64,000 nucleotides of DNA from a virus. Lineage: Duplodnaviria > Heunggongvirae > Uroviricota > Caudoviricetes. Below, in pieces: positions 1 to 64,000 of this stretch. Numbering within the stretch: position 1 is the first letter of the stretch; each line of letters begins with the position of its first letter. The stretch is taken from positions 26,514-90,513 of the IMG/VR virus record IMGVR_UViG_3300048593_000456; one strand, given 5' to 3'. The translations under genes and the position numbers were made by a program. The notes beneath the pieces were generated by a model. The model was not told the DNA's origin. It worked only from the letters and a program-made list of their open reading frames with translations, and made no database searches.

Positions 1-79
1 CTCTATAAATTCAGTTTACATAGATGAAGTCCCAAGATCAACAGAAGCAGCTATTGTAATTTTCTTACAAGACAACTGC

Positions 80-616
80 ATGATTCCGGGCAACTATCTA
101 TCTCGCGTGCTGTCTCTAAAAACAATGCATCCAGAAGCATCGGGTTTTTTCTCCGATGTAAACGCCCGTATTACTAGGTGCAATAATGAAGTATCTGAAT
201 TTTATAACTATCTATATAGAAAGATTAATTTTGATACAAACACTTTATCTTATAAATGTAGTACAGTAGAAGAATTAAGAAGTCTTAACGGTTTAGTTAT
301 CGATGGAAGGACGTATAATGCAGTTGGTGGATACACGCCATATAAAATTAAAAGTAAATCCTACTATTACAATCACGCATTTTTTAGTTCTTTATTAAGT
401 TATTCAAGCTTTATATATAGCTCAAGCCTAAAAACTGTAGTTAATATAAATAACTCGTCGAATTCTCATCTAGATTATGAAAATGCCGGTGTAGAATTTG
501 CACAAAAGAATTTAAACCAAGAAGTATTCGAATATACTTATCCTAATATATACAAAAATGTATATTTTCAGCACGGAATATTTACAGTAAAAACAAAAGG
601 TGCTTTTATTCAATGA
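80..616 (+). CDS. hypothetical protein
   Basis: ATG-initiated 178-aa ORF from the track. No recognisable motif. Confidence 0.4.
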   Translation: MIPGNYLSRVLSLKTMHPEASGFFSDVNARITRCNNEVSEFYNYLYRKINFDTNTLSYKCSTVEELRSLNGLVIDGRTYNAVGGYTPYKIKSKSYYYNHAFFSSLLSYSSFIYSSSLKTVVNINNSSNSHLDYENAGVEFAQKNLNQEVFEYTYPNIYKNVYFQHGIFTVKTKGAFIQ

Positions 617-1527
617 TATCAATAAAAAGCCCGACAGCATTTTCTGTTCATAGATATGGCTGGCATTATGCCATGAGCTTCTTAAAGGATTTTCATAGCC
701 AGAACGGTATACTGCTAGACGACTTTATAGAAAAAACTCACTCTTGGAATGTTGATTTTTTCACTCCATATAAACGGCCTTGGGTTGGATTTCTGCACAA
801 CCCGCATAAAATGCCAAGATGGTTTGATTACCAGCATTCACCACAATCTATTCTAGAGAGTGCCCGTTTTCAAGAGTCCTTGAGGTTCTGCCGGGGCTTG
901 ATCGTGTTATCGGATTATCTCGCGAATTGGCTCAGGCAGAAGGTTACAGTGCCCGTTATTTCATTGAAGCATCCGACTGGGCCTGCCAATCTTCTATGGA
1001 ACTATAGAAAGTATAAAAATAAACCTAAGATAGTACAGCTTGGATACTGGCTACGCAAGCTATCGCAAATATATTTACTTAAAACAGATATTGATAAATA
1101 CTGGTTGCCGTCAAATCAAAATTACTCAAAATATTTGCTAGACATAGAAACCAGAGTAAACAATATAGAAATAAAAAATAGGGATAGTGTCATTATTCCA
1201 GAACATTTGTCTAACTTGGATTATGATGAAATGCTTTCGGGCTGTGTGGCGGTTATGAATTTATACGATAGCTCTGCCAACAACGCACTTATAGAGTGTA
1301 TTATTAGAAATACCCCTGTTATAATTAATAGACATCCTGCCTCAATAGAATATCTTGGAAATAACTATCCTCTTTATTGCGATTTCTCAGAATTTTCAGC
1401 AGAAAAACTTCTCTGCCCGGCTAAAATACTTGAAACTAATGAATATCTTGCGGGCCTAAACAAAGATTATCTCAAAGGCTCCTATTTCGCAAAAACATTT
1501 TATGAAAATATTAGACCTATTCTATAA
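613..1527 (+). CDS. hypothetical protein, possible GT-B glycosyltransferase C-terminal domain
   Basis: 304-aa ORF. The C-terminal stretch DSSANNALIECIIRNTPVIINRHPASIEYLG resembles the donor-binding E-x7-E/PVI region of GT-B glycosyltransferases. Weak. Confidence 0.3.
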   Translation: MISIKSPTAFSVHRYGWHYAMSFLKDFHSQNGILLDDFIEKTHSWNVDFFTPYKRPWVGFLHNPHKMPRWFDYQHSPQSILESARFQESLRFCRGLIVLSDYLANWLRQKVTVPVISLKHPTGPANLLWNYRKYKNKPKIVQLGYWLRKLSQIYLLKTDIDKYWLPSNQNYSKYLLDIETRVNNIEIKNRDSVIIPEHLSNLDYDEMLSGCVAVMNLYDSSANNALIECIIRNTPVIINRHPASIEYLGNNYPLYCDFSEFSAEKLLCPAKILETNEYLAGLNKDYLKGSYFAKTFYENIRPIL

Positions 1528-2071
1528 AAAAAAGAGCATATATTTAACACTTCTAGACGGTAAAAAAGTAGATATACTTAACTTATCACCTAGCGATATA
1601 CATATTGTAGACATAACAATGTCTCTTTCTAAAATATGTAGATTTAACGGGCACTGTAATTATTTTTATTCAGTAGCAGAGCATTCTATGTTATGTTATT
1701 ACATGGCTTTGGGCGATGGAATCACCGATAAAGAAGCTCTAAAAGCTATATTTGCACATGATTTTAGCGAAGCTTATTGTGGAGATATAATTACTCCTAT
1801 AAAAGCTTATTTAGGAAAAAAGTTTAGTAATATAGAACAAAAAATAACTAATGCCATATCTTTAAAATATAATATAAACTTTGATAAATATAAAGATATT
1901 GTAAAATATTACGATAAAAAATCTTTAGATTTTGAAATAAATTATTATAAAGATCCTCGAAAAATTACTTACGACGGCTTAGTTTCAGCAGATCTTGAAG
2001 TTGAAGAATTTTTTAACATATTTACAAGGCTTTTCGAAGATGAAAAACATACATATAACTTGCCCAATTAA
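1502..2071 (+). CDS. HD-domain phosphohydrolase (YfbR-like 5'-deoxynucleotidase fold)
   Basis: Motifs AEHSML...FAHDFSEAYCGDI give an H...HD...D metal-binding pattern. Confidence 0.5.
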   Translation: MKILDLFYKKKSIYLTLLDGKKVDILNLSPSDIHIVDITMSLSKICRFNGHCNYFYSVAEHSMLCYYMALGDGITDKEALKAIFAHDFSEAYCGDIITPIKAYLGKKFSNIEQKITNAISLKYNINFDKYKDIVKYYDKKSLDFEINYYKDPRKITYDGLVSADLEVEEFFNIFTRLFEDEKHTYNLPN

Positions 2072-3128
2072 TAAACTTAGTTACGGCTATACATCATATT
2101 ATCTTATAAAAGAGCTTTTAAAGCTTAAGAATAATATCTTTTTTTATAATATAGGCCCCGTAGATAATGATTTAGCAAAAGACGTAGTCAATATACATTT
2201 TTTAAATAAACATGTTGGCATATTTGCAAAAAATCAACCTTACAACACCGTATCATTAAAAATATGGCACCAGAATGAAGTTCATGGAATGCCTGTTCGT
2301 GGTCATCACTACGGCTTCCCAATATTCGAACTAGATAGATTTAATGAAATAGAAAAAGCAAGCCTTAAGCTTTGCGACGAACTTATAACATGCTCTAAAT
2401 GGGGAGCTAAAGTAATAAAAGAACAGACAGGAAAAGATTGCCATGTAGTTCCGTTAGGAATAGATGATGAAATTTTTAAACCGTGCGGTCCATCTACGCT
2501 TAAAAATACTATATTTTTTAATTGCGGTAAATGGGAAATAAGAAAAGGTCACGACATATTAATAGAATGTTTTAATAAAGCATTTAATGAAAGCGATAAC
2601 GTAGAATTGTGGTTAATGTGCGACAATATATTTTTACAAGACGGCGGCAAAAGCTGGATTGATTTATGTAAAAAATCAAAATTATCTTCAAAAATTAGGC
2701 TTATACCTAGACAAAGCGATCATGCTGATGTATACAGAATTATGTCTAAGACCGATGTTGGTGTATTCCCGTCTCATGCCGAAGGCTGGAATCTAGAATT
2801 ACTAGAACTTATGGCAATAGGTAAGCACGTTATAGCGACTGATTATTCCGCACATACAGAATATTGCACCAGTGAAAATTCTTCACTACTAAATATAGAC
2901 TCTTTGGAGTCTGCATACGACGGAATATGGTTTCATAATAATGGAAGATGGGCGGAAATTAAAGACGAAACAAAAGATCAAATGATTTCATATATGCGAA
3001 TGCACCACAAGAATAAACAGGACGGACTTTTGGGTATAAATAGTAAGGGTATAGAAACAGGAAAACAGTATACTTGGGCTAATTCCGCCAAAATTCTTTC
3101 TGATTTATTGAACAATGACGATATTTAA
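2040..3128 (+). CDS. glycosyltransferase family 1 (GT-B)
   Basis: The track ORF begins with TTG at 1995. An in-frame ATG at 2040 gives MKNIHITCP.... The C-terminal motif VGVFPSHAEGWNLELLELMAIGKHVIATDY is a typical GT1/GT4 E-x7-E signature. Confidence 0.6.
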   Translation: MKNIHITCPINKLSYGYTSYYLIKELLKLKNNIFFYNIGPVDNDLAKDVVNIHFLNKHVGIFAKNQPYNTVSLKIWHQNEVHGMPVRGHHYGFPIFELDRFNEIEKASLKLCDELITCSKWGAKVIKEQTGKDCHVVPLGIDDEIFKPCGPSTLKNTIFFNCGKWEIRKGHDILIECFNKAFNESDNVELWLMCDNIFLQDGGKSWIDLCKKSKLSSKIRLIPRQSDHADVYRIMSKTDVGVFPSHAEGWNLELLELMAIGKHVIATDYSAHTEYCTSENSSLLNIDSLESAYDGIWFHNNGRWAEIKDETKDQMISYMRMHHKNKQDGLLGINSKGIETGKQYTWANSAKILSDLLNNDDI

Positions 3129-4047
3129 CACGACAAAAGAGCTTATCAAAGCTTACGAAAATGGATACAACGCAACCATCTTTGATAATAAAGAGAATGA
3201 TGATGTATTGCAACATTTAAAGTATCCAATTTTTGGCGATGCTGCACAAAACATAAAAGGTAGCGGTTTAGGTAAAATAGCTTTACCTTATAAATTAGTT
3301 AGAAAATACGATAAAAATTTTGCATCTGATGAAAACCAGCTTACAGGTGATTGTAGTTCGCACGGATGCAGAAACGCAACCACAATTTCTCTAGTTTCCG
3401 ACATAGAAGAACGTTTAGAGGCTGAGGGATATGCAGGAAGATTAGCCACAGAAGTAATATATGGCTATCGAGGACACGGCGGACAAGGAATGTCCGTTGC
3501 TCGGGCGGTAAATTTTCTTTCAGAAATAGGCGGAATAGCATTACGTCGCAAATACGGAAAATATGATCTGTCCAAATACAATCCTCAAATTGGTATAAAT
3601 TGGGGCAGAACCGGCGTTCCTAAATCAGTTATATCAGAAATAAATACAAACAAAGTTCTGACTGTTTCTTTATCCAGAGCAGTAGATGAACTACGCGATG
3701 CTATTTATAACGGATATGGGGTTGTAGTAGGAAGCAATGTCGGTTTTTCATCTAAACGCGATAAAAACGGTATATCTAATCCTAAAGGTAGTTGGAATCA
3801 TGCCATGTGCTTCGGCGGTATGGATGATACTAAAACCAGAAGTTCCGAAACGCTATTTTTAATACTAAATTCTTGGGCCGACTGGAATTCAGGCCCGAAA
3901 GCATATGATCAACCCGATGGAAGTTTTTGGATTACAGCAACTGTTGCTGATAAAATGATTAGGCAACGACAAACTTGGGTTATAGGAAATGTTAATGGTT
4001 TTCCCGCTAAATCTGTAAACTGGGGATTATTTGATGATATATTATAA
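3115..4047 (+). CDS. putative papain-like / NlpC-P60-like cysteine hydrolase
   Basis: GDCSSHGCRNA (a DCSG-like Cys motif) with a downstream WNHAM His. Weak similarity only. Confidence 0.3.
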   Translation: MTIFNTTKELIKAYENGYNATIFDNKENDDVLQHLKYPIFGDAAQNIKGSGLGKIALPYKLVRKYDKNFASDENQLTGDCSSHGCRNATTISLVSDIEERLEAEGYAGRLATEVIYGYRGHGGQGMSVARAVNFLSEIGGIALRRKYGKYDLSKYNPQIGINWGRTGVPKSVISEINTNKVLTVSLSRAVDELRDAIYNGYGVVVGSNVGFSSKRDKNGISNPKGSWNHAMCFGGMDDTKTRSSETLFLILNSWADWNSGPKAYDQPDGSFWITATVADKMIRQRQTWVIGNVNGFPAKSVNWGLFDDIL

Positions 4048-4573
4048 ATACCTACTGATATTCACACTGATATTTTTACCTTCCATATCTCTTGGAGAAG
4101 AGTCTATTTCTGTAAAAAAAAGGCGTGTAGAAATAAAAAATGTTATACAGAAACATATAGATAAAATCATGGTTTCTGAAACTGAAAAAGAAAAAGATGA
4201 AGAAACTGTTGCTCCTGATAATTCGGGAGTATGTAAAAAATGCAAGGGATTGAAGTACATAGTTCAGGGGGACGGCCACAAAACACCTTGCCCGCTTTGT
4301 ACTAATTTAGGCGATCAGATTATAGAAGAAAAAAAAGCAACTATTTATTTTTATTCTTCGGACAATTGTGATTTGTGCGAAAAATGGAAAGCCGAAGAAT
4401 TGCCGGGCCTTTTAGATTATAATGTAGTCGAAATAAACGAAACTACATCCGTCAGGAAAAAGTTTGGCAAATATCCCGCTTATGAATTAAAGATCGGTAA
4501 TTATACTGTTCAATATATAGGTTATTTAAACAAAAAAGTAGTTGGAGATATTTATGACAAATACAAAAAATGA
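4034..4573 (+). CDS. secreted thioredoxin-like CxxC protein
   Basis: Start moved to the ATG at 4034. N-terminal hydrophobic signal MIYYKYLLIFTLIFLPSISLG. CxxC pairs CKKC, CPLC and CDLCEKW within YFYSSDNCDLCEKWKAEE. Confidence 0.4.
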   Translation: MIYYKYLLIFTLIFLPSISLGEESISVKKRRVEIKNVIQKHIDKIMVSETEKEKDEETVAPDNSGVCKKCKGLKYIVQGDGHKTPCPLCTNLGDQIIEEKKATIYFYSSDNCDLCEKWKAEELPGLLDYNVVEINETTSVRKKFGKYPAYELKIGNYTVQYIGYLNKKVVGDIYDKYKK

Positions 4574-4895
4574 TACGCTTCAAGATTTAGCAGTATCTAT
4601 CGGGGCTTCTTATTCGTCAGGTAAGGATCTTCCTACGTTAGACCCACTGATCATATTAACAGTCGGAAAAATAATTTTCGATGTAATAATCATGATTAAA
4701 AAGTGTTATGACACTAGAAATACCGCTACTTTATCAGAAAGATTAAAGTATGTCGGCCCGGTACAAAAATCTATTTTATGGCTTGTTGTTAAACGCCATA
4801 CAGCAAGAACACATTTAGATTCAAGATTGTTAATGAATCTAATTTTATCTCAGTCTTTAACAGAAGAACAATTAATTAATCTATTAGGAGATTAA
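4554..4895 (+). CDS. hypothetical protein
   Basis: In-frame ATG with a GGAG ribosome-binding site (RBS). The track start was an upstream TTG. Confidence 0.35.
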   Translation: MTNTKNDTLQDLAVSIGASYSSGKDLPTLDPLIILTVGKIIFDVIIMIKKCYDTRNTATLSERLKYVGPVQKSILWLVVKRHTARTHLDSRLLMNLILSQSLTEEQLINLLGD

Positions 4896-4896
4896 A

Positions 4897-5079
4897 ATGC
4901 AAGAAAAAGCAAGTTTAGTTACGTCAAAAAGATTATGGATAGCAATTGCAACAGCGTTAATTCCTGTGCTAGCAAAAGAACTTTTTAAATTAGAATTAAC
5001 GCCCGAACAAATTCAAAATATTACCGCTATAGGCATGTCATTAATTGGGGCATACTCATTTAAAGATCATTTAAAGTAA
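4897..5079 (+). CDS. small membrane protein
   Basis: 60 aa with a hydrophobic core LWIAIATALIPVLA. Confidence 0.35.
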   Translation: MQEKASLVTSKRLWIAIATALIPVLAKELFKLELTPEQIQNITAIGMSLIGAYSFKDHLK

Positions 5080-5085
5080 ACTAAA

Positions 5086-5355
5086 ATGAATACATTACAA
5101 ATTATAGCATTAATAGCGGCAGTAGTTTTTGGATTCCAATATGTTAAACCATATTTCGTAAAAACTACTGCTGCTCCAAAAAAGGATGAACCGCTTGTAA
5201 CCGCAGAAAAAGATTTTGAGCCAACAATGTCGGACGTTGTAGATTCTTGGAGCAAATTAAAGTCTAACTGCGAAACACTCGGGTTAACCGATGCTTCTGA
5301 TGCATTAGATTCAGTTTTCCCACTTTTTGTTAAAAAGAAATCAAATGGATTATAA
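5086..5355 (+). CDS. small membrane-anchored protein
   Basis: N-terminal TM segment LQIIALIAAVVFGF. Confidence 0.35.
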   Translation: MNTLQIIALIAAVVFGFQYVKPYFVKTTAAPKKDEPLVTAEKDFEPTMSDVVDSWSKLKSNCETLGLTDASDALDSVFPLFVKKKSNGL

Positions 5356-5800
5356 GCCAGTATTAATTATTCTTCTATTGCTTTTTTCCGCATTCGGAGA
5401 CAAAATAGACTTGACAAACTTGCAGTTTCTTGCTATAATGCAGAAGGTGGAAGTAGTTAAGCCGTCAGAAGAATTTATTACATTTTCTAATTCTGTTGTT
5501 GGCGATATAAAAGGGCAGGACAGAATAGAATTGGCGTTATATTGTGATTCTTTAAGCGAAAAGCTATTAGAATTAAAAGATAAAAAACCTAAAATGTCTC
5601 AAATTGTAGATATATTTAGCGGGTCTTTTAAAGAATTATACGAAAACAAGTACAACGATAAATACAAAGATTTTTCAGACAGCCTTATTTCCATACTAAA
5701 AATTTACACGGAAGATAAAGACCGTTTTATTTCTTCGGAAGAAATTCAGCAAATGTCTTTATATTATAAGGGTCTAGCATGGAATATTTTAACACAATAA
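5345..5800 (+). CDS. hypothetical protein with N-terminal signal/TM segment
   Basis: ATG at 5345 gives MDYKPVLIILLLLFSAFG. A consensus promoter lies inside its 5' end. Confidence 0.35.
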   Translation: MDYKPVLIILLLLFSAFGDKIDLTNLQFLAIMQKVEVVKPSEEFITFSNSVVGDIKGQDRIELALYCDSLSEKLLELKDKKPKMSQIVDIFSGSFKELYENKYNDKYKDFSDSLISILKIYTEDKDRFISSEEIQQMSLYYKGLAWNILTQ

Positions 5801-6171
5801 GTTGGCTTGTAATAGCAAAAGATAGATCTAAAAGTATATACGAACAAAATTTATTGCTTTTAGATGACAAACTTAGCATTCCCTCTATTCCGCTTCTGTA
5901 CGGAGAATCTATAGAATCTAAGTTTTTTGAGTTATCCGAAAAAACAATAAAATATTCTAATGGGTGGATACAAAAAAATCTTATAGATATTAACTCTGTA
6001 AATAAAGAAGGAGTTATTTGTGATTTTTTGTACTCCTCTGTGTTATTATTTATGCCTAACCTAAACAAAATAGGCACTTTTTACTCTCTAAAAGAAATAG
6101 AAGAAAGAAACATTATATTAAATGGACGAATCAGAAATTGTATCACAAGAGAATCCTCAAGACCGTTTTGA
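5779..6171 (+). CDS. hypothetical protein
   Basis: Track ORF with ATG start. No recognisable motif. Confidence 0.35.
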   Translation: MEYFNTISWLVIAKDRSKSIYEQNLLLLDDKLSIPSIPLLYGESIESKFFELSEKTIKYSNGWIQKNLIDINSVNKEGVICDFLYSSVLLFMPNLNKIGTFYSLKEIEERNIILNGRIRNCITRESSRPF

Positions 6172-6436
6172 AAACATGTCTTGCATGTTAAGCTTTCAGC
6201 TAAGTCAAGACAGCGATTTATGCTTTGACGTTTTATGGAACGAAGACGAGGATTTGAAAAAGCTTGCGATTTTAATACATACTATTAAAAATAGTGATTT
6301 AATCGAAAAGCAAATAGTAGGCATGGACACAGATAGCCCTGAATCTGTACAATTATTACTGACTTATCTTAAGCAGTTATCTAAAAATAACACAGTCATG
6401 AAGCCAGATCAGGTGTTAAACTATGAAGAATCATAA
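6122..6436 (+). CDS. hypothetical acidic protein
   Basis: Track ORF with ATG start. Acidic composition. Confidence 0.35.
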   Translation: MDESEIVSQENPQDRFENMSCMLSFQLSQDSDLCFDVLWNEDEDLKKLAILIHTIKNSDLIEKQIVGMDTDSPESVQLLLTYLKQLSKNNTVMKPDQVLNYEES

Positions 6437-6872
6437 AAAAATAACTTGGGAATATTGGAATGAAAAAGAGAAAGAATTTTTAGATTCTGAGAATAAAGAC
6501 AAGAACAAGGAAAATAACGATTTTCTCCAATCGGAAAAAAACGATCTAATTCCCACTATTCCTTTTAACGAAAACCCGCTTATGCTGGGGCCTTTCGGGG
6601 CCGTAGAGAAAAAATCTATTTTCAAACCTACCGATAGATGGGAATGCTGGATAGCTAACACGAATTTTAAAATTACAGAAGATTTTTATAATTTTCTGAA
6701 TGAAAAAGTTGATGGAATATCTGCTTTTAAGATACTGGACCCCTACTCTTTTGCTATAGGCGTAGCAAAATTATTTGAGTTTAAAGACGTTGCAATACAA
6801 ATTAAGGATTTTTTAGAGGAAACTAATGGAACAATTACACCTGATGAGCCTGACGGAACTTTTACAGAATAG
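6423..6872 (+). CDS. hypothetical protein
   Basis: Track ORF with ATG start. No recognisable motif. Confidence 0.35.
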   Translation: MKNHKKITWEYWNEKEKEFLDSENKDKNKENNDFLQSEKNDLIPTIPFNENPLMLGPFGAVEKKSIFKPTDRWECWIANTNFKITEDFYNFLNEKVDGISAFKILDPYSFAIGVAKLFEFKDVAIQIKDFLEETNGTITPDEPDGTFTE

Positions 6873-7347
6873 CGATGTGGTTAACATAGCATTATCTTCC
6901 TTCAATAAACACGGCAAACTTATTTATAGTATAGATAGGTCTCCATATTTGAAGAAGCAGTTAATAGAAGAAGGTATATGGCTAGCACATAAACATTACA
7001 AAGACAATCTAAAATCGTCCTTTTTAACTTATGTCTACCTAAGAGTTCGTTTTGTATGTCTCACTTTCATAAGAGATCACGCAAGAAGACATAAAAATAC
7101 CGTACATTTATCTACAATAACTCGCGATAACGATAAATTAGATATATCCTGCTATAGAAACAATGATATTGAAATTATAGACATTCTAGACTCTTTAAAG
7201 CCCGCAGAAAGAGATTTGGTTACAAAGGTTTACATTGAAAATGTTAGTATACAAGATATTGCCAAGCAAAAAAACGTAAAAGAGCTTACAATTTTAACTC
7301 AATTGAATAAAATTATAAAGCAGCTTAAGATGAGTATAAATAGTTAG
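6826..7347 (+). CDS. sigma-70 family RNA polymerase sigma factor (phage-encoded)
   Basis: Region-2-like LIEEGIWLAHKHYKDNLKSSFLTYVYLRVRFVCLTFIRDHAR, matching the EEG...FsTYA.wwIr pattern. Region-4-like HTH LKPAERDLVTKVYIENVSIQDIAKQKNVKELTILTQLNKIIKQLK. Confidence 0.5.
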   Translation: MEQLHLMSLTELLQNSDVVNIALSSFNKHGKLIYSIDRSPYLKKQLIEEGIWLAHKHYKDNLKSSFLTYVYLRVRFVCLTFIRDHARRHKNTVHLSTITRDNDKLDISCYRNNDIEIIDILDSLKPAERDLVTKVYIENVSIQDIAKQKNVKELTILTQLNKIIKQLKMSINS

Positions 7348-7410
7348 GAAAAAAGGATTCTTGCTTAGGACAATAAGATTGCAGAATATTATATTCTACA
7401 AGGTAAAAAA

Positions 7411-8094
7411 ATGGCCGTTACAACAAAATTTGGTGCTGTAAGAGGAACTAGAGGTGCTTCTAACCCTGTTCAAACCATTAGCGGGGTTATTATGAATAAC
7501 TCTACTACTGGCGGTGGAGGTATTACTACCTCTTTTTCAATATTAGAAGCTATTGCTTTAAATGTTAATTTTACTAGCGGTGTTCGAGAAAGAGATTCTG
7601 GAAGTTCTATTACTAGAGCTAGAAAAATTCTTTCCTCGGGTGTTTTTGCATACAATGCTGCCGCTGCTGGAACTTATGTCATTTCCAGAATTGCTACTAC
7701 TCTTGCCGGTGTCTCAACTAATGTTATGTTATTTATGGCACAAGCAAATAAAGTCAAATCTATTCATGAGTTTAATCATGACTTTGGCGTTAGAATGCTT
7801 CAAGCTTGGGTTAATGGTAGATTTTCTTGGACTGGCAAGTTAGCCAACGGTAACTCTAAAGCTTCAAGAATTATGTGGTTAAATGCTGCTGGAACCGCAG
7901 TTGCTGCTCCTTCTCCTTTAAATACTTTCTTCATGAGAGATTTAAGAGACGGAAATGCTACTGACAAAGCTGTTGATGATGCAGCTACCCCAACCAGAGC
8001 ATTACCCGGAGAACTATTCTTCCAAGTTGATTTTGTCAACAAGTCTCTAAGTGGCGGAAGCTTCTTCGATTACAAACCTATCACTGGTATGTAA
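7411..8094 (+). CDS. hypothetical protein (Gly/Ala/Ser/Thr-rich, probably highly expressed)
   Basis: 227 aa. Its composition differs from the K/E/N-rich neighbours. A good RBS precedes it and a strong terminator hairpin follows. Confidence 0.45.
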   Translation: MAVTTKFGAVRGTRGASNPVQTISGVIMNNSTTGGGGITTSFSILEAIALNVNFTSGVRERDSGSSITRARKILSSGVFAYNAAAAGTYVISRIATTLAGVSTNVMLFMAQANKVKSIHEFNHDFGVRMLQAWVNGRFSWTGKLANGNSKASRIMWLNAAGTAVAAPSPLNTFFMRDLRDGNATDKAVDDAATPTRALPGELFFQVDFVNKSLSGGSFFDYKPITGM

Positions 8095-8119
8095 TAGATT
8101 TTTCAAATTTTTTAATTAA

Positions 8120-8141
8120 GAGGGGGGCTAAAACCCCCCTC
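8120..8141 (+). terminator. GC-rich stem-loop (putative intrinsic terminator)
   Basis: GAGGGGGG-CTAAAA-CCCCCCTC, an 8-bp G/C stem, immediately downstream of the 7411..8094 CDS. Confidence 0.5.
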
Positions 8142-8157
8142 ATTTGGGGGAGTCATC

Positions 8158-8835
8158 ATGTCTTGGATTAATAATCAGCCTGTAGATTTTTTCACCAGTG
8201 CTTTTATCCATTCAGAAGTTCCTATGGTTGTTTGTGCCAATTCTGGAAAAATTCTTTGGGTGAATCGTGCCTTTGAAGATTTTATCGGCTATAATAGCTG
8301 GGAGCTTACTGTTGGTCAAACAGGCAGCGGAATCACTTGGGAAAAACTATCGTTAAATGATGAAAACCTAGAAGCAGATCGTGCCATGATTAAACAATGC
8401 ATTGACGGCGATCTAAAAAGCTATTCTATAAAAAAGCAATATATACCAAAGAACGATAAACCAGTATGGGTTGATATGCATGTCGTTAGATATCCTCTCG
8501 ATGGCGAATTAAAATATTTTATGATAACTGTGATGCCGTTAAAAAATGGAACCGCCGCAGCTTTCAATACTGCTATTTCTGCTATAAAGGAATTTACAGA
8601 CAAAATGAATGCTTACACCGCCCAAATACCTCAAATGGAAGAAAAAATTATATCTGGGGTTGAAAACAAGATTAAAACACAAACTGAAATACAAAACATT
8701 TTCTTAAACGTGGCAAAACTCGTTGAAAAGTATCCTAAGGTATCAATCGCTATAATAATGACCATATTAGTTATGATACTTGGAAATCAATTAGTTGAAG
8801 CTATTAAAAACATGAAAGCAATTATAGGTGGATAA
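8158..8835 (+). CDS. PAS-domain protein with C-terminal transmembrane anchor
   Basis: PAS-like N-terminus: FIHSEVPMVVCANSGKILWVNRAFEDFIGYNSWELTVGQ. C-terminal hydrophobic helix VSIAIIMTILVMILGNQLV. Confidence 0.4.
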   Translation: MSWINNQPVDFFTSAFIHSEVPMVVCANSGKILWVNRAFEDFIGYNSWELTVGQTGSGITWEKLSLNDENLEADRAMIKQCIDGDLKSYSIKKQYIPKNDKPVWVDMHVVRYPLDGELKYFMITVMPLKNGTAAAFNTAISAIKEFTDKMNAYTAQIPQMEEKIISGVENKIKTQTEIQNIFLNVAKLVEKYPKVSIAIIMTILVMILGNQLVEAIKNMKAIIGG

Positions 8836-9041
8836 TGAACAAAGATAAAGAGTTAAAATTGTTAGAGGCTGTTACTGCTGCTAGAAACGCTAATAAATCT
8901 AAAGGTATTGATTTTGCTTGGGATACTGTTGATATGTCATTGGATTGGGACGATCTTTTGGCTTTTGTTGAAAAGTATGTAGACAAAGAAGATGAAATAG
9001 TATTAATTTCTCCTAATCCGCTTGCTGAGGCTGAACTTTAA
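8835..9041 (+). CDS. hypothetical protein
   Basis: 68-aa track ORF with ATG start. Confidence 0.35.
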   Translation: MNKDKELKLLEAVTAARNANKSKGIDFAWDTVDMSLDWDDLLAFVEKYVDKEDEIVLISPNPLAEAEL

Positions 9042-9217
9042 AAGTAAATGGGTATAGTAGATAATTTACTCTCTCGGGCACTAGATCAGTTAGGACTCAC
9101 AAAAGAACAGGTGAGTAAAGTTAAGTCTATTATTGACTTAGTTGATGTGAAAGAATATACTGATCATGTTGAAGTTACTATTAATCTTAAAAATATAAAA
9201 ATTGAAATAAAAAAATA

Positions 9218-12202
9218 ATGACATCTGAAAAAAAGAATTTTGGCAAGAAGTTTCTGTCGGACTTGAAACTTTATAGTGACTATTTTAAATGGAATGAAAA
9301 ACTTAACCGCTACGAAAATTGGAACGAAGCTTGTAGCGATATTGTTGATGGACATAAGAAGAAATATGCTAATGTTGACCTTTCTCGGGAGCTAGATTTA
9401 GTTTTAGAGCTAATGAAATCAAAAACTATCCTTGCTTCACAAAGAAATCTACAGTTTAGACATGACCAGATAATGAGACATAATATGCGTATGTACAATT
9501 GTACGACGCTTCATTTTGTTAGTCCTAGAAATTTTGGAGATGTTCTTTATTTAGGTCTGTGTGGCTGCGGTGTTGGCTCATCTCTTTTACTTCCATTTAT
9601 TAATCAGTTACCGGAATTACAAAAGAGAGAAAAAGGTACTAAGACATATATTATACCCGACAGTATTGAGGGCTGGAAAAATGCAATCGATGTCTTGATG
9701 TCTTCTTATTTTACTGAAAGACAGGTTTTCCCCGAATACTCTGGTTATAATATTAGATTTGATTATTCGCAAATACGTGAAGCTGGTTCATTTATTAATG
9801 GCGGGTTTAAGGCTCCCGGCCCCAACGGTCTAAAAAATTCTCTCGAATCAATAGAGAAGTTGTTGGACCACTGGATACTCACACAAGGCCCGAGGCTGCG
9901 TCCTATAGCCGTCTTTGATATATTGTGCCATTCATCCGATGCTGTTCTTAGCGGCGGCGTTAGACGCTCTGCATTGTCTATGATTGTCGATCCAAACGAT
10001 AAAGAAATGATGCTTGCTAAAACAGGCAACTGGAGAACAGAAAATCCCCAGCGAGGTAGATCTAATAATTCTGTATTAATTCACAGACAGTATTGCGATG
10101 AAAATGAAATATCCCAAAGAAAGTTTTTTGACGAAATCGTAGGAATTAACGATGGAGCAAATGATTTAGGATTCGTATTCTGTAATACTTGGTTCGATGT
10201 ATTCAATCCATGTTTTACAATAGATACAAAAGTTTTAACAACTAATGGTTGGATGACTTTTGGCGAAATGATGGAAAAACAAGATACGGAAGATATTTAT
10301 ATAGTTCAAGATAAAAGAGTTAAAGGTAAAGCAGAAGGAATCCATGAATCTTGGGATACAGATCTTTCAAATACTGGTGTTGAATATAATAAAATTGGTA
10401 AAGTTGCAAAAACAGGTGAGAACGTAGATATTTATGAACTTGTTTTATCCTGTGGTAGAAAAGTTAAAGCAACGGGAAATCATAAATTCTCTACTAAACA
10501 AGGCATGAAAGAACTTTTAAGCCTTCAAATTGGCGATGATGTATTAGTTACATGCGATGAAAATATAACAACTAAAAAAGATGAAGATTTTCATGATGGA
10601 TTTTTATCTGGAATGTGTGTAGGAGACGGATACATTACCGAAGATGATGCCGGAATAAGCGTATGGGAAGATCTAGATGATGAAAATGAAGATTTGGAAT
10701 TTACTAAATCTAGCATAGAACAAATATTCAAAGAAAGCATGTCCAGAAGAATAGAATCTAAAGAATTATATTCTGATGGTAAAAAACCAATATCTACAGA
10801 TATTAAATTTAAGTTACAAAGACAAGTTGGAAATTCTGCTAAATATACACTCGCTTCTACAGGATTTAAGAAATACTTAGATATACTCGGAGTAAGAAAA
10901 GATAATTTATCTTGGCTTTATAAGAAAAGTAAAAACTTTAAGGCTGGATTTGTTGCCGGAATGTTTTTTACAGACGGGCATGTAGATTATACAGAATCAT
11001 CCAAGAGCATATCCTTAAGAATAACTCAATCAAATAAGGAGTTTTTAAACGATCTTTCGTTAATATTGCAAGAAATCGGATTTTTGGCATCTGTCTACGA
11101 TCTACTCCCGGAAGAAACAAGAAAGCTTCCTAATTCACAAAGAGTCTTACAGGATTATAATTGCAAGGCATCATATAGATTATGTATAAATGGATATAAG
11201 CAATCTTGTAAATTTATAGAAGATATTGCATTTTTACATAAAGCAAAAATAAATAAAACCAACGACATACTTAACAATCTCAAGGGATATAAAGATATAT
11301 TAAGGCATAAAAAAGTTGTAAGCATTAACTATTTAGGTAAAGAAGATGTTTACTGCTTAGAAGAAAATAACAACAGAACATTGATAGCAAACGGTATCAC
11401 GGCAGCTAGATGTTTTGAAATCGGCTTCACTCCCGTAGACACTCATGATAAACTTCAAGATATATCTTATGAACAAGTAGAAGAATGGGTCAGACAAAAT
11501 ATTCATCTATTCGGAATACAAGGCTGTAATCTAAACGAAATAAATGCCGAAAAATGCGTGCCCGAAAACGGTAAAACACTTGAAGAATCATTTCTTCGTG
11601 CTTGTGAAGGCGCAGCCATACTTGGTACTTTACAGGCTGGATATACTGATTTTCCTTTTCTATCTCCTAGAACCGAAAAATTGGTTAGACGAGAAGCTTT
11701 GCTTGGGGTTAGTATTACTGGCTGGATGAATAATCCCGCACTATTTAACGAAGAGTTGTTACGTAAAGGTGCTGCCGTTGTTGTGGAAACAAATAAAAAG
11801 GTAGCTGCTAAGATAGGTATTAATCAAGCCGCTAGAACTACATGTGTGAAACCGAGCGGAAATGCGTGTACAAAATTCGATACTATTATAAAAACAAACA
11901 TTGGTGACTTAACATTATTAGAAATTTTTAAATACTGCTTAGACGATCCCAATTTTGATACAGAAACCATTAATTTTACAGATACTTCATTTAATTTGAA
12001 AAAACCTTTAAAAGTTTATGATAAAAATAATAATGAGCAAAGTATAGAATTGTTATACATAAACGGTTTATCTGAAACATATGAAGTAGAGTTTGAAGAC
12101 GGTCAAGTTTATTCTTTTACTGAAAATCATAAATTATTAACTGATAAAGGATGGAAACTTGTTAAAGACCTAAAAGAAAATGATGAAATAATAAGCTTTT
12201 AG
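9218..12202 (+). CDS. ribonucleotide reductase large subunit, N-terminal fragment, with one complete LAGLIDADG intein and the N-half of a split intein
   Basis: Extein motifs: FNP-C(F)EIG reconstituting NPCxEI, GCNLNEIN, TTCVKPSGN. Intein 1 is about 10211..11410 and begins CFTIDTKVL. It has block B TGNHKF and two LAGLIDADG motifs, FLSGMCVGDGYI and FVAGMFFTDGHVDY. From about 11867 a second intein N-half begins, CTKFDTII...TENHKLLTDKGWKLV. The ORF then hits a stop. Confidence 0.7.
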   Translation: MTSEKKNFGKKFLSDLKLYSDYFKWNEKLNRYENWNEACSDIVDGHKKKYANVDLSRELDLVLELMKSKTILASQRNLQFRHDQIMRHNMRMYNCTTLHFVSPRNFGDVLYLGLCGCGVGSSLLLPFINQLPELQKREKGTKTYIIPDSIEGWKNAIDVLMSSYFTERQVFPEYSGYNIRFDYSQIREAGSFINGGFKAPGPNGLKNSLESIEKLLDHWILTQGPRLRPIAVFDILCHSSDAVLSGGVRRSALSMIVDPNDKEMMLAKTGNWRTENPQRGRSNNSVLIHRQYCDENEISQRKFFDEIVGINDGANDLGFVFCNTWFDVFNPCFTIDTKVLTTNGWMTFGEMMEKQDTEDIYIVQDKRVKGKAEGIHESWDTDLSNTGVEYNKIGKVAKTGENVDIYELVLSCGRKVKATGNHKFSTKQGMKELLSLQIGDDVLVTCDENITTKKDEDFHDGFLSGMCVGDGYITEDDAGISVWEDLDDENEDLEFTKSSIEQIFKESMSRRIESKELYSDGKKPISTDIKFKLQRQVGNSAKYTLASTGFKKYLDILGVRKDNLSWLYKKSKNFKAGFVAGMFFTDGHVDYTESSKSISLRITQSNKEFLNDLSLILQEIGFLASVYDLLPEETRKLPNSQRVLQDYNCKASYRLCINGYKQSCKFIEDIAFLHKAKINKTNDILNNLKGYKDILRHKKVVSINYLGKEDVYCLEENNNRTLIANGITAARCFEIGFTPVDTHDKLQDISYEQVEEWVRQNIHLFGIQGCNLNEINAEKCVPENGKTLEESFLRACEGAAILGTLQAGYTDFPFLSPRTEKLVRREALLGVSITGWMNNPALFNEELLRKGAAVVVETNKKVAAKIGINQAARTTCVKPSGNACTKFDTIIKTNIGDLTLLEIFKYCLDDPNFDTETINFTDTSFNLKKPLKVYDKNNNEQSIELLYINGLSETYEVEFEDGQVYSFTENHKLLTDKGWKLVKDLKENDEIISF

Positions 12203-12244
12203 GGTATATCATATTAAGCCTAGTAAAATAAAGGAGGGTTTAAC

Positions 12245-13063
12245 ATGCCATACGTATATTTTTTAAAAAATAAAACAACAGGACTGAAATATATAGGAGT
12301 TAAATATTCAAAAGGGTGTGACTCGAAGCTTTTTTGGTTGACATATTTCACATCCTCAAAACAAGTAAAACAACTCATAAAACTTTTTGGAAAAGAAGAT
12401 TTTTCATTCAAAATTTTAAAAGAATTTGAAAACAAATGTAGTGCATTAGATTATGAAAATAAATTATTAAAAATTGCTACTAAAAAAGATGATTATTTAA
12501 ACATGCATACAAATTTTCATGGGTTATTAACTCATGAACAAATCGAGGAAAATCATAAGAAACAAGCTATATCAGCTAGTATTACTGGTTTATTATGTTT
12601 AAAAAATAAAACTGGCATTTTTTCTTTATCCAAAAAAGAAAGGATTAAGGCATGTAGTAATGGCGGAATTAATGCAGCAAGAGTGAATAGATTATTGAAT
12701 AGAGCAATATTTAATAAAGAAATAAGAAGTATTCAGCACAAAACTCTTAAATTGAAAAAAATAAGTGCGTTTTATAATCCTGACACCAGAAAAGAAATAT
12801 CTAGAAAGGGCGGACTAAACGGCAGATTTAGTAAAAAATATTTTGAAAAAAACAATATGCCGGAAGAACAAAGAATAGAAGAACAAAGAAGAAGAGGTAA
12901 AATTGGCGGTAAAAAAAATTCTGGATTTATTTGGTATAACGATGGGTTAAAATCGTATAAATATACTAAAAAACAACAAAAAGAATTAAATTTCAATGAT
13001 TTCTTAAAAGAAAACCCAAGCTTTAAAAAAGGAAGAACAAGTGCGAATAAAAAAAATAACTAA
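12245..13063 (+). CDS. GIY-YIG homing endonuclease (free-standing, between the split-intein halves)
   Basis: N-terminal YVYFLKNKTTGLKYIGVKYS (GIY...YIG). Strong RBS AAGGAGGG. Basic C-terminal region. Confidence 0.75.
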   Translation: MPYVYFLKNKTTGLKYIGVKYSKGCDSKLFWLTYFTSSKQVKQLIKLFGKEDFSFKILKEFENKCSALDYENKLLKIATKKDDYLNMHTNFHGLLTHEQIEENHKKQAISASITGLLCLKNKTGIFSLSKKERIKACSNGGINAARVNRLLNRAIFNKEIRSIQHKTLKLKKISAFYNPDTRKEISRKGGLNGRFSKKYFEKNNMPEEQRIEEQRRRGKIGGKKNSGFIWYNDGLKSYKYTKKQQKELNFNDFLKENPSFKKGRTSANKKNN

Positions 13064-14009
13064 GTCGTTAAAACTATCGATTACTGGCGATATTCAGGTT
13101 GCAAATACAAACAGTTATCAATTAAAAAATGGGGCAGTTTCTCATAACTCTGTAGTTTTAATGACCGAGTCCGGAATTCACCCTGCTCATTCTTTAATGT
13201 ATTTTAGAGTTATGCAGTTAAACAAAAATTCCGATACTGCAAAATTTTTAGAACAAGAAATGCCGTTTTTACTGGAAGAAAGTGTATGGTCTAAAAATAA
13301 TACAGATCACGTAGTATTCGTTCCTATAATAAATCCACCAGATGGTTTGTTTAAAAAGGATATGAAGGGCGTAAAACACTTAGAGTTAATCAAGCTGGTT
13401 CAAAACAACTGGATTGTACCCGGAACTAATAGAGATATTGGTATATGCGATCTTACTAATCATAATTGTAGCTGCACGGTAATCATAGACGATAGCAAAG
13501 CAGTGACAAATTATATATGGAATAACAGAAAAGATTTCACTGCTGTATCATTTATATCCGACTATGGAGATAAAGATTTTAACCAAGCACCATTTACAAG
13601 CGTAATGAACTTTGAAGAAATTGCATCAGTGTATGGTGAAGGATCTATGTTCGCATCGGGCCTTATTGTTGACGGGCTACATTATTTTAATAATAATTTA
13701 TGGAATGCCTGCGACTGTCTTTTGGATAAAAATATTCCTATCGCCGGAACTAGAGAGCAAGTATTACTCAAAAAAGACTGGCTGAGACGGGCAAAGCAGT
13801 TCGCTAAGAATTACTTCAAAAATGATATCAAAAAAATGATATATTGCCTAAAAGATATTCACCTGTTCCACAAGTGGAAATCAATAAACAGGCAAATGAA
13901 AGAAATATCACTGGAAACCGTTTTAAATAAACCGTCCTACAAAGATGTTTCTGATTACGCTGCCGTGGCTTGTTCTGGCGGATCTTGCGAAGTTACAAGG
14001 CTTAATTAA
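13041..14009 (+). CDS. ribonucleotide reductase C-terminal fragment preceded by split-intein C-half
   Basis: GTG start with an AAGGAAG RBS. The first 36 aa MRIKKITKSLKLSITGDIQVANTNSYQLKNGAVSHN end in the canonical intein block-G NG..vHN. The +1 Ser starts the extein SVVLMTESG.... The protein ends with the redox Cys pair ACSGGSCEV, as in NrdA CESGAC. Confidence 0.65.
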   Translation: MRIKKITKSLKLSITGDIQVANTNSYQLKNGAVSHNSVVLMTESGIHPAHSLMYFRVMQLNKNSDTAKFLEQEMPFLLEESVWSKNNTDHVVFVPIINPPDGLFKKDMKGVKHLELIKLVQNNWIVPGTNRDIGICDLTNHNCSCTVIIDDSKAVTNYIWNNRKDFTAVSFISDYGDKDFNQAPFTSVMNFEEIASVYGEGSMFASGLIVDGLHYFNNNLWNACDCLLDKNIPIAGTREQVLLKKDWLRRAKQFAKNYFKNDIKKMIYCLKDIHLFHKWKSINRQMKEISLETVLNKPSYKDVSDYAAVACSGGSCEVTRLN

Positions 14010-15160
14010 TGAATAGAATATTCTATGCGTGTCAGGGGTGTTTATTTACACGCCTTGACGAAAACGAAACATCCTACCTCAATGGAGTACAATCTATTGG
14101 GGTAGATAATTCTTGGGGCACAACTACAATATTTGACTGCGGTAGATCCCAACCTAAAGATGTTTTGTATAACAGCTTTAATATAAGTTTTAACTTAGAA
14201 AGAGTTGTGGGCAATTACTCAGATCCATCTATAAGTCCTAAAGAATGCGTCGGGCCTTTTTTGCATCATATATTTTTTAAGGATAATACTAAGCCTATAA
14301 ATAGTAAAGATGCTTTTTTTCTAAAAAATTTTGGCACGGGAATTACCGGAAATACATCTAAAGACATAAAAGAGTTCGATCTATCGATCTTATACCAAAC
14401 TGACGACGGGCCAATTTTACAAAGCAGCAGACAATTACATAAATCAGTTTACAAAAGATGTTTATTAAATTCAATAAGTTATTCTATAACTAAAGAAAAA
14501 GTCCTAGAAAGTCTTTCGTTTCAGTCTAAATCTGTAGAAAATTTTGAAAATCAAGGTAGTTACCAAAAAACTCAAGTTACATTAGGTGAGCAATATTCCG
14601 GAAATAAAATACGGACCCTAATACGCCCGCGAGATATAGACAGAACAAATACCGTCTTGCCGGAAATACTGAATTCTATAACGGATACCAACACTTTTTT
14701 TGACGGAATAGAAGTTTTAGGAATCACGGAAATATCGACAGAGGCTACAATAGAATACCAAGAGATATTAGACGAAGGTGTTTGGAAAGGAAGTCCCGTT
14801 AGCAATAATTTATGGACAACGTTGCATGTTCCTATTCCCACCAGAACATCTATAAAATTTACTGCAAGGAAAGGTGCTAATATCAATTTTTTAAATACGC
14901 CAGAATTTACTAGCGGAACTGTTAAAAAATATAAAATAAGATTAGCATTTAAAACCAGAAATTATACAAATACAAGCGATGATCTATTTATAATAGATTG
15001 TGGAGAGAAAAATGTCATACAGTCATTTAATATATCTGGCGGATCTACCTCTGGAGATTTACTTGAATACGAAATGACATTTAGTGGTTTTAACGATTTC
15101 GTAACGTATTTTACACCGGCAAATAGCCCAACACTCTTACTTTTTACAGAAAGATACTGA
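14009..15160 (+). CDS. hypothetical protein
   Basis: 383-aa track ORF with ATG start. No recognisable motif. Confidence 0.4.
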   Translation: MNRIFYACQGCLFTRLDENETSYLNGVQSIGVDNSWGTTTIFDCGRSQPKDVLYNSFNISFNLERVVGNYSDPSISPKECVGPFLHHIFFKDNTKPINSKDAFFLKNFGTGITGNTSKDIKEFDLSILYQTDDGPILQSSRQLHKSVYKRCLLNSISYSITKEKVLESLSFQSKSVENFENQGSYQKTQVTLGEQYSGNKIRTLIRPRDIDRTNTVLPEILNSITDTNTFFDGIEVLGITEISTEATIEYQEILDEGVWKGSPVSNNLWTTLHVPIPTRTSIKFTARKGANINFLNTPEFTSGTVKKYKIRLAFKTRNYTNTSDDLFIIDCGEKNVIQSFNISGGSTSGDLLEYEMTFSGFNDFVTYFTPANSPTLLLFTERY

Positions 15161-15846
15161 TGTCAAGAAAAAAAACTGTACGACCACAAAGACGTAGAGA
15201 TAATGTCCAAGAGTCTTTAGTTGAAGCTAAAACTCACAGGCAGACAGAATTAATTAAATGTCTTAATAAAGATCAGTTAATAATATGCGACGGGCCTGCC
15301 GGTACTGGAAAAACTTATGTGGCCGCTGGTGTTGCCTGCGAACATCTATTGAATAAAAAAATATCTAAGATAGTAATCTCAAGATCCACACAACAATGCG
15401 GTGATTCGGGATATCTTCCGGGTTCTATTACGGAAAAGTTAATGCCTTTTATGAATCCAATATTAAGTAAACTTGAGTATTTTCTTGGCACGGAAACGTA
15501 CAAAAAAATGCTTACTGACGAAACAATAGAAATATCTCCGCTGGAAACTATGCGTGGGGAAACCCTCGAAGATGCATTTATGATTCTTACCGAATTTCAA
15601 AATGCGACATATGAACAAATCATGATGTTTGCAACACGCATTGGAAATAATACCAAGTGCGTTCTCGAAGGAGATTTAATGCAGATTGACAATAGAAAGT
15701 CAGGAGGAAAAAGATTTCACGACGAACAAAAATACTCTGAGGGTAAAGACGAGGGCGTATCTTTTATTTACTTCACAGAAGATGACATCGTGAGAAGCGG
15801 AATCGTTAAAACCATCATCAGGAACGCAAGACAAGCTTATAAATAA
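15160..15846 (+). CDS. phoH: PhoH-like ATPase
   Basis: Walker A IICDGPAGTGKTYVA. The full-length PhoH pattern is present: ISPLETMRGETLEDAFMILTEFQNATYEQIMMFATRIGNNTKCVLEGDLMQID. Confidence 0.85.
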   Translation: MSRKKTVRPQRRRDNVQESLVEAKTHRQTELIKCLNKDQLIICDGPAGTGKTYVAAGVACEHLLNKKISKIVISRSTQQCGDSGYLPGSITEKLMPFMNPILSKLEYFLGTETYKKMLTDETIEISPLETMRGETLEDAFMILTEFQNATYEQIMMFATRIGNNTKCVLEGDLMQIDNRKSGGKRFHDEQKYSEGKDEGVSFIYFTEDDIVRSGIVKTIIRNARQAYK

Positions 15847-15856
15847 TGAGGATAAA

Positions 15857-16204
15857 ATGCCCGTAAGAATTTACGAATGCAAAAAATGTAATCATCAGGA
15901 AGAAATTTTCGAATCTATTTCTGTAAAACCCGAGGAAAGAAACTGTTGTCACTGTAATAAAAAAACAATGCGTGTAGTTATACTTACCGCCCCTATATGT
16001 CAAGTAAAAGAAGTAAAAACTATCGGTCAACTGGCCGATAGTAATTGGAAGAAAATGGGAACTTATGAACGCGAAAATAAAATGCGTGAAGATAAAGTCC
16101 AAGAATCTATTCAAAAACGAGACAGTAATATTAGGCGTAATAAAGTTTCAAAAATGACTGCCGAACAAAAAGAAAAATATATTGTTACGGGAGAAATGCC
16201 GTGA
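15857..16204 (+). CDS. zinc-ribbon protein
   Basis: CKKCNHQ...CCHCNKK Cys4 ribbon at the N-terminus. Confidence 0.4.
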   Translation: MPVRIYECKKCNHQEEIFESISVKPEERNCCHCNKKTMRVVILTAPICQVKEVKTIGQLADSNWKKMGTYERENKMREDKVQESIQKRDSNIRRNKVSKMTAEQKEKYIVTGEMP

Positions 16205-16422
16205 GAGATCAAGACTGCCCGTATTATGCTCAGATTAACTTTACTGTTGATGTTTTTCCTTTTCTACATGACGGATCTTTAGATCCTAATAAGCTCACCG
16301 AGAGCGAACTGAGAGATAGGGGAATAACAAAAAATGCTGTATTCGGTGTTAATGGTTTTAATTTAGAAGACTGTATAAAAAAACTTACGGAGGCTTTAAC
16401 CAAGATTAGTTATGAAGATTGA
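16201..16422 (+). CDS. hypothetical protein
   Basis: GTG start overlapping the upstream stop. 73 aa. Confidence 0.3.
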   Translation: MRDQDCPYYAQINFTVDVFPFLHDGSLDPNKLTESELRDRGITKNAVFGVNGFNLEDCIKKLTEALTKISYED

Positions 16423-16717
16423 AGAACAGTGGATTGAAAAAGAAGATGTCGAAATTTTCTACGGAAAAGGCGGAAATGTCGTGGAAAACGGCGACTGTCT
16501 TGCTAAAATACTAGAGTCGAGCAAGACGAACTATTATTTCATTTGGCTGACTCGCGGAAATCTTTACGATCCATACGGAATTGATGTTCTAAAAAGAAAC
16601 AGTTCTGTCTGTAAATTCGTAAGAGTAAGTAGAGATGTATTTGACAGCTACTTTAAATACCTTAAAACTAAAAATAAAGCACATTATAATAACGCAAACA
16701 GAATGTATAGAGGATAA
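16412..16717 (+). CDS. hypothetical protein
   Basis: Track ORF with ATG start. No recognisable motif. Confidence 0.35.
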   Translation: MKIEEQWIEKEDVEIFYGKGGNVVENGDCLAKILESSKTNYYFIWLTRGNLYDPYGIDVLKRNSSVCKFVRVSRDVFDSYFKYLKTKNKAHYNNANRMYRG

Positions 16718-16719
16718 AA

Positions 16720-17067
16720 ATGGCTAAAAAGAAAATGGCTGTCGGGCCTTTAACCAACAAGGAAAAAGAGTACATAAACAAAAACAGAGATAAGGGCGTA
16801 GAACTCTTAGCGAAGAAGTTGGGGCGTAGAGTTGAGGCCGTGGATAGATTTCTGAACGGGCCTAAAGAACCTGCAAAAGAAACTAAGCCCGTAAACAGAA
16901 ACGACCCCGAGGCTTTCGTTATGAATAATCTACTTGCTAAGAGGGAAGGCTATAATGTAGTCGTTATGACCGAATCTGCATCTATGTATATGGACGAAAA
17001 GCGAAAGCAAAGAAGCAATAAGCCTAAAGACAATAGTTTTATTCATACGTTCAGGAAAAATGATTGA
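16720..17067 (+). CDS. hypothetical basic protein
   Basis: Track ORF with ATG start. Lys/Arg-rich. Confidence 0.35.
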   Translation: MAKKKMAVGPLTNKEKEYINKNRDKGVELLAKKLGRRVEAVDRFLNGPKEPAKETKPVNRNDPEAFVMNNLLAKREGYNVVVMTESASMYMDEKRKQRSNKPKDNSFIHTFRKND

Positions 17068-17581
17068 TCTAACTTTTAAATTTGATTTTTACATAAAAGA
17101 CTTAATAAGAAAACTAGAAATGCTGTGGACAGTTACATTAAATGATGGAACTGTTGTATATTCTGACTATGATAGATACGAAGAAGCCCCTTGGCATCGC
17201 TTAGTAAAATATTGCAGAGAAACAAAGCTTTATCCAGTAAAGGTTAAAAATCTTATGTTTGGAGCACCCGAAATGGTTTTACTTGAAAACCAAGAGGGGC
17301 TAGATGGGCTATTCATTAAGCGTGGCTGCATTAAAGATATAGAAATTGATTCCGGTAATGGAAATAGTATTTCTTATAAAAAGTTGGTTGCGGGAGTTTA
17401 TAATCCTGTTACTAATAAGATAGACGTTAAAAAATTTTGCTGGCCCGAGAACGAACTTGAGCCGCTACAAGAAACAAGATTACTAACACTTGAAAATTTA
17501 GAGGACATGTTTTTTATAGATGGACAAGAAAAGGACAGAAAAAAAGCCATACTGCTCGCCGACGACAGGAGAGCCATGTAG
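17060..17581 (+). CDS. hypothetical protein
   Basis: Track ORF with ATG start. No recognisable motif. Confidence 0.35.
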   Translation: MIDLTFKFDFYIKDLIRKLEMLWTVTLNDGTVVYSDYDRYEEAPWHRLVKYCRETKLYPVKVKNLMFGAPEMVLLENQEGLDGLFIKRGCIKDIEIDSGNGNSISYKKLVAGVYNPVTNKIDVKKFCWPENELEPLQETRLLTLENLEDMFFIDGQEKDRKKAILLADDRRAM

Positions 17582-17972
17582 TGCCGCACAATATATAGCG
17601 GAAATTGTTTGCCTACGTAATTTTAAAAAGAAGCAGATGGGCGATCCATCATTCAAGTTTTGGAATAAAGAAGAAAAAAGTATCTACCAAGGACAAGTTG
17701 TAACAGCAAATAAACTCATTAATGAGTATGGAGTTGAAGCTGTTTTAGATTATATAAATTTTAATAAAGGTATATACTCTCTCGGGCATTTTAATCCCAT
17801 AAAATTTATAAAAGACGGGATATCTAAAACAAAATGGATTCTAGACAAAAAGAGTTCCGTTTCTAAGAAAAATATAGAAGAAGAAAAACAACAGGAAGTT
17901 CCGCAGACAAATTTCGAAATTCCCAAACCTAAACAAAAAACAACATTAATTGATAAACTAAGGAACACATGA
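17520..17972 (+). CDS. hypothetical protein (start uncertain; an alternative in-frame ATG lies near 17637)
   Basis: Overlaps the previous ORF by about 60 nt in another frame. Confidence 0.3.
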   Translation: MDKKRTEKKPYCSPTTGEPCSAAQYIAEIVCLRNFKKKQMGDPSFKFWNKEEKSIYQGQVVTANKLINEYGVEAVLDYINFNKGIYSLGHFNPIKFIKDGISKTKWILDKKSSVSKKNIEEEKQQEVPQTNFEIPKPKQKTTLIDKLRNT

Positions 17973-20002
17973 GCGATAAAAATCTGGATGCCATTTTAAA
18001 GGAAATAAAAAAGAAGCATGGTAATATTATCATTAAGGGTAATGAATTACTTAATCAAAGAAAAGATCATAAAACAATTTCTGTTAGTCCTTCAATAGAT
18101 CTTGCTTTAAAAGGTGGTGTAAGAGAGGGGACTTGGTTAATGTTGTCGGGAGCACCTAAATCGGGCAAGGCACAGCCTATGGATGCTATTATCTACACTC
18201 CTTCTGGACCTACAGTGTTTGAATCTCTTTCAGTTGGGGATGAAATTTGTGGTATTGATGGAAAGCATTGTATAGTCAGAGCTATATACCCCCAAGGAGT
18301 AAGAAAGGTTTATAAGGTTCTTTTTAGTGACGGTACTAACGTAGAGTGTGACGGGCATCATTTGTGGCCGGTATCTGTCAATAGAGTAAATTCGTCTGTT
18401 TTACTTAAGACTACAGAGGAGCTACTATCTAAAGTAAGCTATCCCGACCGCGATAAATGGAAAATAAAATATAGCCACTGTGATTTTAATACTAAGGAAA
18501 CTGTAATAGATCCTTTTGTACTAGGTGTTATATTAGCAGATGGATACGTAGATGCAAATCAGCGTCTTTACATAAAAAATGCAAAACCATACATACTTGA
18601 AGAATTTAATACGAAGATATCTCAATATAATTGCATATTAGATTCTACTGGGGATAGTGGTTATCAAGGCATTATATTAAGCACTGAGAAAAATAATTAC
18701 TTAAACTATTTTATACAAAATTACATGAAATCTTCTCCGGGTCAAAAAGTTATAACACGTAGCTCTTTTAAGGTTCCGGATTTATATAAATACAACTCGT
18801 TTTATAATAGAAACGAACTACTTCGGGGATTTTTAGGATCTAACGGTTATCTTCATCCTTCTGGATACTATGAGGTCGAATCAGCAAACACCCAATTACT
18901 GCGTGACATAGCCGAAGTATCCAGATCATTAGGCTATCCGACTTATATTAACGACAGAAAAGACAGTAGGCAAAGACTAACAATTAATAACTGCGGGGTT
19001 ATGTTACATGCATTAAAAGAAAATAATTCGCCATGCCCGGTAGAAAATTATAAAACCATAAATCTTATTACGGAAGTTGGCGATAAATACTGTCAGTGCA
19101 TAGAAATTGATCAGGACGGTTTATATTTAACTAATGGATTTAATGTTACCCATAATACCACAACTGCTATGCAGCTAGCATTTAATTGTCAGAAAGAAGG
19201 CCGTCCGGTTATCTATATTAATGCCGAGGGTAGATTAAGCGAAATGAATTTTGATGTTCGCGGGCTTGATCCTGAAAAGATGCAGATTATTACGGCAGAA
19301 GATAAACCATTATCCGCAGAAATATTTTTAGATACTGCATTACAACTTATATCAGCAAAAGAAAATGTAGGTGCTTTATGTATTATCGATTCGGTATCTG
19401 CTTTAATACCATCTAGAGAACTAGAAGAAGATGTAACAGGCATGGCTAGACCGGGATTGCCCAAGCTATTATCTAATTTTGTTAAGAAAGCCGGTCAAAT
19501 TGTCCCTAATAACAAGATTACAATGTGCATGATTACGCACCTTATTACTAATACTAGCGGCTATGGACCAAGTAAAATGGCCGACTCTGGTGTAAAGATA
19601 CAGTATCAGGCAGATACTAGAATGGAGGTAAAATCTATTTCACCGTGGGAGCACAAAGAAAAACAGGTCGGGCAAGCCGTAAACTGGAAAATATATTATA
19701 GCTCTAAGGGTGCTACAGGCGTTGAGTGCCAATCATGGATTCGTTACGGCGAAGGTATTGACAGTGCTCAAGAACTGCTTATACTTGGCGAGGAACTGTC
19801 GTTAATCTCCAAGGCCGGTGCGTGGTATACACTAGACTTCCTAAAGTCAAAGCCCGAGGAATTCAAAAAGATTTTGCCCGATGGAGACATTGACAAAGCA
19901 TGTAAATTTCAAGGGCAAGAAAAAGTCTATAACTTTATTAATGATAACCCCGCTGTACTCGAACTTTTACAGAATGATATTTTCGAGATGCTTGCATCAT
20001 GA
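17969..20002 (+). CDS. RecA/UvsX-family recombinase interrupted by a class-3-like LAGLIDADG intein
   Basis: The extein reconstitutes SGAPKSGK|TTTAMQLAFNCQKEGRPVIYINAEG, matching RecA GPESSGKTTLTL...CAFIDAEH. The C-terminal RecA core is present: IIDSVSALIP...MITHLITNTSGYG. The intein is about 18170..19156. It starts with Ala and has block B DGHHLW, LAGLIDADG motifs LGVILADGYV and LRGFLGSNGY, block F KYCQC and block G NGFNVTHN|T. Confidence 0.8.
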   Translation: MSDKNLDAILKEIKKKHGNIIIKGNELLNQRKDHKTISVSPSIDLALKGGVREGTWLMLSGAPKSGKAQPMDAIIYTPSGPTVFESLSVGDEICGIDGKHCIVRAIYPQGVRKVYKVLFSDGTNVECDGHHLWPVSVNRVNSSVLLKTTEELLSKVSYPDRDKWKIKYSHCDFNTKETVIDPFVLGVILADGYVDANQRLYIKNAKPYILEEFNTKISQYNCILDSTGDSGYQGIILSTEKNNYLNYFIQNYMKSSPGQKVITRSSFKVPDLYKYNSFYNRNELLRGFLGSNGYLHPSGYYEVESANTQLLRDIAEVSRSLGYPTYINDRKDSRQRLTINNCGVMLHALKENNSPCPVENYKTINLITEVGDKYCQCIEIDQDGLYLTNGFNVTHNTTTAMQLAFNCQKEGRPVIYINAEGRLSEMNFDVRGLDPEKMQIITAEDKPLSAEIFLDTALQLISAKENVGALCIIDSVSALIPSRELEEDVTGMARPGLPKLLSNFVKKAGQIVPNNKITMCMITHLITNTSGYGPSKMADSGVKIQYQADTRMEVKSISPWEHKEKQVGQAVNWKIYYSSKGATGVECQSWIRYGEGIDSAQELLILGEELSLISKAGAWYTLDFLKSKPEEFKKILPDGDIDKACKFQGQEKVYNFINDNPAVLELLQNDIFEMLAS

Positions 20003-20421
20003 GAATTTTAGGATTAGACGGAAAAGAACATAAGTTATCATTTCACGGAAACACATCTGCTGACAAAAATGATAATAATAGGTCAAAGCTACATTTAAAA
20101 GCAAGAGAAATACTCACAAAGATATTTCCTTTTGATATCATACATGAAGAAGTAACTTTACCCGGAACAAAAGCTAAAAACTCTAAATCTTTACTGTATG
20201 CTGATTTTTTCATTCCATCCCGAAACCTTATTGTGGAGGTTAACGGGGAGCAGCATGATATTTATATAAAATTCTTTCATAAAAATAAGCTAGATTTTTA
20301 TAAAGCTAAGGCCCGAGATAGAAATAAAAAAGAATGGTGTGAATTAAACGGTATAACAATTGTATATTTAAACCATAACGAATCCGAAGAAGAATGGACG
20401 GCCAAGATCAATGAAAGATAA
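19999..20421 (+). CDS. Vsr/DUF559-like PD-(D/E)XK endonuclease
   Basis: DFFIPSRNLIVEVNGEQHD matches the DUF559/Vsr core D-x(n)-EvDG-x-H. It lies immediately downstream of the intein-bearing recombinase gene. Confidence 0.45.
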   Translation: MRILGLDGKEHKLSFHGNTSADKNDNNRSKLHLKAREILTKIFPFDIIHEEVTLPGTKAKNSKSLLYADFFIPSRNLIVEVNGEQHDIYIKFFHKNKLDFYKAKARDRNKKEWCELNGITIVYLNHNESEEEWTAKINER

Positions 20422-20884
20422 TTATGAAGTATTTCTTGATAATGTAGATAAATGGATTAATGATTTTTTTCTTCCATTACCTGTAGATAAAAGCAGGGTA
20501 GATTATATTTTAAATAAATCGCCCGAGGAATTGAAGTCTTCCAGTTCAGAAGATTTAGCGATAGATTGTATACTGCTTTATAAATACATAGACGGATTAC
20601 AGTCTCTTTATAATAAAGAAAAGTCAGTTTTAGATTTTGCCGAATCGTCAATTTTGTTCATTTCTTCAAAAGAAATTGAAAATTACGGCGATAAATATAC
20701 CAAGTGGGAGCTAAAATACAATGCGGCAGTTAAGCAAAATCCGCTCGCACTAAAATTGTTCAAGCTAGCTTTAGTTTCTAAGGCGAGGCTGACAAGTGTT
20801 GAAAAACGTATAGAAAACATAAAAAAAATAGCAGATTTAATTAGTCAAATATCTAATAGTAAAAAATATGAAAGAAATAGCTAA
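20411..20884 (+). CDS. hypothetical protein
   Basis: Track ORF with ATG start. No recognisable motif. Confidence 0.35.
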   Translation: MKDNYEVFLDNVDKWINDFFLPLPVDKSRVDYILNKSPEELKSSSSEDLAIDCILLYKYIDGLQSLYNKEKSVLDFAESSILFISSKEIENYGDKYTKWELKYNAAVKQNPLALKLFKLALVSKARLTSVEKRIENIKKIADLISQISNSKKYERNS

Positions 20885-21293
20885 AGAATTATTGCGCAAG
20901 GGCTTACTGCTTAACGATGCAGAACTTATTGCAATGGCCAATCAATTGCTGGGCGAACCTGAGGAAACTGAGGTTAAGCAGCCCGCAAAAAAAGGCCGAA
21001 AGAAAAAAACAGAGCCGGTAATCGATCAAATAGCGATCACAAATAATATCTCTCAAAAATCTGGACCCGTTAAATGGGGCGGAAATACTTGGGTTGATAC
21101 GGGGGAACTGGGAGAGTTAGGTAAAGAAGCTAAAAATACGCCAAAGATACCATTAACGCCTAGAAATAGACCTAAGTATCAAAAAATTGAAGTGCTTTGT
21201 TCTGTATGTAACAATAAAGTAAAAACAGACCCAATACATAATACAGAATTTTTTAAATGCGATAGATGCATGAGAAGAATGTTAGGAAAATAA
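20868..21293 (+). CDS. hypothetical protein with C-terminal Cys4 zinc finger
   Basis: C-terminal LCSVCNNK...CDRCMRRM. Confidence 0.35.
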   Translation: MKEIAKELLRKGLLLNDAELIAMANQLLGEPEETEVKQPAKKGRKKKTEPVIDQIAITNNISQKSGPVKWGGNTWVDTGELGELGKEAKNTPKIPLTPRNRPKYQKIEVLCSVCNNKVKTDPIHNTEFFKCDRCMRRMLGK

Positions 21294-21294
21294 T

Positions 21295-21726
21295 ATGATT
21301 ATACAATATAAAAAACTTAATACACTTGCCCGAAAGCCCGAAAAAAACGATAAAACAGATTTCGGAAGCGGAAGCGTTGGCTATGATTTATTTTCTGTGG
21401 AATCAGTGTTTATTCCTGCGGGCGAAACTAGATTAATTAAAACTGGTATAGCAATCTCTATGCCATCAGGCTATGGATTATTCCTGTGGCCAAGATCTGG
21501 AAATAGTAATAAATATTGGTCGGACGTTTTAGCGGGAGTTATAGATCCGTCTTATCGCGGAGAAATTGGTGTATTGCTTTCTACCGATAAAGACTGGCAA
21601 GTTAATGTTGGCGATAAGATAGTTCAAGGAGTTATACAAAGATACGAAGATGCTACTTTTACCGAAGTAGACGAGTTAGATGTTACTGTACGTGGCAGTA
21701 ATGGTTTTGGTAGTAGCGGATTTTAA
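21295..21726 (+). CDS. dut: dUTP diphosphatase
   Basis: dUTPase motifs: SVGYDL, GETRLIKTGIAI, LWPRSG, GVIDPSYRGEIGV, and C-terminal RGSNGFGSSG. Confidence 0.85.
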   Translation: MIIQYKKLNTLARKPEKNDKTDFGSGSVGYDLFSVESVFIPAGETRLIKTGIAISMPSGYGLFLWPRSGNSNKYWSDVLAGVIDPSYRGEIGVLLSTDKDWQVNVGDKIVQGVIQRYEDATFTEVDELDVTVRGSNGFGSSGF

Positions 21727-21737
21727 GAAAGGTTAAA

Positions 21738-22397
21738 ATGAGTAGAACAACACAAAGAAAATCGGGCGGAAAAAGCCCCGTAAAGTATTGGCTTAGTTTT
21801 AAAGGAAACACCGGAAGTTTTTCATACTGGAATGGAACAGAAAATGTAACAATGGATAAGCTAAACTTTGTCCTATTAGATACAAGATCTACAATTACCG
21901 GCTGGTCTGATGCTGCAAGTAGCCGTATTTGGTCAAACGTTGTGAAGATGCTAAGCGAGCAACTTACGGTTAAAACTAAAGGTAAGGATATTGCCACAGG
22001 ACTATATAAGGATATTAAGGAACAAGTTAAAAATGCTGGCGGGAATTTTACCGTCAACGTTTATATGCTTGCGGAAGTAAACGGAGTTATGGAACCCTGC
22101 TGCCTACAGTTAGACAAGGGTGGACTAAAAGAATGGAGCGATCTGTTAGAGAAGAATAAGCTTAGTAAAGTTTATGACTCTTTCGTTAGTTGTGAAAAAG
22201 GCCCGCAGCAAAAGAAGGGTGCCGTAAAGTATTACAATCCCGCCTTTACATTAAGCGATCTTCCGGCAGAGCTAGCTCAGAAAGCTAACGATTTTGATAA
22301 GAATGTTTTGAGTCCATATTTTTCGGGAAATGATTCCGTAGAAACTTCTGTTTCCGTAGCGGCAGAAACCCCGGAAGATTCTCAAGTTCCTTTTTAA
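21738..22397 (+). CDS. hypothetical protein with acidic C-terminal tail ending ...EDSQVPF
   Basis: 219 aa. The tail resembles the acidic-hydrophobic SSB C-terminal motif D-D-D-I-P-F. Function unknown. Confidence 0.4.
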   Translation: MSRTTQRKSGGKSPVKYWLSFKGNTGSFSYWNGTENVTMDKLNFVLLDTRSTITGWSDAASSRIWSNVVKMLSEQLTVKTKGKDIATGLYKDIKEQVKNAGGNFTVNVYMLAEVNGVMEPCCLQLDKGGLKEWSDLLEKNKLSKVYDSFVSCEKGPQQKKGAVKYYNPAFTLSDLPAELAQKANDFDKNVLSPYFSGNDSVETSVSVAAETPEDSQVPF

Positions 22398-22404
22398 AAA
22401 ACTC

Positions 22405-22432
22405 TTGACACAGGCTTTGCCTGTGTTATAAT
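22405..22432 (+). promoter_or_regulatory. consensus sigma70-type promoter
   Basis: TTGACA-16 nt-TATAAT. The spacer carries the inverted repeat CACAGG-CTTTG-CCTGTG. Confidence 0.55.
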
Positions 22433-22559
22433 GTGATCGGCGGCGTGGCGTTAACTACGACGACAATGGTTCTGTCGCTAACAAATCAAGCAAGAGAATC
22501 GAACTGAATTCTCGTAGCGGTTTTTGTTTAGCAGGTAAACAATCCTGCCCGATCCTCTT

Positions 22560-22648
22560 GCCCCGGAAGTTATTGCGGCGGAACACGCCATTACGCGCTC
22601 TTAGGGGCGAGCGGGTGTCGGGCGAGGGTTCGAATCCCTCTCGGGGCT
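22560..22648 (+). ncRNA. 88-nt tRNA-like RNA (non-canonical; not a standard tRNA)
   Basis: 7-bp acceptor stem GCCCCGG/TCGGGGC. Canonical T-arm GAGGG-TTCGAAT-CCCTC. Internally, AA sits at positions 8-9 and there are two hairpins: GGCG-GAACA-CGCC and CGCTC-TTAGGGGC-GAGCG (an 8-nt loop). It lies about 130 nt downstream of the promoter above. Confidence 0.35.
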
Positions 22649-22674
22649 TTTGGGACGGCGCAATGGAGGTTTAA

Positions 22675-22761
22675 ATGACAGAAACAGGCTTGTTGGTCTA
22701 TGGTTTATTTCTGGTGTTTATTACCATCTGGGTTTGGTTCGAAGGTGATAATCCAAGTTAA
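22675..22761 (+). CDS. small hydrophobic peptide (28 aa)
   Basis: A GGAGG RBS sits 7 nt upstream of the ATG. Sequence MTETGLLVYGLFLVFITIWVWFEGDNPS. Below the track's size cut-off. Confidence 0.3.
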   Translation: MTETGLLVYGLFLVFITIWVWFEGDNPS

Positions 22762-22781
22762 AAAAATATTTTGAGGTAATT

Positions 22782-23066
22782 ATGGCACTTAAAAAAACTG
22801 TTGTAGAAATCAAGCACGATGAAGGTTATGGAGATATGCTATTGCTGCATATTAATAATTCGCTTCGTGGTAAAGACATGATCGCTGAGCGTATCATTGA
22901 TACGGAAAGAATGGAGACTGATATCGCTAAGGCTAAAGAACGACTAAGAAAGACTAGAAAAGGTGTTGATATGGGGGTTATCCACTTTGACAGTCATTTG
23001 AACTATGCACAAGGCGTAGTTGATGGCTTAGAATCAGCATACGATATTTTACATATAGAACTATAG
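22782..23066 (+). CDS. hypothetical protein
   Basis: 94-aa track ORF with ATG start. Confidence 0.4.
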   Translation: MALKKTVVEIKHDEGYGDMLLLHINNSLRGKDMIAERIIDTERMETDIAKAKERLRKTRKGVDMGVIHFDSHLNYAQGVVDGLESAYDILHIEL

Positions 23067-23141
23067 ACATAAACGGCGGAGAGGCGGTATCTTGCTATGG
23101 CAAGGTATCGTCTCGTTGAAACTGGATTGTGTCTATAATAT

Positions 23142-23213
<72 letters not shown>

Positions 23214-23311
23214 TTGACTCGTCCATTCCTAGCACGAGATATATACCACGAAGCTAGCGTCGTGACATTAGGATAACTTCCGTCAATCTATCGGAAGCAA
23301 AATATCATAGA

Positions 23312-23382
23312 GAAGTAGTAGTTCAGGGGTAGAACGTCGCCGGTTCAGGCGAATGACGGTGGTTCGAATCCATCCTGCTTCA
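23312..23382 (+). tRNA. tRNA, anticodon unresolved
   Basis: Acceptor GAAGTAG/CTGCTTC. D-arm GTTC-AGGGGTA-GAAC. T-arm GGTGG-TTCGAAT-CCATC. As read, the anticodon stem TCGCC/GGCGA encloses only 6 nt, GGTTCA. It may be a degenerate tRNA or I may have misread a base. Confidence 0.45.
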
Positions 23383-23396
23383 ATTCACCCATTAAA

Positions 23397-23420
23397 CCGA
23401 TGCCGGAATTCCGGCATCGG
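23397..23420 (+). repeat. perfect 24-nt palindrome between two tRNAs (possible processing or terminator hairpin)
   Basis: CCGATGCCGG-AATT-CCGGCATCGG. Confidence 0.5.
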
Positions 23421-23436
23421 CTTTAAGGGATGTATC

Positions 23437-23522
23437 GGTAAAGTAGCACGTAATTGGCAGCGTAGGGGTCTGTAACACCCTCACCCTAACAGGTCTTGTA
23501 GGTTCAAGTCCTACCTTTACCA
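23437..23522 (+). tRNA. tRNA-Tyr (GUA), type II with long variable arm
   Basis: Acceptor GGTAAAG/CTTTACC. Anticodon arm GGGGT-CTGTAAC-ACCCT. T-arm GTAGG-TTCAAGT-CCTAC. 86 nt. Confidence 0.7.
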
Positions 23523-23569
23523 CTTAATTAATATAAAAATTTTATCTGGAGTTTAAAGGGGAAAAATAA

Positions 23570-23908
23570 ATGAGCCTAAACAAAAGCAATTATATTGAAT
23601 ATATTCTTCCAGCAATGGCATTAGGGGCACTTATTTTTCTCGGTGTTACATTTTATAACGAGAAAAAAACAGAGAAATTTGAAATACTTCCTCAATTAAA
23701 AGAGCATCGTGTTAGATTGGTGCGGCCCGATGGAGCCGTAGATAAAATAATTAAGATTTATAAGTATGAAGATTCTACTTTAATTTTTAGTTCTAGTTCG
23801 GGAAACCTTTGTGTGTATGGCTACGATAATGATCGTGATAGATATGCAAACACATACATTGCCCCTATCGGCTGGAATCTAGAACCAGTAAACGAAAACG
23901 AAGAGTGA
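23570..23908 (+). CDS. membrane-anchored hypothetical protein
   Basis: N-terminal TM segment ILPAMALGALIFLGVTF. Confidence 0.4.
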   Translation: MSLNKSNYIEYILPAMALGALIFLGVTFYNEKKTEKFEILPQLKEHRVRLVRPDGAVDKIIKIYKYEDSTLIFSSSSGNLCVYGYDNDRDRYANTYIAPIGWNLEPVNENEE

Positions 23909-23943
23909 TATTTTTTATTTCTTTTTTTATAAATAGGAATCAT

Positions 23944-24126
23944 ATGAAATTTTTTAATGCACTACAGATCGTGACTTTATTTTCAGCATGGCCAATGCTA
24001 ATAAACTGGCTTGGTAATAACCCTTTTAAGGGTGCAGAAATTTTATACTATGTTGCATGGGTTGTTTATGCAGTTGGATTTTTCTTTCTTACGGTTTCAG
24101 TAGCAGAAGCGATAGAAAAGACTTAA
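23944..24126 (+). CDS. small membrane protein
   Basis: ATG with an AGGA RBS. Two hydrophobic helices. Confidence 0.35.
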   Translation: MKFFNALQIVTLFSAWPMLINWLGNNPFKGAEILYYVAWVVYAVGFFFLTVSVAEAIEKT

Positions 24127-24128
24127 TC

Positions 24129-24332
24129 ATGAATCAAGATTTATCCCAACACTTTAAATACATCCAAGATAAAATTAGCGACGAAGGTTTTGATTATTGT
24201 TTTAGGTACTATTCAACTTTTGGTCATCTTGAAGATGAAAAATTTCATTCTTTAAGAGAGTCTTATATAAAAATTGCTAATGAGCTTGAAGAATATATCA
24301 ATGAGAAATCCGCCGATCTTTTGTTTGAATGA
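24129..24332 (+). CDS. hypothetical protein
   Basis: In-frame ATG giving MNQDLSQHF.... Confidence 0.35.
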   Translation: MNQDLSQHFKYIQDKISDEGFDYCFRYYSTFGHLEDEKFHSLRESYIKIANELEEYINEKSADLLFE

Positions 24333-24333
24333 C

Positions 24334-24361
24334 TTGACAGCCCGTAAAAGCGTGCTATAAT
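24334..24361 (+). promoter_or_regulatory. consensus sigma70-type promoter upstream of tRNA-Met
   Basis: TTGACA-GCCCGTAAAAGCGTGC (16 nt)-TATAAT. Confidence 0.55.
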
Positions 24362-24391
24362 AGTCGCATATTCGCATTTGTTTCTACATTC

Positions 24392-24462
24392 TGCGGGCTA
24401 GAGTAAAGGCAACTCGTCGGTCTCATAAGCCGAAGCTACTGGTTCGATTCCAGTGCCCGCAA
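24392..24462 (+). tRNA. tRNA-Met (CAU); could be initiator, elongator or lysidine-modified Ile2
   Basis: Acceptor TGCGGGC/GCCCGCA. D-arm GAGT-AAAGGCA-ACTC. Anticodon arm TCGGT-CTCATAA-GCCGA. T-arm ACTGG-TTCGATT-CCAGT. Confidence 0.75.
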
Positions 24463-24479
24463 TATTTTTTGAGGTTATT

Positions 24480-25745
24480 ATGAAGCTTGAAGTTCAAAAC
24501 GAAAATTATTGTGCTACAATTGTACGTGTTCATGCATTGGTAGATCTTCCGGGTCTGGATAATCTTAAGGGTGTACAATTCTTTGGATTTTCCTCGCTTG
24601 TTCCTAACGATACAAGCGTGGGTGGTTTAGCGGTTTTGTTCACGGCTGAAACCCAGCTTGCCGACGCTTATTGTAAGCACAACAATTTGTATCGTGATGG
24701 AACTAAGAATTCTGATACAGAAAAGACCGGGTACATCGAAGATAATCGCCGCATTCGTGCTGTCAAGCTTAGGAAGCACGTATCTTCGGCACTACTTATG
24801 CCTCTGGATTCTTTGGCTTGTTTTGATGGCGTGGATACCAATCTACTGAAAGAAGGAGATACTTTTACTCATATTAATGGAGTTGAAGTATGTACTAAGT
24901 ATGTAATCAAAACCTTCCAAAAGAACGGTACCAACCAAAAGAACCCTAAACTTAAGGAAGGCCCGCGAATCGACACTAAGCTTTTGCCGGAACATATTGA
25001 TACTTCACACTACCTGAAAAATGAACATCTTATCGCAGAAGACTGTGATATTGTTGTCACTCAAAAAATTCACGGAACGAGCGGAAGATTTGCACACCAA
25101 GTTTGCCGACGCAAGCTTGGATTTTTTGAGCGAGTTTTGAAGCGTCTTGGTTTTAATATTAACGATAAGACTTATGATTATTTTGCGGCTTCCCGTAGAG
25201 TAATCAAGGACACTAAGGCAAATACTAATTTTCAACATTACTACAATAAGGATATTTGGAATGAAGTTCTTGATGAAATCAAGCATCTAATTCCTAAGAA
25301 CTATGTATTGTATGGTGAAATAGTAGGATATATCGGTGATGCAGAAATTCAAAAGAACTATTCTTACGAATGCGAGCCGGGCCAACATAAGCTCTATATC
25401 TATAGAGTTTCAGTGGTAAATCCTGATGGTGTATCCGTAGACTTGTCTTGGGATGCTGTGAAAGAATTTTGTCAAGTTACCGGACTTTCGTATACTCCCG
25501 AAGTATGGAAAGGAAAAAAGTCTGACTTTGATGTTGACAACTACATGGATGTATGCTATGCTAAAGATCTCGGGCTTTCGCAGTGTGTAAAACTTGCGAA
25601 GAATTCTCCGTGTGATGAAGGCGTAATTGTCCGCACCGAAGGAATGATGCCAAAGTTTTATAAAGCTAAATCTCCTGTATTTTTGGCACATGAAACCAAA
25701 CAACTTGATACGGGCGATGTTGATGTAGAAAGTCAGGAAAGCTAA
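24480..25745 (+). CDS. RNA ligase, Rnl2-like
   Basis: Nucleotidyltransferase motif I VTQKIHGTSGRFAH, matching the Rnl2 signature KIHGTN. Motif IV YVLYGEIVGY. Motif V-like KFYKAKSP. Start placed at the ATG with an RBS GAGG. Confidence 0.65.
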   Translation: MKLEVQNENYCATIVRVHALVDLPGLDNLKGVQFFGFSSLVPNDTSVGGLAVLFTAETQLADAYCKHNNLYRDGTKNSDTEKTGYIEDNRRIRAVKLRKHVSSALLMPLDSLACFDGVDTNLLKEGDTFTHINGVEVCTKYVIKTFQKNGTNQKNPKLKEGPRIDTKLLPEHIDTSHYLKNEHLIAEDCDIVVTQKIHGTSGRFAHQVCRRKLGFFERVLKRLGFNINDKTYDYFAASRRVIKDTKANTNFQHYYNKDIWNEVLDEIKHLIPKNYVLYGEIVGYIGDAEIQKNYSYECEPGQHKLYIYRVSVVNPDGVSVDLSWDAVKEFCQVTGLSYTPEVWKGKKSDFDVDNYMDVCYAKDLGLSQCVKLAKNSPCDEGVIVRTEGMMPKFYKAKSPVFLAHETKQLDTGDVDVESQES

Positions 25746-34580: not shown

Positions 34581-35375
34581 ATGGAATTTATAATTCAAAA
34601 AAATTGTCAGTTCTCGGGCGGCGAAACTGACAGACTGATTAAAGCACTAAAGCTTAATAAAGCTAAGTATACTTTGACAGACAGTGCCTATATCGAAGAC
34701 GGGGTTACGGCCAATGCCGATATATTTGTTCGCGGATCTATTGAGTTCGTGAATCAGTTTAATTTAATGTACGGAGAGTACACTAACTTGTATACTACCA
34801 ACGTAAGTAATTATACTTATAGCGAGTATACTAAAGATATCGATAACGATATGTTGAATCAGAGTTATATTATTATGCCGTGGCATAAATTATATAGACC
34901 TTATGCCGTAGATACTATTAAATCAGCCACAGCATCTAATAGATTTTTTATCAGGCCCAATAGCGGTAAAAAAATATTCACCGGCACAACATTAGGCTAC
35001 AAATATTTTACTAAAGAACTTGACATAATAAAAAATCTACCCAATTCAAGTATTGATGATAATGATCTTATTGTTATTGATTCGGCTAAAGATATAAACA
35101 TAGAATATAGATTGTTAATGCACGGAAATACCATAATTGATTATGTTCCTTATGTTATAAATAATTCAGTAAAAGTAAATATAAAAAATGATTTTACTGA
35201 GCTAGCATCAAAAATAAAACACTTTCCCGATACATTTTACGTTCTCGATATTTGTTATTACAAATGCTTTCCTTATATCTTGGAACTTAATGGTGCATCC
35301 ACATCGGGTTGGTATGACATGGACTACGATAAAATCGTTAAGTATATTATGGGGGTAAGTAATGAACAATATTAA
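34581..35375 (+). CDS. hypothetical protein, possible ATP-grasp fold
   Basis: FIRPNSGKKIFTG and YVLDICY...ILELNGA resemble ATP-grasp strands. Weak. Confidence 0.3.
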   Translation: MEFIIQKNCQFSGGETDRLIKALKLNKAKYTLTDSAYIEDGVTANADIFVRGSIEFVNQFNLMYGEYTNLYTTNVSNYTYSEYTKDIDNDMLNQSYIIMPWHKLYRPYAVDTIKSATASNRFFIRPNSGKKIFTGTTLGYKYFTKELDIIKNLPNSSIDDNDLIVIDSAKDINIEYRLLMHGNTIIDYVPYVINNSVKVNIKNDFTELASKIKHFPDTFYVLDICYYKCFPYILELNGASTSGWYDMDYDKIVKYIMGVSNEQY

Positions 35376-36078
35376 TGTCGGAAAATGCAGGGGTTGTCAA
35401 AGAAAAGATTTGCATAAAATGTGTCCTGCACACGGAACGCTTTATTATATGAGCGGTGAGCCGTTTACGAAAGAAGTAGAATCAATCTACGACAGATTCT
35501 CTCTTTTTATAAATGTAAAACTAATGAGAAAGACTTATTTTTTTTCCCAAGAAGCTCATAAAGGACAAAAACGCAGAAATGGCAAGGATTATTTTCTCGG
35601 GCACGTTTTGCCCGTAGCAATGATCGCCAGCGAATATTGTATCGACAGTGGTGCGTTCTTAGAAGATTACATAACAATTACAACTTCTGCTCTATTGCAT
35701 GATGTAGTCGAGGATACTTCTATAACTTTACAAGATATAGAAAATTATTTTGGTAATAATATAGCGTGTACTGTGGATGCTTTAACTAGAAGAAAGGAAG
35801 AAAACTATTATCAATTTATAAATAGGATACGTCCCGAAAAATACGCACCTTTTGTAAAATTATGTGATTTATTGCATAATACGAATGATGTATCACTTAA
35901 AGATAGTAACTCAAATAAACATGCATTATATTTATTTTCTATAGAAAAACTATCAAGAGATTTATCTATAAATATTTTAAATTTACAAAATATACTTAAT
36001 AATATATCCGCAGATGCACTTATACTAGACGGCATATTTCAATTTATTAAAAATAGCAATGAAAATTTGGCATATTAG
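35362..36078 (+). CDS. RelA/SpoT-type HD-domain (p)ppGpp hydrolase (small alarmone hydrolase-like)
   Basis: LGHVLPVAMIASEY...SALLHDVVEDTS is the signature SpoT hydrolase motif. Confidence 0.65.
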   Translation: MNNINVGKCRGCQRKDLHKMCPAHGTLYYMSGEPFTKEVESIYDRFSLFINVKLMRKTYFFSQEAHKGQKRRNGKDYFLGHVLPVAMIASEYCIDSGAFLEDYITITTSALLHDVVEDTSITLQDIENYFGNNIACTVDALTRRKEENYYQFINRIRPEKYAPFVKLCDLLHNTNDVSLKDSNSNKHALYLFSIEKLSRDLSINILNLQNILNNISADALILDGIFQFIKNSNENLAY

Positions 36079-36730
36079 CGATACTCACAACCTACACCTA
36101 CAACTAAAAGTACCGCAAGTAGATTGTGTTATATTCAGCGGTGATTGTAGCTCAAACGGAAATCCCGCAATAAATTTCCATGAAGTGCTTGCGTTTTTCG
36201 AATGGTATGCTATATTACCTATAAGACACAAGATTTTCGTCGGCGGGAACCACGACTTGGCAATCGAAAGAGGCTTGTACAGTGTGGAAGAAATAAAAAA
36301 CAGGGGTATTTCATATCTTATGAATGACTCTGTTGTGATCGAAGGTTTGAAGATTTGGGGCAGTCCATACACGCCATCATACGGGCATGGATGGGCTTGG
36401 AACCGCAAGCGGAGCAAGATCAGCGAGGTTTGGGACTTGATTCCGGATGACACGGATATTCTTGTCACGCACGGCCCCCCGCAAGGAATTCTTGATTATA
36501 CAATTAATATTGATGGAAGCATTGAAAACTGTGGCTGCTCTAATTTAAGAAAGCGAATTGATAAATTAAACATTAAAGCTTCGCTGTTCGGGCATATACA
36601 TAATTATAAGTATATTAAAAACAGTGGAGTTTTCAGGCCCGCAGGAAGTAATACTGTTTTCAGTAATGCCTCATGCGTTGAGGACGGAAAAATGGATAGT
36701 TTAATTTCTTGCGGGAATATTATATGTTAA
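36059..36730 (+). CDS. calcineurin-like metallophosphoesterase
   Basis: WHISDTHNLH, VIFSGDCS, GGNHD, VTHGPP. Confidence 0.65.
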   Translation: MKIWHISDTHNLHLQLKVPQVDCVIFSGDCSSNGNPAINFHEVLAFFEWYAILPIRHKIFVGGNHDLAIERGLYSVEEIKNRGISYLMNDSVVIEGLKIWGSPYTPSYGHGWAWNRKRSKISEVWDLIPDDTDILVTHGPPQGILDYTINIDGSIENCGCSNLRKRIDKLNIKASLFGHIHNYKYIKNSGVFRPAGSNTVFSNASCVEDGKMDSLISCGNIIC

Positions 36731-36835
36731 CGCGAGAGTTTTTATTAAGTAGGGGATATTGTTGTGGGCTAGGTTGTGCAAACTGTCCGTACATTCCGAA
36801 ATACACTAAAGGATCTATAGAAACAAAGGAAACAA

Positions 36836-37108
36836 ATGAGAATAAACACAAAGAGACTGATAACAGAAAAAGATAAATGGAGAATTGTTGCAAGTAATTT
36901 TTCAGATTTAGAAACTATCCTGAAATCTTTTAATTTTGAAGAATTTATTCGAAACGGTGAAAATCCTCCCGATTATTCTAAGTTCGGTCCTGATAGCTGG
37001 TTTAATTTACTTGAAAAACATTTTGGTATTACCAAAGAGCGTGCAGATAAAATAGTTGATAACTTTATAAAAAAAATGGAAGAAAATAATGCCTACACTA
37101 ACAGATAA
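36836..37108 (+). CDS. hypothetical protein
   Basis: 90-aa track ORF with ATG start. Confidence 0.35.
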   Translation: MRINTKRLITEKDKWRIVASNFSDLETILKSFNFEEFIRNGENPPDYSKFGPDSWFNLLEKHFGITKERADKIVDNFIKKMEENNAYTNR

Positions 37109-37397
37109 AGAAAAAGATTTTTTACTTAAAGCAATGTTGGCCGATATAGGGGTAACTTTTACTAAAAATTCAAGAAGTTCATATATTTACTTCTTAAAAA
37201 GGGTCGGGATTTTTCGTCGCAAAAAAGTTATCGGGCGTTGCCATCCAGAATTTGAAGATTACGAAATGTATGGATTCCCGTACACTAATAGTAAAATTCA
37301 TGCTATGATTAGTGAAAGATACAATGTAGACCCTAAAATTATTTTTAATTCTGATTATCCCAGTGATGATAGTATTATTCATCCATTCATGTTTTAA
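37089..37397 (+). CDS. hypothetical protein
   Basis: 102-aa track ORF with ATG start. Confidence 0.35.
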   Translation: MPTLTDKEKDFLLKAMLADIGVTFTKNSRSSYIYFLKRVGIFRRKKVIGRCHPEFEDYEMYGFPYTNSKIHAMISERYNVDPKIIFNSDYPSDDSIIHPFMF

Positions 37398-37420
37398 CAT
37401 TTTACACCGAGGAATATAAC

Positions 37421-37729
37421 ATGGGAATGCCCGGATACGCACTTGTAACTATTACTACTAAAGTAAATTATGAAAACCAAACTGTTTCAAAAGAAATAAA
37501 ACTTGGTAATCACTGTGGGCTTAACGGTTTAAGCTTAAGTTTTGATTTTGATAAAACAATAGAACATTCTATATATATAAAAAATAAATTATTTCGTGAT
37601 TTATCTATGCTTCCTGATGGAACTTATAAGATAAGTAGAAAAAAAAGACCAGAGAATTTTTTAAACTTTAATCCAGATGAATATTTTGACTATGTTTGGA
37701 TTCCGGTAGGAGAAAATGATGAATTTTGA
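37421..37729 (+). CDS. hypothetical protein
   Basis: 102-aa track ORF with ATG start. Confidence 0.35.
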   Translation: MGMPGYALVTITTKVNYENQTVSKEIKLGNHCGLNGLSLSFDFDKTIEHSIYIKNKLFRDLSMLPDGTYKISRKKRPENFLNFNPDEYFDYVWIPVGENDEF

Positions 37730-38114
37730 AATAAGACATCAGATTTCGGATCTTGAAGAAGAAATATATTGCTTCAATGTTCATAACGATTCAATAATTT
37801 ATAATTCATTTTTGTCATCAAAAAGAAAAAACGTAAATGATCCATTCGGTTATGACTGGCATAAATTTTATGCTAATGCAAAACAGTCAGAATTAAATGC
37901 TCTTGAGAAAGAATTTGGAGAAGATATTCACTACTGGAATCATCCGGAAAATTACAGACTTAATGAACTTGATGATCGTTACAATCCTACTATGCACGGA
38001 CTTGTTAGTGGGCTTTCTACTTCACATTTAGTTAAAAAACATCCTTTAAAAATTTCACCAGATGATGTAAAAAATGCACTTATAGAAAAAATAAAAAAGA
38101 TGGAGGTTAGGTAA
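37716..38114 (+). CDS. hypothetical protein
   Basis: 132-aa track ORF with ATG start. Confidence 0.35.
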   Translation: MMNFEIRHQISDLEEEIYCFNVHNDSIIYNSFLSSKRKNVNDPFGYDWHKFYANAKQSELNALEKEFGEDIHYWNHPENYRLNELDDRYNPTMHGLVSGLSTSHLVKKHPLKISPDDVKNALIEKIKKMEVR

Positions 38115-38582
38115 ATGTTAAGACGAAGTTTATTTAAATATTTATTGGCACTTTCTACTGCAACTTTTATATCCCCGGAAAAATTATTTGCAGTAAAAGA
38201 TAACATTTTAAACGAACTTGTCAGCGTATCAATTGAAACCACTTTCGAACTAGAGCAAACATTTGGTTTTCCTGTCGAATATGAGGAACCTAAACCCCCC
38301 ATAACAACCGTCCGTATAGAATATAAAAATGGCAGTGTTTATGAATTTGTCGGAAATGTCAAAAGATGGATGTTAAACAAAGAAATTTCGAAGGAAAATC
38401 GCGTGACAGATATTGAACTATTTGATGATTGTATTGTAATACATACAAATAACGGAAAATGTTTTATTGGATTATTGAAAAACGATGAATATAATAGTGC
38501 AATTAATAACCTAAACGGTATTGGTTACAATGGCTCGATTCCGTGGCATAACAAAAATGACCCACAGTTCTTCAAATTATAG
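38115..38582 (+). CDS. secreted hypothetical protein
   Basis: N-terminal signal-like LFKYLLALSTATFISP. Confidence 0.35.
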   Translation: MLRRSLFKYLLALSTATFISPEKLFAVKDNILNELVSVSIETTFELEQTFGFPVEYEEPKPPITTVRIEYKNGSVYEFVGNVKRWMLNKEISKENRVTDIELFDDCIVIHTNNGKCFIGLLKNDEYNSAINNLNGIGYNGSIPWHNKNDPQFFKL

Positions 38583-38680
38583 CCCGTGTTATAAGTTTTT
38601 TTATGTTCCACATAGTTTTAAGTTAATCTCGACGGTCCGCTTGGAAGGACTAATTGCAGAAAGATATAGTATTGTATAAA

Positions 38681-39034
38681 ATGATAAAAGAACCAACACC
38701 GCCACCGCTACCGCATACTTGGCCTAAAGTTAGTTCAGCGAGGCTGAATCACGAAAACCATTGTCTTGTATACCCAGTGAAGGGAACGCAGAAAGGCTTT
38801 TGTTGCGAATTCGGATGGCGAGTAGCAGGATGGTCAAACGCTCCCTATCCGAACCGAATGGGGGGAGAGACAAAGGCAATTGTATTTGAAAAAACATCGC
38901 CAGCATCAGAGTCGATTATGGATTGTCTGGCAGATTTAGAACCCGGATTGTACTGGTGTCACGGAGATATTGAATTAATGGACATTAGATCTGAAAACCC
39001 GCCAACATCGCCTCCGCCGCCGAAAGCTAAGTAA
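38681..39034 (+). CDS. proline-rich hypothetical protein (paralog of 39262..39501)
   Basis: Starts MIKEPTPPPLP and ends ...NPPTSPPPPKAK. Confidence 0.35.
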   Translation: MIKEPTPPPLPHTWPKVSSARLNHENHCLVYPVKGTQKGFCCEFGWRVAGWSNAPYPNRMGGETKAIVFEKTSPASESIMDCLADLEPGLYWCHGDIELMDIRSENPPTSPPPPKAK

Positions 39035-39261
39035 CATTCTCTTTTTGCGGTATTCTTATAAAAAACAAAAATATGAACGAAACTCTCCGAGAATTAAATT
39101 TTTTTGTAATTATATTTCCAATAGCAATTATAATTTGTGCTATTTTTCCGTCGATTAGTGAATATATTATTGCATTATTGTATGCTATTGCAGGAACGCC
39201 ACAATTTTTCATACAAATAAATGGCGAATGAATTTAAAAATCCATTTTACAAAACTAAACC

Positions 39262-39501
39262 ATGTCAACTAAAGAACCAATCTCGCCGCCCCCAAAGTCA
39301 AGGTACGACCATCCCCTAGCAGAAGATATTGTGAGTGCCGCCATCAGTTGGCGATACTTCCAGACTGTAGGGCACAGCAAAACGGCGGCTCGCTACTTAG
39401 ACCAGCTAGCCGATGCTATCGATAAGATGGTCTATGACTTAGATCATCCGTCAACCTCACCACCACCACCACCACCACCACCACCACCACGAAAGCAGTA
39501 A
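39262..39501 (+). CDS. hypothetical protein with C-terminal poly-proline (P10) tract
   Basis: Starts MSTKEPISPPP... and ends ...PSTSPPPPPPPPPPRKQ, encoded by a (CCA)10 repeat. Confidence 0.4.
   Translation: MSTKEPISPPPKSRYDHPLAEDIVSAAISWRYFQTVGHSKTAARYLDQLADAIDKMVYDLDHPSTSPPPPPPPPPPRKQ
39458..39490 (+). repeat. (CCA/CAC)n trinucleotide microsatellite, about 11 units
   Basis: caccaccacc... run read in the text. In frame it gives a Pro10 tract. Confidence 0.7.
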
Positions 39502-39504
39502 ACA

Positions 39505-39744
39505 ATGAATTTAGATACTAGATTATTTATATACATCCTAATGTGTTTATTAGGAACTATTTTGGTAGGCTACATGCAAGTAGAATACTCAAGACGATCA
39601 TATGAAGCTGGTGATAAAAGCTCTTATGCTTGGATGGGATTTCTTCCGTTTTTTATACCTCTTTTCTTAATGGAGGCCCTGAAATATATAGTTCCCGTGG
39701 CTATAGTAATAGAAATAGTTATTTATTTACTCGAAAAAAAATAA
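39505..39744 (+). CDS. small membrane protein
   Basis: Two TM helices. Confidence 0.4.
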   Translation: MNLDTRLFIYILMCLLGTILVGYMQVEYSRRSYEAGDKSSYAWMGFLPFFIPLFLMEALKYIVPVAIVIEIVIYLLEKK

Positions 39745-39745
39745 C

Positions 39746-40255
39746 ATGAAATGCAAAAAATGCGAACATTATTCAACTCATTCAGACAAGTGTTTAAACT
39801 GCGGAAATAAATTCCCATATTTTTACATGGAAAATATTATGGTTTTAAAAAATAAAACTTATCGGGGCGTTATTACTTCTTTGCCCCCAAACGGTATTTT
39901 TGTTTACGGGGCTAATACCGAGGGGCGACACGGAATGGGTGCGGCCAAAGTTGCCAGAGAAAAATTTGGGGCAATTTACGGAAAAACGGGTTTACAAGGG
40001 CAAAGTTATGGTATAATAACTAAAGACCTCGGGGCGACCAGTCACCCCTCGGTATCTGTTGATGCCATAACAAAACAGATCCTAGATCTGTATAAGTTTG
40101 CAGAAACTAGGCCCGACTTAGAATTTTACGTAGCGTATAGCGGCAGAGGTAAAAACCTCAATGGTTATACACCGGAGCAAATGGCTGGTATGTTCATGCA
40201 CTTTCCAGTTCCGCATAATATAGTTTTTGAAGAAGAGTTTTGTAAACTTAAATAA
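39746..40255 (+). CDS. zinc-ribbon plus Rossmann-like (macro/SLOG-like?) domain protein
   Basis: N-terminal CKKCEHY...CLNCGNKF. Gly-rich FVYGANTEGRHGMGAAKVAREKFG. The fold assignment is tentative. Confidence 0.3.
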   Translation: MKCKKCEHYSTHSDKCLNCGNKFPYFYMENIMVLKNKTYRGVITSLPPNGIFVYGANTEGRHGMGAAKVAREKFGAIYGKTGLQGQSYGIITKDLGATSHPSVSVDAITKQILDLYKFAETRPDLEFYVAYSGRGKNLNGYTPEQMAGMFMHFPVPHNIVFEEEFCKLK

Positions 40256-40273
40256 TAAAGAAGGTACTAATTT

Positions 40274-40504
40274 ATGAAAGCGTCAGAATTTTGTTACTGG
40301 TTACAAGGCATGTTTGAGCTAAGTAACCCGCAGGAATTGAATAAACAACAAACAACTCAAATCCAAAGGCATCTTGCTTTGGTATTCAAGCACGATATTG
40401 ATCCACAGCAGGGAACACCCGAGCACCAAGCCGAATTGCAGGCAATCCACGACGGACAGCAATTTGGGGGAATTGGACCGAACGGTGAATTATATCGCTG
40501 CTAA
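40274..40504 (+). CDS. hypothetical protein
   Basis: 76-aa track ORF with ATG start. Confidence 0.35.
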   Translation: MKASEFCYWLQGMFELSNPQELNKQQTTQIQRHLALVFKHDIDPQQGTPEHQAELQAIHDGQQFGGIGPNGELYRC

Positions 40505-40514
40505 TTTAAATAAT

Positions 40515-40748
40515 ATGACAAACGAAAACAAGCCAATTTCCATTTCCAGCAAGCAAGACTTCGTCAAACCTGATTTTTCGGAGGACTGTGATGAATTTCC
40601 GCTGGATTTACTATGCCCTATAAAGACACCCGAGGATTATGTTTTTGATTCTAAAATGTTTCACAATATGTCGCTGGGCATAGTTTTTGACGGAATGAGT
40701 GAAGAAGAAATTAAAATGGCCAAGATGGGATATAGAAGAATAATATGA
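40515..40748 (+). CDS. hypothetical protein
   Basis: In-frame ATG giving MTNENKPIS.... Confidence 0.3.
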   Translation: MTNENKPISISSKQDFVKPDFSEDCDEFPLDLLCPIKTPEDYVFDSKMFHNMSLGIVFDGMSEEEIKMAKMGYRRII

Positions 40749-41167
40749 AAACTAAATATTTACTTACAATGTATTCCGAGAGTGAGCGATGGAATCGCTG
40801 TTATGCACAATGGGAAACAGACAAATATCACAACCACGAAGAATTTGATTTAGACGATGAAGAAGGCTTGATTAAAGCCATTGCTTATTTCGTAGAAGAA
40901 TATCCTAATGGTGAATATGAAATTTATATTATTGAGTCCCGTAAGTATTGGGACGAAGATGAATTTATGTGGCATCAGGACGAAGAACATGAAAATAAAA
41001 TGGCTAATATTAGAAAGGAATCTATAAATTTAGCAGAAAAAATCAAGCAGGAAAAAAATGCTAAAGAAATAGAAGCTAGAAATAAAAAACTGCAAGAAGA
41101 AAAAGAAGCTGAAAAACAAAGAGAACTCAAATTACTAGCAGAGCTAAAAGCCAAACATGAAAAATGA
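40745..41167 (+). CDS. hypothetical charged coiled-coil protein
   Basis: E/K-rich C-terminus. Confidence 0.35.
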   Translation: MKTKYLLTMYSESERWNRCYAQWETDKYHNHEEFDLDDEEGLIKAIAYFVEEYPNGEYEIYIIESRKYWDEDEFMWHQDEEHENKMANIRKESINLAEKIKQEKNAKEIEARNKKLQEEKEAEKQRELKLLAELKAKHEK

Positions 41168-41570
41168 AACAAAAAAAGCTCTTGAAGCAGCCGGATGGAG
41201 ATTTGGCGATGCTTCGGACTTCTTAGAAGCGATAAACTCGCATAGAAAGAAAATAATGAAACATGAAAAATTAGTAGACGAAATAGCTAATCTAGTCGAT
41301 AGACGACAAAGTGAATCTTTTCATATAAATACTGAAACGGCAAGATTTTTAATAAACGATTCTATCGAAAAATATATACATGACCTCATTCATGATATTT
41401 CCTTAGAAGAAATAAACGGCGAAAGAATATTCCATAATCTAATTGATTATTACAGGTTGCCCGATACTCATAAATATCTTTTCTCAAAAGATTATGACGA
41501 TATGGATGAGACAGAAAGATCTATACATTATAGGGCGTTACCGCCTGCCAAACTAACAAACTTAGAATAA
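41157..41570 (+). CDS. hypothetical protein
   Basis: 137-aa track ORF with ATG start. Confidence 0.35.
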   Translation: MKNETKKALEAAGWRFGDASDFLEAINSHRKKIMKHEKLVDEIANLVDRRQSESFHINTETARFLINDSIEKYIHDLIHDISLEEINGERIFHNLIDYYRLPDTHKYLFSKDYDDMDETERSIHYRALPPAKLTNLE

Positions 41571-41581
41571 GGAATGACAAA

Positions 41582-42517
41582 ATGAACTATTTAGAAATTA
41601 TGGCTAATAAGCCTAAAAACCCAAACTATATACTCCGTCAATTTGACGAAAATCTTGCAAAGATTATGGATGAGGGTTATGATATGGAAGATAGAACCGG
41701 AACGGGCTGTAGATATTTGCCGGGTATAACTACAACCATAGATATATCGGAAAGAGTTCCAGTGCCAACGCTCAGGGCAACTAAATGGAAATCTATGCTG
41801 GCAGAATATTTATGGTTTCTAACTGGTTCGGATCGTATAAGCGACCTTAGAAATAAATTTGGTAGTAAAGTGTGGGATTCTTGGCAAAAATCTGAATGGG
41901 CTAAATCTAAGGGTTTGCCGGAAGATTCGATTGGTTATGGTTATGGGCCAAATTTAACGCATTATGGAGCAAATTTAAACTCTCAAAACAATAGACTATT
42001 AATAGAAAAAAGACCTGATTTAAATAATTATTTTGGTTTCAATCAAGTAGATCATGTTATAAATTTACTTAAAACAAATCCTAATTCCAGAAGAATTCTG
42101 TGGTCATTCTTTAGACCCGATAAACAAGGCCCGGAAAATGTAGTTTTAGATCCATGTCATCTAATTTATCAGTTTATACCTGAACCAAATAGAAAATTAT
42201 CGTGCTGTGTTTACATACGCAGTAATGATATGTTTGTGGGCGCGTTAAGCACAAATCTTCAAGGTGCAGCTTTTTATACTTATATGCTTGGGCAAATTTG
42301 CGGATTTACTCCGAGTAAATTGATAGTAATGTCTGCTCACGCACATATTTATAAAAATCATTTTACTTATGTTGAGGAATATTTGTCCAGAGAAGAAGTT
42401 GATTCTCCTGTATTAAAATTACAAAAAGTTGATAGTATTTATGACTATACTTTAGATAATTTTGAGCTAACAGACTATAATCCTCATCCATCAATGAAAG
42501 TTCCGATTTCTGTCTGA
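41582..42517 (+). CDS. thyA: thymidylate synthase family protein (ThyA or dUMP hydroxymethylase)
   Basis: DRTGTGCRYLPG. Catalytic LDPCHLIYQFIP. RSNDMFVGALSTNLQG retains the specificity Asn, i.e. a dUMP substrate. Confidence 0.8.
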   Translation: MNYLEIMANKPKNPNYILRQFDENLAKIMDEGYDMEDRTGTGCRYLPGITTTIDISERVPVPTLRATKWKSMLAEYLWFLTGSDRISDLRNKFGSKVWDSWQKSEWAKSKGLPEDSIGYGYGPNLTHYGANLNSQNNRLLIEKRPDLNNYFGFNQVDHVINLLKTNPNSRRILWSFFRPDKQGPENVVLDPCHLIYQFIPEPNRKLSCCVYIRSNDMFVGALSTNLQGAAFYTYMLGQICGFTPSKLIVMSAHAHIYKNHFTYVEEYLSREEVDSPVLKLQKVDSIYDYTLDNFELTDYNPHPSMKVPISV

Positions 42518-42540
42518 ATATGAAAAATCCTGATTTTTCT

Positions 42541-42568
42541 GTTGACAACTACAACCCGTATGATAAAA
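42541..42568 (+). promoter_or_regulatory. sigma70-like promoter (TTGACA-16-TAAAAT)
   Basis: Read directly in the sequence, downstream of thyA. Confidence 0.3.
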
Positions 42569-42590
42569 TAGACGTAGGAGCGGTAACGGT

Positions 42591-42794
42591 GTGAAAGACA
42601 GAATAGTTAAAATTATTGAAAGCCTATACGGACCCGTTAAATGGGGTGGTTCTATGGGCTGGGGAGACGGAGTTATAACTTGTTCAGTTGTTAAAGACGG
42701 ACAAGTTGTTAAAGGTGTTAGTGGTGGCGATTGTTCATCACTTGAGGCTGTAATTGATTTGGCCGGTAAATTAAATATTAAGCTAGGAGTATAA
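42591..42794 (+). CDS. hypothetical small protein
   Basis: Taken from the track. My manual reading of this stretch was off by one base, so treat as low confidence. Confidence 0.3.
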   Translation: MKDRIVKIIESLYGPVKWGGSMGWGDGVITCSVVKDGQVVKGVSGGDCSSLEAVIDLAGKLNIKLGV

Positions 42795-42795
42795 A

Positions 42796-43056
42796 ATGTT
42801 CCCATCAAGAAGTTTGTGTGAATATTCTGAACAAGAATTTGTACTAATTTCAGCATTGAGTCCTCATTGGACAAATGTAATTAAGGAGACGTACATTTCA
42901 CCGTTGGAATTATATAAAATTCTTGCGATTGAGTGTTTCCTTTCGAATCGTCAGGGGCCAGAAGTAGATGCTTTAAGAAGAGGGTTAGCGGCCTTACAAA
43001 GCTGTAGTATATATAGAATGACAAGTGAGTTTGATGAATTAGTAAGGATTTCATAA
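42796..43056 (+). CDS. hypothetical protein
   Basis: The track translation was verified against the sequence. Confidence 0.4.
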   Translation: MFPSRSLCEYSEQEFVLISALSPHWTNVIKETYISPLELYKILAIECFLSNRQGPEVDALRRGLAALQSCSIYRMTSEFDELVRIS

Positions 43057-43060
43057 AAGT

Positions 43061-43495
43061 ATGTACAGACTAACTTCACCCGATAAATTAACAATCAAGC
43101 CTCACGTTTGCAATACTCCGGAACTTGCGGAAATTGTCAGGAATTACATTGAGTCTCGACACGATTGCACTATAATAGTAGAAGAACGCCCCGGCAAGAT
43201 GTACTTCGATTGTCCGGGTTCAAAGTGGATAAACCCTAGTCTTTACGATGTAACGATTGGAATTATCGAGACAAAAGTAGACGAGGCCGGAATGTTGGCA
43301 TGGAACATAGAAATTATGGAGCACGACTTTTTAAGGGGCTTTTCAAGAATGAAGTCTTTCTTGGAAAACATTTGCCTGTCGGAGTCGGAACTGATTGAAT
43401 GCAAAGAATTTGTCCGGGCAAATCAAGACCAGTTAAATAAATGGCATAAAGAAGTTGATGTAATATTTTATAATCAAAAATCAAAGGAAAAGTAA
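43061..43495 (+). CDS. hypothetical protein
   Basis: 144-aa track ORF with ATG start. Confidence 0.4.
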   Translation: MYRLTSPDKLTIKPHVCNTPELAEIVRNYIESRHDCTIIVEERPGKMYFDCPGSKWINPSLYDVTIGIIETKVDEAGMLAWNIEIMEHDFLRGFSRMKSFLENICLSESELIECKEFVRANQDQLNKWHKEVDVIFYNQKSKEK

Positions 43496-43714
43496 ATGAA
43501 TCAACAAAGTAAACTTGATTCTATCTTAGAACAGTTAGTTCAAAATAATTTTTTAGCTGAAGATCACTATGCCAGAGACTACTGTAAATACTGTCTCACA
43601 GAGTATGGCAACTATTTCAAGCGTGGATTCGACAAACAATCTACTCAAACAAACCACAAACCCGATTGTTTGTATAGGCTCGCCGTTGAAGTCTTAGAAG
43701 AAAGCGAAAAATGA
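43496..43714 (+). CDS. hypothetical protein
   Basis: 72-aa track ORF with ATG start. Confidence 0.35.
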   Translation: MNQQSKLDSILEQLVQNNFLAEDHYARDYCKYCLTEYGNYFKRGFDKQSTQTNHKPDCLYRLAVEVLEESEK

Positions 43715-44028
43715 ACATACCACAAGATATTTATTATATTAAATTAGCCCGTGACATAGAAAACTTTCTATACGACAATAAGATAGTTCACTGGCCTATT
43801 GATTTAGATTATGATTACGATAGAAATCGTGCTGATCTTACTATGGAAATAAAAAAGGGCGAACTAGACGATCTTGAAAAATCAAAAATGCTTAGCACAA
43901 TATTGGCTAATTTTAATTATAAGTTATCACATACCGGCCCTAGAACAGATTTTTTATACGGTCATTTAACTGTAGTTCCAATGGAAAACGAAGATTCTGT
44001 CACATTTCACATATGTTTTATTTTTTAA
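43711..44028 (+). CDS. hypothetical protein
   Basis: 105-aa track ORF with ATG start. Confidence 0.35.
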   Translation: MNIPQDIYYIKLARDIENFLYDNKIVHWPIDLDYDYDRNRADLTMEIKKGELDDLEKSKMLSTILANFNYKLSHTGPRTDFLYGHLTVVPMENEDSVTFHICFIF

Positions 44029-44049
44029 TATAGGCAAGGAAGATATAAA

Positions 44050-44307
44050 ATGGGAATGACAGCTAGGTTTAAATGCCAAAGCTATTTTATTGTAAAAACA
44101 AAAAAGACAGATTTTTCTTTAGGTTGCACTTTTACAAAAATTGCGCATCCTGCACCGGAAGTAGACTTTAACATCGCTAACTATATAGAATACGATCACC
44201 ATTATGATATAATTGTTATGGATGGTGGAGAAACGGTTACTATTATAAACGTGCCAAAAGATATGATTACCATTGCAAATAAACACCTGAAAGGAAATAA
44301 GTCATGA
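44050..44307 (+). CDS. hypothetical protein
   Basis: 85-aa track ORF with ATG start. Confidence 0.35.
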   Translation: MGMTARFKCQSYFIVKTKKTDFSLGCTFTKIAHPAPEVDFNIANYIEYDHHYDIIVMDGGETVTIINVPKDMITIANKHLKGNKS

Positions 44308-44495
44308 GAGATTTTTACGCAAGAAAACAAGAACGTATAATGCACTACGAAAAATATGTTAAAGGCTGGAAACAAAGGCCATGCTCTGCCTGCAATGGGT
44401 CGGGCAGATATGATAATACCGGCTCGCCAGAATGCGGCGGTTGCGAAGGAACAGGAAAGGAAAGATATAAAAATGACATTTGTAAAATTACTTGA
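44304..44495 (+). CDS. DnaJ-type CxxCxGxG zinc-finger protein
   Basis: CSACNGSGRYDNTGSPECGGCEGTGKE. Confidence 0.45.
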   Translation: MRDFYARKQERIMHYEKYVKGWKQRPCSACNGSGRYDNTGSPECGGCEGTGKERYKNDICKIT

Positions 44496-44814
44496 TAAAG
44501 AAACAAAACCACAAATTTATGGTGCGGCTCATATAAATATTATTTTTATAGAATCAAATATAGAAAATGAAGGCATCGCAGTAGACTTAGTGATGGACGA
44601 TGGTTACAAATATTTACTGCATTTACTTTCAGGAAAAATATCAACAAATTTAATGTCGATGAATAACTGTGATAATCCTTTTAATATTATTTATAAGTAT
44701 TTATTTATTTGTGAAAATACTAATAGACATGCTATATTTTATTGCGACTCACCTATAAAATCTTGGAGATTTTCTAAATGGGAACGCGACCCTAGCCTTC
44801 CGAGCATTGCATGA
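44473..44814 (+). CDS. hypothetical protein
   Basis: In-frame ATG giving MTFVKLLDK.... Confidence 0.3.
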   Translation: MTFVKLLDKETKPQIYGAAHINIIFIESNIENEGIAVDLVMDDGYKYLLHLLSGKISTNLMSMNNCDNPFNIIYKYLFICENTNRHAIFYCDSPIKSWRFSKWERDPSLPSIA

Positions 44815-44842
44815 AAATAATTGCTAATAAGTAAAATAACAT

Positions 44843-45217
44843 ATGAGAAAATTAAAATTTAGAGTTTACGGCAAACACCAAAAAAAGTATATAGAAACAC
44901 ATTATAGTAATACGTTCGCTGTTACAGCCGAGGGGAAAATAATTCACTATTTGTTTCATGATAATTGGGATTATCCAAGATCGCAATCTTCCAACTTTCC
45001 ATTTTTAGCGATTGAACAATATACGGGCCTAAAAGATAAAAACGGCAAAGAAATTTACGAGGGCGATATTGTGGAATGGCAATCCCACATCATCCATAGA
45101 GAGGCAGTTGTGTTTTCGGATGGTGTTTTTTGGGCTACCAGTATTCCTTTATATGAAGTTGCTAAAAATGCAGAGGTTATTGGAAATATTTGGGAGAATA
45201 GAGGATGTTTAAAGTGA
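44843..45217 (+). CDS. YopX-like phage protein (paralog 1)
   Basis: QYTGLKDKNGKEIYEGDIVEW, the YopX-type motif. Confidence 0.5.
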   Translation: MRKLKFRVYGKHQKKYIETHYSNTFAVTAEGKIIHYLFHDNWDYPRSQSSNFPFLAIEQYTGLKDKNGKEIYEGDIVEWQSHIIHREAVVFSDGVFWATSIPLYEVAKNAEVIGNIWENRGCLK

Positions 45218-45654
45218 GAGAATTAAAATTTCGTGCCTTTAATAAGTCTACCAAAGAAATGTATCCGTGTGCAGGGTTTCTATCTGGATTGGTAGTGGTA
45301 ATGCAGGATGGTCAAACTCTTGGTTACAAAGACGATGATTGGGAAATACAGCAGTATACGGGCCTCAAAGATAAAAACGACAAAGAGATTTACGAGGGCG
45401 ATATCGTACAGTCAGTCTACAACGATGAAATATGCTTGGTTGATTTTAATGATAAAAATTACGCTAGCGTTTTAGGATGGAATCTTTTGAGTATAGGATA
45501 CTTCAAAGAGGGTAAATTAGTTTTCAACGATCCTAAAATTCAATCAGACGGTAAGTTACCTGCTGTAGAGTATTATTACGGAAGTTCTCCCGGAAAGAAC
45601 TGGGAAATTATCGGCAGCGTTTATGAAAACCCGGAGTTGATGCAGCATGAATAA
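45205..45654 (+). CDS. YopX-like phage protein (paralog 2)
   Basis: QYTGLKDKNDKEIYEGDIVQ. Tandem duplicate of the preceding gene. Confidence 0.5.
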   Translation: MFKVRELKFRAFNKSTKEMYPCAGFLSGLVVVMQDGQTLGYKDDDWEIQQYTGLKDKNDKEIYEGDIVQSVYNDEICLVDFNDKNYASVLGWNLLSIGYFKEGKLVFNDPKIQSDGKLPAVEYYYGSSPGKNWEIIGSVYENPELMQHE

Positions 45655-45871
45655 ACAATTTTTACTTGAAGTATTAAAAGACACCATTGATATTTTTATT
45701 CTTTTTATAAAAGCATCTTTGTTTATATTACCGGGAGTTATTGCAATTTTATTATTGCTTTGGGGAATCGTAAGTTTATTCGTCAGTCCAATAATAGGAA
45801 TTGTATTATTAATTTTCGCACCGATAATGATGTTTATTAGTGTATTTTTTGGCAAATTATTTTTTGAATAG
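45647..45871 (+). CDS. small membrane protein
   Basis: Two TM helices. Confidence 0.4.
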   Translation: MNKQFLLEVLKDTIDIFILFIKASLFILPGVIAILLLLWGIVSLFVSPIIGIVLLIFAPIMMFISVFFGKLFFE

Positions 45872-45878
45872 GCGAAAT

Positions 45879-46052
45879 ATGAATAAACCCTTTTTACTAA
45901 TAGCGGGCTTCAATTATTATCCATCGTCAGGAACTGAGGATTGGAAGGGTACTTACTCAACCTACGAAGAAGCAGAAGCGGCTTTAAAAGATATTGAATG
46001 TGACAATTATGACTGGTACGAAATAATTAATCTTATAGGATGGACACAATGA
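45879..46052 (+). CDS. hypothetical protein
   Basis: In-frame ATG giving MNKPFLLIAGF.... Confidence 0.3.
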   Translation: MNKPFLLIAGFNYYPSSGTEDWKGTYSTYEEAEAALKDIECDNYDWYEIINLIGWTQ

Positions 46053-46375
46053 AACCTTACTTAATTAGTATAGAACTAGAACGTTTAAAAACCAAGATAC
46101 ATGCGTTGATAAAAGAAGAGACTGAACTCATCGAGAAAACAATCAAGGATTGCGAACATCCTTTAGGAGCTATTCGCGAGCGTCCTTACGCTCCAGCGGC
46201 TACGTCATATGGCACCAGTCAGCCTCCGTACCTAGTCTGTACGGCCTGCGGTTTGACCGAGAAAGGGTGGGGCTGTGGATACAAAAAATTAAGACATGCT
46301 GAAAATAAAAATGTAAAACAAATAACCACTAAAGAATGGGCGGAAGTATCCCTAAGGATATATAATGATGAATAA
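46040..46375 (+). CDS. hypothetical protein
   Basis: 111-aa track ORF with ATG start. Confidence 0.35.
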   Translation: MDTMKPYLISIELERLKTKIHALIKEETELIEKTIKDCEHPLGAIRERPYAPAATSYGTSQPPYLVCTACGLTEKGWGCGYKKLRHAENKNVKQITTKEWAEVSLRIYNDE

Positions 46376-46913
46376 AACAAAACTATTAGAAGAAATTTTT
46401 CAAGACGACAAAAAACTTGAAAGCTATTTAAATGACCTTTTTTTAGACCCGCCGCTAAAAAATGACGTATTTTTGAATTCAACTAATGTTGATTTTTTAA
46501 CTAAATACAGAAAAGACGGGTGGGTAGAGGTAACAAAAAGAGCAATAATGGTGCTCCATGAGAATTGTTATAATAGGTTCGGGCGATCTGTGAGAATCGT
46601 TCCAAGGTTATCTATCGAAGGAGATATAACCAAAATGACATTAGATGTATATAAAAATAAAGATAGTGTAAACCAGCCTGAAATTAATTTCAAGAAAACA
46701 GATACTTTAGTATTAATAGATGCACTAAAAATACTAGCCGAAGACATACACTGTGAAGACGGGGTTGCTACATCATGCATAAAAGAAGCCGCAGATAGAC
46801 TCGGTGAACTAGATATTTCTTTTCTTGAAGAAAGAGATAGGGCAAATACATTAGCTTTTAGGCTCAAGGAGCTACAGGCCCTACAAAAAATTACTGAAAG
46901 AAATAATGAATAA
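46365..46913 (+). CDS. hypothetical protein
   Basis: 182-aa track ORF with ATG start. Confidence 0.35.
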   Translation: MMNKTKLLEEIFQDDKKLESYLNDLFLDPPLKNDVFLNSTNVDFLTKYRKDGWVEVTKRAIMVLHENCYNRFGRSVRIVPRLSIEGDITKMTLDVYKNKDSVNQPEINFKKTDTLVLIDALKILAEDIHCEDGVATSCIKEAADRLGELDISFLEERDRANTLAFRLKELQALQKITERNNE

Positions 46914-47124
46914 ATACAAATACAGACTTTCATACACTGCATGGTACAGCTCAGATCATTTAAGTGTAGATAGCGATGATTATCATCAAGAATTTAACAC
47001 TCTCGAAGAAGCCTTAAAAGAATACAAAAATCTTAAAGCTAAAAACGGAACGATAGACTGGCCCCGTAATAATTTCCGTCTCATAAAATATAAAGAAGTA
47101 GAATTATGCGAAAACCAAGCATAA
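46906..47124 (+). CDS. hypothetical protein
   Basis: 72-aa track ORF with ATG start. Confidence 0.35.
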   Translation: MNKYKYRLSYTAWYSSDHLSVDSDDYHQEFNTLEEALKEYKNLKAKNGTIDWPRNNFRLIKYKEVELCENQA

Positions 47125-47170
47125 ATGCATAAAGTCTAAATTTAATAAAAAATAAGGTACTTAAATAAAA

Positions 47171-47596
47171 ATGTCAGTTAATTACACTCAAAAATGCATA
47201 CTTGGATTAGAATTTGATATTGAAAAATTAAAAGTTATAGATAAAAAAGCTTTATATGAAACTCAGAATAGATATGATACAAAGACTGGAGAAATTATTA
47301 AAACAGAAAACGTAAAAATAAAAGACGAGGAATATCATTATGAATTCATGGGAGAATCTTATCAAGATTTATATAGTATAAGTTATGAGTATGAAGATAT
47401 TTCAGTTATTGTTGACGGGAACTCTTTATTTTTTGGAATATCTTTAGGCGAAACATATGATTACGGAGGGGCTACATTAATAGAAGATAGCATATCAATA
47501 CCAATACTTTTAGAAAACGTAGAAAAATTGGTAAAAATACTGCCGGAAGCACTTCATACTCAAATAGAAATTTATTTCATAGGAATGGTTGGATAA
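47171..47596 (+). CDS. hypothetical protein
   Basis: 141-aa track ORF with ATG start. Confidence 0.35.
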   Translation: MSVNYTQKCILGLEFDIEKLKVIDKKALYETQNRYDTKTGEIIKTENVKIKDEEYHYEFMGESYQDLYSISYEYEDISVIVDGNSLFFGISLGETYDYGGATLIEDSISIPILLENVEKLVKILPEALHTQIEIYFIGMVG

Positions 47597-47930
47597 TATG
47601 CAAGTAAAATATTTAAAGCAAACAAAGCCAACTAATTGCGGTCAGACTGTAGTAGCAATGCTATTTAATATTACTATCGAGGCAGCGGAACAGCTTATCG
47701 GTCATGACGGAATCACCACCGAAGCTGAAATCGTCTCGCTTTTAACAAAGCACGGACTTATACCTTATGAGAACGGTAATACGTCGGTTTGGCTACAGCT
47801 TCATAAAAATCCAAGAAATTCTAAACAAAAACACTGGACATTATTGGTCAGTGGTGATATAATAGATCCGTCCGGGCGAAAAGCCGAGGACTTGTGGCCC
47901 GTGGAAAAATTCTGGATCTTAAACTATTGA
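47589..47930 (+). CDS. putative C39-like/papain-fold cysteine peptidase
   Basis: KPTNCGQTVVAML matches the Q/CG...L pattern of C39 peptidases. A downstream His is present. Confidence 0.3.
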   Translation: MDNMQVKYLKQTKPTNCGQTVVAMLFNITIEAAEQLIGHDGITTEAEIVSLLTKHGLIPYENGNTSVWLQLHKNPRNSKQKHWTLLVSGDIIDPSGRKAEDLWPVEKFWILNY

Positions 47931-47936
47931 GGTAAA

Positions 47937-48365
47937 ATGAAAACACACAAAACAACTTTTACTGTTTATCCAGAAGACTGCAACTATATGAAAGTGGGCG
48001 ATGGCAGTCCTATGGTTCACGGCGGTACTATGCTTTTGAAAATGGATCGGGCCGCAGCAGAATTAGCCCGTCAATATTTATACAACACAGGATGCGACTC
48101 TGCTTTAACAGTCGGTGTTGAAGAAGTCAAGTTCTTACACGGAGCAAAGCTTGGGGATTATATCATAATAACAGTTACCCCCACCGGATTCGGTAAAAAA
48201 AGAATGTCGTTTTTGGTCGAATGTCATGTAGAGGCTTGGGGTGGAGAGAAAAAATTAGTTGCCTCGGGCGTTTTTAGTTTCTGTTCTTTCAAGAATGGAC
48301 AATCCCATCCTCACGATATTACTACGAATAATAATTCTAATAAAAATAAAGTATACGACGTATGA
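47937..48365 (+). CDS. hotdog-fold thioesterase-like protein
   Basis: MVHGGTMLLKMDRAAAELA resembles the 4HBT/YbgC HGG...D motif. Confidence 0.4.
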   Translation: MKTHKTTFTVYPEDCNYMKVGDGSPMVHGGTMLLKMDRAAAELARQYLYNTGCDSALTVGVEEVKFLHGAKLGDYIIITVTPTGFGKKRMSFLVECHVEAWGGEKKLVASGVFSFCSFKNGQSHPHDITTNNNSNKNKVYDV

Positions 48366-48826
48366 TTATTGCGGGAACTGGACATAGACCATCTTACTGT
48401 CCGTGTCTTTATGATGCGAAGCATCCTTGGCTTATAGAAAGAAAAAATGACTTACGAGAATGCTTAGTTGCATACGGGCCGTCTCTTGTTATTACGGGCA
48501 TGGCTATTGGTTGGGATACTTGGTTAGCACAAGAGGCTCTATTTTTAGATATACCTATTGCGTGCTACATTCCTTTTCCGGGACAACAGAATAAATGGCC
48601 GGAAGAATCCCGTAAGGAATACGATCATATTCTTTCGCGGGCTAAAGTAATAAAAAATATTAGTGAATCGTACTCTAATAATGCGTTTTTTAAACGTGAT
48701 GAAGCAATGGTTGATGACTGCACGATAGTATTTGCTTTATGGAATCAAAAAATACAGTCGGGCGGAACTTATCATACCGTTCAATATGCTCTATCTAAAG
48801 GCAAGCCTATTACAAATTTTTGGTGA
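48362..48826 (+). CDS. DUF1273/YpsA-like SLOG-domain protein
   Basis: IIAGTGHRP...LVITGMAIGWDTW, the GHRP motif of the YpsA family. Confidence 0.4.
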   Translation: MIIAGTGHRPSYCPCLYDAKHPWLIERKNDLRECLVAYGPSLVITGMAIGWDTWLAQEALFLDIPIACYIPFPGQQNKWPEESRKEYDHILSRAKVIKNISESYSNNAFFKRDEAMVDDCTIVFALWNQKIQSGGTYHTVQYALSKGKPITNFW

Positions 48827-48953
48827 TAAAAATGATTGCTTGCATATGCGGATTCTCGATAGAAATGATAATACTAATGGCTACAATTGCATTCGGGCTT
48901 ATTATGGATAAGCTCGTTTGTTTTTGCAATAAATGCCGTGGAGGAATTAAAAG

Positions 48954-49673
48954 ATGTCGAAAAAACTAATTGTTTCCGGGCATGTCCTGACGGGATTATA
49001 TCCATATGATAAAGAATATTCCCGCAGAAATGAATTGTATGCAGACTACAAAGAATATGCCGACTTTTTAGGGGCTGATATAGAAATAAAAAAAGATCAA
49101 TTCTCTAATGATCGTTTAGACTATCTATGGGAGCACGGAACTTGGCTAAAGCTTGATGTAATAATAGCCTTCGCTACTAATAATAAATATGATAAAATGC
49201 TATGGATAGATTCTGACGTAGTAATAAACAGGGGGCTAGCATATAAAGTAGACCCGCTGGAATTATATGCTAACGATTCCGAGCGGCCCGAGATAGCTAT
49301 AGTCTATGACAATTTTTTACCTCTACACTATCATACCTTTGACGAATTCAGTAAGAAAAAGTATGACTTTTACGAGTTTATGTTTGGTGACGAAGTAAAG
49401 CTTTATCACAAAATCAATTCGGCGATGTTTGTAATCAATAAAAAAGCCGCTAAAGTAATACATGAAACCTTGCTTAGCTTGCCTGTGAGCATTATTTGTG
49501 GGTATGAATCATTGTACGGGCATTTTCCGACCGATGAATCTATCATTGAGTTGGCAATGCCGCACTTAAAGCATGAATTTTTCGACAATATTACTGAAAG
49601 CAATAGTGGAGAAGTTAAGGCGTTTACTCATTATTGCGGTATAGACCAAAAACGCACATTATTTTATGAGTAG
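48954..49673 (+). CDS. hypothetical protein, possible DxD glycosyltransferase
   Basis: LWIDSDVVI DxD-like motif. Weak. Confidence 0.25.
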   Translation: MSKKLIVSGHVLTGLYPYDKEYSRRNELYADYKEYADFLGADIEIKKDQFSNDRLDYLWEHGTWLKLDVIIAFATNNKYDKMLWIDSDVVINRGLAYKVDPLELYANDSERPEIAIVYDNFLPLHYHTFDEFSKKKYDFYEFMFGDEVKLYHKINSAMFVINKKAAKVIHETLLSLPVSIICGYESLYGHFPTDESIIELAMPHLKHEFFDNITESNSGEVKAFTHYCGIDQKRTLFYE

Positions 49674-49676
49674 AAA

Positions 49677-50225
49677 ATGACAAAAAAAGATATTTTATGC
49701 AGGCTGGATGATTCTTATAGCGAAGCAATGCTCGGAACTACCGAAGAAGTTGATTATGAATTTTTCATTCCACATGAAGACGAATATGTAACACTTGAAG
49801 AATTTGACAAAGACGACGAAGAAGAGGAAGTAAGCGTGGCTTCTCTTTGGGAGAATATCAGAAAGAAGAAGGAAAGAGAAGGTAAAAACTATAAGCCCGC
49901 TAAACCCGGAGAAAAAGATAGGCCAGATCCCGAGGCATGGAAAAAAGCACAATCCGCTGAATATCAGGGGCGTAAAGTAACTTTAAATAAACCTTTTAGG
50001 ACTTCAAACGGCCCAAAGAAATTTGCTGTTTATACTAAAAATGAAAGCGGTAATATTGTTATTGTCCGGTTTGGTGATCCAGAGAGATCTATAAAAAGAG
50101 ATGACCCAAAGCGAAGAAAATCATTTCGGGCCAGACATAAATGCGATACTGATCCCGGCCCAAAATGGAAAAGTAGGTATTGGAGTTGCAGGCAATGGCG
50201 TTCAAATGCTCCTGTAGAAGCTTAA
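49677..50225 (+). CDS. hypothetical highly charged protein
   Basis: Acidic N-terminal half and basic C-terminal half (KRDDPKRRKSFRARHK). Confidence 0.35.
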   Translation: MTKKDILCRLDDSYSEAMLGTTEEVDYEFFIPHEDEYVTLEEFDKDDEEEEVSVASLWENIRKKKEREGKNYKPAKPGEKDRPDPEAWKKAQSAEYQGRKVTLNKPFRTSNGPKKFAVYTKNESGNIVIVRFGDPERSIKRDDPKRRKSFRARHKCDTDPGPKWKSRYWSCRQWRSNAPVEA

Positions 50226-50262
50226 AACATATTAAGCATTTGTTTTTTGCGTATAATCCATT

Positions 50263-50850
50263 GTGTTTACACAATTCGCAATGGAGAATAAAATGAAGCA
50301 ATGCATACAATGTAAAAAAGATATTTCTGATAAAAGATGTAAAACTAAATATTGCAGTTTATCATGTTCTACAAAACATAATAGATTAAAAATATTACAA
50401 TATAATCTACCTGATAACCATAAAAGATGCGGAAAATGTAATAGTGTAAAAAATTTTTCTGAATTCAGGAAAAATAAAAATTCTGCATTTGGATATTCTT
50501 ATTTTTGTAAAGAATGCGATAAATCCAGAGTTTATTCTACAGATAAAAGAAGGATATTACTAAATGCTGCAAAAAAACGCGCTAAAGATAATTGTATTGA
50601 TTTTGATATAGATATAAATGATATTATTTTACCGGAAAAATGTCCAGTTTTAGGAATTGAGTTAAAATTTAACAGTAATAAGGCAGATTTTAACTCTTAT
50701 TCAATAGACAGGATAGATAACTCTAAAGGTTATGTAAAAGGTAATATACAAATAATTAGCTTTAAAGCGAATACAATTAAAAGTTCTGCGACTCTAGAAG
50801 AAATAGAGCAGGTTTACAATTATATGAAGAACATGAACAGAGAACACTGA
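50263..50850 (+). CDS. HNH endonuclease with N-terminal zinc ribbons
   Basis: CIQCKK...CKTKYC, CGKCNS...CKEC, then HNH core YSIDRIDNSKGYVKGNIQIISFKAN. Confidence 0.65.
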   Translation: MFTQFAMENKMKQCIQCKKDISDKRCKTKYCSLSCSTKHNRLKILQYNLPDNHKRCGKCNSVKNFSEFRKNKNSAFGYSYFCKECDKSRVYSTDKRRILLNAAKKRAKDNCIDFDIDINDIILPEKCPVLGIELKFNSNKADFNSYSIDRIDNSKGYVKGNIQIISFKANTIKSSATLEEIEQVYNYMKNMNREH

Positions 50851-50868
50851 AAATTTCTCAAAACTCGC

Positions 50869-50896
50869 TTGACAAAACTCTCTCCTGTGCTATAAT
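50869..50896 (+). promoter_or_regulatory. consensus sigma70-type promoter (TTGACA-16-TATAAT)
   Basis: Upstream of the 50914 CDS. Confidence 0.5.
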
Positions 50897-50913
50897 CAAG
50901 GTAGGAGAGAAAA

Positions 50914-51321
50914 ATGAAAAAGAAAATTGTAGACGATAATTTTGAGATTACGCTGTGCGTTACTTCTAAATCTGCCGATTATAACGCCGAGGCATTACTT
51001 GATAAAATTACAGATGCTGTCGGGGATTGTATTTATGATTACATAAACGAAGCGGAAAATAAAAAACTTCTTGAGTTTATACAATCTATTACTACTAATA
51101 AAGTTACCGGCGGAATTTCATTTGATATTTTAAATCCAATTAGTGTATATACAAACTTTGGAATTTTTGATATTAAATTGACTAAATCTGGACTTTACAA
51201 AGTAACTGACCCCAATGGCAAGTATAAATATTACGACAAACAACATCTCGCAGGAAACTTGAATAACCTACTACTGAAAGGAAAAATTGAAGATGAAACG
51301 GAAAATCAAAGTAACTATTGA
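50914..51321 (+). CDS. hypothetical protein
   Basis: 135-aa track ORF with ATG start. Confidence 0.35.
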   Translation: MKKKIVDDNFEITLCVTSKSADYNAEALLDKITDAVGDCIYDYINEAENKKLLEFIQSITTNKVTGGISFDILNPISVYTNFGIFDIKLTKSGLYKVTDPNGKYKYYDKQHLAGNLNNLLLKGKIEDETENQSNY

Positions 51322-51730
51322 TAGGTCTAAGTGGCGAACTGGATTAAATTCCACTAACCAAACTGGGGAGGGCAGAACGGCACTTTTGAATAAAGAAGGC
51401 TATATGTGCTGCTTGGGATTTTGCATGGCTGCATCAAAAGTGGCGAAGAAAAATTTGTTGGATATAAGTGCTCCCAGTGGCTGTCTTAACCAACATGCCA
51501 TCGACCCAAATAAAGCAATGCGGTCAAGTGGCGTTCGGGCTTTAACAAAAGAGTCGCTGACTACATGTTTAAGTAATTCCGAACTTGCTTTTGATGCTAT
51601 GAAAATAAATGATTCGGCGAAAAGCACCCCCAAAGAAAAAGAAAAAGCCATATTGGAACTATTTAAAGATTCTGTTTTTGATATTAAATTTACGGGGAAA
51701 TATCCGTCAAAGGAAAAGCCAAATGAATAA
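51293..51730 (+). CDS. hypothetical protein (tandem paralog A)
   Basis: Shares KVTIDRSKWRTG...YMCCLGFC...LELFKDSVFDIKFTGKY with the next gene. Confidence 0.4.
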   Translation: MKRKIKVTIDRSKWRTGLNSTNQTGEGRTALLNKEGYMCCLGFCMAASKVAKKNLLDISAPSGCLNQHAIDPNKAMRSSGVRALTKESLTTCLSNSELAFDAMKINDSAKSTPKEKEKAILELFKDSVFDIKFTGKYPSKEKPNE

Positions 51731-52118
51731 AAAAATTAAAGTAACAATTGATCGTTCAAAATGGAGAACGGGCGGTTCAATATATTCTACAGGCCACGGT
51801 GCAACTTATCTTTTAAACAGCGACGGTTTTATGTGCTGTCTTGGATTCTGCTGTAAAGCCTTAGGAATTGAAGACGCAGTCATGCTAGACAAAAATTACC
51901 CATCGGATATTTACTGCGAGGCACTGGAAAACTCTAAATTAGTTTTTAATGTGTTTAATAAAAAATTTGATACAAATCTTACAAGCGCAGCAGTAGTAAT
52001 AAACGATTATTCTAGCACTCCCCCTAAAACTAAAGAAAAGCAATTGCTTGAACTATTCAATGACTCAGTATTTGAGTTAGAATTTATTGGAGAATACACA
52101 AAGGAAAAAAATGAATAA
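51723..52118 (+). CDS. hypothetical protein (tandem paralog B)
   Basis: MNKKIKVTIDRSKWRTGG...FMCCLGFCC...LELFNDSVFELEFIGEY. Confidence 0.4.
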   Translation: MNKKIKVTIDRSKWRTGGSIYSTGHGATYLLNSDGFMCCLGFCCKALGIEDAVMLDKNYPSDIYCEALENSKLVFNVFNKKFDTNLTSAAVVINDYSSTPPKTKEKQLLELFNDSVFELEFIGEYTKEKNE

Positions 52119-52662
52119 TTTTAAAAAGGGCGATAAAATTTTGGTAGAGTGCGAGGTTATCGAACCCTGCGAGAATCTAATGAAGGTGACTAAGGGAGGT
52201 CGTGATAACTGGTTTTGGGTTGGCAGATGGAAGTGCCGACCCGTCAAACCGCTAGCTATCAAGTCTTTAACAACTGGCGATGCGGTACGACTTGTTTTGC
52301 CGGGACATAGAGACCACGGCAAAGAGGGCATTGTTACGTTGGTTACTAGCTTGTCGAAACGTCAATATAAATTCGAGTCCAACTGCGGTCAGCATGGCCG
52401 ATGGTGTACAATCGAGCAATTGGAGAGGATTGACAATACCAACCCTACCCCAACGGGTTCGGAAATGAATGCAAAAACTAAACAATGCATTATAGATTAT
52501 TGTATGAACAAAATAAACGCAAGAGCAGAAATAGGTTATAGCGACTGGTGGACAAGAGAATCACATATTGTTAACTCTAAACATATTGTTGCGGTCCTTG
52601 AACACTTTAAAGATAAAGGCTATGAGACCGAACTGGCTGACGACGTAACTATAAGTTGGTAA
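52111..52662 (+). CDS. hypothetical protein
   Basis: In-frame ATG giving MNNFKKGDKIL.... Track frame used. Confidence 0.35.
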   Translation: MNNFKKGDKILVECEVIEPCENLMKVTKGGRDNWFWVGRWKCRPVKPLAIKSLTTGDAVRLVLPGHRDHGKEGIVTLVTSLSKRQYKFESNCGQHGRWCTIEQLERIDNTNPTPTGSEMNAKTKQCIIDYCMNKINARAEIGYSDWWTRESHIVNSKHIVAVLEHFKDKGYETELADDVTISW

Positions 52663-52688
52663 TTTTGCAAAATTAATTCCGAACTTGC

Positions 52689-52717
52689 TTGACAGATCGA
52701 TTTTTTTTTGATATAAT
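52689..52717 (+). promoter_or_regulatory. consensus sigma70-type promoter (TTGACA-17-TATAAT) with about 200-nt leader before nadV
   Basis: Read directly in the sequence. Confidence 0.5.
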
Positions 52718-52927
52718 GATTTAGAAGACTTTTTGAGACGAGAATTACTGGCGTACTTACTAACTTCCCTAGTAGGAACCTGTAAAAATTCAGCAATTTC
52801 GATAGTATTTTTAGTTGCAAAATGTTCTTTGAAGTATTTTTTTGTTCTACAGTTAACATAGCGTGATGACTCCCTTTGTATGAAAATTTGTGTTACCGCT
52901 ATATTACACACACTTTATGAGGAAAAG

Positions 52928-54556
52928 ATGAAAATTTTACCAATTTTGGCTTCAGATTCGTATAAACAATTCCACTACAAAATGTACCCCAAGGGCATGA
53001 TTAAGCTCTACAGCAACATGACACCTAGAAGTTTTAAGCGTCTAGGTTGCGATAAAGCTGTATGGTTTGGTTTGCAATATTATATTCAAGAATATCTTGT
53101 TAGACAATGGAGAACTAACTTCTTTAATAGACCGCTAGAAGAAGTTTTGGCCGAGTATAAGCGTTTCCATAAGCATTTTAGTTTTACCGAAGTAGATACT
53201 GAACACATCGAAAAGCTGCATAAACTTCAATATCTACCAATAGAAATTAGGGCATTGCCCGAGGGTACTCTTGTTCCCGAGAAAGTTCCTTTCTTTACTA
53301 TTACAAATACTCACCCGGACTTTGCTTGGCTTGTCAACTTTCTAGAAACTCAAATGTCAACGGTTATTTGGGATATGACAACAGTAGCAACTATTGCACA
53401 TATGTACCGCAAGCTACTAAATAAGTGGGCCGAAAAGACCGGAGACCCATCTTTCGTGCAATGGCAAGGACACGATTTCGCTATGCGTGGCCGAAGCAGC
53501 ATGGAGTCTACACTTAATCAGGCGGGGCACTTACTATCGTTTACGGGCACTGATACTATTCCTGCGGTATTAATGCTGGAAGAATATTACGATGCTGATA
53601 TCGAAACAGAATTAGTTGGTTCTAGCGTACCGGCTTCGGAACATTCAATTCAAACAGCGTATGGAAAAGAAAATGAAATAGATGGATTCAGTAGAATTCT
53701 GGATATTTTCCCGGAAGGTATCGTATCAATAGTCAGTGACAGCTTTGACCTATGGAGAGTATGTACTGAATACGTGGTTACACTTAAAGATAAGATTTTA
53801 TCTCGCAATGGTAAAACCACCATCAGACCCGATTCTGGCAATCCGGTAGATATCCTGTGCGGCCTTGAAATCACTGACGGATATGATTTGTACGATAAAT
53901 ATTTAGGTAATGATTTCAGTATTGATTACGATAAATACGCCATCAAAACAGATGATGGTAAAATTTATAGAGTTAAACCATGTTTTGGATACGAAGGAGA
54001 AATTTACTCTTTCGAAGCAAATAAGAATGAAGAATTAAGTATAAACGAAGTTAAGGGTGTTGTAGAGCTTCTTTGGGACGTATTCGGTGGAACTGTAAAC
54101 GAAAAAGGTTATAAGGTACTAGACCCTCACATTGGAGTTATTTATGGTGACAGCATTACTCTTGATAGGGCCGAGCGAATTTGTGCAAGACTTGAAGCTA
54201 AAGGCTTTGCTAGCACTAATGTAGTATTTGGAATCGGTAGTTACACATATAACTATAATACTAGAGATACATTAGGTATCGCAGTTAAGAGTACATACTG
54301 TGAAGTCATGGAAAACGGAGTCCTTGAAAGGCGTGAGATTTTCAAAGATCCCGTAACTGACGATGGAACCAAGAAATCTGCTCGCGGGCTATTATGCGTC
54401 AAGAGAGACGAAAAGGGCAAGCTTTACCTAAAGGATAGATGTACCGAGGAAGAAGAACGCGACGAATCGTTACTTACTACAGTTTTCTGCAATGGAAATT
54501 ATATAGTAGAATCATTTGCCGCTATTAAACAAAGGTTAGAAAATGAAAAAGCCTAA
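52928..54556 (+). CDS. nadV: nicotinamide phosphoribosyltransferase (Nampt/NadV)
   Basis: N-terminus MKILPILASDSYKQFHYKMYP matches the NadV signature; the length is right for NadV and the rest of the ORF is continuous. Confidence 0.75.
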   Translation: MKILPILASDSYKQFHYKMYPKGMIKLYSNMTPRSFKRLGCDKAVWFGLQYYIQEYLVRQWRTNFFNRPLEEVLAEYKRFHKHFSFTEVDTEHIEKLHKLQYLPIEIRALPEGTLVPEKVPFFTITNTHPDFAWLVNFLETQMSTVIWDMTTVATIAHMYRKLLNKWAEKTGDPSFVQWQGHDFAMRGRSSMESTLNQAGHLLSFTGTDTIPAVLMLEEYYDADIETELVGSSVPASEHSIQTAYGKENEIDGFSRILDIFPEGIVSIVSDSFDLWRVCTEYVVTLKDKILSRNGKTTIRPDSGNPVDILCGLEITDGYDLYDKYLGNDFSIDYDKYAIKTDDGKIYRVKPCFGYEGEIYSFEANKNEELSINEVKGVVELLWDVFGGTVNEKGYKVLDPHIGVIYGDSITLDRAERICARLEAKGFASTNVVFGIGSYTYNYNTRDTLGIAVKSTYCEVMENGVLERREIFKDPVTDDGTKKSARGLLCVKRDEKGKLYLKDRCTEEEERDESLLTTVFCNGNYIVESFAAIKQRLENEKA

Positions 54557-54911
54557 GTCGTACATATTTTTTCAAGATTCAACGCTCGTTATGCGGGAAA
54601 TACAGTGTAACGGAGAAGCTTCTGAGGATATAAAGTTATTTCTCGCGGGCATGTGTGTTGCAATTCGAAATATATTACAAATTAAAGATGTATTTTTTGT
54701 TAATTTATACTGCGATCAGTGCGACGGCCCTAGCTCAAATTTAGTTTTTGGCTCTAGTTATTATGCAATTAATGTATTTTTATACAAAAAAGATTTTTCT
54801 GAAAATTATAAAAACTTAATGACATTTTTGATATCAGTATTTGAACAATACTCAGAGCCTACTAAGGAACAAAAACTACAACTAGACAATTTATACAATT
54901 CAAATTACTAA
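54543..54911 (+). CDS. hypothetical protein
   Basis: 122-aa track ORF with ATG start. Confidence 0.35.
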   Translation: MKKPKSYIFFQDSTLVMREIQCNGEASEDIKLFLAGMCVAIRNILQIKDVFFVNLYCDQCDGPSSNLVFGSSYYAINVFLYKKDFSENYKNLMTFLISVFEQYSEPTKEQKLQLDNLYNSNY

Positions 54912-54920
54912 GGAAATAAA

Positions 54921-55928
54921 ATGACAAAACAATTATTAAAAAATCACGTAGCTATTCTTCTAGATACATCCGGATCTATGTATAATATCATAGGTGATAT
55001 GCAAAAAGTTCTACAACAAAGAATTGAATTTTTACGCAAGATGAGTCTTGACTTTAATCAGGAAACGCGAATATCAATTTATACTTTCGATGATAAGCCC
55101 GAGTGCGTAGTATACGATACAGATGTTACTCGGCCCATAGATTTAGGCAAATTTAAAGCAAGTGGATCTACCGCATTATTAGACTGTTTAAATCAGGCTG
55201 TTTGCGAATTAGAATTACTTCCAGAAATTCATGGTGATCACGCCTACATAGTTTATATTCTATCTGATGGGGGCGAAAACTATTCCAGATCAACTAACGC
55301 TAAAACTATGCTTCAAAAAATTAAGTCATTGAAGGAAAATTGGACCATTGCAGGATATGTCCCCAATATGGATGCAGGTAAGTATTTAGAATCTTACGGT
55401 ATTCCAAAGGGTAATATCGAACGCTGGGATGCCGATAAAAAGGGTATCGCAGAAGTTGAAGATACATTTGATAGATCTATGACTCAATACTATAGCAGCA
55501 GACAATCAGGCGTAAGATCTTCGCAAACAATCTTCTCGGGCCTAAAAGATGTAAATTCCGCCAATGTAACTAAGGTTCTAGACGAGTTAAACAAGAAAGA
55601 TTTTACTATTGTTATCAACGAAGACGTAAAGGCTTTATGGATTCGAGATATTGTAGAAAGTAAGACAAGTCTTAATTACATAAAGGGTAATTCTTACTAT
55701 GAATTAGTAAAGAACGAACATGTTCAGCCCAATAAAAATATTATCATTCAGAACAAAAAAACTGGTAAAGCATATTCTGGCGTTAATGCCCGTCAGCTTC
55801 TCGGGCTTCCGTCAAACATGGAAGTCAAGTTGAGTGTTGGTGACTACGGCGAATGGCTGGTGTATGTTCAAAGCAATTCGCACAACCGGAACGTCATTCC
55901 AAAGCAGAGGATTTTGGTGATGAAATAA
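54921..55928 (+). CDS. von Willebrand factor A (vWA) domain protein
   Basis: MIDAS motif VAILLDTSGSMYN plus downstream GSTAL and LSDGGEN. Confidence 0.6.
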   Translation: MTKQLLKNHVAILLDTSGSMYNIIGDMQKVLQQRIEFLRKMSLDFNQETRISIYTFDDKPECVVYDTDVTRPIDLGKFKASGSTALLDCLNQAVCELELLPEIHGDHAYIVYILSDGGENYSRSTNAKTMLQKIKSLKENWTIAGYVPNMDAGKYLESYGIPKGNIERWDADKKGIAEVEDTFDRSMTQYYSSRQSGVRSSQTIFSGLKDVNSANVTKVLDELNKKDFTIVINEDVKALWIRDIVESKTSLNYIKGNSYYELVKNEHVQPNKNIIIQNKKTGKAYSGVNARQLLGLPSNMEVKLSVGDYGEWLVYVQSNSHNRNVIPKQRILVMK

Positions 55929-55929
55929 C

Positions 55930-55957
55930 TTGACATGGCTTAAAGCCGTGTTATAAT
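55930..55957 (+). promoter_or_regulatory. consensus sigma70-type promoter (TTGACA-16-TATAAT)
   Basis: Upstream of a run of small membrane-peptide ORFs. Confidence 0.5.
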
Positions 55958-55971
55958 GAGAGGGACAAAGA

Positions 55972-56166
55972 ATGATTGGCGACATACTTGAAGCAGCATT
56001 TGCTGAAAAACGACGAAGGAAGGACAGTGGTGGAAAACTAATGGAAATCGCATGTAATTTTTTAATATGGATTCTTGGACTACTTTTATGGTTCACAGTC
56101 ATCTCAATTCCCATTTTGGCAATGTGGAAGTTCGTAGATTTAATAATTTATTCGGGGGTGTGTTAG
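55972..56166 (+). CDS. small membrane protein
   Basis: ACNFLIWILGLLLWFTVISIPILAMW. Confidence 0.35.
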   Translation: MIGDILEAAFAEKRRRKDSGGKLMEIACNFLIWILGLLLWFTVISIPILAMWKFVDLIIYSGVC

Positions 56167-56284
56167 CATGGTCGAGAAAATATGTGAGTGGCTCTTTATT
56201 GCGTTTATGTGTTTCGTCTGCATCCTGATGGTGATATGCGGCGGTTTTACTTCGGTGCGGTCTTACTAAGAAGGGTTTGGTAGC

Positions 56285-56515
56285 ATGGACGAAATCACAA
56301 AAAACGAATCATATCGCGAAGATTTCCAGTTTCTTTTCGTGTTTTCATGTATAGTCACCATCATGGTTTTGAGTTTGTCGCTTATTGTTTGGTCTTGGGA
56401 AAATGATCAGAACAAACGGCTAGAGCGGCTCGAAAAACTTAACGGCATCAAACAACCTCAAGAGCCTTGCGGTTGTTGTCCGCCGCTGGGTGTCTTGTCA
56501 GTTCAGGAGATATAA
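56285..56515 (+). CDS. small membrane protein
   Basis: TM segment plus C-terminal CGCCPP. Confidence 0.35.
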   Translation: MDEITKNESYREDFQFLFVFSCIVTIMVLSLSLIVWSWENDQNKRLERLEKLNGIKQPQEPCGCCPPLGVLSVQEI

Positions 56516-56518
56516 ATA

Positions 56519-57232
56519 ATGGAAATCGGTGACAGAATGAAAGATTACGAAAAAGCTTACGGTATGCAGGCAATGCCTAATTGCCCGATCATAGTTCGTA
56601 TCGACGGAAAAGCTTTTCATGGTTTTACTTCAAATTTGAATAAGCCTTATGATGACGGTTTAGTACAAGCAATGGATACTTTGACTTATGATCTTTGTAA
56701 TTTTAGTGATGCGGTTTTAGGATATACACAGAGCGACGAAATAACACTCGTGCTATCCAAAGAATCGCCAGAGCAAGAATTATTTTTCAACGGCAAAATA
56801 CAAAAGTTATGCTCTGTTCTAGCATCCTATGCAACTTATACTTTCAATAACATTTTCAAAAATGAAGGAAAAATGGCACTATTTGATTGCCGTGTCTTTT
56901 CCGTGCCAAATTTATCCGAAGCTACAAACTGTTTGCTCTGGCGAGAAATGGATGCAGCACGAAACTCAATTCAGATGGCCGCTAGAACTTATTATTCGCA
57001 TAAAGAATGTAATAATAAAAGCTTTTCAGATCTTAACGAAATGCTTATGAAACTAGATATTAACTGGCATAATTATCCCGCACGCTTTAAACGTGGCGGT
57101 TATATTAAAAAATTGAGAGATGAAATTACTGGAAAAAGACGATATTGCCCGTTAGATATAATTCCTCTAACGCAATATAATCATGAGCAAAGAGTTGAAA
57201 TTTTATTTGGAGATTTAGTCAATGTCAATTAA
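56519..57232 (+). CDS. Thg1-like protein (tRNA-His guanylyltransferase family, 3'-5' polymerase)
   Basis: PIIVRIDGKAFHGF and YTQSDEITLVL match the Thg1/TLP catalytic motifs RxDGxxFxxF and QSDE. Confidence 0.6.
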   Translation: MEIGDRMKDYEKAYGMQAMPNCPIIVRIDGKAFHGFTSNLNKPYDDGLVQAMDTLTYDLCNFSDAVLGYTQSDEITLVLSKESPEQELFFNGKIQKLCSVLASYATYTFNNIFKNEGKMALFDCRVFSVPNLSEATNCLLWREMDAARNSIQMAARTYYSHKECNNKSFSDLNEMLMKLDINWHNYPARFKRGGYIKKLRDEITGKRRYCPLDIIPLTQYNHEQRVEILFGDLVNVN

Positions 57233-57812
57233 TGTATTTTTTACTTCGGATTCTCATTACGGGCACTCAAATATTGCCGGGCCTAAAGTAAGCTCGTGGA
57301 GTTCGGGTTATCGTAATTTTAATAGTACGCACGATATGAATGAAGCACTCATTGATTCTTTTAATGAGGCCGGTGCTAACGATATTATTTACCATCTTGG
57401 CGATTGGTCTTTCGGTGGAAAACATAACATTGAAATGTTCCGCAAAAGTATTCGTTGCCAAAACATTTTCCTAGTTACGGGCAATCATGACAAGCATGTA
57501 TATGATCACAGGCACCTATTTAAATGGATAAAGCCCGTATGGGAAGGAAAAATTCATGATACATATTTTTACCTTCATCACTACGCACAACGCATATGGA
57601 ATATGTCCCACAGAGGATCTATAATGCTTTACGGGCATAGTCACGGCAGTCTACCAGACGACCCCGATCTTCTGTCTATAGATGTTGGTTGGGATACTGA
57701 ACTGTACGGACACGAAAAACATACATTGTATCATTACGACGAAGTCATGTCTATTATGAAACAAAAGAAGTGGACTGCTGTTGATCATCATAACACTAAT
57801 ACTACGGAGTGA
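57222..57812 (+). CDS. calcineurin-like metallophosphoesterase
   Basis: FFTSDSHYGH, HLGDWSFGG, VTGNHD, YGHSHG. Confidence 0.6.
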   Translation: MSINVFFTSDSHYGHSNIAGPKVSSWSSGYRNFNSTHDMNEALIDSFNEAGANDIIYHLGDWSFGGKHNIEMFRKSIRCQNIFLVTGNHDKHVYDHRHLFKWIKPVWEGKIHDTYFYLHHYAQRIWNMSHRGSIMLYGHSHGSLPDDPDLLSIDVGWDTELYGHEKHTLYHYDEVMSIMKQKKWTAVDHHNTNTTE

Positions 57813-57984
57813 GAAAATGGAAAAGTGCCCAAAGTGCAATTATGACGGACATTGGAAAACGCCCAAGTCTAAGTATATGCTATGTTATAAATGCGGAAAG
57901 CAATGGATTCCGGAAAAATCCGAAAAAGATAAAAAGGAATATGTAAGCGTTATTGATAAATTATATGAAAAAGTTGAATTTTAA
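57781..57984 (+). CDS. zinc-ribbon protein
   Basis: CPKCNYDGHW...CYKCGKQW. Confidence 0.4.
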   Translation: MIIITLILRSEKMEKCPKCNYDGHWKTPKSKYMLCYKCGKQWIPEKSEKDKKEYVSVIDKLYEKVEF

Positions 57985-58234
57985 ACCTAACCAGATAACC
58001 GCCATAGTAATAGTATTCGGTGGATTATTATTTATTTTATACGATTTGTTCGCACTGTTCATTTTTAATGAAGAAGCAACAATAAGTTACGTTGTAAATC
58101 AGTGGGCATGGTCAAGCCCGCTGGCAGTTTATATCGCCGGTGTAGTAACTGGCGGTTTGGCTGTACATTTTTTAGCATGGGCACCATTAGAAAAACAGGT
58201 AGAAAGAAAAAATGAGCAAGTTGACAATAGTTAG
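57953..58234 (+). CDS. small membrane protein
   Basis: Two TM helices. Confidence 0.35.
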   Translation: MINYMKKLNFKPNQITAIVIVFGGLLFILYDLFALFIFNEEATISYVVNQWAWSSPLAVYIAGVVTGGLAVHFLAWAPLEKQVERKNEQVDNS

Positions 58235-58667
58235 AGGTCTTCCGGGTTCGGGTAAAAGCACGCTTGCACACAAGCTAGCGGAAGCTGATGGAAATAGTGT
58301 GGTATTAGAAGCCGATCAGTTTTTTATGATTGAAAATGATTATAAATTTACGTTCGACTTTTTAACCGTGGCACATTCTTGGTGTCTCGGGCAGGCTTTT
58401 TATCATTTATTTCGCGGCAAAAATGTTATTGTAGCAAATACATTCGTCGAGTATTGGACAGTTGATAAATATATTGAGGCCGCTTTTAAAGCTAAAATTC
58501 CTTGGGAAGTGGTAGAACCAAAAACTAAGTGGAAAAGCGATACGGTTCAATTGGCCGAAAAGAACGTCCATAAGGTCAGTCAGGCCGCTATTCAAAAAAT
58601 GCTTGATAAATGGGAAACCACAAAAGAAATTATCACCAAACTTGAAGCAAAGGGCTGGGCCGTTTAA
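58212..58667 (+). CDS. P-loop polynucleotide-kinase-like (AAA_33) kinase
   Basis: TIVRGLPGSGKSTLAHKLAE resembles the T4 Pnk kinase-domain P-loop. No phosphatase domain is present. Confidence 0.55.
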   Translation: MSKLTIVRGLPGSGKSTLAHKLAEADGNSVVLEADQFFMIENDYKFTFDFLTVAHSWCLGQAFYHLFRGKNVIVANTFVEYWTVDKYIEAAFKAKIPWEVVEPKTKWKSDTVQLAEKNVHKVSQAAIQKMLDKWETTKEIITKLEAKGWAV

Positions 58668-58821
58668 TGGGTAAGGTCGGTATTTTTCTGGCGATACTAC
58701 TTTATATGTTTATCGCCGCCGGTAATTTAAAAGATAAAGATTATCCACATGCCATGATGTGGTTTTGTTACGGTTTAGCAAACGTGGCTTTGCTATGGTA
58801 CGAATATACAAAAGAGGTTTT

Positions 58822-59130
58822 ATGAATTATAACAAAGTTATAGTGGGCGGAAGGCTTACTAAAGACTCAACGCTAACTTCTACTGCCAGCGGAAAGAAAG
58901 TTTTGGAGTTTTCTATCGCTTGCAGCGATAAGTATGGAGACAAAGAAGAAGTGCTGTATTTAGACTGTGTCATGTTTGGTGAGCGGGCAGAAAAGGTCGC
59001 ACAATATTTCGTCAAGGGAAAGCAAATGCTGGTTGATGGAAAGCTGCGGCTTGAGAATTGGACCGGATCTGACGGAGTTAAGCGGTCGAAACATTCATTA
59101 CTCGTTGATAATTTTACTTTTGCAGGATAA
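58822..59130 (+). CDS. ssb: single-stranded DNA-binding protein (OB fold)
   Basis: AAGAGG RBS. MNYNKVIVGGRLTKDSTLT...VLEFSIA...VLYLDCVMFGERAEKVAQYFVKGKQMLVDGKLRLENW. No acidic C-terminal tail. Confidence 0.6.
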   Translation: MNYNKVIVGGRLTKDSTLTSTASGKKVLEFSIACSDKYGDKEEVLYLDCVMFGERAEKVAQYFVKGKQMLVDGKLRLENWTGSDGVKRSKHSLLVDNFTFAG

Positions 59131-59131
59131 T

Positions 59132-59374
59132 ATGAAGAACTTATTAATGATTGTGTGTGTATTTTTTCTTTCATTAGAAGCTGCCGGGGCGGATAAAACT
59201 TCGTCCGGGCGACCTAATTCCGGAAATTCTTCCGAATCTAGGAATTCTTTTCAGAGTAGACCAAATATTTTTGGTGGTCAAAGATATTATAGTTCTGGCA
59301 GGCCGGTCGGGTATTCTCGGCCAAACATTTATGGCGGTCAAAACTATAACTCTTATGGCACCAAAAAGAAATAA
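59132..59374 (+). CDS. small secreted repeat protein
   Basis: Signal peptide, then the repeated unit SRPNIFGGQRYYSSGRPVGYSRPNIYGGQNY. Confidence 0.4.
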   Translation: MKNLLMIVCVFFLSLEAAGADKTSSGRPNSGNSSESRNSFQSRPNIFGGQRYYSSGRPVGYSRPNIYGGQNYNSYGTKKK

Positions 59375-60846
59375 TGAAGAAAAAAATTAATGTTGATTTA
59401 AAAGATCTGGCATATGAAAGGGCACTATTGTCGGCCATATGTCAGATGGGACTGGAAGTATTTATTGATGTAGATTATATCACTAATGAAACATTCACTG
59501 AGCCGACAAACCAGATAGTATTCGATATTGCTAAAAAATGTATCTATGACGGTAGCACTCTAGATCTTTCTACTATTTTGAGCAAAGCTTCTTCTTTGGG
59601 GCTTGCGAGCTTATTTGAAAATAAAGACGAATTAGAATATATTAGATCTTTATTTAATTTTCCCGTAAACAAAAACAATGTAACAAATTACGCCGCAAAA
59701 CTTACGAAGCTAAAGCTTCTTAGGGATGCCCGCAAAGAGTTTCAAAAAGCAATGGATGGCCTTTCTCAATTTACGGGCGAGGAAGATATTGCGGATATTC
59801 TTACAAGTATTGAACAGCCCGGAAATAATCTGGCTCAAACAATATATAATAGCGATAATAGTAAGCCCGTAGAGATTGGCGTTAACATGTATGATTATGT
59901 AGTAGAATTACTAAATAATCCTGCGGGTTTCAATGGTATAAAAACTGGCATTGAAGAATTTGATAAGGCTCTCGGCGGCGGTTTACGCAATGGGTGCGTC
60001 GATGTTGTTGCGGCCCGACCTAAAACTGGCAAAAGTACACTCGGCCTACAAGTGTCGAAAAATCAGGATGTATTATCTATACCTACTCTGATAATAGACA
60101 CCGAAATGGATTCTGCAAGTCAACAAAATAGATTGCTCGCTAATGCTTCGGGCGTTAATGTTAATGATATTGCCGCAGGAAATAAAAGCTATGCAGAAAA
60201 AATGTTGAAGGCGGCAGAATCCTTGAAAGATTCTAAGATTGAGCATATTAATGTTTCCGGGCGTTCGTTTGATTCTATACTATCGATTATGAGACAGTGG
60301 ATCTATCGCAAGGTTGGATTTAATAATGATGGAACCGCAAAACCGTGCCTCATTGTTTATGACTATTTAAAACTTACGAGCGGCGATAATATCACTGAGG
60401 CTATGAAGGAATATCAAATTCTTGGATTCCAGATGACAAACCTACACAACTTTATGGTAAAATATAAAGTACCGTGCTTAGCGTTCGTACAGTTAAGTCG
60501 GGAAGATGATATCGCCCAATCGGATCGTATCTTGTGGCTCTGTACGAGCTACACCAAGTTCAAGGAGAAGTCTCAGCAAGAACAGGCCGATGATATCGCT
60601 GCGGGAGTTCCGGTGCCGTATAACCGCAAGCTAGAGCCTCAGGTGGCCCGTTATGGACCCGCTATGGACTTTGGCAACTATATCAATCTCCGCATGGAGG
60701 GCGAATATAGTAGACTTACAGTTGGCCCAACTAGAGATCAATTGGCCCGTGGCGTAAAAGTAGATGTTCAAGTTCCAGATATATCAAGTGTAGGACAAAA
60801 TGACGACGACACAAAAGAAATATCTGACGGCCCAGCAAATTCCTGA
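59374..60846 (+). CDS. DnaB-family replicative DNA helicase
   Basis: N-terminal DnaB-like LAYERALLSAICQ. Walker A VVAARPKTGKSTLGLQV. RecA-like core. Confidence 0.7.
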   Translation: MKKKINVDLKDLAYERALLSAICQMGLEVFIDVDYITNETFTEPTNQIVFDIAKKCIYDGSTLDLSTILSKASSLGLASLFENKDELEYIRSLFNFPVNKNNVTNYAAKLTKLKLLRDARKEFQKAMDGLSQFTGEEDIADILTSIEQPGNNLAQTIYNSDNSKPVEIGVNMYDYVVELLNNPAGFNGIKTGIEEFDKALGGGLRNGCVDVVAARPKTGKSTLGLQVSKNQDVLSIPTLIIDTEMDSASQQNRLLANASGVNVNDIAAGNKSYAEKMLKAAESLKDSKIEHINVSGRSFDSILSIMRQWIYRKVGFNNDGTAKPCLIVYDYLKLTSGDNITEAMKEYQILGFQMTNLHNFMVKYKVPCLAFVQLSREDDIAQSDRILWLCTSYTKFKEKSQQEQADDIAAGVPVPYNRKLEPQVARYGPAMDFGNYINLRMEGEYSRLTVGPTRDQLARGVKVDVQVPDISSVGQNDDDTKEISDGPANS

Positions 60847-61804
60847 TATATTAGAATCTTTTAAGATAGATTTTAAATATAAGGCCGGTACATACTCTTT
60901 TGCATGTCCCGTTCATAATGGCGATAATGCTACTGCATGTACAATTTTTGAAGGCAGGCACGATATTCCAAATTGGCAGTGCTGGACACACCAATGCCAG
61001 AATACATACGGCAAAGGACTTTACGGTTTTATACGTGGGGTTTTATCGGCCCGTGGCGGAGAAGAAGTTGATTTTAAGGCCGTAAACAATTTTCTACGTA
61101 ATAAGAATCTTAATTTTTTTGTTTCTATAGAAAAAACTCCTGCTAATCAGCAAAAGATTTTGACTCGGGCATTATCTGTAGGTACAAATAAGGTAACTAA
61201 AAATATAGACCGTGATTACATAAGAAAAAATCTTGTGTGTCCGTCTCCATATTTTTTGGGAAGAAATTTTTCTGCTGAAATATTAGACATGTTTGACGTT
61301 GGAGATTCGCATCAGCCCGGACGCATGATGCACGAAAGAGCAGTAGTGCCGGTGTACGACATAGATGGATCTTATGCTGGTTGTTGCGGGCGTACCATTG
61401 TTGAACATAAAGATAAATGGATTTATTCATTTAATAAGGGCAACTTTTTATACGGATTAAACCTCTCGTTGGAACATATACAAAAGTCGGGATGGGCAGT
61501 GATTGTCGAGGGAAATCCGGATCTTTGGGAGGTTTTCAGTCATGGTTTTCGTAACTCTGTGGCTATAATGGGAACAGCTTTTACTGATGAACAACTGTTA
61601 TTGCTGGAGCAAAGCGGTGCATTAAATTTATTAATATTTACAGACATGGATTCAGCCGGAAGAAATTGTGCAGATTCTATCGTTAAAAAGTGCGGAAGAA
61701 GATTTAATTATTACGTGCCTGAATACGGAGCGAAAGACCCCGGCGAATTAGGTGTGGAAGTAAAAAATATACTAGGTAATTATATTGATTTGGAGAAACT
61801 ATGA
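60800..61804 (+). CDS. DnaG-type DNA primase (zinc-binding plus TOPRIM)
   Basis: CPVHNGDNATACTIF...CWTHQC zinc site. TOPRIM AVIVEGNPDLWEV ... LLIFTDMDSAG. Confidence 0.65.
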   Translation: MTTTQKKYLTAQQIPDILESFKIDFKYKAGTYSFACPVHNGDNATACTIFEGRHDIPNWQCWTHQCQNTYGKGLYGFIRGVLSARGGEEVDFKAVNNFLRNKNLNFFVSIEKTPANQQKILTRALSVGTNKVTKNIDRDYIRKNLVCPSPYFLGRNFSAEILDMFDVGDSHQPGRMMHERAVVPVYDIDGSYAGCCGRTIVEHKDKWIYSFNKGNFLYGLNLSLEHIQKSGWAVIVEGNPDLWEVFSHGFRNSVAIMGTAFTDEQLLLLEQSGALNLLIFTDMDSAGRNCADSIVKKCGRRFNYYVPEYGAKDPGELGVEVKNILGNYIDLEKL

Positions 61805-62643
61805 AAAGTAAGGTTTTAGCTTTTTGCGGCAAAAAAGGTAGCGGCAAAAACACACTGGCGAATTTCTTGACGGGCTATCAGCTACGGGCGAATGAGATTA
61901 TCAAAGATTTTTCGCTTGATGATAAAGGTAGATTATTTGCTTTATATGATGCGAATGGTAAAGATGCCGAGGGGCTTTTAGATTTAAACAGAAATGATTT
62001 TGACTTCGGAGTTTATGCGTCACAAAGTATCTGGCCCTTCGTTAAGACGTATGCTTTTGCAAATCCTCTAAAGGATATATGTCATGAACTTTTTGAGATT
62101 CCTAGAGAATTACTGCATGGTACTGACGAAGATAAAAACACGGTCATGGAGCATCTTAGGTGGGAAAATATGCCGGGAGTTATGACTCCTGAAATGTCTA
62201 TATACGGACAAGACTATGTTGGAAAACATTCTGATGGAAGTTTCGAAGATGCTTGTTATTGGATGTATAAGCATGACCCCGGCCTTATGACTGTGCGTGA
62301 ATTCCTACAGTTTATGGGCACGGAAGTTATGCGTAAGATATACGGTCCGGTGTGGGTAAATTTATTAAAGAGACAAATTCAGTCAGAGCGGTCTGATCTA
62401 TCAATTATAACCGACTGCCGTTTTGATAACGAGATTGACGGATTAAAATCTCTACCGAGCGAAAGCTATGATGTAAAATTTGTATATCTTACGAGATATA
62501 TTAATGCTGACGACAAACATGTTTCGGAAAATGGAACTAATTTACAATATGCCGATCTTGTTCTTGATAACATGAATATGTCTTTAACAGATACGTGCAT
62601 CGCACTTCAAAAACAAATATCGGATTGGGGATGGCTTGAATAA
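61801..62643 (+). CDS. deoxynucleoside monophosphate kinase (T4 gp1-like)
   Basis: LAFCGKKGSGKNTLANF aligns with T4 gp1 LSGVKRSGKDTTADF. Also ITDCRFDNEIDGL versus VPDTRQDHEMDAA. Confidence 0.6.
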   Translation: MKSKVLAFCGKKGSGKNTLANFLTGYQLRANEIIKDFSLDDKGRLFALYDANGKDAEGLLDLNRNDFDFGVYASQSIWPFVKTYAFANPLKDICHELFEIPRELLHGTDEDKNTVMEHLRWENMPGVMTPEMSIYGQDYVGKHSDGSFEDACYWMYKHDPGLMTVREFLQFMGTEVMRKIYGPVWVNLLKRQIQSERSDLSIITDCRFDNEIDGLKSLPSESYDVKFVYLTRYINADDKHVSENGTNLQYADLVLDNMNMSLTDTCIALQKQISDWGWLE

Positions 62644-63149
62644 TGAGTAAAATAATTCTATTAGATCTTGACGGTGTATTAGTCGATTTTATATCTGGAT
62701 GCTTAAAAGTTTTAGGCAGGCATGAAAAACATGACGATATTAAATCATGGAATTTTTACAGCGAGTGGGGTATTTCAGATGAAGAGTTTTGGGAAAAATG
62801 TTCTACTCCGGGGTTTTGGTATAATTTAGAGTTATATCCTTGGGCTAAAGAGTTTTATAGCTCACTTAAAAAACATGGAGATGTTGTTATTTCCACATCG
62901 CCAAGTTCCCACCCTTTATGCACTCAGGAAAAAATTGCTTTTTGTCAAGATAAGTTAGGCATTAAAAGAAGAGATATAATGGTTGGAAAAAGAAAAGAAT
63001 TACTTGCAGGTAAAGGTAGAATACTAATAGATGATTACACTGAAAATATCAATATTTTCAATGGATATGGCGGAAACGGAATTTTGTTTAAACAGCCTTG
63101 GAATAACGGAATAGATCGCCAAGAAATAATTGAAATTATTAACTTATAA
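62643..63149 (+). CDS. HAD-family hydrolase (5'(3')-deoxyribonucleotidase-like)
   Basis: ILLDLDGVLVDF is the DxDGV motif I. Confidence 0.55.
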   Translation: MSKIILLDLDGVLVDFISGCLKVLGRHEKHDDIKSWNFYSEWGISDEEFWEKCSTPGFWYNLELYPWAKEFYSSLKKHGDVVISTSPSSHPLCTQEKIAFCQDKLGIKRRDIMVGKRKELLAGKGRILIDDYTENINIFNGYGGNGILFKQPWNNGIDRQEIIEIINL

Positions 63150-63167
63150 ATATTAACGGAGCACTTT

Positions 63168-64000
63168 ATGGAAATTAGTTACGCCAGATCTTCACTGCTT
63201 GGTTCTTACGCCTACTGTCAGTTAAAAACATATATTACATACAACTTAGGAATTCAAGAACCTAGTCAGCTAAAAGCAAATTTGGGAACGATTACCCATA
63301 AAGCACTTGAAATATTAGCTAACTGCAAAAAACAAATACAGGATAATCCTAAAAATAAAAAATTTATATTCAACGATGCGGATTTTGGGGAAATTAAATA
63401 TAGCTATAAAACACTAATGTCGGAAGAATTTGTTAAAACTATATTAAATTTATCCTATGAATATTATACTAAAAACACTCCGCATTTAAACTATATTCGT
63501 AATGAGCATTATCCTTTTTGCGAAAAAATGGTGGACGCTTGCTTAAATATAAACAGTGGTCAATTTGATCCTAGAAAAATGAATATATTGCAAGCAGAAT
63601 GCCCATTCGATTTAGAAGTAAAACAGCCTTGGGCTAACGGCTTAAGGCTGAAAGGCACAATGGATTTATTGACACTCGGAGATTCTGACACTATAGAGTA
63701 TGTAGATTATAAGACAGGGGCAAGAAAAGATTGGGCTACTGGCGAGATTAAAGACCTGCCTAAACTGCAAAAAGATATACAACTATTGCTGTATTATTAC
63801 GCAATAAGACAAATATTTCCGCAATACAAGAATGTAATTATGACAATATTCTTTCTGCGTGATGGCGGACCTTTTACCGTCTTGTATGATAGTAAAGACG
63901 AAGAATACTTCATGAATGAACTAAAAAGACTTTATATAGAAATAAAAAATAACAAAAATCCTAAACCAATCAATAGATGGAGAAGCGATTTTAGATGTCA
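63168..64000 (+). CDS. RecB/Cas4-family PD-(D/E)XK nuclease (3'-truncated by window end)
   Basis: ATG with RBS. GTMDLLTLGDSDTIEYVDYKTG is the D...E-x-K motif. QLLLYYYA is the QxxxY motif. No stop before position 64000. Confidence 0.55.
   Translation, partial: MEISYARSSLLGSYAYCQLKTYITYNLGIQEPSQLKANLGTITHKALEILANCKKQIQDNPKNKKFIFNDADFGEIKYSYKTLMSEEFVKTILNLSYEYYTKNTPHLNYIRNEHYPFCEKMVDACLNINSGQFDPRKMNILQAECPFDLEVKQPWANGLRLKGTMDLLTLGDSDTIEYVDYKTGARKDWATGEIKDLPKLQKDIQLLLYYYAIRQIFPQYKNVIMTIFFLRDGGPFTVLYDSKDEEYFMNELKRLYIEIKNNKNPKPINRWRSDFRC

Follow-up and report, generated by a model that had tools for sequence, protein, structure and literature searches.

Fractured genes, in which split inteins occur together with a GIY-YIG or Vsr-like endonuclease encoded by a free-standing gene, were described by Dassa, London, Stoddard and Pietrokovski in 2009, with NrdJ-1, NrdA-2, gp41-1 and IMPDH-1 among the examples (PMC2677866). 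A related arrangement, treated in the genes-in-pieces papers of Friedrich et al. (2007) and Crona et al. (2010; PMC3045599), is found in Aeromonas phage Aeh1, where the gene for the large subunit of ribonucleotide reductase (RNR), nrdA, is split by the free-standing homing-endonuclease gene mobE, and a hairpin masking the ribosome-binding site controls translation of the endonuclease. Here we analyze a locus in a 64,000-nucleotide stretch (hereafter the window) of a Caudoviricetes record of IMG/VR (IMGVR_UViG_3300048593_000456, positions 26,514 to 90,513), which has a large-phage setting with rIIA, RNA ligase, PhoH and tRNAs. We favor, with a probability of roughly 0.8, its reading as a fractured gene in which a split intein trans-splices the RNR and a free-standing GIY-YIG homing endonuclease is encoded between the intein halves. 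This architecture has been known since 2009, GIY-YIG and RNR cases included, and the window is a well-documented case of it; what is new is the insertion site, the size of the intein family, and the polymorphism of empty and filled sites.

Comparison with known systems

The window shares with the fractured genes of 2009 the order N-extein-IntN, endonuclease ORF, IntC-C-extein on one strand, an RNR host (the class II NrdJ being among those reported), GIY-YIG as one of the two endonuclease classes, a break at the endonuclease-insertion point, a negative IntN and a positive IntC, overlapping reading frames, and a phage origin; the hairpin in the 5' UTR of the endonuclease gene, often with TATAAATA, has a weak counterpart in the window. 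However, the NrdA and NrdJ insertions reported there are located either directly at the thiyl-radical Cys or one residue past it, whereas that of the window follows about 150 residues further downstream, between KPSG(NA) and S/T. Its intein also belongs to a different family from NrdJ-1 (the window profile matches 8ubs with an E-value of 1.4e-4, as against 1.9e-9 for Npu DnaE), and the window case adds both an allele with the site empty and a diverged genome that carries a near-identical cassette.

The Npu/Ssp DnaE split inteins, the best match among solved structures, have in common with the window the split position, a 36-aa IntC in the same register, the class 1 residues (Cys1, TxxH, and a terminal Asn), and an acidic N-half with a basic C-half. 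In contrast to the window, they reside in a different host protein, and their two halves come from genes at distant places, without an intervening endonuclease; moreover, the window has Ser at +1 and a penultimate His, where DnaE has Cys at +1 and Npu a penultimate Ser (...IASN). Aeh1 has no intein, an HNH-type endonuclease, and RNR pieces that stay as separate chains, whereas the intein halves of the window are predicted to rejoin the protein. The Seg-type GIY-YIG endonucleases of phage T4 (PF19835) resemble that of the window in their N-terminal catalytic domain, free-standing gene, and own ribosome-binding site, but they sit between genes; the window gene is nested within an intein that itself interrupts a gene, so that its insertion would be phenotypically masked by protein splicing.

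We also found unannotated fractured genes in two cultured phages, namely nrdA of Klebsiella phage phiKp_21 (LC768485.1) and uvsW (gp114/gp114.1/gp115) of Salmonella phage S16 (NC_020416.1), in whose records the pieces are labeled only as nrdA, DNA helicase, or hypothetical protein. Both share with the window the three-ORF order and related IntN halves (32-38% identity), and the break in phiKp_21 nrdA occurs at the class I site homologous to that of the window (...MPGE/TSSQ..., the slash here and below marking the insertion point), with an IntC reading MKIVKIEK...GIVSHN/T. They differ from the window in their hosts (a class I RNR in phiKp_21 and the UvsW helicase in S16, as opposed to a class II RNR) and in the middle ORF, which is HNH-like in phiKp_21 and unclassified in S16. 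With these two phages, the rarity in isolated phages that the original prediction assumed for the arrangement finds no support; the window itself lacks a close cultured relative, its proteins being found on metagenomic contigs.

The interrupted RNR gene and its cassette

ORF A comprises, in order, extein 1, a contiguous intein (intein 1), extein 2, IntN, and a TAG stop, and matches the Pfam models RNR-II_ins_dom, Intein_splicing, and LAGLIDADG_3 (Table 1). ORF C opens with a GTG at 13041 and ends at 14009; its first 36 residues end in NGAVSHN and are followed by SVVLMTESGIH..., with residue 37 being the exact start of homology to uninterrupted RNRs. Since the uninterrupted homologue from Rhizobium phage RHph_I1_18 reads ...TTCVKPSGNA/SVLLMTASGIH, the junction in the window is exact, and approximately 77 IMG/VR loci, in addition to RHph_I1_18, carry KPSGNA/SV... 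without interruption.

Table 1. Features of the fractured RNR locus, in window coordinates
Feature	Positions	Strand	Remarks
ORF A, N-terminal fragment of class II RNR	9218..12202	+	994 aa; aligns with the RHph_I1_18 RNR up to ...TTCVKPSGNA
Intein 1, contiguous LAGLIDADG intein	10211..11410	+	400 aa; at NP/C
Mobile cassette, whole unit (IntN, spacer, GIY-YIG gene, IntC)	11867..13148	+	1282 bp
IntN, N-half of the intein	11867..12202	+	111 aa, then TAG stop (TAG at 12200)
Hairpin in the endonuclease 5' UTR	12214..12243	+	arms UUAAGCCU / GGGUUUAA; z = -1.1
ORF B, free-standing SegE-type GIY-YIG homing-endonuclease gene	12245..13063	+	272 aa
Shine-Dalgarno and IntC	13029..13148	+	AAGGAAG at 13029-13035; GTG start 13041; IntC 36 aa, (M)RIKKITKSLKLSITGDIQVANTNSYQLKNGAVSHN
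C-extein of RNR	13149..14009	+	opens with +1 Ser, SVVLMTESGIH...; ends ...ACSGGSCEVTRLN

The cassette lies between ...KPSGNA and SVVL... of the class II RNR. The coding part of IntN (11867..12199), with Cys1 as its first residue, is followed after its stop by a 42-nt spacer and the endonuclease gene, which has its own Shine-Dalgarno sequence (AAGGAGG, 12231-12237). The IntC ORF starts inside the 3' end of the endonuclease gene, with an overlap of 23 nt and its Shine-Dalgarno sequence 6 nt upstream of the GTG; in two related loci (L084 and L086), the corresponding start is an ATG, forming an ATGA overlap with the endonuclease stop. The IntN and IntC ORFs lie on the same strand in N-to-C order, with a separate stop and start, and because the length of the cassette is not divisible by three, the frame of ORF A differs from that of ORF C, and the two cannot constitute a single read-through ORF. 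No terminator was found within the cassette.

The original prediction had placed the cassette at these coordinates, directly before the conserved Ser, with the RNR ORF ending in an intein N-half, a separate GIY-YIG ORF following it, and the next ORF beginning with a 36-aa C-half ahead of the remaining RNR. All of this stands: the boundaries are correct to the base, coinciding with the block missing from the empty-site contig L004, and that contig and RHph_I1_18 show the same junction. The estimate of about 112 aa for IntN, however, has to be amended to 111 aa.

IntN and IntC as halves of a Hint domain

The intein halves display the expected blocks: block A begins with Cys1 immediately after ...KPSGNA (CTKFDTIIKT), block B (SFTENHKLLT) supplies the TxxH motif, and blocks F/G read GDIQV...NGAVSHN/S. 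In 20 distinct loci with the insertion at this RNR site, Cys1, T85, H88, D128, H146, and N147 are invariant, and the +1 residue is Ser or Thr throughout. Position F:13, where inteins in general most often have His (PMC4031507), is His in 18 of the 20 related loci (NTHSY), as against Asn in the window (NTNSY). The fused halves are matched by the Pfam model Intein_splicing (E-value 1.4e-5 for the window; 37.8 bits, above the cut-off of 35.8, for the L005 version). All 33 PDB matches of a 20-sequence intein profile at E<=0.01 are inteins, and the alignment to the top match, Npu DnaE, covers both halves with the break at the natural DnaE split site. The AF2 model of IntN plus IntC (pLDDT 96, pTM 0.90) retrieves by Foldseek, as its best 50 PDB matches, nothing but inteins and an intein-like domain (TM 0.65-0.80, bar one domain-swapped entry at 0.41; probability 1.00). 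Profile and predicted fold thus both support IntN and IntC as parts of one class 1 Hint/intein domain. Together with the invariant catalytic residues and the position of the break, which is the canonical endonuclease-insertion/DnaE split point, this supports the fractured gene of the original prediction. IntN is acidic (net charge -10) and IntC basic (+5).

The family is large: among its best 150 matches in 1.84 billion representatives (clustered at 50% identity), 108 proteins have an IntN-like segment as their C-terminal end, and another 29 are contiguous mini-inteins.

The endonuclease and its 5' hairpin

As had been predicted from its sequence, ORF B belongs with the GIY-YIG endonucleases, scoring 32.8 bits against Pfam SegE_GIY-YIG (PF19835; curated cut-off 25) and 16.9, under the cut-off of 22.6, against the generic PF01541. 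Across 19 homologues, the motifs YVY (residues 3-5) and YIG (16-18) are invariant, as are E71 and N86; an invariant Arg could not be matched to the catalytic R27 of I-TevI, the nearest column being K/R/Q. The C-terminal half, with KGG-like repeats and a WYNDG...KSYKYT motif (conserved as GGxKNxGFxWxNDGxKSYKYT), matches no Pfam family at E<=0.1. Homologues of this endonuclease lie between RNR intein halves in about 20 distinct loci.

The hairpin upstream of ORF B overlaps its Shine-Dalgarno sequence and stops 1 nt short of the ATG. In the window its 8-bp stem, which includes two G-U pairs, is weak (z -1.1 to -1.4) and not significant alone; its counterparts at the homologous position of 12 related loci are strong, with z from -2.5 to -9.2, and place the Shine-Dalgarno sequence or AUG in the 3' arm, several of them having TATAAATA in the loop.

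Mobility and selection

Two contigs bear on the history of the cassette. Contig L004, 98-99% identical to the window, has an empty site: it aligns to window positions 5867-11865 and 13149-20006 with nothing between, which defines the inserted block as exactly that of Table 1. In contig L003, only 89% identical overall, the cassette shows just 7 mismatches over its 1282 bp (99.5% identity), whereas the flanks differ from those of the window by 10-17% (identity 83-90%), and dS is 0.007-0.03 in the cassette versus 0.24-1.17 in the flanks. A near-identical cassette in a diverged genome indicates that it moved recently and as a unit, and these comparisons suggest that it is apparently still mobile. 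Seven window-private SNPs at 11690-11830 resemble an upstream co-conversion tract, at a density no higher than in some other patches of the alignment between the window and L004. IntN, the endonuclease, and IntC are each under purifying selection (dN/dS against L084 of approximately 0.15, 0.12, and 0.16, respectively), and the exteins of the window and L003, both with the cassette, show a dN/dS of 0.04-0.1. Elsewhere in the family, two loci (L113 and L114) have truncated endonucleases, and one (L132) has a split intein without an endonuclease, of which just a 23-aa remnant is kept.

A second intein in the same gene

The +1 residue of intein 1 is the thiyl-radical Cys, and relatives without this intein read FNPCFEIG. 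Its C-terminus, ...LIANGITAAR/C, has Ala-Arg in place of the penultimate His and terminal Asn; canonical inteins at the same site (L008 and L015) end in VHN/C. The Ala-Arg end is kept without exception in inteins down to 45% identity, as well as in a mini-intein derivative, and intein 1, like the exteins, is under strong purifying selection. [quoted passage not shown] Active RNR would require both trans-splicing by the split intein and cis-splicing by intein 1, and should intein 1 be unable to splice, the RNR would be inactive regardless of the split intein. The purifying selection on exteins and intein 1 and the intact ORFs are the grounds for a tentative idea, which we consider rather doubtful, that intein 1 resolves the branched intermediate without Asn/Gln/Asp/Glu cyclization; lactam formation by the Arg side chain or a different cleavage route are speculative means by which it might do so.

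Proposed mechanism and competing explanations

We propose that a mobile cassette occupies the conserved loop between KPSG(NA) and S/T of the phage class II RNR, as a Hint-type intein split at its endonuclease-insertion point by the free-standing GIY-YIG gene. The RNR would be made as two polypeptides, ORF A ending in IntN and ORF C beginning with IntC; the acidic and basic halves would associate into a single intein fold, and Cys1, the block B Thr and His, the block F Asp, the His-Asn pair, and the +1 Ser would carry out standard class 1 splicing in trans. This activity is inferred from the conservation of the catalytic residues and from purifying selection, and it would yield a continuous ...KPSGNA-SVVLMTE... 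with the predicted junction peptide PSGNASVVLMTESGIHPAHSLMYFR. For the endonuclease, we infer activity, target, and expression timing: translated from its own start codon, which may be masked by the 5' hairpin in relatives and weakly so in the window, it would cut intein-less RNR alleles at coinfection, and repair would copy in the whole cassette. The candidate target is the L004-type empty site, ...AAACCGAGCGGAAATGCT/TCTGTAGTTTTAATG....

Improbable, though the least so of the alternatives, is that the cassette, the Asn-less intein 1, or both inactivated the RNR, such that the phage uses host dNTP synthesis and the halves are relics. The end of intein 1 outside the reviewed variants (PMC4031507), the loss of the common block F His from the window IntC, and the degraded window hairpin relative to that of L084 are what such decay might leave. 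However, the ORFs are all intact in the window and in L003, L004, L005, L084, L135, and P0170, which carry the cassette or the Ala-Arg intein; the low extein dN/dS comes from two cassette-bearing genomes, and the intein halves, endonuclease, and intein 1 are themselves under selection, with the catalytic residues invariant across 20 loci. Such invariance also bears on a slightly less probable scenario, in which the intein halves are association domains only and the RNR works as two chains without a peptide bond, as does Aeh1 NrdA around its homing-endonuclease gene (PMC2677866, PMC3045599). Bond formation is a prediction here, but residues needed only for the chemistry (Cys1, TxxH, the terminal His-Asn, and the +1 Ser/Thr) would not be expected to stay invariant were binding alone selected, and the conserved KPSG(NA)-S/T loop would be left with approximately 150 additional residues.

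Least credible by far is a join at the RNA level or by translational bypass, with 11867..13148 as a group I or group II intron containing the endonuclease ORF and a single RNR as the product. GIY-YIG genes are frequent in group I introns of phages, and RNR genes are intron hot spots. Yet no Rfam 15 model matches positions 9000-14500 on either strand at E<=1, which speaks against the RNA-level join named as an alternative in the original prediction. Inside both boundaries, moreover, intein blocks run in frame with the exteins at dN/dS well below 1, and homology to split and contiguous mini-inteins reaches the boundaries themselves. A group I/II intron was rejected on both counts, the absence of an intron RNA core and the coding nature of the boundaries.

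Implications

Fractured-gene architecture is present in the records of cultured phages phiKp_21 and S16 under labels that do not reveal it, which concerns annotation. The window intein belongs to a large natural class 1 split-intein family (IntN about 110 aa, IntC about 36 aa, Cys1, and +1 Ser/Thr) with a junction context unlike those of NrdJ-1 and gp41-1, and its members could be screened as orthogonal protein-ligation tools. The Ala-Arg-terminated intein 1 is the one item of possible mechanistic importance; if it does splice as suggested above, a fractured gene would contain a new variant of the protein-splicing mechanism. A more modest idea, for the split intein itself, is that the window unit may be a currently homing split-intein/endonuclease element at a site where the 2009 paper has no fractured genes (PMC2677866). 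More generally, population-level support for the "gene-breaking" model of 2009 comes from the empty and filled alleles and from a diverged genome that has the same cassette, the loci with truncated or lost endonucleases represent later stages that this model predicts, and a free-standing endonuclease and a split intein are seen to travel as one unit.

Organization of the interrupted locus

The window, a segment of a phage genome, has all its large ORFs on the + strand and a GC content of 30-41%; its recognizable genes include five tRNA genes, rIIA, RNA ligase, PhoH, NAMPT, and DnaB. The five tRNA-like genes are clustered, and ARAGORN leaves one of them unassigned, as "tRNA-???", with an anticodon loop called as two bases. 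The class II ribonucleotide reductase (RNR) gene of this segment is interrupted by a cassette that comprises an intein N-half (IntN), a spacer, a GIY-YIG endonuclease gene (ORF B), and an intein C-half (IntC), leaving the N- and C-terminal RNR fragments in ORFs A and C, respectively. In Rhizobium phage RHph_I1_18, whose RNR is uninterrupted, the site reads ...AARTTCVKPSGNA/SVLLMTASGIH... (a slash marks an insertion or splice junction throughout); in the alignment, ORF A follows ...AARTTCVKPSGNA with CTKFDTII..., and ORF C passes from ...NGAVSHN to SVVLMTESGIH.... This alignment, together with an empty-site allele, reproduces exactly the cassette boundaries of the original prediction, which was also correct on the 36-aa IntC and the C-terminal CSGGSC of the reductase; the IntN that it put at about 112 aa is present, with a length of 111 aa. 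The cassette length of 1282 bp is not divisible by three, and ORFs A and C are thus in different frames, which precludes direct read-through from one to the other.

The endonuclease stop and the IntC start overlap as ATGA in two related loci (L084 and L086). The GTG start of ORF C occupies the position homologous to their ATG, and the window endonuclease is eight codons longer there. Upstream of the IntC start lies a Shine-Dalgarno-like AAGGAAG, which falls within the codons for the endonuclease's conserved KKGR end.

Coordinates (window positions) of the RNR locus and of other features
Feature	Position	Strand	Description
ORF A	9218..12202	+	994 aa, class II RNR N-terminal part
Intein 1	10211..11410		400 aa, contiguous LAGLIDADG intein in ORF A at the thiyl-radical site NP/C
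SNP patch	11690-11830		7 window-private SNPs, just upstream of cassette
Cassette	11867..13148		IntN, spacer, ORF B, IntC
Leader hairpin	12214-12243		possible; covers part of endonuclease Shine-Dalgarno
ORF B	12245..13063	+	272 aa, preceded by strong Shine-Dalgarno AAGGAGG
TATAAATA	12956..12963		T4-type late-promoter motif inside ORF B (codons KSYKYT), 78 nt upstream of IntC start
ORF C	13041..14009	+	322 aa, GTG start 23 nt inside ORF B end
IntC residue 24	13110..13112		block F
RecA/UvsX-like gene	17969..20002		interrupted at Walker A GAPKSGK/T
Third intein	18170..19156		329 aa, LAGLIDADG/Hom_end domain
tRNA-like cluster	22560..24462		five genes
"tRNA-???"	23312..23382		ARAGORN call

Affinities of the intein halves

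The fused IntN and IntC of the window match the Pfam Intein_splicing model with an E value of 1.4e-5, and the homologous pair of locus L005 scores above its curated cut-off. Against PDB sequences, the single fused window sequence recovers the Npu DnaE intein (E 0.007), and a profile built from 20 loci gives 33 matches at E<=0.01, all 33 of them inteins, which bears out the predicted alignment of both halves to intein families. Npu DnaE is the best of these (1.9e-9) and NrdJ-1 reaches only 1.4e-4, which places the split intein nearer to the DnaE type than to NrdJ-1. The alignment with Npu DnaE covers both halves and breaks exactly at the natural DnaE split, and the length and register of the IntC are those of Npu IntC. 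A single-sequence AF2 prediction of the fused halves was unusable (pLDDT 35) and was superseded by one from a 39-row alignment (pLDDT 96, pTM 0.90). Compared with the PDB by Foldseek, this model has only inteins and an intein-like domain among its 50 best matches.

Across the 20 distinct loci there is no variation at Cys1, Thr85 and His88 of block B, Asp128 (F:4), or the terminal His146-Asn147, and only Ser or Thr occurs at the +1 position. One position of block F departs from its relatives: the window and the related contig L003 have Asn as IntC residue 24 (NTNSY), where 18 of 20 related split inteins carry His (NTHSY), a replacement that could slow the Asn-cyclization step. The net charges of IntN (-10) and IntC (+5) have the same polarity, negative N and positive C, as is on record for the DnaE, NrdJ-1, and NrdA-2 pairs (PMC2677866).

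Empty and filled alleles

In IMG/VR, a scan with ORF C picks up 80 loci. The 168.8-kb contig L004 carries DNA 98-99% identical to window positions 5867-11865 and 13149-20006 with nothing between, and its RNR is one 1169-aa ORF. It is the empty-site allele, and the inserted block is exactly the cassette; its uninterrupted sequence, GTGAAACCGAGCGGAAATGCTTCTGTAGTTTTAATGACC, is a candidate target of the endonuclease. The L003 contig is 89% identical to the window overall, yet its copy of the cassette differs at 7 of the 1282 bp, against 10-17% difference in the 150-bp windows that flank it. Between these two genomes dS is 0.00-0.03 for the cassette parts (IntN, endonuclease, and IntC), 0.24 for intein 1 and extein 2, 0.68 for extein 1, and 1.17 for the C-extein. 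A near-identical cassette between diverged flanks shows recent transfer between diverged genomes as one unit. At the Ala codon adjoining the insertion, the two filled alleles read GCG and the empty one GCT; this and the SNP patch just upstream are no more than suggestive of co-conversion, since other parts of the window/L004 alignment have SNP patches of equal density.

The endonuclease gene and its leader

As predicted, ORF B is a GIY-YIG gene, scoring above the cut-off of Pfam SegE_GIY-YIG and also matching a PHROG homing-endonuclease family. Among its 19 homologues from a set of 5.8 billion proteins, the YxY and YxG motifs, E71, N86, and the C-terminal GGxKNxGFxWxNDG...KSYKYT are invariant or nearly so; the canonical catalytic Arg could not be placed in their alignment. 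All homologues with readable context, down to 38% identity, lie between IntN-ended and IntC-opened RNR fragments.

The leader hairpin possible in the window is weak (z about -1.1, not significant against shuffles; the L084 and L091 hairpins are stronger), and the case for regulation through it consequently rests on relatives. Equivalent hairpins in 12 related loci are strong (z -2.5 to -9.2), hold the Shine-Dalgarno or AUG in the 3' arm, and vary in arm sequence; several carry the T4-type late-promoter motif TATAAATA in the loop or 5' arm. They match the hairpin and late-promoter arrangement described for fractured genes by Dassa et al. 2009 (PMC2677866), the same arrangement that, as cited there, Gibb and Edgell demonstrated for mobE. 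By analogy, the endonuclease may be translated late and the two RNR fragments independently. No terminator-like sites were found in the cassette, and scans of it with promoter/terminator consensus sequences were uninformative. Over the whole window, TATAAATA occurs 28 times where 13.6 +/- 3.7 are expected, and 19 copies lie on the coding strand; the copy inside the endonuclease gene could give a separate late transcript for the C-fragment.

The cassette family and selection on its parts

The order IntN, endonuclease gene, IntC recurs in IMG/VR and metagenome data at about 20 distinct loci, always at the same point in class II RNRs of diverged lineages (KPSGNA/SV, KPSG/TVSQL, and KPAG/T). Two of these, L113 and L114, have truncated endonuclease ORFs, and L132 (IMGVR_UViG_3300008255_001543, about 3639..4185) has a 544-bp cassette with a 23-aa GIY-YIG remnant, its IntN and IntC both intact and separated by about 120 bp; all three represent stages in the decay of the cassette. 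Compared exhaustively by phmmer with 1.84 billion representatives, the single fused sequence gave 466 matches at E<=1e-3, and among the best 150 of these, 108 proteins terminate in an IntN-like segment and 29 are contiguous mini-inteins, several of the latter inserted at KPSG/ and at MPSE/TS, its class I homologue. Such a mixture is the pattern expected if a free-standing endonuclease had invaded a mini-intein. Every part of the cassette is under purifying selection, with dN and dS between the window and L084 of 0.18 and 1.2 for IntN, 0.20 and 1.7 for the endonuclease, and 0.14 and 0.86 for IntC. In P0029, a 1164-aa RNR N-fragment from the sequence searches, IntN reads into a GIY-YIG endonuclease without an intervening stop codon, which could be an in-frame fusion or a sequencing or assembly artefact.

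Alternative readings and the unusual intein 1

The observation itself is confirmed, and its interpretation as a fractured gene whose products would undergo trans-splicing is supported; splicing would give the predicted tryptic junction peptide PSGNASVVLMTESGIHPAHSLMYFR. Joining at the RNA level through an intron was dropped as extremely improbable because an Rfam scan over 9000-14500 is empty at E<=1; the boundary sequences are, furthermore, coding, constrained, and in frame with the exteins. Non-covalent assembly of the two RNR chains would leave the invariance of residues needed only for the splicing chemistry unaccounted for, and we regard it as very unlikely. A dead RNR gene is contradicted by the ORFs, which are intact in every carrier, and by the dN/dS of the exteins, 0.04-0.1 in the window/L003 comparison; this reading is retained, as an unlikely one, because intein 1 lacks the canonical His-Asn end.

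Intein 1 terminates in ...NRTLIANGITAAR/C (...LIANGITAAR/C), with Ala-Arg where the penultimate His and terminal Asn needed for C-terminal cleavage normally stand, and its dN/dS is about 0.055. Canonical inteins at the same NP/C site (L008 and L015) end in ...VHN/C. The Ala-Arg end is kept in L003, L004, L084 (64% identity), L135 (45%), P0170, and the mini-intein of L005 (IVVAR/C). A protein homologue search with intein 1 gave only two matches, and the IMG/VR scan added one divergent Ala-Arg intein, that of L135. Alternative ends and frames, such as an ...IAN end or shifted frames, were rejected by inspection, as they met no nucleophile or ran into stop codons. As functional C-terminal residues of inteins, a 2014 review records, beyond Asn, only Gln, Asp, and Glu (PMC4031507). 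The RNRs whose intein ends in Ala-Arg would be either non-functional, which the selection data disfavour, or hosts to an intein family that splices by an undescribed route. The third intein of the window, in the RecA/UvsX-like gene, has Ala1, a block-B Trp, an F:4 Cys, and a Thr-His-Asn end, which is the class 3 (WCT) signature.

Relationship to known fractured genes

Dassa et al. 2009 had already described fractured genes with GIY-YIG endonucleases and with class I and II RNR hosts, the integration point in the RNR loci being the thiyl-radical Cys or one residue after (PMC2677866); the window shares their architecture, whereas its insertion site lies ~150 residues downstream of theirs. The suggestion that this architecture is rarely seen in isolated phages is not supported. 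A tblastn search with IntN matched Klebsiella phage phiKp_21 (LC768485.1, 1057..4769), in which nrdA ends in an IntN followed by an HNH-like ORF and IntC...SHN/TSSQ, the split being at MPGE/TSSQ, and Salmonella phage S16 (NC_020416.1, 1814..4540), in which uvsW is split over gp114, gp114.1, and gp115. Both are fractured genes with split inteins related to that of the window; the records label their pieces only as nrdA or (DNA) helicase, plus hypothetical protein. The PDB also includes the split intein of Aeromonas phage Aes123 PolB1. In Pseudaeromonas phage KLEP7 (OM654377.1, 176..2610), a homologous RNR is annotated as two CDS with a 176-bp gap at the NPC thiyl-radical site; this break has no intein signal and could be a small intron or another gene-in-pieces. 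The window itself is without a close cultured relative: a megablast search of 50,697 phage records had nothing matching the locus, the relatives that tblastn with rIIA turned up are all below 45% identity, and window proteins are found on metagenomic contigs.

What is new here is an RNR insertion site previously undescribed for fractured genes, together with good natural evidence that the cassette is still mobile and a large group of split-intein candidates.

Follow-up and report, generated by a model that had tools for sequence, protein, structure and literature searches.

According to published reviews, the third step of protein splicing is cyclization of the C-terminal residue of the intein, which is Asn and only rarely Gln, Asp, or Glu (PMC4031507, PMC2807308). 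Among the atypical class 1 inteins, those of the Chilo iridescent virus RNR and of the Pol II proteins of Pyrococcus abyssi and Methanoculleus marisnigri end in Gln or Asp (PMC4031507). In class 3 inteins, a cysteine at position F:4 attacks a splice-junction peptide bond; the C-terminal Asn and its cyclization are kept (PMC2807308).

In this study, we describe an RNR gene that carries an intein (intein 1) within the window, by which we mean the whole 64,000-nucleotide stretch of viral DNA that was analyzed. The final residue of this intein is Arg400, where a class 1 intein has Asn or, rarely, Gln, Asp, or Glu. It is followed by Cys+1, in keeping with the Cys, Ser, or Thr found at this position in class 1, and it lacks both of the assisting histidines, G:6 and F:13, that are common but not obligatory in that class.

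Results

An ORF of 994 amino acids on the plus strand (positions 9218 to 12202) encodes an RNR N-extein, intein 1, a middle extein, and half of a second intein. The N-extein (9218 to 10210, plus strand), which ends in WFDVFNP, is of the class II or RTPR-like type, with partial matches to TIGR02505 (RTPR) and to the RNR-II insertion domain (RNR-II_ins_dom), the latter a weak Pfam match in this ORF. The middle extein (11411 to 11866, plus strand) starts from Cys+1 (11411 to 11413) of the NPCxEI active-site loop, and both exteins are colinear with the intein-free homologue P0004. As judged from these sequences, the insertion site FNP|CFEIG is at the thiyl-radical cysteine of a class II-like RNR. 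In the window sequence taken by itself, the presence of CF at both ends of intein 1 lets the junction slide by one or two residues; however, P0004, whose flanks are 96% identical, has FNPCFEIGFTPVDTHDK at the insertion site, and this uninterrupted sequence therefore fixes the junction at FNP|CFEIG and makes Arg the final residue of the intein. The junctions of P0010 (NP|CFTG...VARR|CVEIG) also take away most of the ambiguity. With both inteins removed, the joined exteins are 769 amino acids long and match P0004 (769 amino acids) colinearly, and the predicted RNR junction peptide after ligation is VFNPCFEIGFTPVDTHDK.

Intein 1 (10211 to 11410, plus strand; 400 amino acids, ORF residues 332 to 731) consists of a Hint splicing domain and a LAGLIDADG homing endonuclease, and Pfam matches to the ORF included Intein_splicing (E value, 2.9e-17) and LAGLIDADG_3 (E value, 7.8e-12; ORF residues 574 to 638). 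Its GC content is 30.7%, compared with 37.4% for the N-extein. All of its blocks are on the plus strand. Block A, CFTIDTKVLTTNGW, is the start of the intein (10211 to 10252, with Cys1 at 10211 to 10213), and the alignment to the NCBIfam model TIGR01445 (intein_Nterm) begins exactly at Cys1, with a score of 40.4 bits (cutoff, 24.5). Block B, GRKVKATGNHKFST (10454 to 10495), contains Thr88 at B:7 (10472 to 10474) and His91 at B:10 (10481 to 10483). The LAGLIDADG motifs, DGFLSGMCVGDGYI (10595 to 10636, ending in VGDGYI) and KAGFVAGMFFTDGHV (10940 to 10984, ending in FTDGHV), each have a D-G pair that is nearly invariant in alignment A1; intein 1 thus has the two motifs and the conserved acidic residues of a double-motif LAGLIDADG homing endonuclease, and cleavage activity is predicted. 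The segment EGIHESWDTDL (10334 to 10366), with a conserved Trp48, has no counterpart in the Gln- or Asn-terminal inteins of the same site; it was rejected as a unique mark of the clade, since the Ssp DnaB intein has a segment, EIWAIN, that aligns with it.

The C-terminal region is altered at several positions. Block F, EDVYCLEENNNRTLIANG (11342 to 11395), has Cys382 at F:4 (11354 to 11356), Glu385 at F:7 (11363 to 11365), and Arg389 at the F:13 His position (11375 to 11377), and a profile alignment with the Ssp DnaB intein places Cys382 on Asp F:4 and Arg389 on His F:13. Block G, ITAAR (11396 to 11410), has Ala399 in place of the usual His at G:6 and Arg400 (AGA, 11408 to 11410) in place of the usual Asn at G:7, so that the junction reads ANGITAAR|C, leading into CFEIG, with no His-Asn. 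The NCBIfam intein C-terminal model did not match intein 1 even at an E value of ≤1. An AlphaFold2 model of intein 1 (pLDDT, 92.7; pTM, 0.92) gave TliVMA, PI-PfuI, PI-SceI, and mini-inteins as the best PDB folds in Foldseek, and the predicted structure is that of a bona fide intein (Hint) fold. The original prediction had placed an intein of 400 residues, with block B and two LAGLIDADG motifs, on the catalytic Cys and had read the His-Asn of block G as replaced by Ala-Arg; all of this was borne out. The change of F:13 from His to Arg, the Cys at F:4, and the Arg terminus as a family trait are additions to that account.

The same RNR gene contains a split intein 2. Its N-terminal half (CTKFDTII...ENDEIISF, followed by a stop; 11867 to 12202, plus strand) follows the middle extein, and the site is uninterrupted in locus L011 and in P0004, which read KPSGNASVVLMTESG. 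A free-standing gene for a GIY-YIG (SegE-like) endonuclease lies between the halves (12245 to 13063, plus strand; Pfam PF19835; E value, 9.2e-8), and the C-terminal half (GAVSHN|S, ending at about 13148) and then the RNR C-extein come after it (13041 to 14009, plus strand). The RecA encoded in the window carries a genuine intein of the WCT type.

Unbiased counts were obtained from the top matches of a phmmer set, comprising 128 full inteins at the NP|C.E site that represent 50%-identity clusters. Position G:7 was Asn in 51 of them, Gln in 43, and Arg in 34, and no other residue was found. All 34 members of the Arg group have Cys1, Thr B:7, His B:10, Cys F:4, Glu F:7, Arg G:7, and Cys+1, although the last of these is dictated by the host site and its invariance is therefore uninformative. 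Arg occupies F:13 in 33 of the 34; G:6 is Arg in 28 and Ala in 3, and the subclade to which the window belongs ends in Ala-Arg as opposed to Arg-Arg. The conserved set at the altered C-terminal region is accordingly Cys F:4, Glu F:7, Arg F:13, and Arg G:7. When columns G:6 and G:7 were left out, neighbor joining, a crude method, placed all 34 Arg inteins under a single node, which they shared with just two further inteins, ending in RQ|C and in KN|C. Arg-terminal inteins at the RNR thiyl-radical-Cys site apparently represent a distinct, essentially monophyletic clade that has not been described before. Their nearest non-Arg relatives are the Gln-terminal and non-His Asn-terminal inteins of the RNR site, most of which have Cys F:4, and the site as a whole hosts four allelic intein flavors: His-Asn, x-Asn, x-Gln, and x-Arg.

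The Arg-terminal clade spans very different phages and RNR types, and its members all come from uncultured phages or MAGs. In GenBank phages, tblastn found only SPbeta-type RNR inteins (24 to 25% identity), and blastn of the RNR locus found only an irrelevant 200-bp RNR match. A word-indexed protein search with the mini-intein described below gave no match, and text searches of the open-access literature gave nothing relevant on an intein with a C-terminal arginine or a class 4 intein. Further loci were collected with a degenerate DNA pattern (DV[YF]C.xE...R(10)RCxE), a sample biased by the fact that the pattern forces the Arg and Cys. The terminal Arg codons were AGA (11), AGG (6), CGA (4), and CGC (1) at 22 loci and AGA (17), CGA (6), AGG (4), and CGG (2) at 29 more. 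The use of five codons from both Arg codon families indicates selection on the amino acid, and about 50 loci were free of frameshifts and stops.

Estimates of dN/dS for close pairs of the intein were 0.062, 0.054, 0.046, and 0.088; for the exteins, comparison with the intein-free allele gave 0.046, and comparisons of intein-bearing alleles with each other gave 0.035 and 0.09. Such low ratios point to strong purifying selection on the intein as well as on the RNR exteins around it. Intein content differs among syntenic, near-identical phages: intein 1 is missing from L022 and is the sole intein in the L011 gene, and the window and L004 carry intein 2 as well. Two loci (L010/L035) carry a mini-intein of 158 amino acids that ends in IVVAR|CFEIG. 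Another (L003) has degenerate LAGLIDADG motifs yet an intact IVARR|CAEIL junction, and its RNR also holds a canonical intein ending in VTHN|S. Judged by these sequences, the splicing blocks persist after endonuclease loss.

Discussion

Taken together, the data suggest that intein 1 is probably a functional, still mobile member of an Arg-terminal clade, in which the C-terminal bond would be broken by nonstandard chemistry. The original prediction had considered that the intein might be splicing defective and the RNR nonfunctional, a reading contradicted by the invariant Arg and block F set, the purifying selection, the presence-absence polymorphism, and the Arg-ending mini-intein. Its other suggestion, a noncanonical mechanism, is favored by this evolutionary evidence, from which splicing itself is inferred.

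A splicing-dead intein is nevertheless the least improbable of the alternatives, albeit an unlikely one. Here, Arg would block C-terminal cleavage, the RNR would never be matured, and the gene would be a tolerated pseudogene in a phage that uses the host dNTP supply. The canonical step 3 residues are indeed all missing, the intein C-terminal model finds nothing, and there is a precedent in the DnaB of Arthrobacter (Arth_1007), a noncanonical intein as a pseudogene (cited in PMC7765530). However, it is difficult to reconcile loss of function with alternative residues that are invariant across 34 representatives of 50%-identity clusters, with about 50 intact reading frames, with a mini-intein that retains its splice blocks, and with intein dN/dS values of 0.05 to 0.09. 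The exteins tell the same story, with ratios of 0.035 to 0.09 between intein-bearing alleles and exact 769-residue colinearity, although a phage can live on the RNR of its host, so that the conserved exteins argue strongly for function without proving it. Only marginally more improbable is an autoprocessing domain that cleaves without ligation, leaving two RNR pieces to form a noncovalent "genes-in-pieces" enzyme or acting as a slow or conditional RNR switch. The combination of intact N-terminal and altered C-terminal residues recalls the Hint domains of Hedgehog and BIL proteins, and the window RNR is already split at intein 2. Furthermore, splitting by a homing endonuclease need not inactivate a phage RNR, as described for the Aeh1 NrdA (PMC2677866). 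In intein 1, however, the active-site loop would be cut right at its tip, with Pro on one side of the break and the thiyl-radical Cys on the other, and release of the C-terminal fragment would still need cleavage of Arg|Cys, hence non-Asn chemistry in any case.

It is very doubtful that excision depends on a trans-acting factor, such as a phage or host protease or a thiol cofactor that recognizes a basic (R)R|C junction. The basic dipeptide found in 28 of the 34 members would suit such a factor, but the window subclade has Ala-Arg, proteolysis cannot ligate exteins, and a common partner is unlikely across such different phages and RNR types. There is scarcely any chance that a terminal Asn, Gln, or Asp has been masked by faulty sequencing or assembly, by wrong placement of the junction, or by a nonstandard genetic code. 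An error at 11395 to 11415, raised as a concern in the original prediction, is excluded by independent assemblies (L002, L004, L011, and L032) that have the same junction with synonymous differences. No terminal Asn, Gln, or Asp was found at the true junction, at which P0004 puts Arg last; a junction at Asn394 was rejected because this position varies in the Arg clade (N in 16, E in 12, Q in 2, G in 2, D in 1, and S in 1). A nonstandard code was also rejected, since AGR and CGN codons both serve for the terminal Arg; in the window, the conserved Arg in the GGVRRSA motif of the RNR likewise has the codon AGA.

Cys1, the block B Thr and His, and Cys+1 are intact, and if intein 1 does splice, the first two steps would therefore proceed as in ordinary class 1 inteins, with the N-extein passing onto Cys1 and then onto Cys+1. 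All three of the usual step 3 residues (Asn G:7, His G:6, and His F:13) are replaced, so the bond between the intein and Cys+1 would have to break by different chemistry. We tentatively prefer a route in which the Nε of the terminal Arg cyclizes onto its own carbonyl to give a six-membered δ-lactam; an N-to-S shift onto Cys+1 may come first and activate the bond to that residue. The glutarimide that has been proposed for Gln-terminal inteins of the RNR site has a ring of the same size, and a change from Gln to Arg would need a single nucleotide substitution (CAR to CGR). Moreover, each of the three residues found at G:7 (Asn, Gln, and Arg) has a side-chain nitrogen that could close a five- or six-membered ring. 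The guanidinium group, with a pKa of about 13 to 14, is a poor nucleophile unless deprotonated, and we know of no protein precedent for cyclization of Arg on a peptide bond. When Arg is activated in peptide synthesis, its main side reaction is closure to the δ-lactam (PMC7352207). A close second, to which we give somewhat less credence, is that Cys F:4 attacks the Arg carbonyl in the manner of an Arg-specific cysteine protease while Glu F:7 holds the guanidinium; in models of class 3 inteins, Cys F:4 adjoins both junctions (PMC2807308). Arg at F:13 also occurs in M86, an engineered fast Ssp DnaB intein. If true, either Arg Nε cyclization or Cys F:4 thiolysis would be a peptide-bond-breaking chemistry new to proteins.

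The existence of a large, conserved, and mobile clade that ends in Arg and has both assisting His residues replaced suggests that there is another way to break the C-terminal bond. If so, the catalogue of self-processing protein chemistry would be wider, and protein engineers may gain a new cleavage or ligation module. The natural 158-residue mini-intein is a ready subject for testing and engineering, and the four flavors at the RNR thiyl-Cys site offer a natural series on the rebuilding of intein active sites.

Several known systems resemble intein 1 in part. The intein of Bacillus phage SPbeta bnrdE is likewise in an RNR large subunit (96% query coverage, 24 to 25% identity), at a site that we take to be equivalent; PI-PfuI (PDB 1DQ3) is among the best fold matches; and in other metagenomic RNRs, the same site is filled by canonical inteins ending in VHN|C. 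Unlike intein 1, all of these have His-Asn ends and Asp F:4. In Hedgehog and BIL Hint domains, the N-terminal acyl-shift residues are intact, and some types have no C-terminal Asn; the BIL domain 2lwy was among the weak PDB profile matches to intein 1. These domains, however, do not interrupt an essential enzyme at a conserved catalytic residue; they lack a homing endonuclease, and ligation of their flanks is not expected. Intein 1, in contrast, includes a LAGLIDADG domain and interrupts the RNR at its catalytic Cys. The class 3 (WCT) inteins, exemplified by the DnaB intein of mycobacteriophage Bethlehem, share with the clade of intein 1 an invariant Cys F:4 and a phage association (PMC2807308). 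Intein 1 has this Cys but differs from the WCT pattern in that Cys1 is kept, B:12 is Phe instead of Trp, and G:5 is Ala instead of Thr. The atypical class 1 inteins are similar in having Cys1, the block B Thr and His, a +1 nucleophile, and often no penultimate His, and the intein of Chilo iridescent virus is also in an RNR. Intein 1 departs from them in its Arg terminus, which lies outside the reported Asn, Gln, Asp, and Glu and provides no amide or carboxyl side chain for the known cyclizations, in the Arg at F:13 (usually His or Asn), and in belonging to a clade in which G:6 is mostly Arg. On balance, we lean toward regarding the Arg-terminal RNR inteins as a fourth mechanistic class, in which the branched intermediate would be resolved without cyclization of Asn, Gln, or Asp.

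RESULTS

The ribonucleotide reductase (RNR) open reading frame (ORF) is class II-like and encodes 994 aa (positions 9218 to 12202, plus strand). It gave a weak Pfam RNR-II insertion domain match, and TIGR02505 (RTPR) was the best NCBIfam RNR model, with a score under its cutoff. Intein 1 comprises exactly 400 aa (ORF residues 332 to 731; 10211 to 11410, plus strand) and matched Pfam Intein_splicing (E 2.9e-17) and LAGLIDADG_3 (7.8e-12). Block A is CFTIDTKVLTTNGW, block B is GRKVKATGNHKFST, and block F is EDVYCLEENNNRTLIANG; there are two LAGLIDADG motifs, and the C-terminal end, ITAAR, is followed by the extein sequence CFEIG. A syntenic phage contig (locus L022) encodes an intein-free homologue (P0004) that reads FNPCFEIGFTPVDTHDK across the site; the junction is therefore FNP/CFEIG (slashes mark splice junctions), which places the Cys of the NPCxEI loop at +1. 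The ORF motifs and this homologue fully confirmed the original prediction of a 400-aa intein on the catalytic Cys that ends in AAR/C and lacks His-Asn. RNR inteins occur most often immediately N-terminal to the thiyl-radical Cys (Dassa et al. 2009, PMC2677866). The AlphaFold2 model of intein 1 was confident (pLDDT 92.7, pTM 0.92) and matched the solved endonuclease-bearing inteins TliVMA, PI-PfuI (an RNR intein) and PI-SceI. The GC content of intein 1 is 30.7%, against 37.4% in the N-extein.

The same intein end recurs in independent assemblies, namely L011, L004 and L032 (97 to 99% identity), L002/P0001 (66 to 68%) and L014/P0007 (47%), with synonymous differences in the last intein codons in several of these. 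P0002 of L001, only 37% identical, ends LVARR/CFEIG, and its last two intein codons are CGT CGC versus GCT AGA in the window. The terminal Arg codon was AGA in 11, AGG in 6, CGA in 4 and CGC in 1 of 22 loci, and AGA in 17, CGA in 6, AGG in 4 and CGG in 2 of 29 further metagenome loci; the conserved Arg of the RNR GGVRRSA motif in the window is also encoded by AGA. The independent assemblies, the mixed Arg codons, the AGA in GGVRRSA and the intein-free allele rule out an error in sequencing, recoding of the codon and misplacement of the junction.

A full HMMER search against 1.84 billion cluster representatives returned 1391 matches, and nearly all of the best 150 were RNR inteins at NP/C.E. 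Both junctions could be extracted for 128 of the best matches; in these 128 the last residue (G:7) was always one of three, Asn (51 inteins, of which 23 are His-Asn and 28 x-Asn), Gln (43) or Arg (34). The 34 inteins ending in Arg, each representing one 50%-identity cluster (25 to 48% identity to the window intein; alignment A1), all have Cys at A:1, Thr at B:7, His at B:10, Cys at F:4, Glu at F:7, Arg at G:7 and Cys at +1. The F:13 equivalent is Arg in 33 of 34 and Lys in one, and G:6 is Arg in 28 of 34 and Ala in the window's subclade. In a profile alignment, Asp F:4 of the Ssp DnaB intein aligns with the clade Cys and its His F:13 with the clade Arg; Arg at F:13 also occurs in M86, an engineered variant of that intein. 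Met99 is a clade-specific column, mostly Arg or Lys in other clades, and among the other distinguishing columns is a Trp-containing segment that is also present in Ssp DnaB.

When the G:6 and G:7 columns were left out, a neighbor-joining tree grouped all 34 Arg inteins at a single node that included just two further inteins. These two, the representative-library proteins P0153 and P0138, occupy the same RNR site, end TTRQ/C and AVKN/C, and have a basic G:6; they may be evolutionary intermediates, reversions or tree noise. Outside the Arg group, the closest relatives are inteins that end in Gln or x-Asn and mostly have Cys at F:4.

The block F/G signature written as a degenerate DNA pattern, which itself forces Arg and Cys at the junction, matched 18 IMG/VR viral contigs (up to 340 kb), 29 metagenome contigs and one locus in GTDB genomes, on a Saccharibacteria MAG contig beside a phage-like DNA ligase gene. 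No Arg-terminal intein of this clade was found in GenBank phages. The Saccharibacteria locus (L003, 1867 to 6318 of CALCZR010000051.1) encodes a 1483-aa RNR with two inteins, one canonical (CYPSGTIVKTTDG...FVTHN/S) and one Arg-terminal, and the ATP-dependent DNA-ligase-like gene lies just upstream. This contig may derive from a phage and have been binned with the MAG.

Intein dN/dS was 0.062 (window-L011), 0.054 (window-L004), 0.046 (L011-L004) and 0.088 (L006-L017), values that indicate purifying selection on the Arg-terminal intein. Without intein 1 and the split intein 2, the exteins total 769 aa and align colinearly with the intein-free allele, which is also 769 aa long. The dN/dS of the exteins was 0.046 against that allele and 0.035 and 0.09 between intein-bearing alleles, whose divergence arose while they carried the intein; by these measures, the RNR host gene is maintained. 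RNR intein content varies within a single phage lineage: both inteins are present in the window and in L004, L011 carries intein 1 alone, and L022 carries neither. L022 (ENA ERZ28593783 scaffold_47, 102 kb) shares with window positions 7400 to 20000 the order 227-aa and 225-aa ORFs, RNR (without inteins in L022), 391-aa ORF, PhoH, Zn-ribbon and RecA of about 670 aa; L011 is a 169-kb IMG/VR contig. The acidic LAGLIDADG residues are conserved (alignment A1), and together with the presence/absence polymorphism and the lower intein GC this is the pattern expected for a homing element.

A related RNR (P0030; L010/L035) carries a 158-aa mini-intein, NP/CFTKEMRVLTTDGYFS...EDVYCLEENNHRTIIVEDIVVAR/CFEIG. 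In L003 the LAGLIDADG motifs are degenerate, yet ...IVARR/CAEIL is intact; that protein also contains a canonical ...VTHN/S intein. In these Arg-terminal inteins the splice blocks outlast the endonuclease.

Intein 2 has a "fractured gene" layout (11867 to 12202, 12245 to 13063 and 13041 to approximately 13148, all plus strand). Its N-half (CTKFDTII...ENDEIISF, then a stop) closes the first ORF, a free-standing GIY-YIG/SegE-like endonuclease gene follows, and the C-half (...GAVSHN/SVVLMTESG) opens the next ORF, which has a GTG start and a 23-nt overlap with the end of the endonuclease gene. The uninterrupted site in L011 and P0004 reads KPSGNASVVLMTESG, and the split form also occurs in L004 and L010. 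The arrangement is of the same kind as the fractured genes of Dassa et al. (2009), with an insertion point unlike their NrdA and NrdJ sites. A 677-aa RecA/UvsX-like protein (17969 to 20002) contains a P-loop intein, GAPKSGK/AQPMDAIIYT...KYCQCIEIDQDGLYLTNGFNVTHN/TTTAMQ, with LAGLIDADG/Hom_end matches; its N-terminal Ala, Trp B:12 (GHHLW), Cys F:4 and Thr G:5 constitute the class 3 WCT signature. Together with the two RNR inteins, this brings the 64-kb window to three inteins, each of a different type. No second RNR was found among window ORFs of at least 300 aa. Thymidylate synthase (41582 to 42517; Pfam E 6e-66), a NAMPT/NAPRTase-family enzyme (52880 to 54556) and an RNA ligase (24453 to 25745) represent the auxiliary genes for metabolism and repair that large phages typically carry.

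DISCUSSION

The original prediction left two readings: a splicing-defective intein in a nonfunctional RNR, or a noncanonical mechanism. Purifying selection, maintained exteins, the presence/absence polymorphism and the mini-intein leave the first unsupported; given also the retained splice blocks and the confident predicted fold, it is unlikely that the intein and its host gene are both dead. We favor the noncanonical mechanism, with splicing itself inferred from the evolutionary evidence. Every residue needed for the N-S acyl shift and for trans-thioesterification is invariant, and steps 1 and 2 are therefore probably canonical. All three step 3 residues are replaced; the Arg400-Cys+1 bond must therefore break in another way.

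Our preference, a tentative one, is cyclization of the terminal Arg, in which N-epsilon would attack its own carbonyl to give a six-membered delta-lactam. Each observed G:7 residue (Asn, Gln and Arg) has a side-chain nitrogen that could close a five- or six-membered ring. In topology, Arg N-epsilon corresponds to Gln N-epsilon-2, and Gln to Arg needs one transition. Glu F:7 and neighboring Arg residues could supply a base and depress the pKa of the guanidinium group. If the bond first underwent an N-to-S shift onto Cys+1, the amide would become an Arg thioester, a species known to lactamize. Activated Arg is notorious for forming a delta-lactam as a side reaction (PMC7352207). Attack by Cys F:4 on the Arg carbonyl, in which Glu F:7 would serve as the P1-Arg pocket, is only somewhat less likely than this tentative first choice. 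In class 3 inteins Cys F:4 adjoins both junctions and attacks a junction peptide bond (PMC2807308), and the Cys/Asp count at F:4 is 34/0 in the Arg clade, 32/11 in Gln-terminal and 21/7 in x-Asn inteins. A third route seems improbable: acyl shifts at the two junctions and then direct aminolysis, with the intein freed by circularization or hydrolysis. The 158-aa mini-intein is a compact natural form suited to splicing assays, and L022, L011 and the window form a natural presence/absence series in which homing can be studied.

The open-access literature searched contained nothing relevant on an Arg-terminal or "class 4" intein, and an earlier mention elsewhere is possible. Reviews list Asn, rarely Gln, Asp or Glu, as C-terminal intein residues, with Asp, then Cys, then Trp in frequency at F:4 and mostly His at F:13 (PMC4031507, PMC2807308); in the CIV RNR intein, native Gln splices better than Asn (PMC4031507). 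Intein 1 qualifies as an intein by its fold, its insertion and its blocks A and B. It is neither a BIL nor a Hedgehog domain, it departs from class 1 inteins in its terminal residue, and unlike class 3 inteins it lacks two of the three parts of the WCT signature and retains Cys1. Intein 1 belongs to a clade of Arg-terminal inteins that are predicted to splice.

Follow-up and report, generated by a model that had tools for sequence, protein, structure and literature searches.

A predicted class 3 intein, carrying a LAGLIDADG domain, interrupts the P-loop of a phage RecA/UvsX-like recombinase

The interrupted recombinase gene

The stretch of phage DNA analysed here, 64,000 nt long and referred to below as the window, carries a gene for a RecA/UvsX-like recombinase whose Walker A motif is split by a predicted intein, with a nuclease-like ORF directly downstream. 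The features are listed with their evidence in brackets; a slash within a motif marks a splice junction.

17969..20002, plus strand: RecA/UvsX-like recombinase precursor gene, intein-split (ORF list; Pfam RecA, Hom_end, LAGLIDADG_3)
17969..18169, plus strand: N-extein, aa 1-67, ending in the Walker A stretch ...SGAPKSGK (DNA read; intein-free homologs)
18170..19156, plus strand: predicted intein, 329 aa, Ala1 to His328-Asn329 (junctions; phmmer against the PDB; AlphaFold; Foldseek)
18170..18211, plus strand: block A region (AQPMDAIIYTPSGP), with Ala1 non-nucleophilic (121 relatives)
18338..18373, plus strand: block B (NVECDGHHLWPV), with Asp61 at B:7, His64 at B:10 and Trp66 at B:12
18485..19036, plus strand: LAGLIDADG homing-endonuclease domain, about intein aa 106-289 (Pfam, model, Foldseek)
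18515..18550, plus strand: LAGLIDADG motif 1 (FVLGVILADGYV), acidic Asp124 kept
18818..18853, plus strand: LAGLIDADG motif 2 (LLRGFLGSNGYL), Asn225 in place of the catalytic Asp
19082..19138, plus strand: block F (DKYCQCIEIDQDGLYLTNG), with Cys310 at F:4 and Cys308 at F:2
19139..19159, plus strand: block G, FNVTHN/T, with Thr327 at G:5, His328, Asn329 and Thr+1
19157..20002, plus strand: C-extein (TTTAMQLAFNCQ... up to the stop codon), remaining RecA core and C-terminal domain
19999..20421, plus strand: nuclease-like ORF, 140 aa, its start overlapping the recA stop (PHROG, weak Pfam)

The ORF encodes a precursor of 677 aa, in which an in-frame insert of 987 nt (329 codons) separates Lys67 from Thr397. 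Its first codon, GCA (Ala, nt 18170-18172), comes straight after GGC AAG (Gly-Lys), and its last two, CAT AAT (His-Asn, nt 19151-19156), are followed by ACC ACA ACT (Thr-Thr-Thr). When the insert is removed in silico the Pfam RecA score rises from 53 bits, over profile positions 62-262 only, to 74 bits over positions 1-262. The spliced extein matches Pfam RecA at 1.6e-20 over the same 1-262 range, RecA_C at 4e-6 and phrog_97 (‘UvsX-like recombinase’) at 8e-34. To judge from these matches the host protein is a RecA/UvsX-like recombinase, with both the RecA core (Walker A/B) and the RecA C-terminal domain present.

The junctions can be placed with precision, since the homologs without an intein read through an unbroken Walker A motif. 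Among the 120 intein-free homologs listed (52-74% identity to the spliced extein) this was so in 119, typically as G.PKSGKTTTAMQ[IL], the N-extein sequence continuing directly into TTTAMQ, and both junctions are thereby fixed to the residue. The intein accounts exactly for the difference between two related proteins, P0032 (691 aa) and P0262 (352 aa), and at the DNA level the intein-plus L005, less 1017 nt, is colinear with the near-identical, intein-minus L006. The full-length architecture recurs in 36 homologs, RecA-like proteins with a homologous insert at the identical site. The original prediction had put an intein at 18170-19156 in the P-loop of such a recombinase, between the Walker A Lys and Thr. 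Coordinates, junction codons, Pfam and phrog_97 agree with this, as does the uninterrupted GKTTT of the intein-free homologs, and the strings that it quoted (SGAPKSGK/AQP..., DGHHLW, KYCQCIEID, NVTHN/TTTAMQ, LGVILADGYV and LRGFLGSNGY) are all present in the DNA.

In a megablast search the gene matched none of 50,697 phage records, and none of those records gave a match to the RecA-plus-intein combination covering at least 80% of the precursor. The RIIA protein and the RecA extein are only about 28-42% identical to those of known phages. By these comparisons the phage has no close deposited relative, and a RecA host for a class 3 intein is unseen among deposited phage genomes.

Elsewhere in the window there is a fractured nrdJ gene. 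One of the NrdJ inteins of the window ends in Arg rather than Asn, an ending that is conserved, and the one review covered on this point makes no mention of an Arg-ended NrdJ intein.

Class 3 signature and related inteins

The insert shows the general hallmarks of an intein: it is in frame and missing from homologs, has a HINT fold, and carries a His at B:10 and a C-terminal Asn. It also shows every sequence feature by which class 3 inteins are recognised (Tori et al. 2010; definition in PMC2807308, PMC3196547 and PMC7664689), namely a non-nucleophilic residue 1, Trp66 (nt 18365-18367, two residues after His64 at nt 18359-18361), Cys310 (nt 19097-19099), Thr327 and a Thr at +1, which is Thr397 of the precursor (ACC, nt 19157-19159). 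Conservation was counted over 121 related inteins, and a separate alignment of 65 sequences (25-74% identity to the window intein) was also made. Residue 1 is Ala in 107 of the 121, with Glu in 6, Asp in 2, Ser in 3 and 3 unaligned; residues 2-3 are QP in nearly all, making AQP the family N-terminus. Trp occupies B:12 in 119/121 and Cys occupies F:4 in 121/121, all 121 end in THN, and the +1 residue is Thr in 111 and Ser in 10. In the 65-sequence alignment the columns of Trp66, Cys310 and Thr327-His328-Asn329 are invariant, as is that of His64. By contrast with F:4, the F:2 position, held in the window intein by Cys308 (nt 19091-19093), varies among C, A, T, S, M, V and Q, and is Cys in 68/121; Cys is also frequent at B:6.

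A phmmer search of the PDB gave MchDnaB-1 (6rix/6riy, E 2e-8), gp41-1_WCT and Msm DnaB1 (6bs8) as top matches; this score and the 36 RecA-like proteins sharing the site put the finding well outside chance. In the HMMER alignments Cys310 pairs with the catalytic F:4 Cys in both MchDnaB-1 (6rix) and gp41-1_WCT (6riz). Cys310 is our predicted block F nucleophile, whilst Cys308, the first Cys of ‘CQC’, was ruled out for that role by the alignment and by the variability of F:2. The earlier reading of the sequence, with an Ala start, a Trp two residues after the block B His, a Thr-His-Asn ending before Thr+1 and a WCT pattern diagnostic of class 3, is borne out by these counts and by the class 3 DnaB inteins at the head of the PDB matches; its block F cysteine also holds, but specifically as the second, invariant Cys and not the first. 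Best-hit similarity to solved class 3 inteins suggests that the window intein may belong to the monophyletic class 3 clade.

The AlphaFold model of the intein (pLDDT 92.4, pTM 0.91) consists of a HINT domain and a LAGLIDADG domain. In Foldseek the best full-length matches to the whole intein are PI-SceI, TliVMA and PI-PfuI, and the splicing domain matches MchDnaB-1 with a TMt of 0.78-0.80. The Pfam Hint profiles barely detect the splicing domain (Hint_2 only, E 0.08), so that the curated profile misses this family and the identity of the intein is established through PDB sequences, homologs and structure. The published failure of a WCT triplet grafted onto a class 1 intein to give splicing (PMC7664689) means that the triplet alone is no guarantee of activity. 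Taking the evidence together, we consider it very probable that this class 3 intein, with the LAGLIDADG domain nested in it, is competent to splice, and that it occupies the classic GK/T site in the P-loop of a RecA/UvsX-like recombinase from an uncultured phage.

The best solved sequence matches, M. smegmatis DnaBi1 (6bs8) and M. chimaera MchDnaB1 (6rix/6riy), at E 2e-8 to 1e-6, are DnaB-b site inteins which, like that of the window, interrupt a RecA-fold ATPase directly behind the ...GK of its Walker A motif (N-extein of MchDnaB1: ‘SVGK’; PMC7664689). These DnaB inteins share Ala1, a DxxH-x-W block B (the DxxH pattern has been described for Msm DnaBi1; PMC6195587), the F:4 Cys and THN with the window intein, and the numbering of the N-terminal half nearly matches (H65/W67 in the DnaB inteins, H64/W66 here). 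The splicing domains are nevertheless only about 30% identical, the host is a replicative helicase rather than a recombinase, and the crystallised DnaB inteins are 128-146 aa long without an endonuclease, whereas the window intein carries a 185-aa LAGLIDADG domain, an AQP start and a second Cys at F:2. MP-Be DnaB of mycobacteriophage Bethlehem, the class 3 prototype, which is grouped with Dra Snf2 and MP-Catera gp206, resembles the window intein in its published features. Both are phage-borne, lack a nucleophile at residue 1, have the WCT residues at B:12/F:4/G:5 and Thr at +1, and contain a LAGLIDADG domain, and in both some 20 residues separate the F:4 Cys from the C-terminal end (C320 of 341 in MP-Be, C310 of 329 here); MP-Be DnaB, however, starts with Pro after Gln-1 and has a helicase host (PMC2807308).

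The same Lys/Thr site is used by the classic P-loop inteins, whose hosts are phage terminases (TerL1-a) and further ATPases (Kelley et al. 2016; Novikova et al. 2016). Those hosts, unlike that of the window, are not recombinases. The classical case in a bacterial-type RecA is that of the M. tuberculosis and M. leprae inteins, which sit outside the P-loop, at other RecA sites. The Pyrococcus horikoshii RadA intein, a class 1 mini-intein (Cys1) without an endonuclease domain, does lie in the P-loop of a RecA-superfamily recombinase, but it is archaeal, and no match between it and the window intein was detectable in the PDB search. It is reported to block the ATPase until spliced (cited in PMC6195587 and PMC4760082), and the M. 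tuberculosis RecA intein is of class 1, with Asp (Asp422) at F:4 (PMC6195587).

The endonuclease domain, mobility and the downstream ORF

Within the insert, Pfam detects Hom_end (3e-6) and LAGLIDADG_3 (8e-6), the modelled LAGLIDADG helices span residues 115-124 and 211-225, and the domain matches PI-SceI, TliVMA, PI-PfuI and I-DmoI in Foldseek. The embedded LAGLIDADG domain of the original prediction is therefore upheld by Pfam and by fold, but its catalytic apparatus is probably incomplete: of the Asp/Glu residues expected to close each helix, motif 1 (ILADG, with Gly119 invariant in the 65-sequence alignment) keeps Asp124, whereas motif 2 (LGSNG) has Asn225. The window shares this Asn with its nearer relatives (P0001-P0003, P0005-P0007, P0009-P0010, P0013-P0014), the Asp is retained in more distant ones (P0011, P0028, P0030-P0036), and in P0020-P0027 both motifs are degenerate. 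Since Asn225 stands at a metal-binding Asp position, endonuclease activity is doubtful; the window enzyme has probably lost one active site and would be inactive or at most a nickase, which speaks against present-day homing by this copy.

In comparison with L001, an 83%-identical relative, synonymous sites are saturated (pS 0.72-0.75), so that dN/dS is not properly estimable and only the pN values were used. These are 0.05 in the extein, 0.14 in the HINT domain and 0.20 in the endonuclease domain. The endonuclease domain remains under purifying selection despite Asn225. No intein-free allele was found among the 16 members of the window's 90% cluster, with contigs of up to 170 kb, and the intein looks fixed in the window's own lineage. 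Composition gives no signal of recent acquisition, with GC at 0.30-0.43 within the intein and 0.28-0.45 around it. A trace of homing comes from a relative: between L005 and L006, 6/6 consecutive codons around the insertion point differ silently, against a background of 1.3%, and this cluster is indirect evidence of homing in the family.

The ORF that follows recA matches PHROG families annotated ‘homing endonuclease’ and ‘HNH endonuclease’ at about 4e-13 (phrog_9084, ‘homing endonuclease’, 5e-13; phrog_559, 4e-13). The nuclease gene reported earlier at this position is thus upheld in its adjacency and its nuclease-like profile match, but the Pfam DUF559 match is below the cut-off (E 0.026; 14.8 bits against 20.6), with DUF2726 at E 0.014. 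A counterpart lies directly after recA in the intein-free L003 (53% identity), in L001 (74%) and in L005 (46%), and L006 has an ORF of equal size at the corresponding position. A role as a free-standing homing helper of the intein was rejected, because the gene follows recA in intein-free genomes and has diverged as its neighbours have; it is a conserved neighbour with no link to intein mobility.

Proposed splicing, alternatives and significance

Translation would yield the 677-aa precursor, and with Walker A split in it, ATP binding and hydrolysis are not expected, the Pho RadA and Msm DnaB inteins in P-loops serving as the analogy. With Ala at residue 1, an N-S acyl shift is impossible at the N-terminus. 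Judging by the signature in the sequence and by the mechanism published for MP-Be DnaB, Dra Snf2 and MchDnaB1, Cys310, beside His64, Asp61 and Trp66, would attack the Lys67-Ala68 peptide bond and hold the N-extein as a thioester. The N-extein would then pass to the hydroxyl of Thr397 (+1), cyclisation of Asn329, assisted by His328, would release the intein, and an O-to-N shift would form the Lys67-Thr397 bond, restoring GAPKSGKTTT and, with it, an active recombinase of 348 aa. As DNA, members of the family would spread into intein-free recA alleles by endonuclease-mediated homing during co-infection.

An N-terminal Ala is common to the window intein and the class 2 inteins of KlbA, and a class 2 assignment would account for the missing nucleophile. 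In class 2 inteins, however, the +1 residue is Cys, whereas the window intein is followed by Thr, a residue ill suited to attacking an amide directly. Class 2 inteins likewise have no N-terminal nucleophile but otherwise carry class 1 motifs (PMC3196547) and have been found only in KlbA, the Mja KlbA intein having Asp at F:4. With the full WCT triplet present and invariant, and class 3 inteins as the closest solved relatives by sequence, we regard class 2 as highly improbable. Still harder to credit is a boundary set one residue off, concealing a conventional Cys, Ser or Thr nucleophile and a class 1 intein. P0031 does begin with Ser, and Ser occupies residue 1 in three family members, yet at the window junction (...S-G-K/A-Q-P-M) no such residue is within reach, and a one-residue shift would either remove the Walker Lys or put Ala into GKT. 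The original prediction had named such a shift as grounds for its rejection, and the intein-free homologs, together with the P0032/P0262 pair and the colinearity of L005 with L006, exclude it.

The degenerate motif 2 bears on two further readings. It could mark a decayed, non-splicing intein in a dead phage recombinase gene, and certain class-3-like inteins are indeed known as pseudogenes (PMC3196547). Arsp-FB24 Arth_1007, the model for such decay, nevertheless lacks His B:10 and Cys F:4, whereas the splicing residues of the window intein are all intact. Both exteins are complete and strongly constrained by purifying selection (their low pN standing beside a saturated pS), the HINT domain is constrained too, and the window's cluster extends over many members and long contigs; decay is very unlikely. 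Alternatively, the intein may have been retained, or ‘domesticated’, with homing lost and splicing gating the recombinase, for example through redox- or zinc-sensitive C60, C308 and C310. The presence of Asn225 throughout the nearer relatives, in an endonuclease domain that stays under purifying selection, the apparent fixation in the cluster and the common Cys at F:2 and B:6 all favour this, and there is a precedent in Msm DnaBi1, a P-loop class 3 intein reversibly inhibited by oxidation via its F:4 Cys (PMC6195587). On the other hand, constraint on the endonuclease domain may reflect a folding role or residual nicking, and the sampling of intein-free alleles behind the apparent fixation is incomplete. 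We give retention of this kind a small but real chance, and it is compatible with class 3 chemistry.

A splicing-competent class 3 intein remains our preferred reading, and on it the window element is confirmatory, a further member of an already known kind of intein, in a recombinase host. By its sequence it belongs to a very large family, ‘GK/AQP…C…THN/T’, whose members sit in phosphate loops across many ATPases; at the P-loop site the relatives' hosts include terminases, DnaB, SF2/SNF2 helicases, PhoH, clamp loaders and AAA proteins. There is a slight chance that one class 3 lineage is a phosphate-loop generalist, with the intein retained as a post-translational switch on RecA in lineages like that of the window, where the endonuclease has lost a catalytic Asp yet stays under selection. 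If true, this lineage would have colonised the Gly-Lys/Thr site in eight or more ATPase families, unrelated or only distantly related to one another and including phage RecA, with GDG/TTT the equivalent insertion position in GroEL, and a redox- or zinc-sensitive switch of C60, C308 and C310 would keep ATP out of the recombinase site until conditions allowed.

These findings overturn no current understanding. Few class 3 inteins, which splice through an internal rather than an N-terminal Cys, have been studied, and the locus extends their hosts to a recombinase, interrupted at the canonical P-loop position. The near-identical intein-plus and intein-minus phage genomes L005 and L006, with their silent-site cluster, preserve a record from nature of how homing proceeds among uncultured phages. 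The natural alignment of 121 sequences from at least eight host families, with the WCT Trp and Cys invariant or nearly so, Thr-His-Asn invariant and the F:2 Cys variable, offers a guide to mutagenesis and to the engineering of compact class 3 splicing domains.

Junctions and class of the RecA intein

Reading of the DNA and its ORFs gives two features, whose coordinates and quoted strings match the original prediction exactly:

17969..20002, + strand: RecA/UvsX-like precursor, 677 aa (ORF list)
18170..19156, + strand: intein, 329 codons (DNA read codon by codon)

The precursor runs from ...LMLSGAPKSGK into the intein, AQPMDAIIYTPSGP... (329 codons), which ends ...GFNVTHN and is followed by TTTAMQLAFNCQKEGRPVIYINAEG.... 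In Pfam the flanks match RecA, and the part between them matches Hom_end/LAGLIDADG_3. When this middle part is removed in silico, the RecA score rises from 53 to 74 bits and the match extends over the whole profile (1-262), and the spliced protein is classed by PHROGs as a UvsX-like recombinase (8e-34).

A search with the spliced exteins gave 469 homologs. The 120 listed are 330-370 aa long and 52-74% identical, and Walker A is unbroken in 119 of these 120, most commonly as GDPKSGKTTTAMQI or a near variant. In a distant branch, a single 90%-identity cluster holds both the intein-bearing protein P0032 (691 aa) and intein-free proteins of 352 aa, such as P0262, the difference being exactly the insert. 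Similarly, the intein-bearing locus L005, without its 1017-nt intein, is colinear with the intein-free locus L006 across 7059 nt, with 95 mismatches. Because of the uninterrupted homologs, this protein pair and the L005/L006 colinearity, we assign the intein to Ala68 to Asn396 of the precursor. A boundary shift of one residue to either side would delete the Walker Lys or put Ala within GKT. The original prediction allowed for a Cys or Ser nucleophile hidden at a displaced boundary, which is excluded by the intein-free homologs and the allele pairs.

By definition, class 3 inteins combine Trp at B:12, Cys at F:4 and Thr at G:5 with a first residue that is not a nucleophile and with Thr or Ser at +1 (PMC2807308, PMC3196547). 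The window intein has A1, D61-x-x-H64-x-W66, C310, T327-H328-N329 and T+1 (intein numbering). The top phmmer matches among all PDB sequences are to the class 3 MchDnaB-1 intein (6rix/6riy, E 2e-8), followed by gp41-1 inteins, both WCT-grafted and native, and Msm DnaB1, another class 3 intein, and the alignments place the second Cys of 'CQC' on the catalytic F:4 Cys. By every sequence criterion, then, the window intein is of class 3, as had been proposed from Ala1, the block B Trp, the block F Cys and the block G Thr.

Residues in the alignment of 121 inteins (120 homologous inteins, aligned with an HMM built on the RecA set, plus the window intein)
Residue 1: Ala 107, Glu 6, Asp 2, Ser 3, unaligned 3
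B:10: His 121/121
B:12: Trp 119/121
F:2 (first Cys of CQC): C 68, A 28, T 13, M 4, S 3, Q 3, V 2
F:4: Cys 121/121
G:5-G:7: Thr-His-Asn 121/121
−2, −1: Gly-Lys 118/121
+1: Thr 111, Ser 10

Since the F:4 Cys is invariant and F:2 varies among the 121 inteins, C308 (F:2) is ruled out and the predicted nucleophile is C310. A cluster of Cys residues surrounds the predicted active site, comprising C60 (B:6; 18347..18349), C308 and C310 (19091..19099); many relatives have 'CC' at B:6-B:7, and 68 of the 121 family members have the F:2 Cys. By analogy with Msm DnaBi1, C60, C308 and C310 might together act as a redox-active or metal-binding site.

Endonuclease domain, mobility and surroundings

An AlphaFold2 model of the intein (65-sequence alignment) has a mean pLDDT of 92.4 and a pTM of 0.91. 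Its first Foldseek matches in the PDB are the intein-endonucleases TliVMA, PI-SceI and PI-PfuI (E 1e-14 to 1e-10, TMq ~0.7). The splicing domain alone matches MchDnaB-1 (TMt 0.78-0.80), Msm DnaB1 and gp41-1, and the inserted domain matches I-DmoI. In the model, a HINT domain (~aa 1-105 and 290-329) encloses a LAGLIDADG domain (~aa 106-289); the embedded endonuclease of the original prediction is recovered by both Pfam and Foldseek. Motif 1 (GVILADGY) keeps Asp124, and motif 2 (GFLGSNGY) has Asn225 at the expected catalytic Asp position, an Asn common to the window's nearer relatives. In more distant RecA inteins neither motif has lost its Asp; in a further subgroup both have.

Compared with L001, an 83%-identical intein-bearing relative, synonymous sites are saturated (pS 0.72-0.75) and pN is lowest for the exteins (0.05), intermediate for the HINT domain (0.14) and highest for the endonuclease domain (0.20). 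All three are constrained, the endonuclease domain least. No intein-free allele was found among the 16 members of the window's own 90% cluster, all of which are intein-bearing or fragments. We read the intein as fixed in the window's lineage, with an endonuclease that appears impaired yet not freely decaying.

Elsewhere in the family, L005, whose intein has both Asp residues intact, and L006 show a background divergence of 1.3% (98.7% identity over 7 kb), yet six of six consecutive codons round the insertion point differ silently (third positions −12, −9, −6, −3, 0 and +3). With the insertion point marked by a slash, L005 reads GCA AAA ACC GGC AAG/ACC and L006 reads GCC AAG ACA GGA AAA/ACG. 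These positions belong to the relatives, not the window:

L005 3187..3204 and 4219..4221, L006 3187..3207: silent-change cluster

Such a cluster is the pattern expected from homing co-conversion or target-site immunity.

Directly downstream of recA lies a further ORF:

19999..20421: nuclease-like ORF, 140 aa, its start overlapping the recA stop (ATGA; PHROG/Pfam match)

The original prediction of a Vsr/DUF559-like nuclease here stands as regards a nuclease-like gene adjoining recA (PHROG 'homing endonuclease'/'HNH endonuclease' families, ~4e-13), but the Pfam match to DUF559/DUF2726 is weak. The motif ...YADFFIP...IVEVNGEQHD resembles those of Vsr/DUF559-type nucleases. Homologs directly follow recA in L001 (74% identity), the intein-free relative L003 (53%) and L005 (46%), and intein-free L006 has a same-sized ORF at that position. 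A role in intein mobility was rejected because the gene also follows recA in intein-free relatives; it is likely a conserved, fixed functional partner of recA rather than a mobile homing endonuclease.

The window phage is large and uncultured, and no close deposited relative was found. Its genes include RIIA, RNA ligase, NAMPT, PhoH, dUTPase, a DnaB-like helicase, class II RNR and five tRNAs. The tRNA cluster (22560..24462) includes Val-TAC, Asn-GTT, Tyr-GTA and Met-CAT; for the gene at 23312..23382, ARAGORN left the identity blank, with a two-base 'tt' anticodon call.

Inteins in nrdJ

Upstream of recA, nrdJ (class II ribonucleotide reductase) has been invaded twice:

10211..11410 (within ORF 9218..12202): internal LAGLIDADG intein, 400 aa, at the thiyl-radical NP/C site
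11867..13148: fractured nrdJ region (ORFs 9218..12202, 12245..13063 and 13041..14009)
11867..12199: split-intein N-fragment, 111 aa (CTKFDTIIKT...EIISF, then stop), at the end of ORF 9218..12202
12245..13063: free-standing SegE-like GIY-YIG endonuclease gene (Pfam 9e-8)
from 13041 (ORF 13041..14009): split-intein C-fragment, 36 aa (...NGAVSHN/SVVLMTESG), ending SHN/S

A related phage has NrdJ contiguous at the split site (KPSGNA/SVVLMTESG). The layout is that of the 'fractured gene' of Dassa et al. 2009, although the NrdJ site differs from NrdJ-1/2.

The junctions of the internal intein were set by the intein-free NrdJ of a related phage (P0279, FNPCFEIGF). It starts with Cys1 and ends Ala-Arg/Cys, not His-Asn/Cys. 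An exhaustive HMMER search yielded an alignment of 152 RNR inteins (the window's, the best 150 50%-identity representatives and the closer homologs P0276/P0277), in which the last residue is Arg in 36, Asn in 60 and Gln in 50, the remainder stopping before the junction. Decay was rejected as the origin of the Arg ending, since 36 of the 152 end likewise (29 'RR', 4 'AR' and others; mostly 'TARR/C'). Three features co-vary with the Arg ending: F:4 is always Cys, 'R-T' replaces the F:13 His/Asn, and Glu follows F:4. Asn, Gln, Asp and Glu are the only C-terminal intein residues named in a 2014 mechanism review (PMC4031507), and full-text searches of the literature found no Arg-ending intein. Inteins with the Arg ending may cleave their C-terminal junction by a mechanism of their own, and we think the way they resolve it more interesting than the RecA intein.

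Relation to known inteins

Insertion between Lys and Thr of Walker A is the 'classic' P-loop intein site (PMC5050341). The Msm and Mch DnaB inteins, placed after ...GK of DnaB (PMC6195587, PMC7664689), share both class 3 and this position with the window intein; the archaeal Pho RadA intein, as cited in PMC6195587, likewise interrupts the P-loop of a recombinase of the RecA family. On these precedents, the window intein would work like the classic P-loop, DnaB and RadA inteins. A monophyletic, phage origin has been proposed for class 3 inteins (PMC3196547).

The family is not confined to Walker A GK/T sites, because it includes the GroEL/Cpn60 members P0070 and P0090, at the phosphate-binding loop GDG/TTT; their inteins start with Pro1 (AGDG/PQP...THN/TTT). 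A single protein, P0038, carries two such inteins. The window's own PhoH and DnaB-like genes, hosts elsewhere, are both uninterrupted.

Among 50,697 deposited phage genomes there is no RecA carrying this intein, although in metagenomes such RecA proteins form at least 36 separate clusters at 90% identity. What is new is the host protein, a phage RecA, the intein type being already known.

What the first reader, a model, noticed from the sequence alone, without database searches (positions are those of the whole stretch)
22405..22761. Consensus promoter driving a structured RNA whose 3' end is a non-canonical 88-nt tRNA-like element, followed by a 28-aa hydrophobic peptide gene
A TTGACA-N16-TATAAT promoter is followed by about 130 nt of non-coding, hairpin-rich leader (e.g. 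GAGAAT-CGAACTGA-ATTCTC). Then comes an element with a perfect 7-bp acceptor stem and a textbook T-arm (GGTTCGAATCC). Its interior does not fold as a normal D/anticodon/variable set: AA at positions 8-9, a GGCG-GAACA-CGCC hairpin, and a CGCTC stem closing an 8-nt loop TTAGGGGC. Immediately downstream, a GGAGG RBS precedes a 28-aa membrane peptide. Three readings are possible. It could be a tRNA mimic (RNase P/CCA substrate). It could be a degenerate suppressor-type tRNA with an 8-nt anticodon loop. Or it could be a regulatory RNA for the peptide. I cannot reconcile it with tmRNA.
Basis: seen in the sequence. Interest (0 to 1): 0.65.

Follow-up and report, generated by a model that had tools for sequence, protein, structure and literature searches.

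The report
Non-decoding tRNA mimic in phage
The 89-base element is a real, conserved phage RNA gene shaped like a transfer RNA, but a variable hairpin replaces its anticodon loop, so it almost certainly cannot read codons; it belongs to an uncatalogued family of such mimics that moves between unrelated phages in small cassettes.

Summary
The 89-nt element (22560-22648) is not a one-off. I found 27 distinct homologues in uncultured phage contigs. They share a covarying 7-bp acceptor stem and a covarying T-arm. They also share an almost invariant D-arm (A8 A9 GUU-AUUGCGGNGG-AAC), a 5-bp anticodon stem and a 3-4-nt variable loop. What caps the anticodon stem ranges from a GCGA tetraloop to a 28-nt insert. 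ARAGORN gives the homologues contradictory anticodons. A model built from the family scores members at 58-95 bits and ordinary tRNAs at 35 bits or less. So this is a tRNA mimic, not a suppressor tRNA or a tmRNA. The "leader" (22435-22556) is a second tRNA-shaped module, X, which sits next to B in most of the other phages examined. The 28-aa ORF is dispensable: a near-identical phage has deleted it. It occupies the slot of a small lipoprotein gene in the ancestral cassette. The family matches no non-tRNA Rfam 15 family, and its D-arm was not found in 50,697 cultured phage genomes. Function is inferred: the RNA is probably matured like a tRNA and acts through its tRNA body, as a decoy or ligand. 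A role as a pure processing signal is the main rival.

The parts
22405..22432 (+). Sigma-70 consensus promoter: TTGACA (22405-10), 16-nt spacer, TG (22424-25), TATAAT (22427-32). The spacer holds the palindrome ACACAGGC-TTT-GCCTGTGT (22408-26).
   Evidence: Scores 12/12 with TG in the scan. Conserved in L001, L002, L051 and L056.
22435..22556 (+). It is a tRNA-shaped RNA. The closing stem GAUCGG (22435-40) pairs with CCGAUC (22549-54). It has D-like and anticodon-like hairpins, a 50-nt extra arm and a T-like hairpin GCAGG-UAAACAAU-CCUGC (22531-48). Its 5' end lies about where transcription should start.
   Evidence: Fold. Homologous X modules with the GGAUCGG...CCUGCCCGAUCC frame lie next to B in either order in L006, L008, L012, L014, L017, L018, L019, L023, L029, L036, L059, L075, L110, L149 and others.
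22560..22566 (+). B: acceptor stem, 5' strand (positions 1-7).
   Evidence: Pairs with 22641-47. 97.9% paired, and 5 of 7 pairs show compensatory changes across 27 homologues.
22567..22585 (+). B: A8 A9, D-arm GUU-AUUGCGGCGG-AAC (positions 10-25) and A26. In canonical numbering this gives U14, G18 G19 and G22.
   Evidence: Nearly invariant across 27 homologues. Rfam's tRNA model aligns it as the D-arm.
22586..22620 (+). B: 'anticodon arm'. The stem is CGCCA/UGUCG (4 of 5 pairs) and encloses a 25-nt irregular insert, UUACGCGCUCUUAGGGGCGAGCGGG. There is no 7-nt anticodon loop. The register of the basal stem is ambiguous.
   Evidence: Per-sequence analysis, registers. A different allele is present in the near-identical phage L056.
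22621..22623 (+). B: short variable loop GGC (G45 G46 C48 in canonical numbering).
   Evidence: The loop is (A)GGC or AAGC in nearly all homologues.
22624..22640 (+). B: T-arm GAGGG-UUCGAAU-CCCUC.
   Evidence: 100% paired, and 2 of 5 pairs show compensatory changes.
22641..22648 (+). B: acceptor stem 3' strand (22641-47) and discriminator U (22648). It is followed by UUU, and no CCA is encoded.
   Evidence: The discriminator is U in 26 of 27 members. The trailers are UUU, UUG or CUG.
22653..22674 (+). Conserved leader and ribosome-binding module GGGACGGCGCAAUGGAGGUUUAA, with the Shine-Dalgarno GGAGG at 22665-69.
   Evidence: The same motif (GGGGCGGCGUAUGGAGGU) follows the RNA array in L006, L017, L036, L042, L075, L105, L129, L130, L149 and L151.
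22675..22761 (+). 28-aa hydrophobic ORF, MTETGLLVYGLFLVFITIWVWFEGDNPS.
   Evidence: Listed as an ORF. Kept in L001 and L051 with conservative replacements; deleted in L056. It sits in the slot of a small lipoprotein gene in related cassettes. No PHROG match.

Best explanation
The element is module B of a two-module array (X, then B) of non-decoding tRNA mimics. The array is transcribed from a consensus sigma-70 promoter, together with a short ORF and the downstream tRNA cluster.

Shown:
- B has a complete tRNA body: a 7-bp acceptor stem, a D-arm with G18 G19, a 5-bp anticodon stem, a short variable loop, a canonical T-arm and a discriminator U.
- It has no anticodon loop.
- It belongs to a distinct family of at least 27 sequence variants found in unrelated phages.

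Inferred:
- RNase P cuts the precursor 5' of G22560.
- The precursor is trimmed after U22648 and receives CCA, giving a stable L-shaped RNA of about 90 nt.
- This RNA cannot decode. It works through its tRNA body as a ligand, decoy or competitor for a protein that reads the elbow, D-arm or acceptor of tRNA. That protein could be a host tRNA-targeting defence or toxin enzyme, or a tRNA-maturation factor.
- The enlarged anticodon arm, which comes in discrete and exchangeable alleles, modulates the activity or adds specificity.
For: Family and structure:
- Pattern scans found homologues in IMG/VR and in metagenomes.
- In the 27-sequence alignment A6, 98.8% of acceptor, D and T stem cells are paired. 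Seven of 15 pairs carry compensatory changes. No shuffle out of 500 matches this, and sliding the partner columns drops pairing to 36-62%.
- Model R1 scores members at 58-95 bits and true tRNAs at 35 bits or less.

Non-decoding:
- The segment capping the anticodon stem is GCGA (4 nt), 6, 7, 9, 16-17 or 24-28 nt. Only 1 of 27 members has 7 nt, and that one has U at position 37.
- ARAGORN's identities for homologues are inconsistent.

tRNA body kept:
- A9, U12-A23, G10-C25, G22, G45, G46, G18 G19 and the UUCGAAU T-loop sit at the positions of the canonical core contacts. This is read, using established tRNA numbering.

Accessory and mobile character:
- B has 66% G+C in a 36% G+C genome, while most relatives come from phages of about 54% G+C.
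- The near-identical phages differ in layout. The window has X-B-ORF, L056 has X-B'(other arm allele) with no ORF, L001 and L051 have A-B-ORF, and L002 has A-ORF66-X with no B.
- L056's arm allele recurs in the recE/recT-type phages L042 and L075.

Other support:
- Arm alleles are conserved where acceptor stems differ, as in L008 versus L011.
- The D-arm is far more conserved than RNase P or RNase Z recognition alone would need.
- The array lies in a tRNA operon next to an RNA ligase and an RlaP RNA-repair nucleotidyltransferase.
Against: - There is no expression, processing or binding data. Maturation and trans action are inferred only from shape.
- The minimal members have just a tetraloop-capped stem, so the arm cannot be essential.
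- No conserved protein partner was found near the arrays.
- For the window sequence, the nearest-neighbour minimum-energy fold is not the cloverleaf. The cloverleaf is 4.6 kcal/mol less stable.
- In the window's own lineage the cassette is in flux, with ORF deletion and B loss in L002. This could mean weak selection.
- The conserved features are also those needed by a pure processing signal.
Confidence: 0.5

Rival explanations
1. B is a cis-acting processing signal, a 't-element' or punctuation mark. B and X would exist only to recruit RNase P and a 3' endonuclease, so that the early polycistronic transcript is cut into defined pieces. One of these pieces would be the downstream mRNA, whose conserved leader starts right after B. 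The released RNA itself would have no function.
For: - The conserved parts (acceptor, T-arm, elbow) are what RNase P and RNase Z read (established knowledge). The anticodon arm is unconstrained in length.
- Modules abut one another with U-rich spacers of 2-4 nt and encode no CCA.
- A conserved leader, beginning UUUUGCCAACCCACUUCGGGG, starts directly after the last module in at least 10 cassettes.
Against: - The D-arm sequence is nearly invariant, which processing does not require.
- Two or more different modules occur in tandem where one would do.
- B persists in L056 although the downstream ORF is deleted.
- Arm alleles are conserved across phages whose acceptor stems have diverged.
Confidence: 0.2
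2. B is a tRNA-scaffolded antisense regulator of the downstream gene, like P1 C4 or P4 CI. The arm (CCAUUACGC) would pair with the leader just 5' of and into the Shine-Dalgarno sequence (GCGCAAUGG) and so control translation of the short ORF.
For: - Complementarity is 9/9 in L006 (duplex z = -2.3) and 8/9 in the window, overlapping the first GG of GGAGG.
- The layout (promoter, structured RNA, ribosome-binding site, small ORF) resembles the P1 c4-icd-ant operon (own knowledge).
Against: - No comparable pairing exists in L029, where both the arm and the leader changed without compensation.
- None exists in L017, L042, L075 or L036 either.
- Minimal members have only a tetraloop.
- The ORF is absent in L056.
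- Duplex z-scores elsewhere lie between about -1.4 and +2.2.
Confidence: 0.1
3. B is an aminoacylatable, non-ribosomal amino-acid carrier. Its acceptor end (G1:C72, C2:G71, U73) resembles the acceptor identity set of bacterial tRNA-Gly. B would be charged and would donate the amino acid to a non-ribosomal reaction while being excluded from decoding.
For: - G1:C72 occurs in 26 of 27 members, C2:G71 in 26 of 27, and U73 in 26 of 27.
- Glycyl-tRNA is used by a phage enzyme, Mom, for DNA hypermodification (PMC13219725).
Against: - Pair 3:70 is C:G or U:A, not G:C, and the C35 C36 determinants are absent.
- No aminoacyl-tRNA-dependent transferase was found near the arrays.
- The other anticodon-independent synthetases are excluded by their identity rules: there is no G3:U70, no long variable arm, no A73 and no G-1 (own knowledge applied).
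Confidence: 0.07
4. B is a bona fide decoding tRNA: a suppressor or frameshift tRNA with an 8-nt anticodon loop, or tRNA-Val as ARAGORN calls it.
For: - ARAGORN calls it tRNA-Val(tac).
- A CGCUC/GAGCG stem with an 8-nt loop can be drawn.
- Some homologues pass Rfam's tRNA threshold.
Against: - The loop is not conserved in length or sequence among clear homologues.
- Called anticodons disagree.
- The window copy scores 24.2 bits, below the threshold of 29.
- L006 and L029 break the 8-nt-loop stem.
- ARAGORN's 'tac' lies in the arm's 5' flank, not in a 7-nt loop closed by a stem (read).
Confidence: 0.02
5. B is a bacterial Y-RNA-like partner of a Ro60 (TROVE) protein, as with YrlA or Yrn1.
For: [quoted passage not shown]
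- Yrn1 is modelled with a 5-bp 'anticodon' stem and a 6-nt loop.
- M. smegmatis YrlA is cut by RNase P and receives CCA (PMC4201824).
Against: - No Rfam family other than tRNA comes near its threshold on the element.
- None of the nine window ORFs of at least 330 aa that were scanned against Pfam carries a TROVE domain; the tenth, the 677-aa ORF at 17969-20002, was not scanned.
- No Ro-binding helix is present.
- The RNA ends lie at the acceptor stem, with no extended stem.
Confidence: 0.03
6. B is a decaying tRNA pseudogene or a passenger with no function.
For: - The cassette is polymorphic in the window's lineage.
- It looks horizontally acquired: 66% G+C against 36%.
Against: - Compensatory changes in two stems, and a near-invariant D-arm, are seen across 27 variants from unrelated phages.
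- The body of B differs at only one position (G7 to A7) among the window, L001, L051 and L056, while the arm differs in L051 and L056 and the flanks rearrange.
Confidence: 0.05

Closest known systems
Canonical tRNA (Rfam RF00005)
   Same: B has a 7-bp acceptor stem, a D-arm with GG, a 5-bp anticodon stem, a short variable loop with G45 G46 C48, a UUCGAAU T-loop and a discriminator. It lies in a phage tRNA operon. Some family members exceed the Rfam threshold (33-42 bits).
   Different: B has no 7-nt anticodon loop with U33 and R37, and no conserved anticodon. It has A8/U14 where tRNAs have U8/A14. The window copy scores below the threshold (24.2 bits). A dedicated model separates the family from tRNAs by more than 20 bits.
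Phage T4 small stable RNAs, species 1 and 2 (rnaC, rnaD)
   Same: Both are phage-encoded small RNAs inside a tRNA cluster. T4 rnaC ends in a tRNA-type T-arm, CCGGGUUCGAAUCCCGG. That they are co-processed with the tRNAs and that their function is unknown comes from my own knowledge.
   Different: There is no sequence relationship. Model R1 hits only the true T4 tRNAs in that region. The T4 RNAs are 119 and 139 nt long and have no complete cloverleaf body.
Bacterial and phage Y RNAs (YrlA, Yrn1)
   Same: Both are non-coding tRNA mimics that keep D- and T-arm contacts. YrlA is a substrate of tRNA enzymes. Yrn1 is modelled with a 6-nt 'anticodon' loop (PMC4201824).
   Different: Y RNAs are defined by Ro60 binding, by a Ro-binding helix and by linkage to rsr. 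None of these was found here.
mascRNA/MALAT1 and plant mitochondrial t-elements
   Same: These are tRNA-shaped modules without a working anticodon loop that recruit RNase P and RNase Z to define transcript ends (own knowledge). mascRNA was a weak sub-threshold hit, 19.8 bits against a threshold of 42.5.
   Different: They are eukaryotic or organellar, they lack a conserved D-arm, and they are not homologous to B.
P1/P7 C4 and P4 CI antisense RNAs
   Same: These are phage RNAs cut out of an operon leader by RNase P. They regulate the genes just downstream through loop-target pairing, and the loops set specificity (own knowledge).
   Different: The Rfam scan of the region returned no such family. 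The target pairing here is not conserved.
Bacillus cereus tRNA-Other (pseudo-tRNA)
   Same: It is a tRNA-like gene that does not work in translation yet has physiological effects (PMC3399842, abstract seen).
   Different: It is chromosomal, single-copy and a different sequence, and it keeps an anticodon-loop-like region.

Membership tests
Decoding tRNA | 7-bp acceptor stem and 5-bp T stem with a T-loop of the UUCRANY type | tested here: met
   (97.9% and 100% paired, with compensatory changes).
Decoding tRNA | 7-nt anticodon loop with U33 and a purine at position 37 | tested here: not met
   The window has a 25-nt insert. Across the family the segment is 4 to 28 nt. Only L018 has 7 nt, and it has U37.
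Decoding tRNA | The same anticodon in orthologues | tested here: not met
   ARAGORN calls Val-tac, Val-cac, Leu-aag, Leu-gag, Asn-gtt, Pro-tgg, undetermined, or makes no call.
Decoding tRNA | Score at or above the Rfam RF00005 gathering threshold (29 bits) | tested here: not met
   The window copy scores 24.2 bits. A few short-armed relatives pass at 33-42 bits.
Decoding tRNA | U8 and A14 (universal tertiary pair) | tested here: not met
   A8 and U14 are invariant in all 27 members.
Suppressor or frameshift tRNA with an 8-nt loop | An extended anticodon loop kept in homologues | tested here: not met
   L006 and L029 disrupt the stem that closes the 8-nt loop (C40.A51). Other alleles have unrelated arms.
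tmRNA | tRNA-like domain with G3:U70 plus a tag reading frame; detected by ARAGORN or Rfam | tested here: not met
   ARAGORN reports no tmRNA. Pair 3:70 is C:G. There is no Rfam tmRNA hit.
Y RNA (YrlA/Yrn) | Adjacent Ro60/TROVE gene and a Ro-binding helix | tested here: not met
   No TROVE domain in the nine window ORFs of at least 330 aa that were scanned. No Rfam hit. Only 64 kb of a genome of about 169 kb was seen.
C4/CI-type antisense RNA | Loop sequences complementary to a target in the downstream leader, conserved or covarying | tested here: inconclusive
   9/9 in L006 and 8/9 in the window, but absent in L029, L017, L042 and L075.
RNase P / CCA-adding substrate (tRNA mimic) | 12-bp acceptor/T coaxial stack and a D/T elbow | tested here: met
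   The nucleotide at -1 is U in 18, A in 8 and G in 1 of the 27 members.
RNase P / CCA-adding substrate (tRNA mimic) | Actual cleavage and CCA addition | not testable with these tools
   Requires RNA-seq, RACE or in-vitro assays.
tRNA-Gly-like acceptor identity | U73, G1:C72, C2:G71, G3:C70 (plus C35 C36) | tested here: not met
   The first three are present. Pair 3:70 is C:G or U:A, and there is no anticodon. The identity rules come from my own knowledge.

The most novel reading that the evidence does not exclude
B, together with its partner X, defines a new and widespread class of phage-encoded tRNA mimics that do not decode. They are matured by the host tRNA machinery and act in trans on a tRNA-recognising host protein, for example as decoys against tRNA-targeting defence enzymes. 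The exchangeable anticodon-arm alleles would act as specificity or evasion determinants. The whole unit would spread between unrelated phages as an RNA-only counter-defence cassette.
Probability: 0.3. Interest if true: 0.8.

Novelty: new variant of a known kind. Interest (0 to 1): 0.6.

Why it matters
- Phage tRNA genes are now seen as weapons in the conflict over host tRNA cleavage. A conserved, mobile family of tRNA look-alikes that have given up decoding would point to a second, RNA-only strategy, such as decoys, competitors or processing devices. It would give a defined sequence family to test.
- These elements are mis-annotated as tRNAs of arbitrary identity: Val, Leu, Asn and Pro for one family. 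This corrupts codon-usage and host-prediction analyses of phage genomes.
- The invariant A8/U14 swap in an otherwise canonical tRNA core is a natural experiment in tRNA architecture.

Tried and rejected
- Cultured phages. A 501-nt DNA search found nothing. The 89-nt query gave only generic T-arm matches.
- Rfam. The gathering-threshold scan and the permissive scan gave nothing beyond sub-threshold tRNA and chance hits such as mascRNA, microRNA precursors and a CRISPR repeat.
- tmRNA. ARAGORN is negative.
- False positives from pattern scans. Many genome and metagenome hits were IleRS coding sequence (CPHCGG...DVWFDSG), true tRNAs or a planctomycete tRNA(GUU). These were discarded. Most of the 108 hits of the looser scan were chance; the model confirmed only 12.
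- Shared neighbouring proteins. Beyond close relatives none is shared with the window. The relatives of about 54% G+C share only recE/recT-type genes and unannotated small proteins.
- Ro60/TROVE. Not found among the window's large ORFs that were scanned.
- Arm-target complementarity. Scanning 800 nt on each side gave no consistent signal ([timed out], 70).
- Supplementary data of the 2023 catalogue of viral structured RNAs are not held, so I could not check whether B is already among its 10,006 candidates.
RNAalifold favours it within one subfamily only, and it is impossible in the others.
Full report
**Observation**

The window is a low-G+C phage segment (about 33-41% G+C in 2-kb windows) with essentially all genes on the + strand. 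At 22405-22432 there is a 12/12 sigma-70 consensus promoter: TTGACA, a 16-nt spacer, TG, then TATAAT. The spacer contains the palindrome ACACAGGC-TTT-GCCTGTGT. ARAGORN calls 22560-22648 an 89-nt 'tRNA-Val(tac)'. Rfam's tRNA model reaches only 24.2 bits, below the threshold of 29, and aligns only the acceptor, part of the D region and the T-arm. No other Rfam 15 family comes near its threshold.

**Relatives**

Cultured phages hold nothing similar beyond generic T-arms. The flanking protein genes led to two IMG/VR contigs. Sequence-pattern scans led to more loci in IMG/VR, metagenomes and one MAG contig. After discarding false positives and confirming the rest with a covariance model, there are 27 distinct sequence variants of the element, which I call B. 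Members score 58-95 bits, and ordinary tRNAs in the same loci score 35 bits or less. Most relatives come from phages of about 53-56% G+C. The window's lineage has 36-39% G+C, while B itself has 66%. This suggests horizontal acquisition.

**Anatomy**

In the 27-sequence MAFFT alignment, the acceptor stem is 97.9% paired and 5 of its 7 pairs carry compensatory changes. The T stem is 100% paired, with 2 of 5 pairs compensatory. Overall, 0 of 500 shuffles reach the observed values. Sliding the partner columns drops pairing to 36-62%.

The D region is almost invariant: A8 A9, G10-C25, U11-A24, U12-A23, A13.G22, and the loop U14 U15 G16 C17 G18 G19 N20 G21. With N26, a 5-bp stem, a variable loop (A)GGC or AAGC and a UUCGAAU T-loop, canonical tRNA numbering fits. 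Several residues sit at the positions of the classical core contacts: A9-A23-U12, G45-G10-C25, G46-G22 and G18 G19 with the T-loop. This last point applies established tRNA knowledge to the alignment. One striking departure is A8/U14 in place of the universal U8/A14.

The GGCG-GAACA-CGCC hairpin can form only in one subfamily and cannot form in the others. Thermodynamically, the cloverleaf costs 0-9.5 kcal/mol relative to the minimum-energy fold (4.6 for the window). This is usual for models that ignore tertiary contacts.

**No anticodon**

Every member has a stem of 4-5 pairs where the anticodon stem belongs. What caps it varies:
- a GCGA tetraloop in three members;
- 6 nt in five members;
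- 7 nt in one member, which has U at position 37;
- 9 nt in two members;
- structured inserts of 16-17 nt or 24-28 nt in the remaining sixteen members.

The window carries a 25-nt insert, and the register of its basal stem is ambiguous. Accordingly, ARAGORN gives clear homologues the identities Val, Leu, Asn, Pro or undetermined, or does not call them at all. The 8-nt loop TTAGGGGC is not an anticodon loop. In L006 and L029 the substitutions U40C and C49U weaken its closing stem and improve an alternative hairpin with a 4-nt loop. Suppressor or frameshift tRNA and tmRNA readings are therefore rejected.

**The 'leader' is a second module**

The segment 22435-22556 (X) folds with a closing stem GAUCGG/CCGAUC, D-like and anticodon-like hairpins, a 50-nt extra arm and a T-like hairpin with an 8-nt loop. 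Modules with the same frame (GGAUCGGCGGCGUGG ... GCAGG-loop-CCUGCCCGAUCC-UUUU) and variable interiors lie next to B, before or after it, in most other loci. Some loci have two copies, and some also have true tRNAs or further tRNA-shaped modules (A, W, a B-like paralogue, Z). Modules are separated by only 2-4 U-rich nucleotides, and none encodes CCA. In one phage, a true tRNA-Phe has X's acceptor stem and a near-identical T-arm.

**Flux among near-identical phages**

Four contigs share 86-100% identical flanking proteins with the window but differ in this region:
- the window has X-B-ORF28;
- L056 has X-B' with a different arm allele and the ORF deleted;
- L001 and L051 have another tRNA-like module (A), extra sequence, then B-ORF28;
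- L002 has A, a 66-aa ORF, and X, with no B.

L056's arm allele is the one found in the unrelated recE/recT-type phages L042 and L075. Arm alleles can be more conserved than acceptor stems, as in L008 versus L011. This is the behaviour of an accessory, exchangeable gene rather than housekeeping translation equipment.

**The peptide**

The 28-aa ORF has a good Shine-Dalgarno sequence and is kept in L001 and L051 with five conservative replacements. It is dispensable, since L056 lacks it, and it has no family match. The leader motif GGGRCGGCGYAUGGAGGU recurs after the last RNA module in at least ten cassettes. In those cassettes it precedes a small lipoprotein (..LGCKSQPxxYEIIEV..), with an overlapping hydrophobic ORF of 19-24 aa in another frame in some loci. 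The window ORF's 3' DNA resembles the 3' end of that lipoprotein gene, but in a different frame. It is probably a re-framed remnant. That is inference.

**Mechanism**

*Shown:* a conserved, structurally constrained, non-decoding tRNA body, sitting in a tRNA operon that also holds an RNA ligase and an RlaP RNA-repair nucleotidyltransferase.

*Inferred:*
- The RNA is matured by RNase P, 3' trimming and CCA addition.
- It acts in trans through the tRNA body as a decoy or ligand.

I prefer trans action over a pure processing signal for four reasons:
- The D-arm sequence is far more conserved than processing requires.
- Several different modules occur in tandem.
- B survives loss of its downstream ORF.
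- Arm alleles are conserved.

The processing-signal model still explains the conserved and variable parts economically, and I give it 0.2. An antisense role on the leader rests on 9/9 complementarity in L006 and 8/9 in the window. Other cassettes do not keep it. A glycine-like acceptor identity (G1:C72, C2:G71, U73) is only partial. No Ro60 gene was seen.

I am about 0.9 confident that this is a non-decoding tRNA mimic. I am about 0.4-0.5 confident in trans action through the tRNA body. The overall figure is 0.5.

**Comparison and novelty**

The element works like known tRNA mimics: T4 species 1 RNA, Y RNAs, mascRNA and t-elements, C4/CI, and tRNA-Other. It fails the defining tests of each family and of decoding tRNA (see the membership table). 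It matches no non-tRNA Rfam 15 family, and its D-arm was not found in INPHARED. It may or may not be among the unnamed candidates of a 2023 IMG/VR structured-RNA catalogue, which I could not check. I rate it a new variant (a new family) of a known kind, with interest 0.6.

Noticed in passing
window 23312-23382 (also L002 5617-5687, L051 3048-3118, L001 6310-6380): This is a second tRNA-shaped gene with a canonical acceptor, D-arm and T-arm (Rfam tRNA 52.8 bits) but a 6-nt 'anticodon' loop, GGUUCA. The loop is GGUUGA in L002. The L001 copy has a different arm (CUUCU-GCAA-AGGAG) and a D-loop without GG. It is another non-decoding mimic with a variable arm.
   Followed up: partly
window 24334-24361 and 24392-24462; L001 7349-7421: A second 12/12 consensus promoter with TG lies just upstream of tRNA-Met. 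The tRNA-Phe that sits between them in L001 is cleanly deleted in the window. Further consensus promoters lie at 5411 and 52689.
   Followed up: partly
window 22408-22426: The perfect palindrome ACACAGGC-TTT-GCCTGTGT overlaps the -35 element and the spacer of the promoter. It is conserved in four relatives with single substitutions, and could be an operator.
   Followed up: no
window 24453-28527: An RNA ligase (PF09414, phrog_968), an RlaP RNA-repair nucleotidyltransferase (PF10127) and an rIIA-like gene lie directly after the tRNA cluster.
   Followed up: partly
L006 1300-1500, L029 274-460, L075 1-153(-), L017 2560-2824(-): The conserved cassette gene after the RNA array is a small lipoprotein (..(L/V)GCKSQPxxYEII(E/Q)V..). 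In L006, L029 and L075 the ATG nearest the Shine-Dalgarno sequence opens a different frame, giving a 19-24-aa hydrophobic ORF that overlaps the lipoprotein frame. In L017 the two are in frame. This could be overlapping genes, frameshifting or assembly error.
   Followed up: partly
L001 4702-4780, L002 4702-4776; L042 and L059 (GGACUGYAG...GCAGUCC); L110 4549-4620; L018, L019, L023, L025 and L110 upstream of B: Further uncatalogued tRNA-shaped or structured modules occur in the same arrays. These are A, W (about 130 nt), a B-like paralogue (38 bits) and Z (GAUCCAUGCUCGGCAGUCGG...). A recurring CCGG-AGAGA-CGG hairpin also appears.
   Followed up: partly
L031, L047, L049, L055, L057, L062, L072, L076, L085, L091: Loci L072, L076 and L091 from Planctomycetia/Pirellulaceae MAGs, L085 from a Bacteroidales MAG, and six unclassified metagenome contigs (L031, L047, L049, L055, L057, L062) share a tRNA(GUU). 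It has A8 A9 and an unusually long D stem of 5-6 bp (GCGGUGG-AA-CCCGUGCUGGUACGGGU-A-GGCGGCUGUUAACCGCC...).
   Followed up: no
window 9218-12202: A ribonucleotide-reductase-like ORF carries an intein with a LAGLIDADG domain. An HNH/homing-endonuclease-like ORF lies at 19999-20421.
   Followed up: no
window 23397-23420: The strong palindromic hairpin CCGATGCCGGAA/TTCCGGCATCGG, followed by CTTT, lies after the 6-nt-loop tRNA-like gene. It is probably the terminator of the transcription unit that starts at 22405. The terminator scan did not call it, because the T-run is short.
   Followed up: no
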